In this document: in pieces, positions 1 through 32,000 of the stretch
How the letters are laid out: every line of letters begins with the position of its first letter
Numbering within the stretch: position 1 is the stretch's first letter
Assembly: GCA_963777755.1 (NCBI GenBank)
Contig: CAVZSC010000005.1
Span: forward strand, 30,933 to 62,932
DNA length: 32,000 nt
Direction: 5' to 3'
Origin: an uncultured Alphaproteobacteria bacterium
Lineage (GTDB): Bacteria; Pseudomonadota; Alphaproteobacteria; Rhizobiales; Xanthobacteraceae
The notes under the pieces: generated by a model
What the model was told of the DNA's origin: nothing
Seen by the model: only the letters and a program-made list of their open reading frames with translations
Database searches by the model: none
Position numbers and translations under genes: made by a program

Positions 1-134
1 CGGCCTGAACAAAGAAATTTCAAAGATATGCGGCAGCCCCGACTTGTCCGTGAAATAACGAAGGGTTGAGTACTCCATCAAAGCTACACGTATTTTCCCG
101 GCTTGAACTTCTTCCGGGTCCAGGGAATCAATAA

Positions 135-149
135 GAACAAACCATGAAC
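135..149 (+). promoter_or_regulatory. SOS (LexA) box of the alphaproteobacterial GAAC-N7-GAAC type, upstream of imuA
   Basis: Read directly: GAAC(135-138) aaaccat GAAC(146-149). The GAAC-N7-GAAC direct repeat (GTTC-N7-GTTC on the other strand) is the established LexA operator of Rhizobiales/Rhodobacterales. imuA-imuB-dnaE2 cassettes are classic LexA regulon members. Only one copy seen; no binding data. Confidence 0.7.
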
Positions 150-170
150 ATAAACCCATCGGAGATCGCC

Positions 171-1013
171 ATGCGAGCCTCTGCGGCCGCGAACGGCTGG
201 GCCGCACACGGCTGGGCCACGGATGGCCTGGGCGCGCTCAAACGCCAGATCGCCGCGATCGAAGGCGCGCAGGCGACCTGCGAGGATACACGCGCGCTGC
301 CGTTGGGTATCACCGGCGTCGACGCGGCGCTGGGCGGCGGCCTCAAACTCGGCGCAACCCATGAGATCGCGCCGGCCAGCCCGCTCCATCGCGGCGCCAC
401 CTTCGCCTTCGCGCTGGGGCTAGCCTGCCAGGCGTGCAAACATGGCCACGCCGACACGGTGGTGTGGATCGAGACGCCGTTCGCGGCCGCCGAGACCGGC
501 AGGCCTTATGGCATCGGCCTCGAGAGCTTTGGGCTTGCGCTCCCACATGTGCTCGTCGTGCGCGTGTCGCAGCCGATCGATGCCCTATGGGCGATGGAGG
601 AGGCGCTTCTCTGCCGCGGCGTCGCGGCGGTCATCGCCGAGGTGACGGAAGAGCTCGCGCTCACCGCGTCACGTCGCCTCTCGCTCGCCGTTCGCCACGG
701 CGGCGGATTGGGCCTTCTGGTGCGCCATCGCGTCTCGCCGCTGCCGCACGCCGTGCTCACGCGATGGCAGGTCGCAGCCGCCCGCAGCCCCCCCGACGCC
801 CATGGCGGCCTCGGAGCTGCGGCCTTCGACCTCTCGCTCACCAAGAACCGCCATGGCCCATGCGGCCGCTGGACCATCCTGTGGGACCATCATGAACGCC
901 TCTTCGTCGACCCGGCGCTATCTGTCGATGTGGCTCAGGTGGCTTTCGACCGACCGGATCGCCCGCGCTTGCACGCTGGGCGCTCACGCGCCGGGCGCCT
1001 ACGCGCCGGATGA
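171..1013 (+). CDS. imuA: ImuA, RecA-fold accessory protein of the SOS mutagenesis cassette
   Basis: Same frame as ORF-track 144..1013. I prefer ATG 171 because GGAGA (161-165) lies 5 nt upstream. ATG 144 has no SD and sits inside the LexA box. It is the first gene of a cassette directly followed by imuB and dnaE2. The 3' end overlaps imuB by 122 nt. Confidence 0.8.
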   Translation: MRASAAANGWAAHGWATDGLGALKRQIAAIEGAQATCEDTRALPLGITGVDAALGGGLKLGATHEIAPASPLHRGATFAFALGLACQACKHGHADTVVWIETPFAAAETGRPYGIGLESFGLALPHVLVVRVSQPIDALWAMEEALLCRGVAAVIAEVTEELALTASRRLSLAVRHGGGLGLLVRHRVSPLPHAVLTRWQVAAARSPPDAHGGLGAAAFDLSLTKNRHGPCGRWTILWDHHERLFVDPALSVDVAQVAFDRPDRPRLHAGRSRAGRLRAG

Positions 1014-2484
1014 TGCGCTGGTGGTGGCCGCGCCGATCAAGTCGGCGCTGCGCCTCACGGCGGTGAACGCAGTGGCTTCAGCCCTCGGGCTGAAGCCCGG
1101 CATGGCGCTGGCCGACGCGCGCGCCATGCATCCGCGGCTCAAGGCGGTCGACGCCGATCCGCTCGCCGACCGGCAATTCCTCGAAGCCGTCGCCGACTGG
1201 TGCGACCGCTATACGCCGCTCGTCGGGCTGCATCCCCCCGACGGCTTGATCCTCGACATTTCCGGCTGTGCGCATCTGTTCGGCGGCGAGGTCCGCCTCT
1301 GCGGCGACCTCGTGCGCCGCCTGCGCCTATGCGGTGTTCAGGCACGCGCCGCTGTCGCCGACACCGTCGGCTGCGCCTGGGCGATGGCGCATTACGGCGA
1401 CGACGGCTGCATCATCCCGCCCGGCGTTGCGCGCGACGTGCTTGCTCCTCTGCCGGTTGCTGCCCTGCGGCTGGCGCCCGACACCGTGATGTTGCTCGGC
1501 GAGGTCGGCTTGAAACGCGTGGCCGACCTGCTCGATCGTCCACGCGCCGCGCTGACCGCCCGCTTCGGCGCCGAGCTGATCTGGCGCCTCGACCAGGCCT
1601 TAGGGCGCGACGACGAGTCGATTACGCCGCGTCGGCCCCTGCCCTGCTACGTCGCCGAGCAGCGCTTCGCCGATCCGATCGCGCTCGAGCGCGACGTGCG
1701 CGGCACCATCGGGCGGCTCGGACAGCGCGTCGAGCGCACGCTGACGCAGCACGGCGAAGGGGCGCGGCTCCTCGAAATCGCCCTGTACCGGGTCGACGGG
1801 AAGGTGCTGCGGCTCTCGGCCGCCACCAGCCGGGCGATCCGCGCCGCCGCATTGATGCGCCGCCTGTTCGCCGAGCGCCTGACCGCGCTCGGCGACGAGC
1901 ACGATCCCGGCTTCGGTTTCGACATGATCCGCCTCTCGGTCGTCGTCGCGGAGCGGCTCGATGACGTGCAGACCGGATTTGGCGCAGGCGTTGCCGGCGC
2001 CGGCACGCCCGACCACCGGGAAGAGCTCGCCCAGCTGGTCGACCGGCTCGGCGCACGCCTCGGCTTTCGTTGCGTGCTGCGCATCGCGCCGCACGACACG
2101 CATATTCCGGAATTCGCCGCGGTCGAGGTGCGGGCCGACGACGGACGGGCAGAGGATGACTCGTCCGTCGAGCGTCCTGCGCCGCTCATGCTCCGTCCCA
2201 TAAAACTGTTCGCCCGGCCCGAGCCGATCGAAGCGGTGGCGGAAGTGCCCGACGGCCCGCCCGTGCGCTTCCGCTGGCGCCATGTGCTGCACGAGGTGGC
2301 GGCGGCCGAGGGACCCGAGCGTCTCGCCATGGAATGGTGGCGCGACGATGCCGGCCGCACGCTGACACGCGATTATTTCCGCATCGAAAGCCGCGAGGGC
2401 GCACGCTTCTGGCTCTATCGCGAAGGCCTCTACACGCGCGAGGTCGCGCAGCCGCGCTGGTTCCTGCACGGATTGTTCGGATGA
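892..2484 (+). CDS. imuB: ImuB, Y-family DNA polymerase-like protein
   Basis: N-terminus MNASSSTRRYLSMWLRWLSTDR matches the conserved RRYLSLWLP.W.TDR start of ImuB. ATG 892 is the only ATG upstream of that motif within ORF 802..2484. Stop TGA 2482-2484 overlaps the dnaE2 ATG (ATGA). Confidence 0.88.
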   Translation: MNASSSTRRYLSMWLRWLSTDRIARACTLGAHAPGAYAPDDALVVAAPIKSALRLTAVNAVASALGLKPGMALADARAMHPRLKAVDADPLADRQFLEAVADWCDRYTPLVGLHPPDGLILDISGCAHLFGGEVRLCGDLVRRLRLCGVQARAAVADTVGCAWAMAHYGDDGCIIPPGVARDVLAPLPVAALRLAPDTVMLLGEVGLKRVADLLDRPRAALTARFGAELIWRLDQALGRDDESITPRRPLPCYVAEQRFADPIALERDVRGTIGRLGQRVERTLTQHGEGARLLEIALYRVDGKVLRLSAATSRAIRAAALMRRLFAERLTALGDEHDPGFGFDMIRLSVVVAERLDDVQTGFGAGVAGAGTPDHREELAQLVDRLGARLGFRCVLRIAPHDTHIPEFAAVEVRADDGRAEDDSSVERPAPLMLRPIKLFARPEPIEAVAEVPDGPPVRFRWRHVLHEVAAAEGPERLAMEWWRDDAGRTLTRDYFRIESREGARFWLYREGLYTREVAQPRWFLHGLFG

Positions 2485-5400
2485 CCTGCGCCGAGCTCGC
2501 CGTCACCACCAATTTCTCCTTCCTGCGCGGCGCCTCGCATCCGGAGGAGCTGGTGACCCGCGCCAAGGCGCTCGGGCTTTCCGGGCTCGGCATCACCGAC
2601 CGCAACACGGTGGCGGGCGTCGTGCGCGCCCATGTGGCGGCCAAGGAAGCAGGCCTGAGGCTCGCGGTCGGCGCGCGCCTCGTCTTCGCCGACGGCACGC
2701 CCGATATCCTCGCCTATCCGCGGGATCGCGTCGCCTGGGGGCGGCTCACGCGTCTGCTCTCGCTCGGCAAGCTGCGCACCGACAAGGGCGAATGCATTCT
2801 TCGCATCGACGACCTGCTGGCGCACGTCGAGGGGCTCAACCTCGTGGTGATGCCGGGAGTTTTGGTCACCTCTTCCCGCTTGCCAGGGGAGAGGGTGACG
2901 TCCCTCCTTCGCACCATGCGTACCATGGCGCCGCGCGCGGTGTGGCTTGCGGCCAGCATGCTCTATCGCGGCGACGATGCGCGCCGCCTGGCCCGGCTCA
3001 AGGCGATTGCCGCGGAAGCGAGCGTGCCGCTGATCGCCGTCGGGGATGTGCTCTATCATGTGCCCGAGCGCCGGCCGCTGCAGGACGTCGTCACCTGCAT
3101 CCGCGAGCACGTGACGATCGATCAGGCCGGCCGGCGGCTCGAAGCCAATGCCGAGCGCCACCTGAAAGCGCCGGAGGAGATGGCTCGGCTGTTCCGCGCC
3201 GCGCCGAACGCGCTCGCCGAGACCGAGCGGCTGATCGAGCGTTGCGGCTTCTCGCTCGATGCGCTCAAGACAACCGAATATCCCGACGAGACGCGTCAGG
3301 GCTATGCGACGCCGCAGGACGCGCTCGTCGCCTTCGCGGAGGAGGGCGTCGCTAAGCGCTATCCGGGCGAAATTCCTGCCAAGGTCCGCCATGCCCTGAA
3401 CGAAGAGCTCAGACTGATCGGCGAGCTCGGCTACGCGCCGTTCTTCCTTACCGTGCATGAGATCGTCCGCTTCGCCCGTTCCCAAGGCATCCTGTGCCAG
3501 GGGCGCGGCTCGGCAGCGAACTCGGTCATCTGCTATTGCCTCGGCATCACCGAGGTCGATCCCGATCGCATCGACCTGTTGTTCGAGCGCTTCGTCTCGG
3601 CCGAGCGGCGCGAGCCGCCCGACATCGACGTCGATTTCGAGCATGAGCGGCGTGAAGAGGTGATCCAGCACATCTATCGGCAATATGGCCGCGAGCGCGC
3701 CGGCCTCGCCGCCACCGTGATCTGCTACCGCGGCCGCAGCGCCATCCGCGAGGTCGGCAAGGCGTTCGGCCTCTCCGGCGACACGATCGGCGCGCTCGCC
3801 GGCACCCTGTGGGGCTGGTCGATGCAGGGCGTCACGGAAAACGAGGCGCAGCGGGTCGGGCTCGACGCCACCGATCCGCGGCTCGCCAAGGCGATCGCGC
3901 TCGCCCGCGAGCTGAGCGGCTTCCCGCGCCATCTCTCCCAGCATGTCGGCGGCTTCGTCATCACCCGCTCGCGCCTCGACGAGGTGGTGCCGATCGAGAA
4001 CGCCGCCATGGAGGAGCGCACCGTCATCGAGTGGGACAAGGACGACCTCAACGAAGTGGGCCTGCTCAAGGTCGACGTGCTCGGGCTTGGCATGCTGTCC
4101 TGCCTGCGCCGGTCGTTCGATCTCTTGCGTGCGCACTATGGCGAGACGCGCACACTGTCCGTGCAGGACGAGGATCCGGCGGTCTACGACATGATCAAGC
4201 GCGCCGACACGATCGGCGTGTTCCAGATCGAGAGCCGCGCGCAGATGTCGATGCTGCCGCGGCTGCGCCCTGACAAATTCTACGATCTCGTCATCGAGGT
4301 CGCCATCGTGCGGCCGGGACCGATCCAGGGCGACATGGTGCATCCCTATCTGCGCCGCCGGCAGGGCCTCGAGCCGGTCAACTACGAATCCGCCGAACTG
4401 GAGGCGGTGCTGAAGAAGACGCTCGGCGTGCCGCTGTTCCAGGAGCAGGCGATGCGCATCGCCATCGTGGCGGCAGGCTTCACGCCCGCCGAGGCGGACA
4501 AGCTGCGGCGCGCCATGGCGACCTTCAAGCGGGTCGGCACCATCGCCTACTTTCGCGACAAGCTGGTCGACGGCATGGTGGCGAAAGGCTACCGGCGCGA
4601 GTTTGCCGAGCGCTGCTTCAGCCAGATCGAGGGCTTTGGCGAGTACGGCTTCCCCGAGAGCCATGCGGCGAGCTTCGCCAACCTGGTCTACGCCTCGGCC
4701 TGGATCAAATGCCGCTACCCGGATGTGTTCGCCGCCGCCCTCCTCAACAGCCAGCCCATGGGCTTCTACGCGCCGGCGCAGATCGTGCGCGACGCCCAGG
4801 ACCATGGGGTCGAGATCCGTCCGGTGGACGTGAATTTCTCCTGCTGGGACTGCACGCTGGAGGATTGCTCCATCCCTCCCCCGCAGGGGGAGGGTGGCCG
4901 TGCGAAGCACGGCCGGGTGGGGCTCCACCCTCGCCACGCCGAAATGCAGGGCGACATCCGCACCACCCGCGCGGTGCGGCTCGGCTTCCGCCAGATCAGC
5001 GGCGCATCCGAGGAGCCGTGGAAGGTGATCGAGCAGGTGCGTAGGGCTTCTGTCGTCGAGCAGGCAGGAAGTGAACCGCCTCGCGCGCGTCTTGCGTTCC
5101 CTCCCCCCTTGTGGGGGAGGGACAGGGAGGGGGGTGCGCCGCAAACTCTGAGTCCAGAAGTAGCCCCCCTCCCCAACCCTCCCCCACAAGGGGGGAGGGA
5201 GCAGGCAGAGCAAGTCGCACCGCCTGCGCCAAACCTCACGCCCCCCTCCCCGCGCAGAGAGACAAAATTCGACTCCATCCGCGATTTCTGGCTGCGCACG
5301 CGGCTGCCGCCGTCGGCGCTGGAGCGCCTCGCTGCCGCCGATGCGTTCCGCTCGCTCGGGCTCGACCGTCGCGCCGCCTTATGGGCGGTGCGCGCGCTAC

Positions 5401-6065
5401 GCCGCACCGGCGACAAGGACGACCTGCCGCTGTTCGCTGCGGTTGCGATGCCGGAGCTCGAGCCCGATGCGGCCCTGCCGCCGATGCCGCTCGGCGAGCA
5501 TGTGATCGCGGACTATCGCCACCTGCATCTCTCGCTGAAAGCGCATCCGGTCTCCTTCCTGCGCGGCGAGCTCGATCGCCGCGGCATCGTGCGCCACGAG
5601 TGCCTCGGGACGCTCTCGTCCGGCCGCGTCGTCACGATCGCCGGCCTGGTGCTGGTGCGCCAGCGGCCCGGCAGCGCCCAGGGGGTGATCTTCATGACCC
5701 TCGAGGACGAGACCGGCATCGCCAACACCATCGTGTGGCCAAAGGTGTTCGAGATCTTCCGTCCCGTAGTGCTCGGCGCGCGGCTCATCAGCGTCACCGG
5801 CAAGCTGCAGAACGAGCAGGGCGTGATCCACGTGGTGGCGCACCGGCTCGACGACCTCTCGCACCTGCTGCGCCGCCTCGCCGACACGACGTTCACCGAG
5901 GCGCTCGCCCATGTGGACGAAGTCCGCCGCCCGATCGACGACCGTACCCCGCGCCAGGGCGCCCGCAAGCTCGCCCGGCTGATCAAGGAGGAGCCGGGCC
6001 TGCTCGGCGAATTCGCCCCCGCCTCGCCCGCCGCCGTCATGCCCAAGGGGCGGAATTTTCATTGA
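2481..6065 (+). CDS. dnaE2: DnaE2, error-prone DNA polymerase III alpha-subunit paralogue (1194 aa)
   Basis: Starts [24 protein letters not shown] (PHP domain). Pol III alpha core motifs are present: [25 protein letters not shown]. There is a C-terminal OB-fold region and the protein ends GRNFH. ATG 2481 is coupled to the imuB stop. The ORF-track start 2334 is an upstream extension. Confidence 0.95.
2865..2899. repeat. Degenerate GC-rich palindromic (REP-like) unit inside dnaE2
   Basis: gtcacctcttccc gcttgcca ggggagagggtgac: arms pair over about 12 of 13 positions with one bulge. The sequence style (ccctc.../...gaggg) matches the units at 4874-4930 and 5097-5201. Encodes ...[13 protein letters not shown]... 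Confidence 0.4.
4874..4930. repeat. Triple-hairpin GC-rich palindromic unit, in frame within dnaE2
   Basis: Three consecutive perfect stems read directly. ccctccccc-gca-gggggaggg (4874-4894); ggccgtgc-gaa-gcacggcc (4896-4914); gggtgg-ggct-ccaccc (4915-4930). As delimited, 57 nt = 19 codons, encoding [19 protein letters not shown]. Confidence 0.75.
5097..5201. repeat. MITE-like composite: two 39-nt inverted arms, each itself a hairpin, around a 27-nt core, in frame within dnaE2
   Basis: Arm 5097-5135 (ttccctccccccttgtgggggagggacagggaggggggt) matches the reverse complement of 5163-5201 at 34 of 39 positions by hand alignment. Each arm holds a ccctccccc/gggggaggg hairpin (5099-5121 and 5177-5199). 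As delimited, 105 nt = 35 codons. Encodes [12 protein letters not shown]...[10 protein letters not shown]. Confidence 0.75.
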
Positions 6066-6156
6066 ACGAAGGGAGAGCCTATCGGCGGTACCCGCTTGCG
6101 GAGCGCCGCCAAAATGTCGACCATGCTCACCAATCAATACGCGAGGGAGAGCACCC

Positions 6157-6882
6157 ATGAACACCCGCAAATATGCCGCCGAGGCCATTGGCACGTTCTG
6201 GCTGACGTTCGGAGGCTGCGGCAGCGCCGTGATTGCGTCGGGATTTCCACAGGTCGGCATCGGACTGCTCGGCGTCTCGCTGGCGTTCGGACTGACCGTC
6301 GTCACCATGGCCTACGCGATCGGCCACATCTCCGGATGCCATCTCAACCCGGCCGTTACCGTCGGGCTGGCAGCCGGCGGCCGCTTTCCGACCAACGAGA
6401 TCCTGCCCTACATCATCTCGCAGGTGATCGGGGCCATCGTCGGTGCCGCGGTGCTCTACCTGATTGCCCGTGGCAAAGCCGACTTCAGCCTCGCCAAGGG
6501 GTTCGCCGCCAACGGCTTCGGCTCCCACTCGCCGGGCGGATACAACATGGGCGCCGCTCTCCTCGCTGAGTTCGTGCTGACGATGATGTTCCTGTTCATC
6601 ATCATGGGCTCCACCCACGGCAAGGCGCCGGCCGGCTTCGCGCCGCTCGCCATCGGCCTCGGCCTCACCCTCATTCATCTCATCAGCATCCCGGTCACCA
6701 ACACCTCGGTGAACCCGGCGCGCAGCACCGGTCCCGCGCTGTTCGTCGGCGGCTGGGCGCTGCAGCAATTGTGGCTGTTCTGGGTGGCGCCGCTGATCGG
6801 CGGAGCAATCGGCGGCTTTGCCTACCGCTGGCTCAGCGAGGAACCCTCCGAACCGGTCACCGGAACGGCGAAGCCGGTGTGA
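6157..6882 (+). CDS. aqpZ: Aquaporin Z (MIP family water channel)
   Basis: 241 aa. N-terminus [21 protein letters not shown] and two NPA boxes ([13 protein letters not shown]). SD GAGGGAGA at 6143-6150. Confidence 0.95.
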
Positions 6883-6891
6883 GGCATGCGG

Positions 6892-6913
6892 GGGCGGAGC
6901 CGCTACTCCGCCC
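6892..6913. terminator. Candidate bidirectional hairpin between convergent aqpZ and the transglutaminase-like gene
   Basis: gggcggag (6892-6899), loop ccgcta, ctccgccc (6906-6913): 8-bp GC stem. It overlaps the stop of the minus-strand gene. No U-tract. Confidence 0.35.
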
Positions 6914-7775
6914 GCACTCGCACGTCGACATCCATGCCGATGTAGCTGGAAGGTTCGCCGTACCAGGTTCCGGACAGCGGCACGGCCTGGCTCGGATCGC
7001 GCGCCACCGCCACGCGGATCAGATCACGATTGCCGACGATACCGTTGGTCGGATCGAACTCCATCCAGCCGGCGCCGGGCAGATAGACCTGAACCCAGGC
7101 GTGGGTGGAGCTGCCGCCCACATGGCGCGGGCCGTCACGGCTGGCGACGTACAGGTAGCCGGACACGAAACGTGCCGCGAGATCGAGCGAGCGCACCGCC
7201 TCGATCATGAGGAGCGCGAGATCGCGGCACGAGCCGCGCTTGAGCCTGAGCGTCAGCGCCGGATCGCGTGTCCCCGGCTCATAGCGCCGCTCGTAGCTGA
7301 AGCCGTCCTGGATCGCACGGGTCAGCGTCATCAGGAGCGCGGCCGTGTCGGTCGCCCGCCCGTGCTGGAGGAACTTGCGCACCCAGCGGTAGACTTCCTG
7401 ATCCGGGTCGGAGTACTGGCGCTGGATCGCCGGAACGAGGTCGGGCATCTCCTCCGCTCGGTACGAGAACGGATAGGTCCTGGCGTAGTCCTCGATCCGG
7501 AAATCGGGAACGTTGGCAAAGGAATGGTCGAGACGAATCTGGCTCTCGAACCTCAGCTCGCCCGCTTCCCCGTCGAACTCCGCGATGGCGACGCAATTGC
7601 CGAACGGATCGTGCACCCAACGCACGCTGCTCGGCTCGGGCGTGACGGCGAGCGTCGCCGCGATGAGCTTCTGGTCGTAGCTGTCGCGCGGCCGGAACAT
7701 GATGCGATGTTGGCCGAACGAGACCGGCCGCCGGTACCGGTAGGTCGTGACGTGAGTTACTGTAAGGACGGTCAT
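6903..7775 (-). CDS. Transglutaminase-like cysteine protease family protein with Bact_transglu_N-type N-terminus
   Basis: Starts MTVLTVTHVTTYRYRRPV. Catalytic-triad contexts are RGSCRDLA (Cys), THAWVQVY (His) and EFDPTNG (Asp). ATG 7775 chosen; the ORF-track start 7916 adds 47 low-complexity residues and would run across the boxR promoter region. Confidence 0.85.
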   Translation of the reverse strand: MTVLTVTHVTTYRYRRPVSFGQHRIMFRPRDSYDQKLIAATLAVTPEPSSVRWVHDPFGNCVAIAEFDGEAGELRFESQIRLDHSFANVPDFRIEDYARTYPFSYRAEEMPDLVPAIQRQYSDPDQEVYRWVRKFLQHGRATDTAALLMTLTRAIQDGFSYERRYEPGTRDPALTLRLKRGSCRDLALLMIEAVRSLDLAARFVSGYLYVASRDGPRHVGGSSTHAWVQVYLPGAGWMEFDPTNGIVGNRDLIRVAVARDPSQAVPLSGTWYGEPSSYIGMDVDVRVRAE

Positions 7776-7907
7776 CGGCAAGGCGGCCCGGGGCGGGCCT
7801 TTAATCTGACATGGCGCGGGGCCGTTCGCCAAAGGCCCGGCCGCGGACAACGCAGACCCGCGTCCATCCCCGGCCTTGACCCGCGAAGCCCCTGGCGCTT
7901 CTCGGCA

Positions 7908-7927
7908 ATCATGCATTATAATGCAGG
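7908..7927. promoter_or_regulatory. Candidate BoxR/BzdR operator overlapping a consensus -10 box, upstream of boxR
   Basis: Perfect 14-bp palindrome TGCATTATAATGCA at 7912-7925, flanked by atc/gat. It contains TATAAT (7917-7922) 22 nt before the boxR ATG. 17 of 20 positions are shared with 8915-8934. BzdR-type operators are known to be built from TGCA repeats inside palindromes. Confidence 0.6.
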
Positions 7928-7943
7928 ATCGCCCGAGGTGAAA

Positions 7944-8870
7944 ATGGCCGACCGCGCCGAGCTATCCGCCCTCGCAGACCCCGACGACCTGGGCCCCTAT
8001 CTCGCCCGGCTGGGCGAGCGCGTGCGCATCCTGCGCACCCGGCGCGGCATGTCGCGAAAGGCGCTGGCGAAGCATTCGGACGTGTCCGAGCGCTACCTGG
8101 CGCAGCTCGAGGGGGGCACCGGCAACTGCTCGGTCGTGCTGCTGCGCCGCATCGCCCGGGCGCTGAGCGTGCCGCTGGCCGAGCTCGTCGATGATCGTCC
8201 CGATCGCTCGGTCGAGAGCCTCATGGTGATGCAGCTGATCGACCGCCTGGCGCCGGACGAAGTCGCCGAGGCAAGCGAGTTCCTGCGCCGGCGCTTCGGC
8301 GGGACGACGGCCGCGATGCGGCGAGGCCGCATCGCCCTGATCGGCCTGCGCGGCGGCGGCAAATCGACGCTCGGCCGGCTGCTGGCGGCCGAGCTCGAAG
8401 CGCCCTTCATCGAGCTCGACCGCGAGGTCGAGCGCGAGAGCGGCATGGCGCTCGGCGAATTGTTCGAGATGTTGGGCCAGCAGACGTTTCGCCGGATGGA
8501 GCGGGCGGCGCTGGAGAAAGTGCTGGCGCGCCATCCTGGTTTCGTGCTGGCGACCGGTGGCGGGCTGGTCACCGAGCCGGGCACCTTCGAGCTCCTGCTC
8601 GCCTCCTGCTTCACCGTCTGGGTGCGCGCGGCGCCCGCGGATCACATGAGCCGCGTCCTGCAGCAGGGGGATCTGCGCCCGATATCCGGCCATGCGCGGG
8701 CGATGGACGATCTCGTCGCGATTCTCAAAAGCCGCGAGCCGCTTTACGCCAAGGCCGACGTGACGCTCGAGACCACGGGGCACACCCCGCCCCAGGCCTT
8801 GCGCAAGCTGGTCCGGCTGGTGCGACCGACGGCAGCCGCCGAGGATCGTCAGCCGGTCGATGCGCGTTGA
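7944..8870 (+). CDS. boxR: BzdR/BoxR-type transcriptional regulator (XRE HTH fused to a shikimate-kinase-like domain)
   Basis: 308 aa. HTH region RGMSRKALAKHSDVSERYLAQLEGGTGNCSVVLLRRIARAL, plus a C-terminal P-loop GLRGGGKST with an SK-like fold. This fusion is the hallmark of the benzoyl-CoA-sensing repressors BzdR/BoxR. It lies directly upstream of boxC-boxB. The ORF-track ORF 6771..8870 is an upstream extension antisense to the transglutaminase-like gene. Confidence 0.8.
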   Translation: MADRAELSALADPDDLGPYLARLGERVRILRTRRGMSRKALAKHSDVSERYLAQLEGGTGNCSVVLLRRIARALSVPLAELVDDRPDRSVESLMVMQLIDRLAPDEVAEASEFLRRRFGGTTAAMRRGRIALIGLRGGGKSTLGRLLAAELEAPFIELDREVERESGMALGELFEMLGQQTFRRMERAALEKVLARHPGFVLATGGGLVTEPGTFELLLASCFTVWVRAAPADHMSRVLQQGDLRPISGHARAMDDLVAILKSREPLYAKADVTLETTGHTPPQALRKLVRLVRPTAAAEDRQPVDAR

Positions 8871-8914
8871 AGCAGGATGGCTGCGCCGCCAAATTGGTCC
8901 TGGCCATCCCAGGC

Positions 8915-8934
8915 ATGATGCATTATAGTTCAGG
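8915..8934. promoter_or_regulatory. Candidate BoxR operator / promoter of the boxC operon
   Basis: atgATGCATTATAgTtCAGG. The 10-mer ATGCATTATA (8918-8927) is identical to 7911-7920. A TATAGT -10-like hexamer lies at 8924-8929, 17 nt before the boxC ATG. Confidence 0.55.
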
Positions 8935-8946
8935 TCCGGAGCACAG

Positions 8947-10629
8947 ATGAGCCCAATCGATTTTCAGACCGATCCGAGCCGCTATCGTCACTGGCGCATC
9001 GAGATCGACGGCGAGGTCGCGTCCCTGATCATGGACGTGGACCCGTCGGGGAGCCTGTTCGAGGGGGTCGAGCTCAAGCTCAACTCCTACGACCTCGGCG
9101 TCGACATCGAGCTCAACGACGCGGTGCAGCGGCTGCGCTTCGAGCATCCGGACGTGCGCGCGGTCGTCATCAAGTCGGGCAAGGACAACGTGTTCTGCGC
9201 CGGCGCCAACATCCGCATGCTGGGCAAGGCGACGCACGGGCACAAGGTGAATTTCTGCAAGTTCACCAACGAGACCCGGCTGGCGATCGAGGATGCCTGT
9301 GCGAATTCCGGACAGGCCTACCTCGCCGCCGTGCGCGGATCCTGCGCCGGCGGGGGCTACGAGCTCGCGCTCGCTGCCGACCACATCATGCTGGTGGACG
9401 ACCGCCGCTCCACCGTGTCGCTGCCGGAGACGCCCTTGCTCGGCGTGCTGCCCGGCACCGGGGGCTTGAGCCGCGTCACCGACAAGCGGAAGGTGCGCCG
9501 CGACCGTGCCGACGTGTTCTGCGCGACCGAAGAGGGCCTGCGCGGCACCAAGGCGGTGGAGTGGCGCCTGGTCGACGAAGTGGTGCCCAATTCCAAATGG
9601 GCCGAGACGGTCGCGACACGCGCGCGCGAGCTCGCGGCGCGCTCCGACCGGCCGCGCGGCGCCAAAGGCATCAAGCTCACCGCGCTCGCACGCCGGCCGA
9701 ATGGCGACGGCGTCGTCTATTCCCACGTCGCCCTCGAGATCAACCGGCCGCGCGGCATCGCCACCCTGACCGCACGCGCGCCGGCGAACGCCGCGCCCGT
9801 TTCGGTCACCGCAGCGCATGAGCAGGGCGCCGCGTTTTGGCCGCTCGCACTCGCACGCGAGCTGGAGGATGCCATCCTCCACCTGCGCGCCAATGAGCCG
9901 GACGTCGGCCTCGTCGTGTTCCGCACGGAGGGCGAGGCCAAGGGCGTGCTCGATCACGACGCGCTGCTCGGCGAGAACGACTGGCTGATGCGCGAGGTGC
10001 GGCACTATCTCAAGCGCGTGCTCAAGCGCATCGACGTCACCTCGCGCAGCTTCATCGCGCTGGTCGAGCCCGGCACGTGCTTCGCCGGCACCCTTGCCGA
10101 GCTCGTGTTCGCCGCCGACCGCTCGCTCATGCTCATCGACACGCGCGAGGGCGACAACAAGCCGCCCGCCGCCATCACGCTGGGCGCGGCGAACTTTGGC
10201 TTCTATCCCATGGGCAACGGGCTTACCCGGCTGGAGACGCGCTTCCTCGACGATACCGACACGCTGGCGCGGCTGCGCGACAAGACCGGCACGCGGCTCG
10301 AGGCGGAGGCCGCCGACGAGCTCGGCCTCGTCACCGGCATCGTGGAATCCTACGACTGGGAGGACGAGCTGCGCGTCATGCTGGAGGAGCGCGCGAGCTT
10401 CTCGCCCGATGCGCTCACCGGCATGGAGGCGAACCTGCGCTTCGCCGGACCGGAAACCATGGAAACCAAGATCTTCGGCCGCCTGACCGCGTGGCAGAAC
10501 TGGATCTTCCAGCGCCCCAATGCGGTCGGCGAGCAGGGCGCGCTCAAGCTTTACGGCAGCGGCGTGCAGCCGACGTTCAACCGGGAAAGAATTCGACTCG
10601 TCCCGCACGTGGTGCGGCGCAAACCATAA
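8947..10629 (+). CDS. boxC: BoxC, 2,3-epoxybenzoyl-CoA dihydrolase (benzoyl-CoA-dihydrodiol lyase); large crotonase-family protein
   Basis: 560 aa with crotonase-type motifs (VVIKSGKDNVFCAGANIRML). The size is typical of BoxC, twice that of a normal enoyl-CoA hydratase. It is adjacent to boxB and a BoxR-type regulator. The assignment rests on size, family and context. Confidence 0.8.
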   Translation: MSPIDFQTDPSRYRHWRIEIDGEVASLIMDVDPSGSLFEGVELKLNSYDLGVDIELNDAVQRLRFEHPDVRAVVIKSGKDNVFCAGANIRMLGKATHGHKVNFCKFTNETRLAIEDACANSGQAYLAAVRGSCAGGGYELALAADHIMLVDDRRSTVSLPETPLLGVLPGTGGLSRVTDKRKVRRDRADVFCATEEGLRGTKAVEWRLVDEVVPNSKWAETVATRARELAARSDRPRGAKGIKLTALARRPNGDGVVYSHVALEINRPRGIATLTARAPANAAPVSVTAAHEQGAAFWPLALARELEDAILHLRANEPDVGLVVFRTEGEAKGVLDHDALLGENDWLMREVRHYLKRVLKRIDVTSRSFIALVEPGTCFAGTLAELVFAADRSLMLIDTREGDNKPPAAITLGAANFGFYPMGNGLTRLETRFLDDTDTLARLRDKTGTRLEAEAADELGLVTGIVESYDWEDELRVMLEERASFSPDALTGMEANLRFAGPETMETKIFGRLTAWQNWIFQRPNAVGEQGALKLYGSGVQPTFNRERIRLVPHVVRRKP

Positions 10630-10648
10630 GAACCAAGAGGCAGGTGCC

Positions 10649-12091
<1,443 letters not shown>

Positions 12092-12126
12092 TAGAAGGGG
12101 CGGCAGCTTTCCGGAGCAAGCGCCCC

Positions 12127-12669
12127 ATGTCGCAACGCAGCCGCTCGGACAATTCCGCCGACGAGGTGATCCTGGTCGATGCCGACGACCGGCTGGTCGG
12201 GACCATGGGGAAGCTCGAGGCGCACCGGCGGGGGCTACGCCACCGCGCCCTCTCGGTGATCGTGCGCGACCGGCACAACCGGCTGATGCTGCAGCGGCGC
12301 GCACTCGCCAAGTATCACTCGGGCGGGCTGTGGACCAACACCTGCTGCAGCCATCCGCGGCCAGGTGAAGATACGGCCGATGCCGCCGCGCGCCGGCTCG
12401 CCGAGGAGATGGGATTCGGCTGCCCGCTCACGTTGCTGTTCTCCACCCACTATCGCGCCCAGGTGTCGAACGACCTGATCGAGGACGAGCTGGTGCACGT
12501 GTTCGGCGGCCGCTTCGACGGCGCGCCCGATCCCGACCCGGCCGAGGTCGCCGAGTGGTGCTGGAAGGCCGCCGACGAGCTTGCACACGACATCGACCAG
12601 CACCCCGAGCTCTACACGGTCTGGTTCCGCAAATACCGGCAGCAATTCTGGCAGGCGATGGTGGGGTAG
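12127..12669 (+). CDS. idi: Isopentenyl-diphosphate delta-isomerase, type 1 (Nudix fold)
   Basis: LRHRALSVIVRDRHNRLMLQRRALAKYHSGGLWTNTCCSHP aligns with E. coli Idi LHLAFSSWLFN...[25 protein letters not shown] (catalytic Cys). The downstream IEDELVHVF corresponds to the catalytic Glu region. The start is uncertain: ATG 12127, or GTG 12088 overlapping the boxB stop. Confidence 0.85.
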   Translation: MSQRSRSDNSADEVILVDADDRLVGTMGKLEAHRRGLRHRALSVIVRDRHNRLMLQRRALAKYHSGGLWTNTCCSHPRPGEDTADAAARRLAEEMGFGCPLTLLFSTHYRAQVSNDLIEDELVHVFGGRFDGAPDPDPAEVAEWCWKAADELAHDIDQHPELYTVWFRKYRQQFWQAMVG

Positions 12670-12740
12670 TCGGCGGGTTGGCCGGCGCGCAGCGACACGA
12701 TAGTCTGCAACCGAACAGCCTTATGGGAGGTCGAGACGCC

Positions 12741-14321
12741 ATGCAGGAAGCCGTGCGCAAGGAAACAATCCGGCCCGCCGCGCAGGACACGCAGGATCTG
12801 CGCGGCACGCTCGCCTGGCTCAAGGCCGGGGGCGACCTGATCGAGACCGACAAGCCGGTCGATCCCGACCTCGAGGTCACCGGCCTGCAGAAGCATCTCG
12901 ACGGCGGCTGCCCGGTACTGTTCAACAACGTCAAGGGCAAGCCCAACCATCGCGTCGTCACCAACCTGTTCGGCGACATCAACGTCATCAACAGGATGTT
13001 CGGCTGGAAGGACGACGTGGAGCGCACCCGCAAGCTCGCCTACGCGATCTCGCACCCGCTGAAGCCCGTCGAGATCCCGCAAGGGCAGGCGCCGTGCCAG
13101 GAGGTGGTGATCGAGAAGCCGGACGACGTGAACCGCTATATGGTGCCGATCCGGCACACCGCCGTCGAGCCGGAGCTCACCGTCGGGTCCGGCATCCGCT
13201 GCGTCACCGGCCGCCATTTCGACGGCGGGTCCGACCTCGGCTACAACCGCATGAATTTCCGCTGGGGCAATGTCGGCACGTTCCAGATCTCACCCGGCTC
13301 GCACATGTGGCAGGTGGTCAACAAGTACTACAAGGCCGACGAGCCGGTACCGATCACCATGTGCTTCGGCGTGCCGCCCGCCTGCACGCTGCTCGCCGGC
13401 GCCGCCTTCGGCTACGCCATCATGCCGCAGGGCTGCGACGAGATCGGCATCGCCGGCGCCGTGCAGGGTGCGCCGATCCGCCTGGTCAAGGCGCGCACGG
13501 TCGATGCCATGGCGCTGGCCGATGCCGAAGTGGTGCTCGAAGGCTACGTCAATCCGCGCGACCGCCGCTTCGAGACCAAGGAGGCGGAGGACGCCGGCAT
13601 CCAGGGCCGCTTCCATTTCCATCCCGAGTGGGCCGGCTATATGGGCAAGGCCTACAAGGCGCCGACCTTCCACGTCACCGCCGTGACCATGCGGCGCCCG
13701 GAGACGAAGCCGATCATCTTCGCGCTCGGCGTTCACACGCTCGACGACCACAACATCGACACCACGGTGCGCGAGGCGACCATCTACGAGCTGTGCAACC
13801 GGCTGCAGCCGGGCATCATCCAGGACGTCGTCGTGCCCTATTGCATGACCGATTGGGGCGGCTGCATCATCCAGGTGAAGAAGCGCCACCAGATCGACGA
13901 AGGCTGGCAGCGCAATTTCCTCTCCGCCATCCTGTCGTGCTCGCAAGGGATGCGGCTCGCCATCGCGGTGAGCGAGGACACCGACCCCTATTCGATGGAC
14001 GACGTGATGTGGTGCCTCACCACCCGCGTCAACCCGCGCACCGATATCCTCAACCCGATCCCCGGCGGGCGCGGACAGACGTTCATGCCGGCCGAGCGGA
14101 TGACCGCGGGCGACAAGCAATGGACCGCCTCGAACACCCAGTTCGAAGGCGGCATGGGCATCGATGCAACCGTGCCGTTCGGCTACGAGAGCGATTTCAT
14201 GCGCCCGGTCTATCCGGTCGACCGGGTGAAGCCGGAGGATTTCTTCTCCAAGAAGGACATCGAGAACGCCCGCTCGCGCATGGTCGGCTGGGTGCATTCG
14301 CTCTCGCGCACCGGGCGGTGA
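12741..14321 (+). CDS. UbiD-family (prFMN-dependent) decarboxylase, substrate unknown
   Basis: 526 aa from ATG 12741, with SD GGGAGG at 12725-12730. UbiD-like N-terminus DLRGTLAWLKAGGDLIETDKPVDPDLEVTGL, a DLGYNRM segment and a C-terminal region like UbiD/AroY-type enzymes. The acidic EGPFG.HTGYY-type region is divergent (GRFHFHPEWAGYMG), which suggests it is not the canonical ubiquinone UbiD. Confidence 0.85.
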   Translation: MQEAVRKETIRPAAQDTQDLRGTLAWLKAGGDLIETDKPVDPDLEVTGLQKHLDGGCPVLFNNVKGKPNHRVVTNLFGDINVINRMFGWKDDVERTRKLAYAISHPLKPVEIPQGQAPCQEVVIEKPDDVNRYMVPIRHTAVEPELTVGSGIRCVTGRHFDGGSDLGYNRMNFRWGNVGTFQISPGSHMWQVVNKYYKADEPVPITMCFGVPPACTLLAGAAFGYAIMPQGCDEIGIAGAVQGAPIRLVKARTVDAMALADAEVVLEGYVNPRDRRFETKEAEDAGIQGRFHFHPEWAGYMGKAYKAPTFHVTAVTMRRPETKPIIFALGVHTLDDHNIDTTVREATIYELCNRLQPGIIQDVVVPYCMTDWGGCIIQVKKRHQIDEGWQRNFLSAILSCSQGMRLAIAVSEDTDPYSMDDVMWCLTTRVNPRTDILNPIPGGRGQTFMPAERMTAGDKQWTASNTQFEGGMGIDATVPFGYESDFMRPVYPVDRVKPEDFFSKKDIENARSRMVGWVHSLSRTGR

Positions 14322-14347
14322 ACTGATCGCCGTTCCAACCATTCGTC

Positions 14348-14453
14348 ATGGCCGGCCTTGTGCCGGCCATCTCGATAATGAGGGCACGATCGTGCCATTC
14401 GAATTGGGATCGCCGGGACAACCCTCGCCGCTTAAGGCGGCTCGCCCGGCGAT
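14348..14453. repeat. Three stacked REP-like palindromes in the convergent gap; probable bidirectional terminator
   Basis: atggccggc-cttgt-gccggccat (14348-14370). ggcacgatcgtgcc, a perfect 14-bp palindrome (14383-14396). atcgccggg...cccggcgat (14409-14453) enclosing gccgc-ttaag-gcggc. The first unit is the ..ggccggc..gccggccatgacga type that I recognise as a recurrent intergenic element of Bradyrhizobium/Rhodopseudomonas genomes. Confidence 0.6.
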
Positions 14454-14461
14454 GACGAGCC

Positions 14462-16003
14462 TCACGCACCCCTCTCCCTGCTCCACAGCCCGACCAGCGC
14501 CTTGCGGTCGAGCTTGCCGCGCTCGGTCTTGGGCAGTGACGCGCTCAGCACGATCGCCTTCGGCGCCTTGAATGCCGGCAGCACGCTGTTGCAGTAGCGC
14601 AAGAGCTCGGCAACGTCGACGCGCGAACCTGACCGCGCCACCACGTAGCTCACCACCTCTTCGCCGTAGATCGAGTCCGGCACGCCGACGGTCGCCACTT
14701 CGATCAGCTCCGGCCGCTGCATCAGCAGGCTGTCGATCTCGACCGGCGAGATGTTGACGCCGCCGCGGATGATGATCTCCTTCTCGCGCCCGGTCAGATG
14801 CAGGTATCCGTCCGCATCGAGGAACCCGAGGTCGCCGGTGCGGATGCGCCTGCGCGCGCTCACCCGGATGGTGCCGTCGTCGGCGAGGTAGCGATAGGCA
14901 TGATCGCCGAGGCCGCCGACCTCGACCGCGCCGATCTCGCCCGCGCCGAGCCGCCGTCCCTCCGCATCGACGATCGCGAGATCATGGTAGGGCAGCGGCC
15001 TGCCCACCGTCCCGAGCCGCCGCGCCTCCCCCGGGATCGCCGCGATCCAGCCGGTCTCGCTGCTGCCGTAGCCCTGCGCGACCGGAATGCCGAAGTGCTC
15101 CTCGAACCGGCGCCACTCCTCGGGCAGGAGCGGCGCCGAGCTCGACGTGATGAAGCGCAGCGTCGGCACCTTGTCGCCCAGCGCATCGACCTCGCTGTTG
15201 AGCAGCATGTTGATGGTGGTCGGATTGCCGGCCGCGATGGTCGCGCCGAACATGCGAATATGGTCGAAGAACCGCCTGGCCGAGAACCGGCGCGCGACCA
15301 CCACCGAGGCGCCGGCGCAGATCGGCGCGAGCGCGCTCAACAGCTGCGCGGAGGCCCAGTTGAACGAGCGGAAGTCGTAGATCCGGTCATCCTCGCCGAT
15401 GCCGAACCCTTCCGCCGTCGGCGCGATGTTCGACAGGTGCTCGCGGAACGTCAGCACCACGCCCTTCGGGCGAGCGCTGGTGCCCGAGGTGAACAGGATG
15501 ACCGCGTCGTGCCCCTCGTCAGAGCCATGAGCCAGGACGTCGCTGGGTGTACAGCGCGCCACCTCGCTGAAAAAACCATCGTCTCCCTCCCACCTGCCCA
15601 GCGGGAGATGCGGCGCGCCGGACGCCGCCACCAGGTCGTCGAGATCGAGCCCCGTCTCGGACAGCACCAGGCGCGGCCGCAAGTCCGGCAGAATGCGATC
15701 GAGATGGTTGCGGTTCATCTCCACGTGGATGGTGCAAATGGTCGCCCCATAGGCCATCACGCCGAGATAGCAGGCGAGGTGCTCGATGCCGTTGTTGGCG
15801 AGCAGCGCCACCCGGTCGTTGGCGCCGAGCCCGCGCGCGTGCAGGACCGCGGCGATCTGCCCGGTGACGCGGTGCAACTGACGGTACGTGATGGCGCGGC
15901 CGTCGTCGGCCGAGACGATGCAGGCCTTGTCGGGATGCCGCGCGGCCGCCCGCGCAATCCAATGACGCAGCAGGAGCGGCCCGGCTTGTTCGTTTACGCT
16001 CAT
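14462..16003 (-). CDS. AMP-forming acyl/aryl-CoA ligase (ANL superfamily), substrate unknown
   Basis: Core motifs LFTSGTSARPKGV, GYGSSETG, TGDLG, GREKEIIIRGGVNISP and LPKTERGKLDRKAL. ATG 16003 preferred; GTG 16027 is possible. Confidence 0.88.
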   Translation of the reverse strand: MSVNEQAGPLLLRHWIARAAARHPDKACIVSADDGRAITYRQLHRVTGQIAAVLHARGLGANDRVALLANNGIEHLACYLGVMAYGATICTIHVEMNRNHLDRILPDLRPRLVLSETGLDLDDLVAASGAPHLPLGRWEGDDGFFSEVARCTPSDVLAHGSDEGHDAVILFTSGTSARPKGVVLTFREHLSNIAPTAEGFGIGEDDRIYDFRSFNWASAQLLSALAPICAGASVVVARRFSARRFFDHIRMFGATIAAGNPTTINMLLNSEVDALGDKVPTLRFITSSSAPLLPEEWRRFEEHFGIPVAQGYGSSETGWIAAIPGEARRLGTVGRPLPYHDLAIVDAEGRRLGAGEIGAVEVGGLGDHAYRYLADDGTIRVSARRRIRTGDLGFLDADGYLHLTGREKEIIIRGGVNISPVEIDSLLMQRPELIEVATVGVPDSIYGEEVVSYVVARSGSRVDVAELLRYCNSVLPAFKAPKAIVLSASLPKTERGKLDRKALVGLWSRERGA

Positions 16004-16173
16004 TGCACCGTCAACCCGTCTGCCCACTATCGGCGGCGCCGCGGACAGTCTAATTTAGCGCCCGCTCCGGCGCCAGGAGCCGAGCAGAATCGAGCGGAGC
16101 ACAACGGTGGCGCGGTCGGCTGGGGAGGTCTAGAGCTCATGGTGCAGCACGTGCGAGCGGGTGCAGGGTGGAC

Positions 16174-16734
16174 ATGACGCTGCCGCTCATCGTCGGAATC
16201 AGCGGAGCATCGGGGGCGATCTACGGAATCCGGCTCCTCGAAGTCCTGAAAAGCATCCGCGTCCCTGCCCACCTGATCGTCTCCAAGTCGGCGATCCAGA
16301 CGCTCAAGGAGGAAGCCGGCAGCTCGATCGAGGCAGTGCGCAAGCTCGCCGCCGACACCTATTCCAACAGCGATATCGGCGCCGCCGTGTCGAGCGGATC
16401 GTTCAAGACGCACGGCATGCTCATCGCCCCGTGCTCGATCCGCACGCTGTCCGACATTGCCTATGGCGGAACCGACAACCTCTTGAGCCGCGCCGCCGAC
16501 GTCCAGCTCAAGGAGCGCCGACGCGTGGTGCTGATGGTGCGGGAGACTCCGCTGCATGCCGGCCACCTGCGCAGCATGATGGCGGCGACCGAGAACGGCG
16601 CCATCGTCATGCCGCCCGTACCGGCGTTTTATCACAACCCGAAGACGATCGACGACATCGTCAACCAGACGGTCGGCCGGGCACTCGACCTGTTCGACAT
16701 CGACGCCAAGATCGTCAAGCGCTGGCGCTCGTGA
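16174..16734 (+). CDS. ubiX: UbiX, flavin prenyltransferase (prFMN synthase)
   Basis: LIVGISGASGAIYG, LIAPCSIRTLSDIAYG, VLMVRETPLH and PPVPAFYH are canonical UbiX/Pad1 motifs. Start is ATG 16174 or GTG 16168. Confidence 0.92.
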   Translation: MTLPLIVGISGASGAIYGIRLLEVLKSIRVPAHLIVSKSAIQTLKEEAGSSIEAVRKLAADTYSNSDIGAAVSSGSFKTHGMLIAPCSIRTLSDIAYGGTDNLLSRAADVQLKERRRVVLMVRETPLHAGHLRSMMAATENGAIVMPPVPAFYHNPKTIDDIVNQTVGRALDLFDIDAKIVKRWRS

Positions 16735-16736
16735 CG

Positions 16737-18167
16737 ATGCGGATCGGCAAGGCGCATTTCATCGGCATCGCCGGTGCCGGCATGAGCGCGACGGCGAAGC
16801 TGCTCAAGGACCAGGGCGCCACCATCACGGGTTCCGACGAAGGCATCTATCCACCGGTGTCGGATTTCCTGCGCGAGCACGGCATCGCATGCCGCACGCC
16901 CTACGCAGCCGAAAACATTCCCGCCGACGCCGACCTCGTCGTCATCGGCAAGAACGCCAGGCTGGTCGCCGAGACCAACGCCGAAGTCGCCTCCGCCTAT
17001 GCGAGCGGCAAGACCATCATGTCGTTTCCCGAGGTGCTCGGCGCCTTGTCGGAAGGCAAGGAGACGGTCGTCGTCGCCGGCGCCTACGGCAAATCCACCA
17101 GCGCCGCCCTGCTGGCCCACTGCCTCGAAGGCGCGCCGGCCGGCGCAGCCCGCGCGCGCGACCCGTCCTGGTTCATCGGCGCCATCCCGCTGACGCCGTC
17201 GGCCAACGCGCGACTGGGAGCCGGCCCGCTGTTCGTTCTCGAGGGCGACGAGTATCCGTCATCGAACACCGACCCCCGTTCGAAGTTCCTGCACTATCAT
17301 CCGCGGCATCTCCTGATCACGCCGCTCGCCCACGATCACCTCAACGTCTTTCCCACGCCAGACGACTACGTCGCGCCGTTCCGCCAGCTGCTGACGCTGC
17401 CGCCGGCGGACGGCACGATCCTCGCATGCGCGGAAGGAAAGCTGAGCCCGGCGCTGCTCGCCCACGCCTCGCGGCCCGTCGTCACCTACGGGGTTCACGC
17501 TGGCGAGTTCTGCGCCGCCGACATCGCCTGGGGTGAGACGACGCGCTTCACCCTTATGCGGCACGGCTCGCGCATCGCCCGGATGGAGACGAGCCAGCTC
17601 GGCGAGCACAACATCCAGAACATCGTCGGGGTCGCGGCCTTCCTCCTCTCCCTCGGCCTCCTCACGCCCGATGAGATCGCGGCCGCGAGCGCGAGCTTTC
17701 GCGGCATCCGGCGGCGGCTCGACCGCAAGTCGGAGAAAACCACCATTCCGATCTTCGAGGGGTTCGGCTCGTCCTACGACAAGGCGCGCAGCGCGATCGC
17801 GGCGATGAAGCGGCATTTTCCCGATCGGCGCCTGATCGCGGTGTTCGAGCCGCACACGTTCAGCTGGCGCAATCGCGACGCGCTCGCCTGGTACGACGAC
17901 GTGTTCGAGGGCGCCGCCAAGGTGTTCATTTACGAGCCTGCCGACCAGGGGGCCGCGACACACCAGCAGATCTCGCACCAGGAAATCTTGGATCGCGTGC
18001 TCAAATCAGGCTGCGACGCCGAAGCCATTTCCGATGCCGACCAGGCGCTTACGACGATCCATGACATATTGCTGCCGAACGATGCCGTCCTGCTGCTGAC
18101 ATCTGGGAATCTCGGGGGGCTGATCGACCGGATTCCGGTCGCTGCCGAGCAGAAGTTTCCGCGTTGA
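16737..18167 (+). CDS. mpl: Mpl, UDP-N-acetylmuramate:L-Ala-gamma-D-Glu-meso-DAP ligase (Mur ligase family, murein peptide recycling)
   Basis: HFIGIAGAGMSATAKLL..GSDEGIYPPVSDFL, P-loop AGAYGKSTS and FVLEGDEYPSSNTDPRSKFLHYHPRHLLITPLAHDH align with E. coli Mpl ([50 protein letters not shown]). Start is ATG 16737 or GTG 16731, overlapping the ubiX stop. ORF-track 16161..18167 is an upstream extension across ubiX. Confidence 0.85.
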   Translation: MRIGKAHFIGIAGAGMSATAKLLKDQGATITGSDEGIYPPVSDFLREHGIACRTPYAAENIPADADLVVIGKNARLVAETNAEVASAYASGKTIMSFPEVLGALSEGKETVVVAGAYGKSTSAALLAHCLEGAPAGAARARDPSWFIGAIPLTPSANARLGAGPLFVLEGDEYPSSNTDPRSKFLHYHPRHLLITPLAHDHLNVFPTPDDYVAPFRQLLTLPPADGTILACAEGKLSPALLAHASRPVVTYGVHAGEFCAADIAWGETTRFTLMRHGSRIARMETSQLGEHNIQNIVGVAAFLLSLGLLTPDEIAAASASFRGIRRRLDRKSEKTTIPIFEGFGSSYDKARSAIAAMKRHFPDRRLIAVFEPHTFSWRNRDALAWYDDVFEGAAKVFIYEPADQGAATHQQISHQEILDRVLKSGCDAEAISDADQALTTIHDILLPNDAVLLLTSGNLGGLIDRIPVAAEQKFPR

Positions 18168-18324
18168 GATCGGGCGAATATTCGTCAAGTTCGATCTTTC
18201 GCATCAAACCATCAGCAACCACCGGCTCCAGGCCCAATTGGTCGGAAGCCCGTCCACAACCCGGTGCAGCAGGCTTTCTTAACCCTTGGGAGATCAGGAT
18301 CGCTTGGCGCACAGGGAGGACGTC

Positions 18325-19434
18325 ATGCGATCGCAATCGCTCATAAGACACTGCGCCTGCACCACAGTCACCTTGATCACGATATCGGCGGCGAGCCTCG
18401 CGGCAAGAGCCGACAGTCTCCCGCCCTACATGCAACCAATCGCCGGACGCACGACTTCCACCGCGGCCGACACGGCCACCAAGAACGTCCTGGCGCTGAA
18501 TACCGGCATGTTCGAGCTGTATGGCGACGCGGCCAGAATCTTCCAGAAGAACATTCTCAGCCGGCATCCCGTCATCCTCGGCCTGTTCTCCGGGGCCGGC
18601 GGCCGATTCATACTCTATCGGCCTGACACGCCTCCACTGGAGGCGCCATCGGTCCCGATCGTCTACCAATTGCTGAAATCCGTCGGCCACAGCACGATGG
18701 CTCTGGCTCAGGTGGTAGGTCCGTACCTGGACAATCCTGCCGATCGGTCCTGGCGCGGACCTATGGCTGCCTATCGCAGCCGGATGAATTCCGCCCTGGA
18801 GGAGCTGGCTGCCACTCCGATGGACCCGGCCTGGCGCGAGAACAACCAGATCATTCTGCAGAACAACATCACGTTCATGGATGACTGCCTGGCGGAAGGG
18901 GCTGTCTCCTTCACCGCCCTGGAGACGTTCTCCAAGAAGCAGGCCCCCTATCTCGCGCGGAACGTCGCATGGGCGGCTGAGACTCAGGTCGCCCACTGGA
19001 TGGCTGTGCTGGCGGACTGGAAGAAGTCGCTCGGCGGCGACTGGGACAAGACCTATGCGGCCAGCAATACGATCTATGTGGCGCGGCAAAACAACGTGTT
19101 GTTCAGCGTCCTTGCACAGTTTTTCGGGCCCGACGCGATCAACAGCCGCCTGATGCTGATCGAGACGATCTCGTTCACGACGACGCCGGCGGACATGTTG
19201 AACTCGCTGACGCGCATCATCGCCGACCGCTCCGTGGGCGCGCTGTTCTTCGGCAACTATCACCTGATGGACTATGAATTGATGGGCGGCGACGCGCGCA
19301 CCGCAATCGCCGCGGAAACTGCAAAGCGCGGAATGACCGCGTTCTTGCCTCCCCTCGTACCCTTCGGATCGAAGCAATGGCCGACCCTGGTCACGCCCGG
19401 ACCGGGACCTGCCTCCATCGCCGACCTCAAATAG
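18325..19434 (+). CDS. Exported protein of unknown function
   Basis: ATG 18325 with SD AGGGAGGA (18313-18320). Sec-type signal peptide MRSQSLIRHCACTTVTLITISAASLAARA/DS. Amino-acid composition is varied, and third-position GC bias supports this strand over the Arg-rich antisense ORF 18049..19377. I recognise no family. Confidence 0.65.
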   Translation: MRSQSLIRHCACTTVTLITISAASLAARADSLPPYMQPIAGRTTSTAADTATKNVLALNTGMFELYGDAARIFQKNILSRHPVILGLFSGAGGRFILYRPDTPPLEAPSVPIVYQLLKSVGHSTMALAQVVGPYLDNPADRSWRGPMAAYRSRMNSALEELAATPMDPAWRENNQIILQNNITFMDDCLAEGAVSFTALETFSKKQAPYLARNVAWAAETQVAHWMAVLADWKKSLGGDWDKTYAASNTIYVARQNNVLFSVLAQFFGPDAINSRLMLIETISFTTTPADMLNSLTRIIADRSVGALFFGNYHLMDYELMGGDARTAIAAETAKRGMTAFLPPLVPFGSKQWPTLVTPGPGPASIADLK

Positions 19435-19443
19435 CGGCTACGG

Positions 19444-19462
19444 CGCCCGAGTCGATCGGGCG
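19444..19462 (+). terminator. Weak hairpin after the exported-protein gene
   Basis: cgcccga-gtcga-tcgggcg, a 7-bp stem 10 nt after the stop. No U-tract. It may be only a partial terminator or attenuator ahead of the Mo-hydroxylase genes. Confidence 0.25.
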
Positions 19463-19508
19463 TCGACCAAGACCACGATGACCGACTCAACGGAACCAGA
19501 ACAACATC

Positions 19509-20342
19509 ATGAATCTCAACACAATCACCCAGCTGAAACGCCCGGTGTCTGCGGACGAGATCACGCAATGGCGTGACGGATACGCATGGCTTGCCGGCGG
19601 AACCTGGCTGTTCTCGGAGCCGCAGTTCGCCACCGATACGCTGATCGACCTCGACCAGCTCCAGTGGTTGTCACTGGAGCCATCTCCCGATGGGCTCGAT
19701 ATCGCTGCGACGTGCCGCATTGCGGAGCTGTACCGGTTCGCCGGGCCAGCCGAATGGCGCGCGACGCCGCTGCTGCGCGAGTGTTGCAACGCGCTGCTGG
19801 CCTCGTTCAAGATCTGGAACGCCGCCACCGTCGGCGGAAACATCTGCATGTCGTTGCCGGCAGGCGCGATGATCTCGCTGACGGTGGCGCTCGAGGCGAC
19901 CTACACGTTATGGCCACGCGACGCGGCGCCGCGCGAAGTCCGGGCGCTCGATTTCGTCACCGGGAACCATGCGAATATCCTGCGGCGCGGCGAATTGCTC
20001 CGCGGCATCCACCTGCCCGCCACGGCGCTGTCGAAGCGGTATGCTTTTCGTCAGGCTTCGCTCACCCACCTGGGGCGCTCGGCCGCCCTGGTGATCGGCA
20101 CGCAGGATGCCCCCTCGGAGGAACTCCTCATCACGATCACCGCGGCAACGCCACGACCGATCCAGCTTCGCTTCGCGTCCACGCCGTCCGCGATGGAGCT
20201 GCGTCGCACACTCGACGAGAGCATTCCCGCCGATGGATATTTCGACGATGTCCATGGCTCGGCAGCCTACAAGCGACACGTAACCTATTACTTCTCCGAA
20301 CAAATCCGCGCCGAACTGGCGCAACCGCGAGTAGCCACATGA
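19509..20342 (+). CDS. FAD-binding subunit of a xanthine-dehydrogenase-family molybdenum hydroxylase (CoxM/XdhB-like)
   Basis: 277 aa with LAGGTWL (AGGT FAD motif) and a size and layout typical of medium subunits. Stop TGA 20340-20342 overlaps the next ATG (ATGA). Confidence 0.85.
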   Translation: MNLNTITQLKRPVSADEITQWRDGYAWLAGGTWLFSEPQFATDTLIDLDQLQWLSLEPSPDGLDIAATCRIAELYRFAGPAEWRATPLLRECCNALLASFKIWNAATVGGNICMSLPAGAMISLTVALEATYTLWPRDAAPREVRALDFVTGNHANILRRGELLRGIHLPATALSKRYAFRQASLTHLGRSAALVIGTQDAPSEELLITITAATPRPIQLRFASTPSAMELRRTLDESIPADGYFDDVHGSAAYKRHVTYYFSEQIRAELAQPRVAT

Positions 20343-23092
20343 ACTACAGTGTCAAGCCTCCTCGCCAGGCGAACATTACGGATGACCACGACCTTGCTTA
20401 CAACGTGAACGGCCAGCTCTTTTCCGCCGAGCCGCAACCTGGACAGTGCCTGCGGACTTTCCTGCGCGACCGCGGCGTCTTCGGTGTAAAGAAGGGCTGC
20501 GACGCGGGAGATTGCGGCGCCTGCACTGTGTGGCTCGACGGCACGCCTGTCCATTCCTGCCTGATGCCGGCCTTCCGTGCCGCCGGACGCGTCGTGACCA
20601 CGATCGAGGGTCTTGCGCCGGACGGCGCCCTGCACCCGATGCAGCAGGCGTTCCTCGACGCGCAGGCGTTCCAATGCGGCTATTGCGCAGCGGGCATGAT
20701 CATGACGGCGGCCGCGCTCGGTGATGAGCGCCGGGCGGACCTGCCGCATGCGCTGAAAGGCAATCTATGCCGCTGTACCGGCTACCGTGCGATCAGCGAT
20801 GCGGTTCACGGCATCGCCGAGACCGAGCATGACGTTGCTGGCCATGCCTGCGGCGCAAGCCTGCCGAACCCATTCGCCGAAGCGATCGTCACCGGTCGCG
20901 CACGCTACACAATGGATGTGGCGATCGATGGCCTGCTGCACCTCAAAGTGCTGCGCTCTCCCCATGCGCATGCGCGCATCGTTGCGATCGGCCGCGACAA
21001 GGCCATGGCGGTGCCCGGCGTGGTCGACATCTTCACCTGGGAGGACGTTCCGCGCCGCCTCTACAGCACGGCCACTCACGAAGATCACCTGGTCGATCCG
21101 GACGATACGTACATTCTTGACAATGTGGTGCGCTTCATCGGGCAGCGGATCGCCGCGGTCGTGGCGGAAACCGAGGCTGCGGCCGAAGCGGCCTGCCGGC
21201 TGCTCGATGTCACCTACGAGCTGTTACCGGCCGTCTTCGATCCGGTCGCCGCGATGGCGCTGGATGCCCCGATCCTTCACGACAAGGGCGGAGCCGAGAA
21301 GGGCAATATCTACGTCGACATTCACGGCGAGGTCGGCAGCGTTGCGGATGGCTTCGCCGCCGCGGATGTCGTGCACGAAAAAACATATTCCACCTCGCGC
21401 GTTCAGCATGTCCATCTCGAGACGCATGGCTCGATCACCTGGAAAGGCGACGACGGACGGCTCCATGTCCGCACCAGCTCGCAGGCGCCGTTCATCGCGC
21501 AGCAGAAGCTCTGTTATCTCTTTGGTTTGCGTCCGCGGGATGTCCATGTCTTCACCGAGCGCGTCGGCGGCGGGTTCGGCGGCAAGCAGGAGATGATCTC
21601 CGAGGATCTCTGCGTTCTCGCTACGCTCAAGACCGGTCGACCGGTGAAATGGGAGTTCACGCGCGAGGATCAGTTCATCGGCGCGACCACACGCCATCAG
21701 ATGACGACGCACGTTAAGCTCGGCGCCAAACGCGACGGAACCCTGACCGCAATAGAGATCCAGGTTGTCTCCAACACCGGTGCCTATGGCGGTCATGCCG
21801 GCGAGACGCTCGCAGCCGCGCTCGGCAGTCCGCTCACGTCCTATCGATGCGCCAACAAGAAGGCGGTCGGGTATGCGGTCTACACGAACATGGTCCCGGG
21901 CGGCGGCTTCCGCGGCTACGGCGCGTCGCAGACGACCTTTGCGATCGAGTGTGCAATCGACGAGGTGGCGCGGCTCGTCGGGATGGACCCGTTCGCGATC
22001 CGCCGCAAGAACATGGTGCGGCCGGGCGACTGGATCGAGTCGGTTTGGAAAGACCCCTCCGACGTCGACTTCGGAAGCTACGGGCTCGACCAGTGCCTCG
22101 ACCTGGTCGAGAAGACATTGGACTCGGGCGGCGGCAATCCGAAGCCGGAGGGCGAGGATTGGGCGCAAGGCACCGGCATCGCCCTGGCGATGCTGGAATG
22201 CGGCCCGCCGACGGAGCACCGCGCTGGCGCTCAGATGATGCTGCTGCCCGATGGGACCTATCACCTTGCGGTCGGCTCCACCGAAATGGGAAACGGCTCG
22301 GTGACGTCGCACCGTCAGATCGCGGCCTCGGTGCTCGGCTCGCGGGCGGACAGCATCCACATTATCAACGCCGATACGGACCTAGCGCCTTACGACACAG
22401 GCACTTTCGCCAGCACCGGCACGGTGGTCGCCGGCAAGGCCGTGGATCTTGCGGCCAATGCGCTGCGCGACAACATCCTCGCCTTTGCCGGCCGCCACAC
22501 CGGCATGGAGGCGGCCGCCTGCCGTCTCGATGGCGCGGTGGTGGTCTGCGGCGAGCGGCGGATCGCGCTGGCAGACCTCCACGCCGCCGGCACCAACGCG
22601 GGCCATCGTTTCGAAGCCAAGCGCAAATCCTACCTGTCGCCGCGCACGGTCGCGTTCAATGTCCAAGGGGTGAGGCTCGCGGTTCACCGCGTGACCGGCG
22701 AGATTCGCATCCTGCATAGCGTTCACGCCGCCGACATCGGCCGACTTATCAACCCCATGCAGTGCCGCGGCCAGATCGAGGGCGCAATCGCCATGGGATT
22801 CGGTTGGGCGCTTACCGAGAAGATGGTCCACGATGCCAGGGGCGCCATGGTGAACCCGGCGCTGCGCAACTATCGGATCCCTGCCTTCGCCGATGTACCG
22901 CGCACCGAGGTGTTCTTCGCCAACACCTATGACACGATCGGCCCGCTCGGAGCCAAGTCGCAAGGCGAGTGTGCGATCAATCCCGTCGCTCCCGCGGTGG
23001 CCAATGCCATCGCGAACGCGACCGGCGTGCGCTTCCCGCACCTGCCATTCACACCCGATCGGATCTTCAGCGAACTCGCCGGGCAGCCATGA
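20339..23092 (+). CDS. Fused [2Fe-2S]x2 / molybdopterin-binding catalytic subunit of a molybdenum hydroxylase (917 aa)
   Basis: N-terminal ferredoxin-type GCDAGDCGACTV...HSC and a second cluster QCGYCAAGMIM...CRCTGY. These are followed by an aldehyde oxidase/xanthine dehydrogenase a/b-hammerhead and a Moco domain (GGGFGGK, RGYG). This is the fused small+large architecture of Desulfovibrio-type aldehyde oxidoreductase. ORF-track 19586..23092 is an upstream extension. Confidence 0.9.
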   Translation: MNYSVKPPRQANITDDHDLAYNVNGQLFSAEPQPGQCLRTFLRDRGVFGVKKGCDAGDCGACTVWLDGTPVHSCLMPAFRAAGRVVTTIEGLAPDGALHPMQQAFLDAQAFQCGYCAAGMIMTAAALGDERRADLPHALKGNLCRCTGYRAISDAVHGIAETEHDVAGHACGASLPNPFAEAIVTGRARYTMDVAIDGLLHLKVLRSPHAHARIVAIGRDKAMAVPGVVDIFTWEDVPRRLYSTATHEDHLVDPDDTYILDNVVRFIGQRIAAVVAETEAAAEAACRLLDVTYELLPAVFDPVAAMALDAPILHDKGGAEKGNIYVDIHGEVGSVADGFAAADVVHEKTYSTSRVQHVHLETHGSITWKGDDGRLHVRTSSQAPFIAQQKLCYLFGLRPRDVHVFTERVGGGFGGKQEMISEDLCVLATLKTGRPVKWEFTREDQFIGATTRHQMTTHVKLGAKRDGTLTAIEIQVVSNTGAYGGHAGETLAAALGSPLTSYRCANKKAVGYAVYTNMVPGGGFRGYGASQTTFAIECAIDEVARLVGMDPFAIRRKNMVRPGDWIESVWKDPSDVDFGSYGLDQCLDLVEKTLDSGGGNPKPEGEDWAQGTGIALAMLECGPPTEHRAGAQMMLLPDGTYHLAVGSTEMGNGSVTSHRQIAASVLGSRADSIHIINADTDLAPYDTGTFASTGTVVAGKAVDLAANALRDNILAFAGRHTGMEAAACRLDGAVVVCGERRIALADLHAAGTNAGHRFEAKRKSYLSPRTVAFNVQGVRLAVHRVTGEIRILHSVHAADIGRLINPMQCRGQIEGAIAMGFGWALTEKMVHDARGAMVNPALRNYRIPAFADVPRTEVFFANTYDTIGPLGAKSQGECAINPVAPAVANAIANATGVRFPHLPFTPDRIFSELAGQP

Positions 23093-24075
23093 GCGGCATG
23101 GACCGGATGACGGGCGGAGCATCGTCCCCACCCAAAGGCAGCGTCACGGTCGTCACACAGACCCGCGTGCGGCCGGAGAGCGCTGACGCTTTCGCCGGGT
23201 GGCAGGACGAAACCAGCGGGATCATTGCCGCATTTCCGGGCTTCATTCATCAGACGGTGATACCGCCGAGCCCGCCCGCACAGGTCGACTGGGTCATCCT
23301 CCAGCGCTTCGCCAGCACCGAGGCAGCGGTCGCGTGGCTGCATTCGGAGGAGCGGGTGAACCGGATGAAAGGCGCGGCGCCGATGCTGGTCGGCCACGAC
23401 GACATCCACATCGTCAATGACGGCGAAGCCGGCGTGCTGCCCGCTCCCGTCTCGGCGGTGATCTCGACGCGCATCAAGCCGGGCCAGGAGCTCGCCTATC
23501 GCGCCTGGGAGCAGCGCATTGCTGCCGCCCAGTCCAAGGCTCCCGGCTTCCAGGGCTATCGCTTCGAGCCGCCGGTGCCCGGCGTGCAGGACGATTGGCT
23601 CGCCATCGTTCGTTTCGACACGGAAGCAAACCTGCAGGCATGGCTCAATTCGCCGGAACGCCAGCAGCTCTTGCAGGAGGCGAGCGCGTTCACCGTAGAG
23701 TTTCATGCCCGCATCGCGCGGACGGGTTTCGATCAATGGTTTCCCATCGCAGCGGGCGGAGCCACTCCGCCCGCTGCCTGGAAGCAGAACATGCTCGTCC
23801 TGCTGCTGCTGTACCCGGTGGTTTTTCTGTTCGGTGTCCTGGTGCAGACGCCGCTTCTGATGAACCGCGCGGGTCTGTCCTTCCCGATCGCGCTGTTCAT
23901 CGGCAACGTCGCGAGCGTCCTCCTCCTGAACTATCTCGTGCCCTGGACGAGCATTCGCTTCGCCTGGTGGCTCCAGCCGGCGGGCCTCCATCCGCGCCGG
24001 ATCGAGGTCGCCGGAACGGCGCTGCTGGTCGCGCTCTACGGCGTGATGCTGCTTGCGTTCTCGCGCTTGCCGTGA
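23089..24075 (+). CDS. Tandem ABM (antibiotic-biosynthesis-monooxygenase-like) domains with a C-terminal multi-helix membrane anchor
   Basis: 328 aa. ATG 23089 overlaps the upstream stop (ATGA). Two ferredoxin-like ABM repeats (VTVVTQTRVRPE...AWL; SAVISTRIKPGQ...AWL) are followed by hydrophobic stretches MLVLLLLYPVVFLFGVLV, FPIALFIGNVASVLLLNYLV and VAGTALLVALYGVMLLAF. Confidence 0.7.
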   Translation: MSGMDRMTGGASSPPKGSVTVVTQTRVRPESADAFAGWQDETSGIIAAFPGFIHQTVIPPSPPAQVDWVILQRFASTEAAVAWLHSEERVNRMKGAAPMLVGHDDIHIVNDGEAGVLPAPVSAVISTRIKPGQELAYRAWEQRIAAAQSKAPGFQGYRFEPPVPGVQDDWLAIVRFDTEANLQAWLNSPERQQLLQEASAFTVEFHARIARTGFDQWFPIAAGGATPPAAWKQNMLVLLLLYPVVFLFGVLVQTPLLMNRAGLSFPIALFIGNVASVLLLNYLVPWTSIRFAWWLQPAGLHPRRIEVAGTALLVALYGVMLLAFSRLP

Positions 24076-24095
24076 AAACGGACGCGGCGGCGAGG

Positions 24096-24479
24096 TTATT
24101 CCACAGGATTGAGCCTCGGCAGGCGCACGTAGATGCGCCCCTCGCGCACGTCGACCTTGACGCGACGCAGCTTCATGCGCGCGTTGCCCGGATGGCACCC
24201 GGTCTCGACGTCGAACTCGTAGCCGTGCCACGGGCACACGATCTGCCGGCGGTCGGAGAATTTCACGCCCGCGCTCTTCTTGTCGGGGGTGAGCGCCTCT
24301 TCGACGCGATTGAAGATCTTGCCCTGGCACACCGGGCCGCCCGCATGCGGGCAGACGTTCTCGTACGCCACCACCTTGTCGCCGAGGCGAAAGATGCCGA
24401 CCTCCAGGGCGTCGATGGAAAAGATGCGGTGATCGCCGTCCGCCCAATCCGCGAGCGCGCCGACTGCGACTTCGTCCAT
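24096..24479 (-). CDS. Small Rieske [2Fe-2S] protein (ferredoxin-type)
   Basis: 127 aa with both ligand boxes, C43-P-H45 and C82-P-W-H85. SD GGAG lies upstream. Confidence 0.85.
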   Translation of the reverse strand: MDEVAVGALADWADGDHRIFSIDALEVGIFRLGDKVVAYENVCPHAGGPVCQGKIFNRVEEALTPDKKSAGVKFSDRRQIVCPWHGYEFDVETGCHPGNARMKLRRVKVDVREGRIYVRLPRLNPVE

Positions 24480-24501
24480 GGTCCGTGCTCCACGCGTGTG
24501 A

Positions 24502-24864
24502 TCAGCCAGGCAGGCGATTGAACCACATCGCCACGTCGAACGGGCTCAGGTCGGCGGCGCGGATCATGCCGCACACCGCGACCACGGTTTCGGTCGCGGT
24601 GACCGCGTCGTCGCCGAACGGCTTGATGGCGCCGCCGCGCCGCTCGGCCTTGGCGGCATAGAGGCGTACCGCCGCGGCCAGCACCCGATGCAGCGATTGA
24701 TCGGCAACGGCGTCCGGGTCGGCACGGTCGAGCGCATCCTGCGCCAAGGCGGCAAACGCGCCCGCCGGATCGCCGACAGGCTTCGTCTTCGCGGGCGTCG
24801 CCGCCTTGGCGCGCGGCTTCGCCGGGCTCGTCCGCTTCGCCGCCATCGTCCGCTTCGCGGCCAT
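24502..24864 (-). CDS. Small protein of unknown function with a Lys/Ala/Pro-rich N-terminal tail
   Basis: 120 aa. ATG 24864-24862 overlaps the amidohydrolase stop (TGATG). Third-position GC is strongly biased as expected for coding sequence. N-terminus is MAAKRTMAAKRTSPAKPRAKAATPAKTKP, followed by a helical domain ending WFNRLPG. No family recognised. The rest of ORF-track 24502..25377 is an out-of-frame overlap. Confidence 0.6.
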   Translation of the reverse strand: MAAKRTMAAKRTSPAKPRAKAATPAKTKPVGDPAGAFAALAQDALDRADPDAVADQSLHRVLAAAVRLYAAKAERRGGAIKPFGDDAVTATETVVAVCGMIRAADLSPFDVAMWFNRLPG

Positions 24865-26135
24865 CAGGCCGGAACCGGCACGCGCTCGGCCGGCGCCTTC
24901 TTCTTGGCGAGCTTGCGGGTCGGCACGTCGAGACTGAAGATGCGCGCCGCATTGAGCCCGAGGATGTTGCGTTTCGCCTGCGCGTCGAGGAACGGCAAGT
25001 TGGTGATCGAGCTCGGCAGGTCGAAATCCCAGTGCGGCCAATCCGACGCGAACAGGAGCTGCGTGTCGGCGTTGATCGCCGCGAACGTCGCCTCGGTCAG
25101 CTTCATGTTGGAGCGCTCGAGCGGCTGGCTGGTGAAATACATCTCGCGGATGTAGTCGCTCGGCGGCCGCTTGAGCAGCGGCGCCTCCGACGACCGCATC
25201 ATGAATTCGGAATCGAGCCGCTGCATGAGGAACGGCACCCAGGCGAGCCCGCTCTCGATCCAGATCACCTTCAGCCGCGGGAACCGCTCGGGCAGTCCGT
25301 TGACCAGCCAGTTGGTGAGATGCACCAGGTTGAAATGCACGAACGACAGCGCGTGCATCGACAGGAAGCGATTGCACTGCTGCATCGACTGGTCGCCCCA
25401 GTGGAAGCCGGAATGGAAGCCGAACGGCTTGCCGGTCGCTTCGATCGCCGCGTAGAGCGGCATGTAGGCGTCGTCATGCACCGGCTTGAAGCGCGTCGAC
25501 GTCACCGTGAAACCGATGACACCGGGCGTGTCCCCGTAGCGCTCGACCACCTCCACGCAGGCCTCCGGATGGTTGAACGGCAGGTAGAGCATCGCCTTGA
25601 TGCGCGGCTCCTGCGGCAGGATCTCCTCGACCAGCCAGCGATTGAACGCGTTCCCGAGCGCCACCTCGATCTCGGCCTGCGGGTGCATGCCGAGCACCAG
25701 CATCGGGGTGGGGAACACCACCATGTAGTCGATCCCCATGGCGTCCATCGCCCGCTGCACCAGCGTGACCTGCGCATGCGTGCGTCCGGCCGGCACGGCT
25801 TCCGCCAGCCGCTGCTGGTGCGGGATGCGTCCGAACACATCCTGGTAGAGCATGCCCGGCGTCGCGTTGAGCAGCCCAGGCGGGGAGCCCCCGCGATCGC
25901 GGAAGGCCTTCGCCATCTGGCGGTAGACGTCGTTGTCGATGCGGTCGGTGAGCTCGGACCAGAACGCCGTCTCCATCACGTGGGCATCGACGTCGACGAT
26001 GAAATAGTCGTCGGTCTCCCGCTCCTTGATGGCATGCGCCAGGATATCGCGCGTATCGCTGTGCACCGTGATCTTGGGCAGCTCGGTCACCTGCGGGGCG
26101 TGCGTGCCGCCGTTGCGCGCCGGGGATTTGGCCAT
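24864..26135 (-). CDS. Amidohydrolase_2 (ACMSD/LigW-type metal-dependent hydrolase/decarboxylase) family protein
   Basis: 423 aa. Metal-ligand contexts are VDVDAHV near the N-terminus and FASDWPHWD near the C-terminus, typical of PF04909-like enzymes. SD GGAGGA lies before ATG 26135. Confidence 0.8.
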   Translation of the reverse strand: MAKSPARNGGTHAPQVTELPKITVHSDTRDILAHAIKERETDDYFIVDVDAHVMETAFWSELTDRIDNDVYRQMAKAFRDRGGSPPGLLNATPGMLYQDVFGRIPHQQRLAEAVPAGRTHAQVTLVQRAMDAMGIDYMVVFPTPMLVLGMHPQAEIEVALGNAFNRWLVEEILPQEPRIKAMLYLPFNHPEACVEVVERYGDTPGVIGFTVTSTRFKPVHDDAYMPLYAAIEATGKPFGFHSGFHWGDQSMQQCNRFLSMHALSFVHFNLVHLTNWLVNGLPERFPRLKVIWIESGLAWVPFLMQRLDSEFMMRSSEAPLLKRPPSDYIREMYFTSQPLERSNMKLTEATFAAINADTQLLFASDWPHWDFDLPSSITNLPFLDAQAKRNILGLNAARIFSLDVPTRKLAKKKAPAERVPVPA

Positions 26136-26189
26136 GGCTTCCTCCGCTCTCGATTCAGGTCGTTCTAGGGTACAAGAATGCCCGAAAAT

Positions 26190-27167
26190 TCATTCCGGCG
26201 TAATCCCCGCATCGCGGACGACCTGGGCCCACTTGGCGATCTCCGTGGCGATGAACTTTTCCAGCTCGTCGGGCGTGCTGGTCAACGGCTCGATCGCGAG
26301 CGCGGTGAGCCTGTCCTGCACCTCCGGCCGCCGCAGATGTGCCATCAGCACCTGGTTCAGCTTGTCGACGATCGGCCGGGGCGTTCCGGCCCGCGCCACC
26401 ACCGAGAACCAGCCGGTCGCCGCGTAGCCGGGCAATCCCGCTTCCGCCAGCGTCGGCAGCTCGGGCATCGCCTTGATCCGCGCCCGCGAAGTGACCCCGT
26501 AGGCCTTCACCTTGCCCTCGCGGATCATCGGCATCGCTACCGCGAGATCGACCATCATCATCGGGATCTGGCCGCTGATCACGTCGGTCAGCGCCGGCAC
26601 GCTGCCGCGGTAGGGCACGTGCTGCGCCTTGGCGTCGATCATCTTGAGGAACATCTCCATGAACAGGTGATGCGGCGTCGAGGCGCCCGACGTGCCGTAG
26701 CTCATTCCGCCCGACTTGGCGCGGATCAGCGCGATCAGCTCGGGCAGCGTGGCGGCGCCGAGCGCCGGATTGGCGACCAGGGCGAACTGGGCCGAGCCGA
26801 CCAGGCCGATCGGCGCAAAATCCTTCTGCGTGTCATAGGGCAGCGACTTGTAGATGCTCGGGCCGATGGCGAGCGTGGTCACCGGGGCAAGCAGCAGCAT
26901 GTATCCATCGGGCGGCGACTTGGCGACCGCGGACGCTGCGATCAGGGTCCCGGCGCCGGGGCGATTCTCGACGACCACGGGACGCTTGAGCTTCTCCTGC
27001 AGCTCCTGCGCGAGAACGCGCGTCAGGATGTCGGTCCCGCCGCCCGCCGGGAATGGGCACACGAAGGTCACGGTGCGCTGCGGATAGTCGTCGGCCGTCT
27101 GAGCGTTGGCGGTCGGGCCGGAGAACCATAGTCCCAAACAAAATCCGACGATGACAATTCGGCGCAT
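26190..27167 (-). CDS. Bug/TctC-family periplasmic carboxylate-binding protein (tripartite tricarboxylate transporter receptor)
   Basis: 325 aa from ATG 27167 (SD GGGGAAG). Signal peptide MRRIVIVGFCLGLWFSGPTANA. Bug-family hallmarks are YPQRTVTFVCPFPAGGGTD, VENRPGAG and YRGSVPALTDVISGQIPMM. No tctA/tctB membrane genes lie nearby. Confidence 0.88.
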   Translation of the reverse strand: MRRIVIVGFCLGLWFSGPTANAQTADDYPQRTVTFVCPFPAGGGTDILTRVLAQELQEKLKRPVVVENRPGAGTLIAASAVAKSPPDGYMLLLAPVTTLAIGPSIYKSLPYDTQKDFAPIGLVGSAQFALVANPALGAATLPELIALIRAKSGGMSYGTSGASTPHHLFMEMFLKMIDAKAQHVPYRGSVPALTDVISGQIPMMMVDLAVAMPMIREGKVKAYGVTSRARIKAMPELPTLAEAGLPGYAATGWFSVVARAGTPRPIVDKLNQVLMAHLRRPEVQDRLTALAIEPLTSTPDELEKFIATEIAKWAQVVRDAGITPE

Positions 27168-27454
27168 GGACTTCCCCGTCGCTGCGGCTCGCAATAATGG
27201 TACGCGGATGGCGCCGGCCAAGCCAGCCCGTTGCACCCGGGGACCACCGATCGACCGCTGTGGCCGCCGACTGCGGAGGTCGGCCGAAAGCGTTGAATAT
27301 GTGGCATGAGATCACACGACCTGCCGGCATGTTCTCCGCTGAAATCGGAACAACGTCCAAGCTGACGCGTTACTTCTGCTTCATCGAAGCATCGTGACGA
27401 CTTGGGACCATGGACTCGGTTCGGGCCCTCACAAACATCGAACGGAGATGTTTC

Positions 27455-28219
27455 GTGACCGCATTTGCGAACAGAGTTGCGCTCATCACCGGCGCGACCA
27501 GCGGCATCGGTCGCGCTGCGGCGATTGCATTCGCGCGCGAGGGTGCGAGGGTGATCGTATCTGGGCGGCGCGAGAGGGACGGGAATGTCACGGTTGCGCT
27601 CATCAACCAGGCGGGCGGAGAAGCCAGGTTCGTCGGGACCGACGTGACCAGCGAGGCCGACGTTGCTGCGCTGGTCGATGCAACGTTATCCGCGTATGGC
27701 CGTCTCGACGTGGCGTTCAACAATGCGGGAGTAGGCGAAGGCAGAGCTGTCTCCATCCATGAAAGGACGTTGGAGGATTTCCACCGCGTCATGAGCACGA
27801 ACGTCCTCGGTGTCTTTCTTTGTCTGAAGCACGAGATTGCGGCAATGTTGAAGGGTGGCGGCGGTGCCATCGTAAACAATTCGTCCGTGTCCGGGCTGAT
27901 TGGTTTTCGCGGCGCAGCTGTTTACGTCGCGAGCAAGCATGCCGTGCTTGGACTGACCAAGTCGGCGGCCTTGGAATACGCCACCCGGGGCATACGGGTG
28001 AACGCGGTGGCACCGGGTGGAACCGAAACGCCGTTGTTGGATCGGATCACGGGCGGGCCGGGCTCCGAGCGCCATCGCGAATTCACGACTTTGCACCCCA
28101 TTGGGCGCACGGGCCGACCGGAGGAGGTCGCCGAAGCGGTCTTATGGCTCTGCTCAGACAAGGCATCCTTCACCACCGGACAATCGCTCGTCGTTGACGG
28201 CGGTTGGACCGCCCAATGA
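27455..28219 (+). CDS. Short-chain dehydrogenase/reductase (classical SDR)
   Basis: [10 protein letters not shown] cofactor motif, NNAG, and the catalytic S...YVASKHA (YxxxK). GTG 27455 is preferred, with GGAGA at 27444-27448. ORF-track ATG 27410 is possible. Confidence 0.85.
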
Positions 28220-28235
28220 ACCTTGGAGGGAACCG

Positions 28236-29148
28236 ATGATTCCCGCGTCCGAAACCTTCAACGGCACCTTTCCGTTCAAACCTCATTTCAGCGATGCTCC
28301 GGGATTTCGCATGCACTACGTCGACGAAGGTGACGGTGAACCGATCGTCTGTCTGCACGGCGAGCCGACGTGGGGTTACGTCTATCGGAATTTCATTCCT
28401 ACCCTCTGCAGGACTTCATCGTGTCATAGTTCCCGATCATATGGGCTTCGGTAAGAGCGAGACTCCTTCGACACGCGAGTACACGCTTAGCACGCATGTC
28501 GACAATCTCGAGGCTCTTCTCCTGGAACTGAATGTGCGCGACATCACCCTGGTCATGCAGGACTGGGGCGGGCCGATCGGCGGCGGATTTGCCTTCCGTC
28601 ATCCCGGTCGCGTCCGACGGCTTTGCCTTCTGAATACGATCGTTCCACTCGGTCTTCCGCTCGAACAGGATCTCTTTCCGAGGAATATCGAAACTGAATG
28701 GTTCCGGTGGGTGCGAAGCGCCCATGCGGATGGCTCGCTCGAGGATGTGCTCGGCAATCTCCGCGTAACCATCGTCGGTGTCATGAAGCTTCTCGGATTT
28801 GAGAACAGTGCGGTGATCGATGAGACCTGGATTCGGGCTTATGGCGCACATTTCAGAACAAGGGAGGATTGCATAGGCGCAATCAATTTCCCGCTCGATT
28901 TCGCGACCGGAAGGGTGAAATTCCAAACTGGAGATCCGCGCGAGCGCGAAGAGATCCGGCGCAAGCCGGCCATGCTCGCCGAGGGCTTGCGCGATCGCGC
29001 GATCCTGCCAGAGACCGCTCTCACGCATTTTCGTACCGCGTTTCAACGCGGCGCCGTCATCGAGCTGGAACGGGCGGGCCACTATTGCCAGGAGGATGAG
29101 CCCGAGATGCTCGTCGCGCTGATCGAGCAATTCATTCAACTCACGTGA
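28236..29148 (+). pseudogene. DhlA-like alpha/beta hydrolase (haloalkane dehalogenase HLD-I-like) interrupted by a frameshift near 28404-28408
   Basis: Frame A from ATG 28236 (SD GGAGGG) gives ...[33 protein letters not shown] and then stops at 28452-28454. Frame B (ORF 28294..29148) continues [21 protein letters not shown]...LVMQDWGG...AGHYCQED. Joined, they align colinearly with Xanthobacter DhlA ([40 protein letters not shown]; QDWGG; AGHFVQE). The junction lies in a ctct run and is consistent with -2 or +1 nt. Confidence 0.8.
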
Positions 29149-29366
29149 CGATCTTTGCGAAGGATGCCTCTCCTGGCACTCGCCGCCGCCGAGCACCGGA
29201 TTGGCGATGAGGGCAAATCAGCCGGGCCGACCAAGCCGAACGGGCACGATCTTGCTGCCCGTGAGGCACGGCCGGCAGGCCTCGTCAGGTCCGGCTTTCC
29301 GCGTTGGATACGGCTGCAGGAGCACGGGCTCGGACTGCACGGCAAGCCATGAGGACGCGGCCTGCG

Positions 29367-30569
29367 CTATCGAGGGGACGATCGTCCCAGCAGCGCCTCG
29401 ACGACCGCTTCGTCGGGAATCTCACGATTGTCCACGCGACGCACGAAGCCAAAGCCGTCGGCATAATCCCAATGGGTCCAGCCGATGCAATGACGCTCGG
29501 CGGCGGCGCGGACCGCTGTGAGCCAGCGGACGCGATCGGCAGGGGCAGCCTTCCAGCCGAGCACGCCGAACTCGTTGATGATGACCGCGCGTCGATGCCG
29601 CTCGGACCAGGCTGCCGCGCGGGCGATGTCGCGTTCAATGCGCCCTTCGGTCCAGGGCGAGAGCAAGTCTTTTTCCACGAGCCTTGCGGCGTCGGCATTC
29701 TTGACGGCGCTGAGCAGTTGCACGATCCGGCTGTCGGCTCGATCGGTGGGAAACGGGACCCCCTGCAGGTGACGGAGCGGGTCATCGCTCCAATCAAGCC
29801 CCTGGTGGGTAAAGATCATCGGATCGTAGAAGTGCGCAGCGTAGACGATATTCGGATCCGGAAACGGCACAAGCTCGAGCAGGGCTTCGATTCTCTGAAA
29901 ATTGGCGGGGCCGAAGATCAGCGTCCGCCCCGGCGATTCCGCCCGAACGGTGCTGATGAGCCGCGCGGCCTGGGCGTTCCAGATCTTGGCATCGACCACG
30001 GGCTCGTTGAGCAGCTCCAGGAACAGGCGGTCATCCGGATAATCGGCATATCGCCGAGCGAGCCGGCGCCACAGCACGTCGATGAGCTCGAGCGCGCCGT
30101 TCGGGTCGGCTACGTGCAGCCGGCCGAGGCTGTCGCCGGGATGGAGATCGAGGCTGATGCCATATCCCAGCCGGAGCAAGGTGCCGAGCGCCCGATCGAG
30201 TTCCGTCAGCCGGCGCCCCACGTCGTCGGGCTTGCTGAACGCCTCCATCAGGCGCTCCGCCGTGACCGGCAGGCGAATGTGCGTGAAGCCGCGTGAGCGC
30301 AGCGTCGCAAGCACACGCTCATCCGGGCGCCTGACGGTCGGCCCGTCGAGCCAGCCCGTGAGGTTGAACCCGCGCGCGAGGATCGCCAGCCGCGCCGTCG
30401 GCACGCCTGCCGAAGCTCGTGCCTCGCACGCCGGCCGTTCTGGACGACTTTGGCCTTCGGCGACGGCGGAGAGCCCGGCGAGCACAACCATCAGGCCCGC
30501 CGTGATGGACACCAGCAACGTCCGCGCGCCTGAGGCTGTTGCGCGCTGCGCTCGCAGCCGGCCCGTCAT
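29367..30569 (-). CDS. Glycoside hydrolase family 5 (endoglucanase-like), membrane-anchored or secreted
   Basis: 400 aa with an N-terminal hydrophobic anchor. The GH5 acid/base motif is LELLNEP and the nucleophile context is VIINEFG. The ATG overlaps the upstream gene stop (ATGA at 30566-30569). Confidence 0.8.
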   Translation of the reverse strand: MTGRLRAQRATASGARTLLVSITAGLMVVLAGLSAVAEGQSRPERPACEARASAGVPTARLAILARGFNLTGWLDGPTVRRPDERVLATLRSRGFTHIRLPVTAERLMEAFSKPDDVGRRLTELDRALGTLLRLGYGISLDLHPGDSLGRLHVADPNGALELIDVLWRRLARRYADYPDDRLFLELLNEPVVDAKIWNAQAARLISTVRAESPGRTLIFGPANFQRIEALLELVPFPDPNIVYAAHFYDPMIFTHQGLDWSDDPLRHLQGVPFPTDRADSRIVQLLSAVKNADAARLVEKDLLSPWTEGRIERDIARAAAWSERHRRAVIINEFGVLGWKAAPADRVRWLTAVRAAAERHCIGWTHWDYADGFGFVRRVDNREIPDEAVVEALLGRSSPR

Positions 30570-31411
30570 CGCAGCCCGCTACGCGGCACCGTCGTGCGCG
30601 CCCTCTCCAGCGCTTGCGGGCCGCCGGTCAACAGAAGGTACAGAGCGTGAGGATTGGTGGTGAGATAACGAAAGAACAGCCGCCGCGGCTCGAGTGCCAG
30701 GCGATAGAGCCACTCCAGCCCGGCGGATTGCATCCAAGCGGGCGCCCGGCGGTTTCTCTCCGACAGAAAGTCGAACAAGCCTCCGGACGTCTTGATCATG
30801 CCGACGTTGGTCAGACGTCCGCGATGCCGCAGCGCAAAGAACTGCTCCCGCGGCACTCCCATACCGATCCATAGAATGTCGGGTCGCGCCTCATTGATTT
30901 CCGCGATGACTGCGTCCGTTTCGTCCTCGCCGAAATAGCCATGGCGAAAGCCGACGATCTGCAGCTCGCGATACTGCTGCCGTACCTTGATGATCGACAT
31001 CTGCATCACGTCGCGCGCCGCGCCGAGCAGAAAAAACGTCGCGCCGCGTTCCTGTGCCACCCGCGCGACGTCATGGAACAAGTCGGTCGTTGCCACCCGC
31101 TCGGGCAACGGTGTCGCGCAGCGCAAGCGCGAAGCAAAGACGAGCGGCGTGCCGTCGGCATGAATGAGATCGGCGGACAGAAACAGCGAGCGTATGTGCG
31201 GATCGCGCGCGCACAGCGAGAGCACCTGACCATTGGCGGAGGTGACGTAGACCGGCGGCAAGCCGCTTCGGCGTCGCTCGATCGCCAGATCAATCATCAG
31301 CTCTGCGGATTGCGCACGATCGATCACCGCCAGCGGAAGACCGCCGACGTTCACGACCGGAATCTCAATCCTGTCGGATACCGCGTTGTATTGCTGCGAC
31401 GGACTTATCAT
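30566..31411 (-). CDS. WecB/TagA/CpsF-family glycosyltransferase
   Basis: 281 aa. The segment DILWIGMGVPREQFFALRHR...GGLFDFLSERNRRAPAWMQSAGLEWLYRLALEPRRL is the conserved core of this family. Confidence 0.85.
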   Translation of the reverse strand: MISPSQQYNAVSDRIEIPVVNVGGLPLAVIDRAQSAELMIDLAIERRRSGLPPVYVTSANGQVLSLCARDPHIRSLFLSADLIHADGTPLVFASRLRCATPLPERVATTDLFHDVARVAQERGATFFLLGAARDVMQMSIIKVRQQYRELQIVGFRHGYFGEDETDAVIAEINEARPDILWIGMGVPREQFFALRHRGRLTNVGMIKTSGGLFDFLSERNRRAPAWMQSAGLEWLYRLALEPRRLFFRYLTTNPHALYLLLTGGPQALERARTTVPRSGLR

Positions 31412-31478
31412 GCGCTTTCATCGCCGCCCCCGATGATCCATCGCAGACGGTGCAAAGCGATTCAAAGCCAAGCTGATC

Positions 31479-31488
31479 TTAAGCTTAA
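31479..31488. promoter_or_regulatory. Perfect 10-bp palindrome TTAAGCTTAA in an AT-richer divergent promoter region
   Basis: Read directly. It lies between the divergent WecB-like and CelD-like genes. No known binding factor is assigned. Confidence 0.2.
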
Positions 31489-31620
31489 TTGTCGACGTCG
31501 CGCGCGCTCACCAAGAGTTCACTTCAGTGCGCGGTCGGCGATCGCATAAACCAAAGCGCCAAGACTTCATTGCGCTCGTGGTGCAACGTGGCAAAATTAA
31601 CCGACCAAGAGGACCCATCC

Positions 31621-32000
31621 GGTGTTCGAGATCATCCTCGAGAGCTCGTATAACTTTCTCTCGGCCGAATATTTGGAGTTGTTCGCAGGCTCGCGTGCCA
31701 CCGCCTTCCAGCATCCCCTGTGGCTGGATCGCCTTTACGGCAAGCTCGCGCCCCGGCTGAACGCCGAACCGCTCGTGATTGTCGCGCGCTGGCGCCACAG
31801 CGGGCGACTTGCGATGCTGCTCCCTCTGCTGCGGCGGCGGCACGGCGCCGTGCGGGTCATCGAGTTCGCCGATTTGCAGGTTTCGGACTACGCGGCGCCG
31901 GTGTGCGACGACATCACTTTTGCCCAGATCGCCAGCGATCGGGAGGCCCGCGAGAGGATTCGCGCGCACCTCAAGCCGTATGATGTCCTGCGCATCCAAA
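31621..32000 (+). CDS. Partial (5' end) CelD/BioF2-like GNAT-fold acyltransferase; runs off the window
   Basis: Not in the ORF track because there is no stop inside the window. I translated it by hand from GTG 31621 (SD AAGAGGA at 31607-31613): VFEIILESSYNFLSAEYLELFAGSRATAFQHPLWLDRLYGKLAPRLNAEPLVIVARWRHSGRLAMLLPLL... with no stop through 32000. The AFQHPLW..L motif is typical of CelD-like proteins in EPS/cellulose loci. Confidence 0.55.

Follow-up and report, generated by a model that had tools for sequence, protein, structure and literature searches.

The mutasome locus studied here lies in a window of 32 kb, the whole stretch of DNA analysed, from an uncultured alphaproteobacterium. It raises the question of why the gene for the SOS polymerase DnaE2 should carry palindromic repeats in frame within its coding sequence. 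A first-pass annotation of the window had proposed that repeat elements invaded dnaE2 and were tolerated or domesticated there. The palindromes do lie in frame within the gene, with both hairpins and inverted arms in place, and only their boundaries had to be adjusted. Very probably, two short GC-rich families of REP/REPIN-like repeats sharing the core CCCTCCCCC/GGGGGAGGG have inserted in two surface loops of DnaE2, where they would be tolerated selfish or neutral passengers rather than functional parts.

A repeat-bearing dnaE2 gene

The genes are arranged in the order imuA-imuB-dnaE2 under a LexA box, which was read directly 5' of imuA (Table 1); GAAC-N7-GAAC-type sites occur at 0.019 per kb across the genome. 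A Pfam search of the imuA-like ORF returned no domain match, and its identity is suggested by its placement ahead of imuB and dnaE2. The dnaE2 frame is open in translation from 2334 to 6065, uninterrupted as the first-pass annotation had it, and the ATG at 2481 is the probable start, giving 1194 aa. The protein has the full DnaE2 set of Pfam domains (PHP, DNA_pol3_alpha, DNA_pol3_finger, HHH_6 and OB fold), and both catalytic aspartate motifs, PDIDVDF and KVDVLGLG, were found in the translation. Given the SOS box, the ATGA coupling to imuB, the domains and the catalytic motifs, the gene looks functional and probably is. The GC content at the three codon positions (GC1/2/3) is 0.70/0.45/0.88 over the whole gene. 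The HHH_6 match is split into two pieces, which gave the first hint of inserted sequence within this domain.

Table 1 Features of the operon and of the repeat-derived inserts in dnaE2 (positions counted from the first base of the window)
Feature	Position	Strand	Description
LexA (SOS) box, GAAC-N7-GAAC	135..149	+	5' of imuA; read directly
imuA-like ORF	144..1013	+	opens mutasome operon; from ORF list
imuB (Y-family polymerase-like)	802..2484	+	Pfam IMS (PF00817) and DUF6504
dnaE2 (imuC), intact, 1194 codons	2481..6065	+	start ATG overlaps imuB stop (ATGA)
Element A, single three-stem REP unit, 60 nt	4863..4922	+	ends from 22 aligned genomic copies
Hairpin 1 of element A	4874..4894	.	9-bp stem, loop GCA
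Hairpin 2 of element A	4896..4914	.	8-bp stem, loop GAA
Site-2 insert, 225 nt (75 codons)	5043..5267	+	replaces 3 codons (G-x-G) of relatives
REPIN-like inverted doublet, two REP units, 29-nt spacer	about 5088..5218 (131 nt)	.	8 genomic copies aligned
Doublet left arm	5098..5134	.	inverted repeat, 37 nt
Doublet right arm	5164..5200	.	inverted repeat, 37 nt
Partial second copy of doublet right-end module	5058..5086	+	imperfect direct repeat of 5199-5229
12-nt repeat of right-arm start (5163-5174)	5240..5251	+	exact direct repeat

The core, searched as CCCTCCCCC-N(2-8)-GGGGGAGGG, has three matches in the window (4874, 5099 and 5177), all within dnaE2, versus none in 100 shuffled windows, which bears out the earlier statement that both elements share it. 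Besides the two hairpins of element A, perfect hairpins are found at 5098-5122 (10 bp) and 5177-5199 (9 bp). The peptides that had been quoted for the inserts agree with the translation.

Element A folds into an outer stem around its two hairpins and makes up exactly 20 codons between LE and LHPRH of DnaE2. Comparison with orthologues shows that it stands in place of a native 8-codon loop after WDCTLE (site 1), with a spacing from LE to LHPRH of 20 residues here versus 8-12 in uninserted relatives. Its ends, gCTTGCTCCAT on the left and GGGTGGGG on the right, are common to the 22 genomic copies, and the module of hairpin 2 is found identical at C5:216106 and nearly so at C34:473451. All six frames of the element are open; its GC1/2/3 is 0.80/0.65/0.80, and the codon-position pattern of the gene is lost. 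The first-pass annotation had delimited a 57-nt triple-hairpin unit at 4874-4930. Two of its hairpins hold; the third is partly native, using CTCCACCC, the coding sequence of a conserved Leu-His-Pro.

The second insert lies between VR and FDSxRD, within the HHH_6 domain. The distance from RLG to FDSxRD is 103 residues here, compared with exactly 31 in nine close relatives that include both same-genus genomes. Its GC1/2/3 of 0.76/0.65/0.63 compares with 0.72-0.75/0.46-0.47/0.90-0.91 in the native flanks, and the non-repeat parts of the insert lose the codon-position pattern too. The arms of the doublet are 92% complementary, and the inverted-pair architecture recurs in 8 other genomic copies. 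Matches to the doublet found by blastn in its own genome and 25 relatives all fall inside about 5078-5232 and span about 5084-5222. What had been described as a 105-nt composite with two 39-nt arms (5097-5201) is an inverted pair as stated, with slightly shorter arms, and the doublet that they belong to is longer and is itself contained in the 225-nt insert.

Outside the doublet, the flanks of 45 nt (5043-5087) and 49 nt (5219-5267) have no other copy in the genome or the 25 relatives. They hold the copy of the right-end module, whose local alignment score with 5199-5229 was reached by 0 of 2000 shuffles, and the 12-nt arm fragment, which may be the remnant of a further repeat unit; we read them as decayed units on these grounds. 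Site 2 thus appears from its sequence to hold a small group of units, of which one is intact and the rest have decayed. As regards the terminal inverted repeats and target-site duplication of MITEs, the doublet is itself an inverted repeat, and no clean duplication accompanies either insert. The sole candidate duplication is the imperfect direct repeat of 29-31 nt (5058-5086 and 5199-5229), which overlaps part of the element.

Both inserts are predicted to be disordered. In a structure predicted with AlphaFold2 for the last 546 residues, using a 28-sequence alignment, two stretches have pLDDT values under 50, namely model residues 153-163 and model residues 217-275, which are residues 850-860 and 914-972 when the frame is numbered from base 2334. 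The low values extend over most of the site-2 insert, and the flanking strands and helices score 84-96. When the sequence is aligned with Thermus Pol III alpha, the match takes in the fingers as far as the DVNxS motif and picks up again with the FxSxxDF helix. The two sites therefore fall in beta-binding/(HhH)2 domain loops.

Repeat copies across the genome and its relatives

The genome searched comprises 10.28 Mb in 45 contigs, with 66.4% GC. It contains 49 exact cores, compared with 1 for a reversed control, and a slightly relaxed pattern recovers 65 near-perfect cores; two profile HMMs run with nhmmer gave 114 matches in about 75 loci. The units in dnaE2 are therefore repeated elsewhere in the genome, and near-full copies include C5:178749-178855, C7:113296-113411 and C5:216078-216135. 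Sorted by their flanks, the 65 cores fall into two architectures. Type A, of about 60 nt, starts with the conserved left end gCTTGCTCCAT, continues with the core hairpin and another hairpin, and finishes in an GGGTGGGG tail. Type B consists of the core hairpin and a (C/T)TAGGGAGGGGG tail, usually with an inverted partner and conserved outer modules, and forms doublets of about 131 nt with a spacer of 25-30 nt that is longer in a few copies. The 5' flanks end in ...CTCCAT, ...CCGGT(C/T) or ...GCGTGCT, and the 3' flanks begin with (C/T)TAGGGAGGGG or TGGCGCC. Judged by eye, the flanks of the 65 cores lack the GTAG/CGTC end tag.

About 89% of the loci lie outside any frame-consistent ORF, in line with the earlier view that such sequences are normally intergenic. 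Under a GC3-based heuristic for frame-consistent ORFs, 8 of about 75 loci passed as intragenic, and one of these (C30:384685) was discarded as an R/S-rich, spurious frame of antisense type. Short, GC-rich and imperfectly palindromic, present in many copies and mainly extragenic, the repeats have the properties of REPs. An Rfam search yielded no family for them, only sub-threshold matches to generic miRNA hairpin models, and a known RNA family was rejected on that basis.

The family is restricted to one bacterial family, apart from single copies in a few genomes outside it: the core is present in 19 of 24 genomes of the same family, and 2 of 16 genomes outside it, in the same order, have one copy each. 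The nearest named relatives by DnaE2 are Xanthobacteraceae MAGs, Pseudorhodoplanes and Rhodoplanes. We found no transposase in the genome tied to these repeats. The one Y1 transposase gene (PF01797; C44:107691-108047) has no inverted repeats of >=14 nt in its 3.3-kb locus, on a contig without the core, and without flanking hairpins it was rejected as a cognate RAYT.

In addition to dnaE2, six genes of this genome contain in-frame, read-through repeats: uvrA, an lhr helicase gene, and genes for an ATP-dependent DNA ligase, a hydantoinase/oxoprolinase, a VIT-vWA protein and a Mu-type (phage) portal protein. The doublets of dnaE2, the oxoprolinase gene and the ligase gene belong to an ACAG variant, open in 4-5 of 6 frames, where intergenic copies are open in 1-3 of 6. 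The idea of a 'stop-free' subfamily suited to residence within genes was considered and rejected after a comparison over five genomes, because the intragenic share of ACAG sites (5/29) does not differ convincingly from that of (C/T)TAG sites (2/30).

The dnaE2 genes of related genomes were compared in an empty-site alignment of the C-terminal halves of 28 orthologues. Repeat units occupy site 1 in G002, of the same genus, and in G005, G007, G008 and G020, with an unrelated CGTC-type unit in the last. G001, also of the same genus, has its repeat units at a third site, in the polymerase core; G007 carries an additional unit in a PHP loop, and in G012, G022 and G024 units lie 3' of the LPLF motif. 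These differing units and positions show that insertion has occurred repeatedly and independently. A survey of 105 DnaE2 orthologues counted 2.49 perfect hairpins of >=9 bp per kb of insert versus 0.076 per kb elsewhere, a 33-fold difference; the hairpins belong to 17 genes and three loops. A protein search with the insert region likewise recovered many metagenomic DnaE2 sequences that have a doublet of their own at site 2 or site 1; the same repeat-derived peptides turned up in oxoprolinases, UvrA, indolepyruvate oxidoreductases, ADP-forming acetyl-CoA synthetases and leucyl-tRNA synthetases. No close relative with identical inserts was found; the best match has 45% identity over the region and bears its own doublet at the same loop.

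Tolerance, targeting and domestication

Repeats of this REP/REPIN-like kind would land widely in the genome and persist only where they are harmless. Such a place may be a flexible loop in a protein required only in times of stress, provided that the copy is in frame and stop-free. The dnaE2 copies would survive because overall they alter the length by a multiple of three and contain almost no stop codons. They would be transcribed and translated together with dnaE2, giving two disordered loops rich in Pro and Gly, 20 and 75 residues long. The analysis establishes that the inserts are repeats, that close orthologues lack them, that the frame is intact, that their composition is non-coding and that they are predicted to be disordered; their translation, their neutrality and their manner of entry we infer.

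A quite improbable alternative is that the dnaE2 loops, together with other repair genes, are true integration hot spots. Targeting might proceed through microhomology between element ends and target, or through SOS-induced transcription or repair synthesis that exposes these genes while the repeats move. The strong enrichment in dnaE2 speaks for targeting, with 3 of 65 cores inside its 3.6 kb versus about 0.02 expected and 5 of 59 arms sampled across five genomes inside this gene. So does the finding that at least six genomes of one bacterial family have different units at site 1. Repair genes account for 4 of the 7 host genes here, the same gene bias has been published, without explanation, for other genomes (PMC3733652), and LexA-box-like sites lie near the start of the imuA operon, which includes dnaE2, and of uvrA. 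Just downstream of element A, the native sequence CTCCACCC (and CTCCATCC in G007) is similar to the left end of the element, CTCCATCC, and GAGCAGG is common to the right end of the doublet and the native site-2 junction. However, these microhomologies are just 7-8 nt in GC-rich DNA, no mobilising enzyme was found in the genome, and LexA-box-like sites are missing near the start of lhr, the ligase gene and the remaining hosts. Unrelated repeat families also fill the same loops, as the CGTC-type unit at site 1 of G020 illustrates, which a filter by selection fits better than a single sequence-specific mechanism would.

Even so, dnaE2 carries a large excess of repeats, and tolerance alone may not account for it. 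The short similarities between element ends and native sequence, like the LexA-box-like sites, are hints and not evidence of targeting, and the distribution of these sites led us to reject the idea that all host genes belong to the SOS regulon. A slightly broader proposition, still unlikely, is that dnaE2 and, less so, other SOS or repair genes are a genuine preferred landing site for REPs and not just a tolerant host, possibly because movement takes place on single-stranded DNA exposed in SOS induction or because element ends share microhomology with loop-coding sequence. In that case a mechanistic link would exist between the mutasome gene and the repeats.

That the repeats have been domesticated, the other half of the earlier proposal, we consider very unlikely, while invasion and tolerance are well supported. 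The three conditions named in advance as refuting the proposal, namely homologous residues in distant orthologues, no copies elsewhere in the genome and an assembly error, were each checked, and none of them went against it. If domesticated, the hairpins or loops would serve dnaE2, for instance by forming mRNA structures that hold back translation or make the transcript more stable, or by acting as flexible linkers. The predicted RNA structures are very stable (-128.1 kcal/mol, z -6.35 versus shuffles, for 5040-5264; -50 kcal/mol, z -3.9, for 4860-4935), and the same loops are hit in many lineages. Against a function, relatives of the same genus lack the inserts, the loops of the nearest relatives are short, the inserted sequence varies by lineage, its composition is non-coding with predicted disorder, and the same units are found in unrelated oxoprolinase, VIT-vWA and phage portal proteins.

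A repeat-induced mis-join or collapse in this metagenome-like assembly can practically be dismissed. Unitigs end at either edge of the doublet, whose interior no independent contig spans, but contigs from three studies agree without a single difference over 4758-5098 and 5218-5500, taking in all of element A and the two unique flanks with their joins to native dnaE2. The reading frame is kept, and analogous inserts occur in many other assemblies. Specifically, the Logan contigs extend over 4758-5096 and 5222-5500 (set X1, which may be the source sample), 4948-5098 and 5218-5500 (X3), and 4800-4950 and 4948-5098 (X4). This gives independent confirmation of element A and of the two outer junctions at site 2. 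The doublet interior (5098-5218) is read from this assembly only, the metagenome contigs breaking at 5096-5098 and resuming at 5218-5222. Stops at the edges of a doublet are the usual behaviour of unitigs at repeats.

Relation to known repeat systems and significance

REPINs, reportedly described by Bertels and Rainey in 2011, are said to be REP doublets that form hairpins. Like the doublet in dnaE2, they are inverted pairs of REPs with a short spacer that can form one long hairpin and have tens of mostly intergenic copies. In contrast to REPINs, the repeats here were not found flanking any RAYT-type transposase, and the copy in dnaE2 is in frame and would be translated.

The Rickettsia palindromic elements (RPE), which Ogata and colleagues reportedly described in 2000, offer a second parallel, since they too are in-frame palindromic repeats in coding genes, at surface regions that tolerate them. 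Their sequence family is unrelated to the repeats found here, and their hosts are reduced and intracellular, whereas this host is free-living, inhabits soil and has a 10-Mb genome, in which only about 11% of the loci are intragenic. RPE are discussed in PMC3733652 and PMC10969869, including an RPE in dnaE of R. conorii (residues 853-861).

The closest precedent is the catalogue of REPs within genes by Di Nocera, De Gregorio & Rocco (2013, BMC Genomics 14:522, PMC3733652), many of them in replication and repair genes. In that work, mostly extragenic REPs were found whole in ORFs of known function, as singles, dimers or groups that encode up to about 80 residues, and the hosts include DnaE2, UvrA, ATP-dependent DNA ligase (DNA ligase I) and helicases, the same set as here. 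Its DnaE2-type cases affect residues 934-971 in Opitutus terrae and residues 166-246 in Sphingomonas wittichii; the present inserts belong to another host organism and occupy other loops. The superfamilies of that study are defined by a GTAG/CGTC end tag that the present repeats do not carry. In dnaE2, a whole unit lies in an ORF of known function with the frame kept and is missing from orthologues. The inserts are a further example of the phenomenon first described in 2013 and no new kind of system.

For annotation, this means that the DnaE2 of this bacterium is full-length and probably functional with two foreign loops, and neither a pseudogene nor a mis-assembly. Peptides of the PLWGR or PQGGRE type in this bacterial family are a marker of repeat DNA. 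The locus adds a well-delimited case, with empty sites in the same genus, to the published and unexplained build-up of repeats in DnaE2 and repair genes, and it draws attention to three particular beta-binding/HhH loops that take such inserts repeatedly across Alphaproteobacteria.

Hairpins and the gene junction in imuB and dnaE2

The dnaE2 gene carries an imperfect hairpin that has the GCTTGC loop of the repeat family and encodes 13 residues. It lies in a loop of the PHP domain, C-terminal to LNLVVMPG, where the protein has about five residues more than its uninserted homologues. Clear repeat peptides (for example SPPPQAGEG and SPPPLAGEG) occupy the same loop in other DnaE2 proteins, and the 35-nt string of the hairpin has one copy in the genome by exact-match search. 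The hairpin is plausibly a decayed repeat unit.

The two perfect hairpins of imuB match neither of the repeat families found in the dnaE2 inserts. The first falls within an N-terminal stretch of ImuB (AVASALGLKPGMALADARA), and this stretch is taken to be native. At the junction of the two genes, the TGA of imuB is overlapped by the ATG of dnaE2 (ATGA, window 2481-2484), and because of this overlap translational coupling of imuB and dnaE2 is suggested. The long 5' extension of the open reading frame, which runs from 2334 to the dnaE2 ATG, is probably not translated.

Repeats in other genes of the source genome

Six further genes also contain copies of the repeat families found in dnaE2, and in each of them the reading frame runs through the repeat. 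With dnaE2 included, four of the seven host genes have a role in DNA repair.

Hairpins of the window and host genes of the source genome (G000; C, contig; L, locus)
Feature	Location	Observation
imuB hairpin, 10 bp	window 1074-1097	Perfect; single-copy in genome
imuB hairpin, 11 bp	window 1868-1895	Perfect; single-copy in genome
dnaE2 PHP-loop hairpin	window 2865-2899	Imperfect
Mu-type portal gene (L046)	G000:C7:104378-106099	Repeat in frame
Hydantoinase/oxoprolinase gene (L047)	G000:C7:110310-114287	Repeat in frame
uvrA (L048)	G000:C17:34947-38051	Repeat in frame
ATP-dependent DNA ligase gene (L049)	G000:C26:883124-885430	Repeat in frame
Lhr helicase gene (L050)	G000:C32:570725-575221	Repeat in frame
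VIT-vWA gene (L051)	G000:C34:471869-474190	Repeat in frame

Alignment of the copies placed a 27-nt hairpin-forming insert in the ligase-gene doublet, where it interrupts the core of the right arm (about 883990-884030); as aligned, this copy is a repeat inside a repeat inside a gene. A LexA-box-like GTTC-N7-GTTC precedes uvrA, 78 nt after the stop codon that opens its frame (34947). Such sites occur at 0.019 per kb across the source genome.

Inserts in other genomes

In a genome of another genus, site 1 of dnaE2 (G020:C71, L020) holds a distinct palindromic element of the CGTC type, whose 17-bp stem is perfect. It encodes ..VIPGRP...PRNDG.. in the same loop as element A, the site-1 repeat of the window. 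Related SFRGA...PRNDD units stand directly after FRQIDGF in DnaE2 genes of Bradyrhizobium. One rhizosphere-metagenome contig (run X6) links window position 4862 to 4971 through 21 different letters, and seems to derive from a relative with a short dnaE2 loop that has neither element A nor the LHPRH stretch.

The repeat-derived peptide is also common to many Xanthobacteraceae oxoprolinases (P0034, P0042, P0068, P0076, P0084 and others), with 58-74% identity across about 30-40 residues. The oxoprolinase insert may have arisen much earlier than the dnaE2 inserts and be inherited more widely.

Follow-up and report, generated by a model that had tools for sequence, protein, structure and literature searches.

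A phthaloyl-CoA decarboxylase orthologue encoded in a boxC-boxB gene string of an alphaproteobacterium suggests a phthalate route into the aerobic benzoyl-CoA pathway

A gene (pcd) for an orthologue of phthaloyl-CoA decarboxylase (PCD) was found in one gene string with boxC and boxB of the aerobic benzoyl-CoA (box) pathway in the window, that is, the whole 32,000-nucleotide stretch of DNA that was analyzed. We propose, with a probability of roughly 0.62, that the locus encodes a CoA-dependent route that funnels o-phthalate into the box pathway, with boxC-boxB-idi-pcd as a product-induced unit. Phthalate is a plasticizer breakdown product whose CoA-activated form would be turned into benzoyl-CoA by Pcd, and the placement of pcd directly behind boxCB would build into the gene order a route that until now was described, as physiology, for denitrifiers alone. 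The hybrid physiology from PCD to the box pathway is already known there; what the window adds is a variant in gene arrangement.

The genes boxR, boxC, boxB, idi, and pcd lay on a single strand with successive gaps of 76, 19, 35, and 71 nt, the ligase gene was convergent with pcd, and ubiX was divergent from the ligase gene (Table 1). Profile matches and public gene calls agreed with all gene positions, strands, and gaps of the original prediction, which had been made from the sequence alone. The same gene order was present in two independent ENA assemblies (99.5–99.97% identity), and in L002, a MAG of a different species, the 3' end of boxB, idi, and pcd shared one strand; therefore, the gene order is real and not an assembly artifact. 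The host was a soil Xanthobacteraceae-type alphaproteobacterium. Public assemblies called boxR as a 308-aa gene, and there was also an in-frame ATG at 7911, close to the boundary at 7908 given earlier.

Table 1. Features of the box-pcd locus, in window coordinates
Feature	Position	Strand	Basis or remark
Candidate BoxR operator, perfect palindrome TGCATTATAATGCA	7912–7925		19 nt upstream of boxR ATG
boxR	7944–8870	+	HTH_XRE + shikimate-kinase-like domain
Promoter-like TGGCCA-17-TATAGT (8901–8929) and second operator-like site TGCATTATAGTTCA (8919–8932)	8901–8932	+	15 nt upstream of boxC ATG
boxC, 2,3-epoxybenzoyl-CoA dihydrolase	8947–10629	+	TIGR03222 equivalog
boxB, benzoyl-CoA 2,3-epoxidase oxygenase subunit	10649–12091	+	TIGR03225
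Small hairpin in boxB-idi gap	12097–12126	+	−16.3 kcal/mol, z −2.24, no U-tract
idi, type-1 isopentenyl-diphosphate isomerase	12127–12669	+	NF002995
pcd, phthaloyl-CoA decarboxylase orthologue (UbiD family, prFMN-dependent), 526 aa	12741–14321	+	match to PDB 8PMK/8OZ5
Strong RNA structure in the convergent pcd-ligase gap	14342–14459		−66.3 kcal/mol, z −4.43
ANL (AMP-forming) acyl-CoA ligase, candidate phthalate-CoA ligase	14462–16003 (GTG alternative 16027)	−	AMP-binding + AMP-binding_C
ubiX, flavin prenyltransferase (prFMN synthase)	16174–16734 (GTG alternative 16168)	+	NF004685

The 526-aa protein matched the Thauera phthaloyl-CoA decarboxylase over its full length with 914 bits, and the other solved UbiD enzymes were rejected as its counterparts at 166 (AroY), 116–118 (HmfF), 78 (Fdc1), and 61 bits (E. 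coli UbiD). Ungapped identity was 372/510 (72.9%) with the Thauera enzyme and 74%, also without gaps, with the PCD of Aromatoleum aromaticum EbN1; the next full-length relatives fell to 56%, 41%, and then 37% or less. In a neighbor-joining tree, the window Pcd shared one clade with both characterized PCDs, apart from the relatives of 56% identity or less, and within this clade it belonged to a different subclade from the characterized Betaproteobacterial enzymes. Clustering with the canonical 4-hydroxy-3-polyprenylbenzoate decarboxylase, the result named in advance as speaking against an aryl-CoA decarboxylase of the UbiD family, was not seen, and on NF008175 (cut-off 788) the protein scored 63.5 bits. 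To the extent that sequence can show it, the predicted aryl-CoA decarboxylase is a phthaloyl-CoA decarboxylase orthologue.

BoxC scored 911.4 bits on TIGR03222 over its full length (cut-off 712.3) and BoxB 871.6 bits on TIGR03225 (cut-off 499.1); BoxB also matched the structure of Azoarcus evansii BoxB (PDB ID: 3PER) with 681 bits and kept the diiron motifs EEGRH and TEEAHH. A tblastn search of the 32-kb window found no boxA, and neither boxD, bclA, nor a phthalate transporter was found in it; since boxA, boxD, and bclA are absent from these 32 kb, the window holds only part of the box pathway. Among the 80 nearest BoxB loci, just 14 had an adjacent boxA, its absence being common in this clade.

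The product of boxR had the BoxR/BzdR architecture (PF01202 SKI with 120.7 bits, HTH_31, and HTH_3), and the gene was 74% identical to boxR of L051 and L056, two independent genomes. BoxR and BzdR bind TGCA repeats inside longer palindromes (PMC6449761). The motif TGCA-N6-TGCA occurred at two places only in the 32 kb, against 0.11 expected: one lay in the divergent region common to boxR and a transglutaminase-like gene, and the other overlapped the −10 TATAGT of the promoter-like site of boxC. Related palindromes were present upstream of both boxR and boxC in L051 and L056. Control of the boxC promoter by BoxR through the predicted TGCA palindrome is supported by this pattern. The original prediction had placed the whole locus in one regulon; this was supported for the boxC promoter, where the conserved palindrome overlaps the −10, but not for the ligase gene and ubiX, since a scan of their shared intergenic region gave no operator-like site near either gene.

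A simple terminator scan from boxR to the pcd stop found no terminators, no promoter-like match was found inside boxC-boxB-idi-pcd, and the boxR-boxC and idi-pcd gaps folded no better than shuffles. The only strong structure was that between pcd and the ligase gene (0 of 200 shuffles as stable), so that the first strong hairpins indeed follow the UbiD-like gene as predicted; no classical T-tract was found in this region, which is likely a bidirectional transcript end. A small hairpin in the boxB-idi gap, which the earlier reading had passed over, sequesters GGAG upstream of the idi ATG.

This hairpin would also fit a different history, which we consider unlikely but the best of the alternatives: idi and pcd may belong to a mobile module of two or three genes that came to lie behind boxB, whether through functional clustering or by chance insertion, and that is transcribed from its own promoter and regulated independently of BoxR. 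The combination idi-pcd(-ligase) was free-standing, with no box genes nearby, in L061, L078, L060, and L069, and the closest relatives, L003 and L004, had pcd and the ligase gene in unrelated contexts; because of the free-standing arrangement in L061 and L078, there may be an internal promoter inside the 3' end of boxB. In L002, boxB and idi were parted by a 262-nt spacer with a very stable structure (−144 kcal/mol, z −6.4), and adjacency there may therefore not mean co-transcription. Across 80 species-level genomes, a survey of gene neighborhoods found a ligase orthologue (59–77% identity) no more than 10 kb from pcd in 50; of the 58 genomes with full flanks, 43 had one. An Idi homologue lay within the same distance in 23 of the 80 Pcd loci, whereas box genes were linked to pcd in 3 of them, and the 80 nearest BoxB loci all lacked pcd. 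Box-pcd linkage is thus rare, but it arose at least twice, in the lineage of the window and L002 and in L051/L056. A module with its own promoter is also at odds with the boxB-idi gap of the window, which is just 35 nt and holds no promoter-like match, and with the lack of strong structure ahead of the pcd stop. Furthermore, in L003, where pcd stands alone, a BoxR-type site lies 62 nt upstream of it, suggesting that pcd is under control of the BoxR type even where it is not fused to the box genes.

Because the window Pcd is 73% identical to the characterized enzymes and belongs to another subclade, its substrate is one that we infer. It could, though this is rather improbable, be another and probably natural ortho-dicarboxy-aryl-CoA, derived from a substituted phthalate or a heteroaromatic dicarboxylate, with a ligase tuned to that acid. 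The ligase is uncharacterized, without a characterized close relative, and the PCD family extends over at least 535 species-level genomes with members differing by 10–27%, a divergence that we judge too great for a family arising only with industrial phthalates. However, a position directly behind boxCB points to benzoyl-CoA, to our knowledge the only known substrate of BoxB, as the product, and the 73–74% gapless identity is to two enzymes from phthalate clusters. In relatives, carboxylesterase genes with weak PETase-like matches lay near the ligase/pcd pair. The recombinant PCD of Azoarcus PA01, whose activity required UbiX, FMN, and DMAP and was unaffected by O2, was strictly specific for o-phthalyl-CoA (bioRxiv 10.1101/2022.07.29.502009).

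The ligase had AMP-binding and AMP-binding_C domains with the core motifs TSGTSARPKG, YGSSE, TGD, GREKE, and PKTERGK, and reached no equivalog cut-off. Its closest solved relatives were oxalyl-CoA synthetase (213 bits) and malonyl-CoA synthetase (183 bits), against 121 bits for benzoate-CoA ligase. The original prediction had allowed that it might simply be the benzoate-CoA ligase, phthalate then being activated elsewhere; box clusters normally have a bclA (PMC6449761), and none was found in the window. This reading has become very improbable: TIGR02262 (benzoate-CoA ligase), on which true bclA genes of box clusters scored 735–748 bits, was outside the best 25 NCBIfam matches of the ligase, and the suggested comparison with BclA gave 24–32% identity (about 27%) with bclA from 80 box loci. 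The ligase gene also occurred together with pcd in loci without box genes, and in a reciprocal look-up of ligase homologues on long contigs, 4 of 4 adjoined a full-length UbiD gene. By these comparisons the enzyme is a conserved partner of the decarboxylase and not a benzoate-CoA ligase. In L051, which lacks the ligase gene, a family III CoA-transferase gene followed pcd, a replacement that appears to mirror the two known activation modes. A furan-2,5-dicarboxylate system of the HmfF/HmfG/HmfD type, likewise raised before, or a housekeeping UbiD/UbiX pair of ubiquinone synthesis would account for membership in the UbiD and UbiX families and nothing further, and both are already refuted at the sequence level by the bit scores given above.

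Two further genes, idi and ubiX, would serve the supply of the Pcd cofactor in the proposed phthalate route. Idi scored 157 bits on NF002995 (cut-off 127) and kept all the catalytic residues compared with E. coli IDI (H25, H32, C67, H69, E87, Y104, E114, E116, and W161 in E. coli numbering); judged by these residues, it is a genuine type-1 IPP isomerase. An alternative GTG start of idi at 12088 overlaps the boxB stop, and public gene calls take 12127. In L002, L061, and L078, idi was directly upstream of pcd, and an idi 56% identical to that of the window is annotated beside the pcd cluster of the EbN1 plasmid. Because idi also travels with pcd, including in this phthalate plasmid cluster, it probably feeds prFMN synthesis via DMAPP supply. 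UbiX scored 258 bits on NF004685 (cut-off 188), and its best solved relatives were PAD1 and decarboxylase-associated UbiX (160–176 bits); P. aeruginosa UbiX scored lower, 118 bits. Since it showed 48–56% identity to the pcd-linked UbiX of relatives (52% to that of EbN1) and a Mur-ligase gene begins 2 nt after it, ubiX may have been resident here and not be dedicated to pcd.

In the proposed pathway, the ANL ligase would convert phthalate, ATP, and CoA to labile phthaloyl-CoA, from which Pcd with prFMN would, by strong homology, remove the free ortho-carboxyl group to give benzoyl-CoA and CO2. PCD would have to be abundant to capture the unstable substrate, so the demand for cofactor would be high; UbiX would make prFMN, and Idi would raise the pool of DMAPP, the source of the dimethylallyl donor. 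BoxB would epoxidize benzoyl-CoA and BoxC cleave the ring, again by strong homology; the genes for BoxA, which donates the electrons, for BoxD, and for the subsequent steps presumably lie outside the window. The predicted passage of benzoyl-CoA from a ligase and a decarboxylase into the O2-dependent epoxidase route is therefore supported by the PCD orthologue and its partner ligase. BoxR is expected to repress its own promoter and that of boxC through the TGCA-N6-TGCA palindromes until benzoyl-CoA binding releases both. From operator sites and spacing, boxC-boxB-idi-pcd would be transcribed as a single unit, induced by the product and terminated at the hairpins that follow pcd, and the ligase gene and ubiX would be under control of their own, separate from the BoxR unit.

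Ebenau-Jehle et al. are said to have described in 2020 (Appl Environ Microbiol; cited in PMC9516798) an aerobic 'hybrid' phthalate pathway in the denitrifying Betaproteobacteria Thauera chlorobenzoica and Aromatoleum evansii, which reportedly leads from phthalate to phthaloyl-CoA, by PCD to benzoyl-CoA, and on to O2-dependent BoxAB/BoxC. The route from phthaloyl-CoA through benzoyl-CoA to BoxAB/BoxC is the same as that proposed here. However, the denitrifier modules are reportedly encoded separately, with activation by succinyl-CoA:phthalate CoA-transferase, whereas in the window pcd follows boxB within the box gene string and is apparently served by a BoxR promoter, an ATP-dependent ligase apparently performs the activation, and the organism is an alphaproteobacterium. 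Plasmid 2 of A. aromaticum EbN1 (NC_006824) resembles the window in its pcd, ubiX, and adjoining idi, at the identities given above. Unlike the window, its cluster, on a plasmid that is conjugative, includes genes for an IclR regulator and an ABC transporter as well as ubiX-ubiD pairs that are duplicated and bordered by IS elements; the plasmid region shown has neither box genes nor an ANL ligase gene.

The canonical Betaproteobacterial box regulon consists of boxR, boxCBA, and a divergent boxD-bclA (PMC6449761). It resembles the window in that boxR adjoins boxC-boxB and in its TGCA-palindrome operators, but it has boxA after boxB, where the window has idi-pcd and, within 32 kb, no boxA, boxD, or bclA. 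The sulfate reducer Desulfosarcina cetonica uses an ATP-dependent phthalate-CoA ligase followed by a UbiD-type PCD, according to the summary of Geiger et al. 2019 in PMC13040137. The proposed window route would follow this order of activation and decarboxylation; D. cetonica is an obligate anaerobe in which benzoyl-CoA is reduced, whereas in the window pathway it would be epoxidized. Syntrophorhabdus aromaticivorans likewise reaches benzoyl-CoA by a ligase and a UbiD-type decarboxylase, an isophthalate-CoA ligase and an isophthaloyl-CoA decarboxylase (PMC9516798). However, its ligase is phenylacetate-CoA-ligase-like, whereas that of the window has oxalyl- and malonyl-CoA synthetases as its nearest solved relatives, and the window decarboxylase groups with the ortho-phthaloyl-CoA decarboxylases.

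The UbiD-family protein of the window (Pcd, 526 aa) showed the three-domain UbiD architecture, and UbiD_N (61.7 bits), UbiD (114.1 bits), and UbiD_C (76.5 bits) each exceeded the cut-off. Its best matches among solved structures were those of phthaloyl-CoA decarboxylase (PCD; 8PMK, 8OZ5, and 8P02), with 914 bits over the full length, versus 166, 118, 78, and 61 bits for AroY, HmfF, Fdc1, and E. coli UbiD, respectively. Pcd shared 372 of 510 residues (72.9%, ungapped) with the Thauera enzyme and 74%, without gaps, with the PCD of the plasmid cluster of Aromatoleum aromaticum EbN1. When a library of representatives at 50% identity was searched, the identity of the next relatives over the full length dropped to 56, 41, and ≤37%. 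In the neighbor-joining tree, the window Pcd, 80 orthologues from metagenome-assembled genomes (MAGs), and both Betaproteobacterial PCDs formed one clade. A gene for a CoA-activating enzyme and ubiX were both located near pcd; the ligase gene was convergent at a distance of 140 nt, and ubiX was 1.85 kb downstream. The architecture, the nearest characterized relative, and the gene partners indicated that the protein is probably a PCD orthologue. The alternative of an HmfF/HmfG-like furandicarboxylate system was rejected, as HmfF (6H6V/6H6X) gave 116–118 bits versus 914 bits for PCD. The original prediction that the protein would not cluster with canonical UbiD (4-hydroxy-3-polyprenylbenzoate decarboxylase) was borne out, because it scored only 63.5 bits with NF008175 against a cut-off of 788.

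Because the G+C content of the window was approximately 67% and spurious ORFs were plentiful, gene identities were set by profile searches and by gene calls in public assemblies.

Positions, strands, and profile evidence of the genes from boxR to ubiX
Gene	Position	Strand	Evidence
boxR	7944-8870	+	HTH_XRE + shikimate-kinase-like domain
boxC	8947-10629	+	TIGR03222, 911 bits (cut-off 712)
boxB	10649-12091	+	TIGR03225, 872 bits (cut-off 499)
idi	12127-12669	+	NF002995, 157 bits (cut-off 127)
UbiD-family gene (pcd)	12741-14321	+	
ANL ligase	14462-16003	-	
ubiX	16174-16734	+	

The intergenic gaps in the string boxR-boxC-boxB-idi-pcd were 76, 19, 35, and 71 nt, respectively. A consensus scan detected no terminator-like site within this string and one promoter-like site, TGGCCA-17-TATAGT, at 8901–8929, directly 5' of boxC. 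By folding, the sole strong structure was at 14342–14459, between the convergent pcd and ligase genes (-66 kcal/mol, z -4.4); the boxR-boxC and idi-pcd gaps folded no more strongly than shuffled sequences, and the boxB-idi gap contained a small hairpin (-16 kcal/mol, z -2.2) without a U-run. The locus order was identical in two independent ENA metagenome assemblies, with 99.5–99.97% identity. Profile searches, folding, and the two assemblies thus agreed with the gene order, strands, and tight gaps originally described. A minus-strand ORF at 7962–8783 was also considered as boxR and was rejected because it matched no family; boxR is on the plus strand. One of the ENA assemblies (L081) had 17 gap openings against window positions 2741–24321, and its public gene calls fragmented boxC and fused boxB with idi. 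The other (L082) was 99.97% identical and gap-free, but departed from the window right after ubiX (window position 16747), a difference that may stem from a break in the assembly or from structural variation between strains.

The boxR product had an N-terminal XRE helix-turn-helix and a C-terminal shikimate-kinase-like domain and was encoded next to box genes, as expected of BoxR/BzdR. A perfect palindrome, TGCATTATAATGCA, was found at 7912–7925, 19 nt upstream of boxR, and a variant, TGCATTATAGTTCA, at 8919–8932, overlapping the -10 element of the promoter-like site of boxC. The pattern occurred nowhere else in the 32 kb, with 0.11 occurrences expected. Similar TGCA-N6-TGCA palindromes were present 5' of boxR and boxC in two independent loci carrying both box genes and pcd (L051 and L056). 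BoxR and BzdR reportedly recognize TGCA repeats placed in palindromes and are responsive to benzoyl-CoA (PMC6449761); the palindromes thus supported a probable control of the boxC promoter by BoxR. There was no BoxR-type site between the ligase gene and ubiX; therefore, the proposal that all of these genes form one regulon is supported for boxC-boxB-idi-pcd only, and only if these four are co-transcribed. Among 79 related loci, a BoxR-type operator near the ligase gene, near ubiX, or 5' of pcd was found in L003 alone. This locus has a stand-alone pcd (89% identical) with no box genes within 10 kb, and TGCATTATAGTGCG was located at 9939–9952, 62 nt upstream of the pcd ATG (10001). The context of the site, GATGATTGCATTATAGT, closely resembles the boxC promoter of the window, and no other site outside box loci matched with at most two mismatches in the 1.48 Mb scanned. 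This suggested that pcd in L003 may be under BoxR-type control in trans.

Relatives of Pcd were sought in one genome per species, and at least 535 genomes were positive. The best 80 of the 535 showed 83–91% identity and were nearly all from soil MAGs, and the labels of their genomes were almost all Xanthobacteraceae, Hyphomicrobiales, or Alphaproteobacteria. Box genes were present in three of these 80 loci (L002, L051, and L056), and neither idi nor pcd was carried by any of the 80 closest metagenomic BoxB loci (72–86% identity); the linkage of box genes to pcd is thus uncommon and has at least two origins, one in the lineage of the window and L002 and one in L051/L056. L002 carried the nearest relative of the window Pcd, with the 3' end of boxB, idi, and pcd on one strand. 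In L051 and L056, boxR, an alpha/beta-hydrolase gene, boxC, and boxB were approximately 5 kb from pcd and divergent from it. The boxB-idi spacer of L002 (228–489) was 262 nt long and contained a 22-bp perfect hairpin (-144 kcal/mol, z -6.4), so co-transcription of boxB and idi in L002 is doubtful. This element, REP- or MITE-like in appearance, was missing from the window, whose 35-nt boxB-idi junction was the tightest version seen. In the 80 BoxB loci, the gene after boxB was mostly on the opposite strand.

The ligase had the complete set of ANL core motifs; it reached no equivalog cut-off in the profile search, and a large protein collection gave its family only generic acyl-CoA synthetase labels. 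Its nearest solved relatives were oxalyl- and malonyl-CoA synthetases (213 and 183 bits, respectively), which activate dicarboxylates. The suggestion that the ligase may simply be a benzoate-CoA ligase (BclA/BadA) did not hold: solved benzoate-CoA ligases gave 121 bits, TIGR02262 was absent from its best matches, and the true bclA genes of the 80 box loci, which scored 735–748 bits with TIGR02262, were only 24–32% identical to it. An orthologue of the window ligase (59–77% identity) was encoded within 10 kb of pcd in 50 of the 80 Pcd loci; when the 58 loci with full flanks are considered alone, the count is 43. In the reverse look-up, a full-length UbiD gene adjoined all four ligase homologues on long contigs. 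L051 had no ligase gene, and its pcd was followed by a family III CoA-transferase gene. The ligase loci and the CoA-transferase of L051 mirror the two modes of phthalate activation known from sulfate reducers and denitrifiers (PMC13040137). From the conserved synteny with pcd, we infer that the ligase is the phthalate-activating partner of Pcd.

When the idi product was aligned with E. coli IDI (1I9A), the catalytic Cys and Glu and the metal ligands, which we take to be those of the E. coli enzyme, were all conserved, indicating a predicted type-1 isopentenyl-diphosphate isomerase rather than a generic Nudix hydrolase. An Idi homologue was encoded near pcd in 23 of the 80 loci, and idi was immediately 5' of pcd and co-directional in L002, L061, and L078. 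Two loci of ligase homologues (L168 and L169) also carried NUDIX genes, and EbN1 plasmid 2 had an annotated idi (56% identical) beside its IclR-ubiX-pcd genes. That region (L083; NC_006824 69913–89439) is IS-flanked and also contains two ubiX-ubiD pairs and a third UbiD paralogue. Among the papers searched, none tied idi to UbiX/prFMN supply or to phthalate clusters. [quoted passage not shown] Because of these two demands, idi would supply the cofactor precursor for prFMN synthesis, a role that appears to be the most economical explanation of the gene. The window UbiX was nearer to PAD1 and decarboxylase-associated UbiX than to P. aeruginosa UbiX, and showed only 48–56% identity with the pcd-linked UbiX of relatives. 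A Mur-ligase-family gene, murC/mpl-like with 229 and 179 bits (both below the cut-off), started 2 nt after ubiX (16734–16737), which suggested that the ubiX-mur pair may form an operon without relation to aromatic catabolism.

BoxB and BoxC were at equivalog level, and BoxB scored 681 bits with the solved structure 3PER. In a tblastn search with BoxA from L102, a BoxB locus, no boxA was found in the window or in the pcd loci, and there was neither a Fer4 nor an FNR-type ORF in the window. A BoxA homologue adjoined boxB in no more than 14 of the 80 closest BoxB loci, so that a boxB without a neighboring boxA is the usual state in this clade. There was no boxD, bclA, or obvious phthalate transporter gene in the 32 kb, and the next 9.4 kb to the right held an exopolysaccharide cluster and no box genes. 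In L088, another BoxB locus, a thioredoxin-reductase-like flavoprotein gene adjoined boxR. The XDH-family genes at 19509–23092 were rejected as a 4-hydroxybenzoyl-CoA reductase, that is, a second benzoyl-CoA module, as the TIGR03194 score was 468 against 995 and the FAD subunit had no TIGR03195 match. Such a reductase was encoded among the closest BoxB relatives: in L087 (4311–9243), and also in L089 and L097, boxC-boxB was followed by a convergent true benzoate-CoA ligase gene and 4-hydroxybenzoyl-CoA reductase beta/alpha genes (TIGR03195, 411 bits against 405; TIGR03194, 1157 against 995). These loci place another 'anaerobic-type' benzoyl-CoA-forming enzyme beside aerobic box genes.

In the four loci of ligase homologues and in many of the 80 Pcd loci, pcd and the ligase gene were inside larger islands. 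These contained a second UbiD paralogue (24–30% identical) with its own UbiX, a PaaK-type ligase with an FlK-like thioesterase, a MarR regulator, an NMT1-type binding protein, a Rieske/VanA-type oxygenase, and carboxylesterases with weak PETase-like matches; the islands may be modules that handle esters or further isomers of phthalate. In the window, positions 144–6065 contained a mutagenesis cassette consisting of an imuA-like ORF (no family match), imuB (Y-family polymerase-like), and dnaE2 (error-prone Pol III alpha), upstream of aqpZ (6157–6882) and a transglutaminase-like gene (6903–7775, minus strand). A catabolic-looking cluster at 18325–27236 encoded a 369-aa protein without a family, an XDH-family FAD subunit, a fused 2Fe-2S/Mo subunit (917 aa, below every equivalog cut-off), a double ABM-domain protein, a Rieske ferredoxin, an Amidohydro_2 enzyme, and a TctC-family binding protein.

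Taken jointly, these results can be read as a CoA-dependent phthalate route that, in abundant soil Xanthobacteraceae, would be a primary aerobic or microaerobic pathway and no anaerobe's stop-gap. The pcd gene would be co-transcribed with boxCB and induced by benzoyl-CoA via BoxR, a dedicated dicarboxylate-type ANL ligase of a previously uncharacterized kind would activate phthalate, and the IPP isomerase encoded in the operon would feed prFMN synthesis. We put the probability of this reading at roughly one in three. The pcd-ligase(-idi) module was present in at least 535 species-level genomes, and its members diverged by 10–27%; if the reading is true, the module is old and widespread, which conflicts with phthaloyl-CoA decarboxylation as a recent xenobiotic adaptation of anaerobes. 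Few plastic-derived pollutants are as widespread as phthalates, and confirmation would credit more organisms and conditions with phthalate removal in soil. Aerobes could then be engineered to convert phthalate to benzoyl-CoA with a compact set of genes (ligase, pcd, ubiX, and idi). There would also be a clean test case for induction by a pathway product through BoxR, and an example of a catabolic operon that supplies its own cofactor precursor. The locus would represent a natural genetic fusion of the phthaloyl-CoA route with the O2-dependent benzoyl-CoA pathway in a soil alphaproteobacterium, and it adds a candidate for a new family of phthalate-CoA ligases, with idi as a recurrent accessory gene. 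The finding is not astonishing to a specialist; it extends the ecological reach of the pathway, and its predictions are directly testable.

Ebenau-Jehle et al. (2020; cited in PMC9516798) reportedly described, for denitrifying Betaproteobacteria, an aerobic hybrid pathway in which PCD is combined with the box pathway. In recent reviews, one as late as 2026 (PMC13040137), the phthaloyl-CoA route is still treated as anaerobic only (PMC13040137 and PMC11568242). The PCD-box combination is already known as physiology, and the window differs from the Betaproteobacterial hybrid pathway in its gene arrangement, with pcd placed within the string of box genes and downstream of a BoxR-type promoter; in its activation, which is apparently of the ligase type; in idi, which recurs as an accessory gene; and in its host, an alphaproteobacterium and probable aerobe.

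Follow-up and report, generated by a model that had tools for sequence, protein, structure and literature searches.

What is a gene for isopentenyl-diphosphate (IPP) isomerase, idi, doing inside an aromatic-catabolic gene chain? In the window (the whole stretch of 32,000 nucleotides analysed here), the original prediction placed idi between boxB and a gene of the UbiD family and proposed that it might be a dedicated supply of prenyl donor for prenylated FMN (prFMN), making the cluster self-sufficient for maturation of this cofactor. In bacteria with the MEP pathway, idi is dispensable and patchy. Our literature search returned no natural cluster joining phthaloyl-CoA decarboxylase (PCD) or prFMN with an IPP isomerase; idi was named together with ubiX and ubiD only in papers on coenzyme Q (engineering).

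The host assembly comprises 10.28 Mb in 45 contigs and is 95% complete. The closest relatives were found in Xanthobacteraceae and other Hyphomicrobiales MAGs, and nearly identical DNA occurred in soil and rhizosphere metagenomes only. The features around idi are the following.

7944..8870, + strand: BoxR/BzdR-type regulator with an HTH and a shikimate-kinase-like domain (NF006015, 386 bits; Pfam HTH_31 and SKI); ATG 7944 is in frame.
8947..10629, + strand: boxC, 2,3-epoxybenzoyl-CoA dihydrolase (TIGR03222, 911 bits, cut-off 712).
10649..12091, + strand: boxB, benzoyl-CoA 2,3-epoxidase subunit B (TIGR03225, 871 bits, cut-off 499).
12127..12669, + strand: idi, type-1 isopentenyl-diphosphate isomerase (NF002995, TIGR02150 and residues compared with E. 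coli Idi).
12741..14321, + strand: pcd, phthaloyl-CoA decarboxylase orthologue of the UbiD family, prFMN-dependent (PDB 8pmk/8oz5; UbiD_N, UbiD and UbiD_C).
14343..14421, no strand: stem-loops in the convergent gap after pcd (inverted-repeat search).
14462..16027, − strand: AMP-forming CoA ligase, candidate phthalate-CoA ligase (AMP-binding and AMP-binding_C); its start is ATG 16003 or GTG 16027.
16168..16734, + strand: ubiX, flavin prenyltransferase (TIGR00421, 239 bits, cut-off 108.9; Pfam Flavoprotein).
16737..18167, + strand: mpl/murC-type Mur ligase gene, abutting ubiX (Mur_ligase domains; TIGR01082 and TIGR01081 below their cut-offs).

The locus runs boxR, boxC-boxB-idi-pcd, a convergent dicarboxylate-type CoA ligase gene and ubiX, with a gap of 71 nt between idi and pcd. 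As predicted, idi lay between boxB and the UbiD-family gene, and no carotenoid, bacteriochlorophyll or isoprenoid genes were present among the scanned ORFs of the window. The prediction had not covered the identity of the UbiD-family gene as a PCD orthologue, the CoA ligase gene that follows it or the sole ubiX gene downstream. An ORF at 16027-16635 (−), antisense to ubiX, was dismissed as spurious.

The idi ORF spans 12088-12669 (+). ATG 12127 is the likelier start and gives a protein of 180 aa; the alternative start, GTG at 12088, overlaps the boxB stop. The protein scored 157 bits with NF002995 (cut-off 127) and 113.4 bits with TIGR02150 (cut-off 105.8), both being NCBIfam equivalog models for type-1 isopentenyl-diphosphate isomerase that were applied with their curated cut-offs. 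A NUDIX domain was found with Pfam, and the protein carries the motif WTNTCCSHP. Alignment to E. coli Idi (1i9a, 1nfs) revealed that the equivalents of H25, H32, C67, H69, E87, Y104, E114, E116 and W161 are kept, and thus the catalytic Cys67 and Glu116 and the metal ligands His25, His32, His69, Glu114 and Glu87 (E. coli numbering). We conclude that idi codes for a true type-1 IPP/DMAPP isomerase, whose activity is predicted from these models and residues; the claim of a clear type-1 Idi with the catalytic Cys motif was borne out. Fold and length are like those of the E. coli protein (PDB 1NFS, 1I9A, 1HZT), to which the phmmer score was modest (74 bits). A genome-wide search found one copy of idi in the host, and ispH is also present in one copy. 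By itself, the idi gene is ordinary. Unlike E. coli idi, however, it sits in an aromatic catabolic operon beside the gene of a prFMN-dependent decarboxylase and near ubiX.

We assign the UbiD-family gene downstream of idi to a PCD orthologue, not a generic paralogue, and decarboxylation of phthaloyl-CoA is its predicted activity. The product matched 8pmk_A with 914 bits (E 1.8e-274), without gaps over residues 17-526 (510 residues). The best solved matches were the structures PDB 8pmk/8oz5, annotated as 'Phthaloyl-CoA decarboxylase', and the next-best family, protocatechuate decarboxylase, reached 166 bits. An enzyme forming a CoA thioester is clustered with pcd, as the convergent AMP-forming ligase gene adjoins it; among solved structures, this ligase is closest to oxalate- and malonate-CoA ligases, enzymes that activate dicarboxylates. 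For comparison, the proteins of the window served as queries in 80 loci with close relatives of PCD (83-91% identity). In 51 of these loci, pcd had a ligase orthologue no more than 10 kb away, and two CoA_transf_3 genes took its place in other PCD lineages. None of the 80 had a Mur ligase gene beside ubiX. The Box pathway set (BoxA, BoxB and BoxC) is incomplete here: BoxB and BoxC passed their cut-offs, but no canonical boxA was found in the 95%-complete assembly, where the best BoxA match had 76 bits against a cut-off of 459. The locus reads as a ligase-type route from phthalate via benzoyl-CoA into the Box pathway.

We looked for signals that would separate idi from its neighbours. No terminator-like site was found between boxC and the pcd stop, and no hairpins in the boxB-idi or idi-pcd gaps. 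The stem-loops at 14343..14421 were the only inverted repeats in 11900-14500, short palindromes inside coding regions aside, and likely mark the end of a boxC-boxB-idi-pcd transcription unit. Within 8700-18400, a single promoter-like site was detected, directly ahead of boxC (8901-8929). A soil metatranscriptome contig fell inside idi (12336-12667, 99% identity), and others bridged the boxB/idi junction (12008-12152) and the idi/pcd gap (12642-12831). These contigs point weakly to transcription through idi into pcd, because such short contigs do not establish an RNA source or one continuous transcript, and could stem from DNA carry-over or from relatives. In the simplest reading, from which we infer co-transcription, boxC-boxB-idi-pcd is apparently an operon under BoxR.

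The Box route needs a double-bond shift downstream. The position of idi directly after boxB, in an apparent operon, would therefore also suit an enzyme that isomerizes a double bond in an intermediate of the Box or phthalate pathway and not in an isoprenoid. We consider such a role very improbable since the linkage of idi to pcd and ubiX holds without box genes outside the genus of the window. Moreover, box genes occurred in only 2 of the 80 PCD loci, both without idi, and the diphosphate- and metal-binding residues of the window protein are intact.

The ubiX gene, 1.85 kb downstream of pcd, is the sole copy in the genome (the single genome match to TIGR00421). Its product scored 148 bits with PF02441 and was most similar to the Aspergillus niger enzyme (176 bits to PAD1, PDB 6qlg). 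The original prediction had UbiX use the monophosphate, which applies to some of these enzymes: the donor is DMAP for the Pseudomonas aeruginosa protein, but DMAPP itself for those of A. niger and E. coli K12, and one UbiX takes both (Marshall et al. 2019, PMC6541611). The residue at position 181 of P. aeruginosa UbiX (PaUbiX) correlates with the donor, being Phe in PaUbiX, Gln203 in the A. niger enzyme and His164 in O157 UbiX; the exchange F181Q, however, fails to convert PaUbiX, so that this residue alone does not switch specificity (PMC6541611). Gln167 of the window UbiX aligns with Q203 of A. niger PAD1 and H164 of O157 UbiX, whereas 27 UbiX homologues linked to idi or PCD all had His at this position. 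As a discriminator for the presence of idi, Gln/His was rejected, the UbiX proteins of 10 idi-less genomes also having His or Gln. Gln167 is compatible with direct use of DMAPP, the predicted product of Idi. Since idi-less relatives share the residue and the residue alone does not determine the donor, we counted it as consistent with the proposed function and not as support.

The Nudix fold of Idi, together with the use of DMAP by several bacterial UbiX proteins, including the UbiX-like protein of an Azoarcus phthalate cluster, which was activated with DMAP (preprint 10.1101/2022.07.29.502009), would suit another chemistry. The Idi-like protein might supply the monophosphate, either by hydrolysis of DMAPP to DMAP or by isomerization of isopentenyl phosphate to DMAP, and no further candidate for the conversion of DMAPP to DMAP was visible in the cluster. 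If the window UbiX also needs DMAP, that step is unaccounted for. However, both isomerase equivalog cut-offs were exceeded, all catalytic and metal-binding residues of the isomerase are kept, and the UbiX proteins have Gln or His at the position that admits the β-phosphate of DMAPP. The canonical Nudix box GX5EX7REUXEEXGU was absent from the window Idi in strict and relaxed matches (RRLAEEMGF resembles its C-terminal half only), and none of 63 Idi proteins from the family had the canonical Nudix hydrolase box; the motif N[TA]CCSHP was present in all 63. We therefore regard a monophosphate-forming activity as improbable.

How often idi accompanies pcd was determined in the 80 related loci. Within 10 kb of pcd, 23 loci carried idi, 21 ubiX and 18 both genes; a contig end truncated each of the five loci with 'idi only'. 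Of the 55 loci in which both 10-kb flanks were complete, 16 had idi and ubiX, none had idi alone, one had ubiX alone and 38 had neither. The arrangement varied. The order boxB-idi-pcd was kept in both genomes of the same genus, and idi-pcd-ligase in loci L073 and L090, whereas a ubiX-idi pair diverged from pcd-ligase in L072 and L081. In another arrangement, a PaaK-like ligase gene and idi formed an operon 2-7 kb upstream of pcd, with a pair of a UbiD paralogue and ubiX downstream in L027. Locus L124 had an adjacent idi-ubiX pair without pcd. The spacing of 2-7 kb between idi and pcd was common to the 18 members of a second Idi clade, ~45% identical to that of the window; ubiX was in the same locus in 13 of the 18, and the contig ended before that side in the other five. 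In a tree of 64 Idi proteins, a branch of 1.36 substitutions per site (SH-aLRT 100%) set this 2-7 kb class apart from the clade of the window, indicating that two Idi lineages are each tied to PCD and ubiX. Seven linked Idi relatives were tested, and all passed both equivalog cut-offs. Hence, the adjacency is not unique to this strain: idi recurs near PCD, ubiX or UbiD paralogues in several genera.

These data can also be read as shared history. In that case, idi would be an accessory isoprenoid gene travelling with a catabolic island as a passenger, linked to PCD and ubiX by common ancestry and co-transfer. Indeed, 13 of the 16 loci with both idi and ubiX came from one lineage. On the PCD tree, the idi linkage changed state about five times, which left three independent pairs of gain or loss on well-supported branches and five when all were counted. 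The state of ubiX was concordant in essentially all of these 3-5 pairs and never opposite, but so few pairs are not sufficient for significance after phylogenetic correction (sign test, p = 0.25). Furthermore, idi was missing from many PCD clusters, and in four genera (g16, g31, g43 and g57) idi and pcd were far apart or on separate contigs. No idi was found near the PCD clusters of Binatia, a 'Deltaproteobacteria' MAG, Zixibacteria, Burkholderiales and another lineage, which have CoA transferases, with or without ubiX. Thus, idi is an optional addition to PCD clusters and not a requirement. On the other hand, several observations speak against a passenger: linkage to PCD and ubiX in both Idi clades, which share only ~45% identity; at least four gene orders in which the genes stay close to one another, tight idi-pcd and ubiX-idi pairs among them; joint gain and loss of idi and ubiX at PCD loci; and an idi-ubiX pair where pcd is absent.

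We extended the analysis to 401 genomes of the window's family. The idi gene was present in 90 and PCD in 57 of them; 42 of the 57 PCD-positive genomes had idi, compared with 48 of 344 PCD-negative genomes (odds ratio 17), and 15 PCD-positive genomes had none. In UbiD-rich genomes (at least seven UbiD matches), idi was found in 57 of 85, versus 33 of 316 others. This genome-level co-occurrence is confounded by phylogeny and lifestyle. At 40 idi loci that are not beside pcd, ubiX lay within 8 kb in six and a UbiD paralogue within 8 kb in 13 (17 loci in all). For ubiX, less than 1% would be expected by our own rough estimate for a 16-kb span and one to a few copies per genome, which again argues against a mere passenger. 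Of 390 genomes sampled from the class outside this family, only 25 had idi, and in this control neither ubiX nor ubiD lay within 8 kb of idi at any of the 24 loci examined from other alphaproteobacterial families. The expected neighbourhood of idi and ubiD/ubiX paralogues thus held within the family, over several genera, at least four gene orders and two Idi clades, but not beyond it. The lack of linkage elsewhere would suit a passenger gene, an explanation that we nevertheless rate as rather unlikely. We conclude that the association of idi is real but specific to the UbiD-rich family of the window.

The patchy distribution of idi in the family and its joint mention with ubiX and ubiD in coenzyme-Q papers raise the question of whether the gene merely balances isoprenoid precursors for quinone tails, hopanoids or tRNA, its proximity to ubiX reflecting quinone or isoprenoid metabolism and not prFMN. 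We sampled 14 of the idi loci without ubiX or UbiD, picking neighbouring ORFs for a Pfam tally with a simple GC3-based gene caller that is unreliable in high-GC DNA; the neighbours were heterogeneous, and isoprenoid or carotenoid genes, including genes for polyprenyl synthase, squalene/phytoene synthase or a ubiA-type enzyme, were not among the recurrent families. Genes of the latter three types were also absent from the scanned ORFs of the window. In 149 of the 401 family genomes there was no UbiD-family match at E ≤ 1e-25, so UbiD is probably accessory in this family and not a universal quinone step. A search with NF008175 for the canonical ubiquinone UbiD gave no paralogue that reached the cut-off; among the control genomes only E. 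coli did, and so this search does not discriminate. The partner of idi is a catabolic decarboxylase, and the idi loci of other alphaproteobacteria are not linked to ubiX or ubiD. General balancing therefore has little chance of being the explanation.

PCD, a UbiX-like protein, a succinyl-CoA:phthalate CoA transferase and a transporter are encoded by the pht clusters of Thauera chlorobenzoica, Aromatoleum aromaticum and Azoarcus sp. PA01. The window locus resembles these clusters of denitrifying Betaproteobacteria in its orthologous PCD (the match of 914 bits is to the Thauera structure), in the nearby ubiX and in the feeding of benzoyl-CoA into a benzoyl-CoA pathway. It differs from them in that an AMP-forming ligase takes the place of the class III CoA transferase pair of other PCD loci, in its fusion to the aerobic boxCB genes and in the presence of idi. 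A 2026 review of phthalate clusters (PMC13040137) describes PCD-UbiX clusters in which denitrifiers have a CoA transferase and sulfate reducers a ligase, and does not mention idi. Desulfosarcina cetonica and Syntrophorhabdus aromaticivorans likewise form benzoyl-CoA with an ATP-dependent CoA ligase and a UbiD-type decarboxylase (PMC13040137), the ligases being compared with ours by description only. These two are strict anaerobes with reductive benzoyl-CoA pathways, whereas the window comes from a soil alphaproteobacterium whose Box route depends on O2. An aerobic hybrid phthalate pathway has been published. In the modified mevalonate pathway of archaea, a UbiD-type anhydromevalonate-phosphate decarboxylase acts together with UbiX. 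To our knowledge, this is the only established natural tie between isoprenoid precursors and UbiD-UbiX, and its logic is reversed: there the UbiD enzyme makes an isoprenoid precursor, whereas here an isoprenoid enzyme would feed the cofactor of a UbiD enzyme. We hypothesize that the cluster extends the known phthalate PCD-UbiX system and that idi is what is added.

Considering the gene identities, their arrangement and the recurrent linkage of idi, ubiX and PCD that we observed, we favour the explanation that idi was recruited into a ligase-type phthalate cluster, where it would raise DMAPP for the prFMN of PCD (probability about 0.55, as judged from sequence and gene context). Phthalate would be activated by the CoA ligase to phthaloyl-CoA, which PCD would decarboxylate to benzoyl-CoA, the ring of which would be opened by BoxB and BoxC. 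Each PCD subunit would require one prFMN, formed by UbiX from reduced FMN and dimethylallyl (di)phosphate. According to a review (PMC13040137), PCD presumably reaches high levels in the cell and so captures the labile phthaloyl-CoA, implying a high, stoichiometric demand for prFMN. The idi gene appears to be transcribed together with boxCB and pcd, and upon induction of the pathway its product would shift IPP to DMAPP. More DMAPP would mean more donor for the single UbiX and may favour cofactor loading of PCD, which is abundant, and probably of further UbiD paralogues. The IspH enzyme of the MEP pathway yields mostly IPP, and an isomerase induced together with PCD would thus be a reasonable way to raise DMAPP. 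We infer from this flux argument that DMAPP could be limiting. The supply of prenyl donor by idi, as originally predicted, thus gains from the recurrence of the linkage, but 'dedicated' and 'self-sufficient' were overstated because the only ubiX of the genome must serve all 22 UbiD-family matches.

As a broader possibility, which we hold at slightly less than an even chance, IPP isomerase may be a recurrent and previously unrecognized third component of prFMN biogenesis beside UbiX and UbiD. DMAPP would then limit cofactor loading in UbiD-rich soil bacteria, and an isomerase gene would repeatedly have come together in evolution with ubiX and with the genes of strongly expressed UbiD enzymes, PCD being one example. 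(De)carboxylases of the UbiD family are sought-after biocatalysts, and poor loading with prFMN often hampers their expression in other hosts. The locus also documents a widespread phthalate route of soil alphaproteobacteria in which a ligase, not a CoA transferase, is joined directly to the aerobic Box pathway; phthalate is a breakdown product of plasticizers. If the module of idi, ubiX and decarboxylase gene is natural and recurrent, it would suggest that the availability of DMAPP is a real constraint in vivo.

The window carries boxC and boxB (8947-12091), and a canonical boxA was not found in the assembly of the window's own genome, which is 95% complete (top match 76 bits, where the cut-off is 459). 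Either another reductase must supply the electrons for BoxB, or the boxA gene is located in sequence missing from the assembly. Contigs from rhizosphere and soil metatranscriptomes accumulate over a conserved segment of boxB (10993-11385), with a summed word depth of up to 54. Many variant letters occur in these contigs, a sign that boxB is expressed or carried by several related organisms.

The CoA ligase that adjoins pcd (14462-16027, reverse strand) has oxalate- and malonate-CoA ligases, not benzoate-CoA ligases, as its nearest solved structures. This similarity fits a candidate activator of a dicarboxylate such as phthalate. The remaining genes around the cluster, together with a locus of another genome (L072), include the following.

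Window 802-6065, forward: imuB-like gene (IMS and DUF6504 domains), then a dnaE2-type DNA polymerase III alpha gene
Window 6157-6882: aquaporin/MIP gene, after the dnaE2-type gene
Window 16731-18167, forward: mpl/murC-type Mur ligase gene, ATG at 16737, abutting ubiX (stop codon 16732-16734)
Window 19586-23092, forward: xanthine-dehydrogenase-family molybdenum enzyme, 7 kb downstream of idi
L072:6062-8443, forward: xanthine-dehydrogenase-family molybdenum enzyme, directly adjoining idi

The imuB-like and dnaE2-type pair is an error-prone repair cassette. Since mpl was found near ubiX in none of 80 related PCD loci, the ubiX-mpl pairing may be specific to the genus of the window. Members of the xanthine dehydrogenase family made up three of 60 sampled idi neighbours in other loci; the putative function of the molybdenum enzyme near idi could be that of a 4-hydroxybenzoyl-CoA reductase-like enzyme or an aldehyde oxidoreductase.

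Two further PCD loci, L027 and L214 (the latter from another lineage), contain these genes.

L027:3069-3623, reverse: idi of the second Idi clade, overlapping the end of the PaaK-like CoA ligase gene by 4 nt
L027:3620-5110, reverse: PaaK-like CoA ligase gene (TIGR02155, 600 bits, slightly below the cut-off of 646)
L214:13160-13579, reverse: CTP-dependent riboflavin kinase gene (PF01982)
L214:3281-3745, reverse: PNPOx-like FMN-binding protein

In L027, a UbiD paralogue immediately precedes ubiX, on the opposite side of pcd from idi. The cluster of L214 has the order UbiD-UbiX-two CoA transferases-PCD; the riboflavin kinase gene directly adjoins it and the FMN-binding protein is encoded in the vicinity. 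By analogy, genes supplying the FMN half of prFMN may have been recruited to this cluster, in parallel to idi.

The window's genome holds 22 UbiD-family matches but just one copy each of ubiX and idi. G100, a complete genome of the same family, carries ubiX five times; one copy directly adjoins pcd (G100:C1:12288-14873), and idi was not found in G100 with the window's Idi protein as query. This shows that pcd and ubiX can be paired without idi. Across the family survey, 149 of the 401 genomes had no UbiD match at E≤1e-25; in this family, UbiD and UbiX thus seem to be accessory genes with a probable catabolic role, and not a step that ubiquinone synthesis universally requires.
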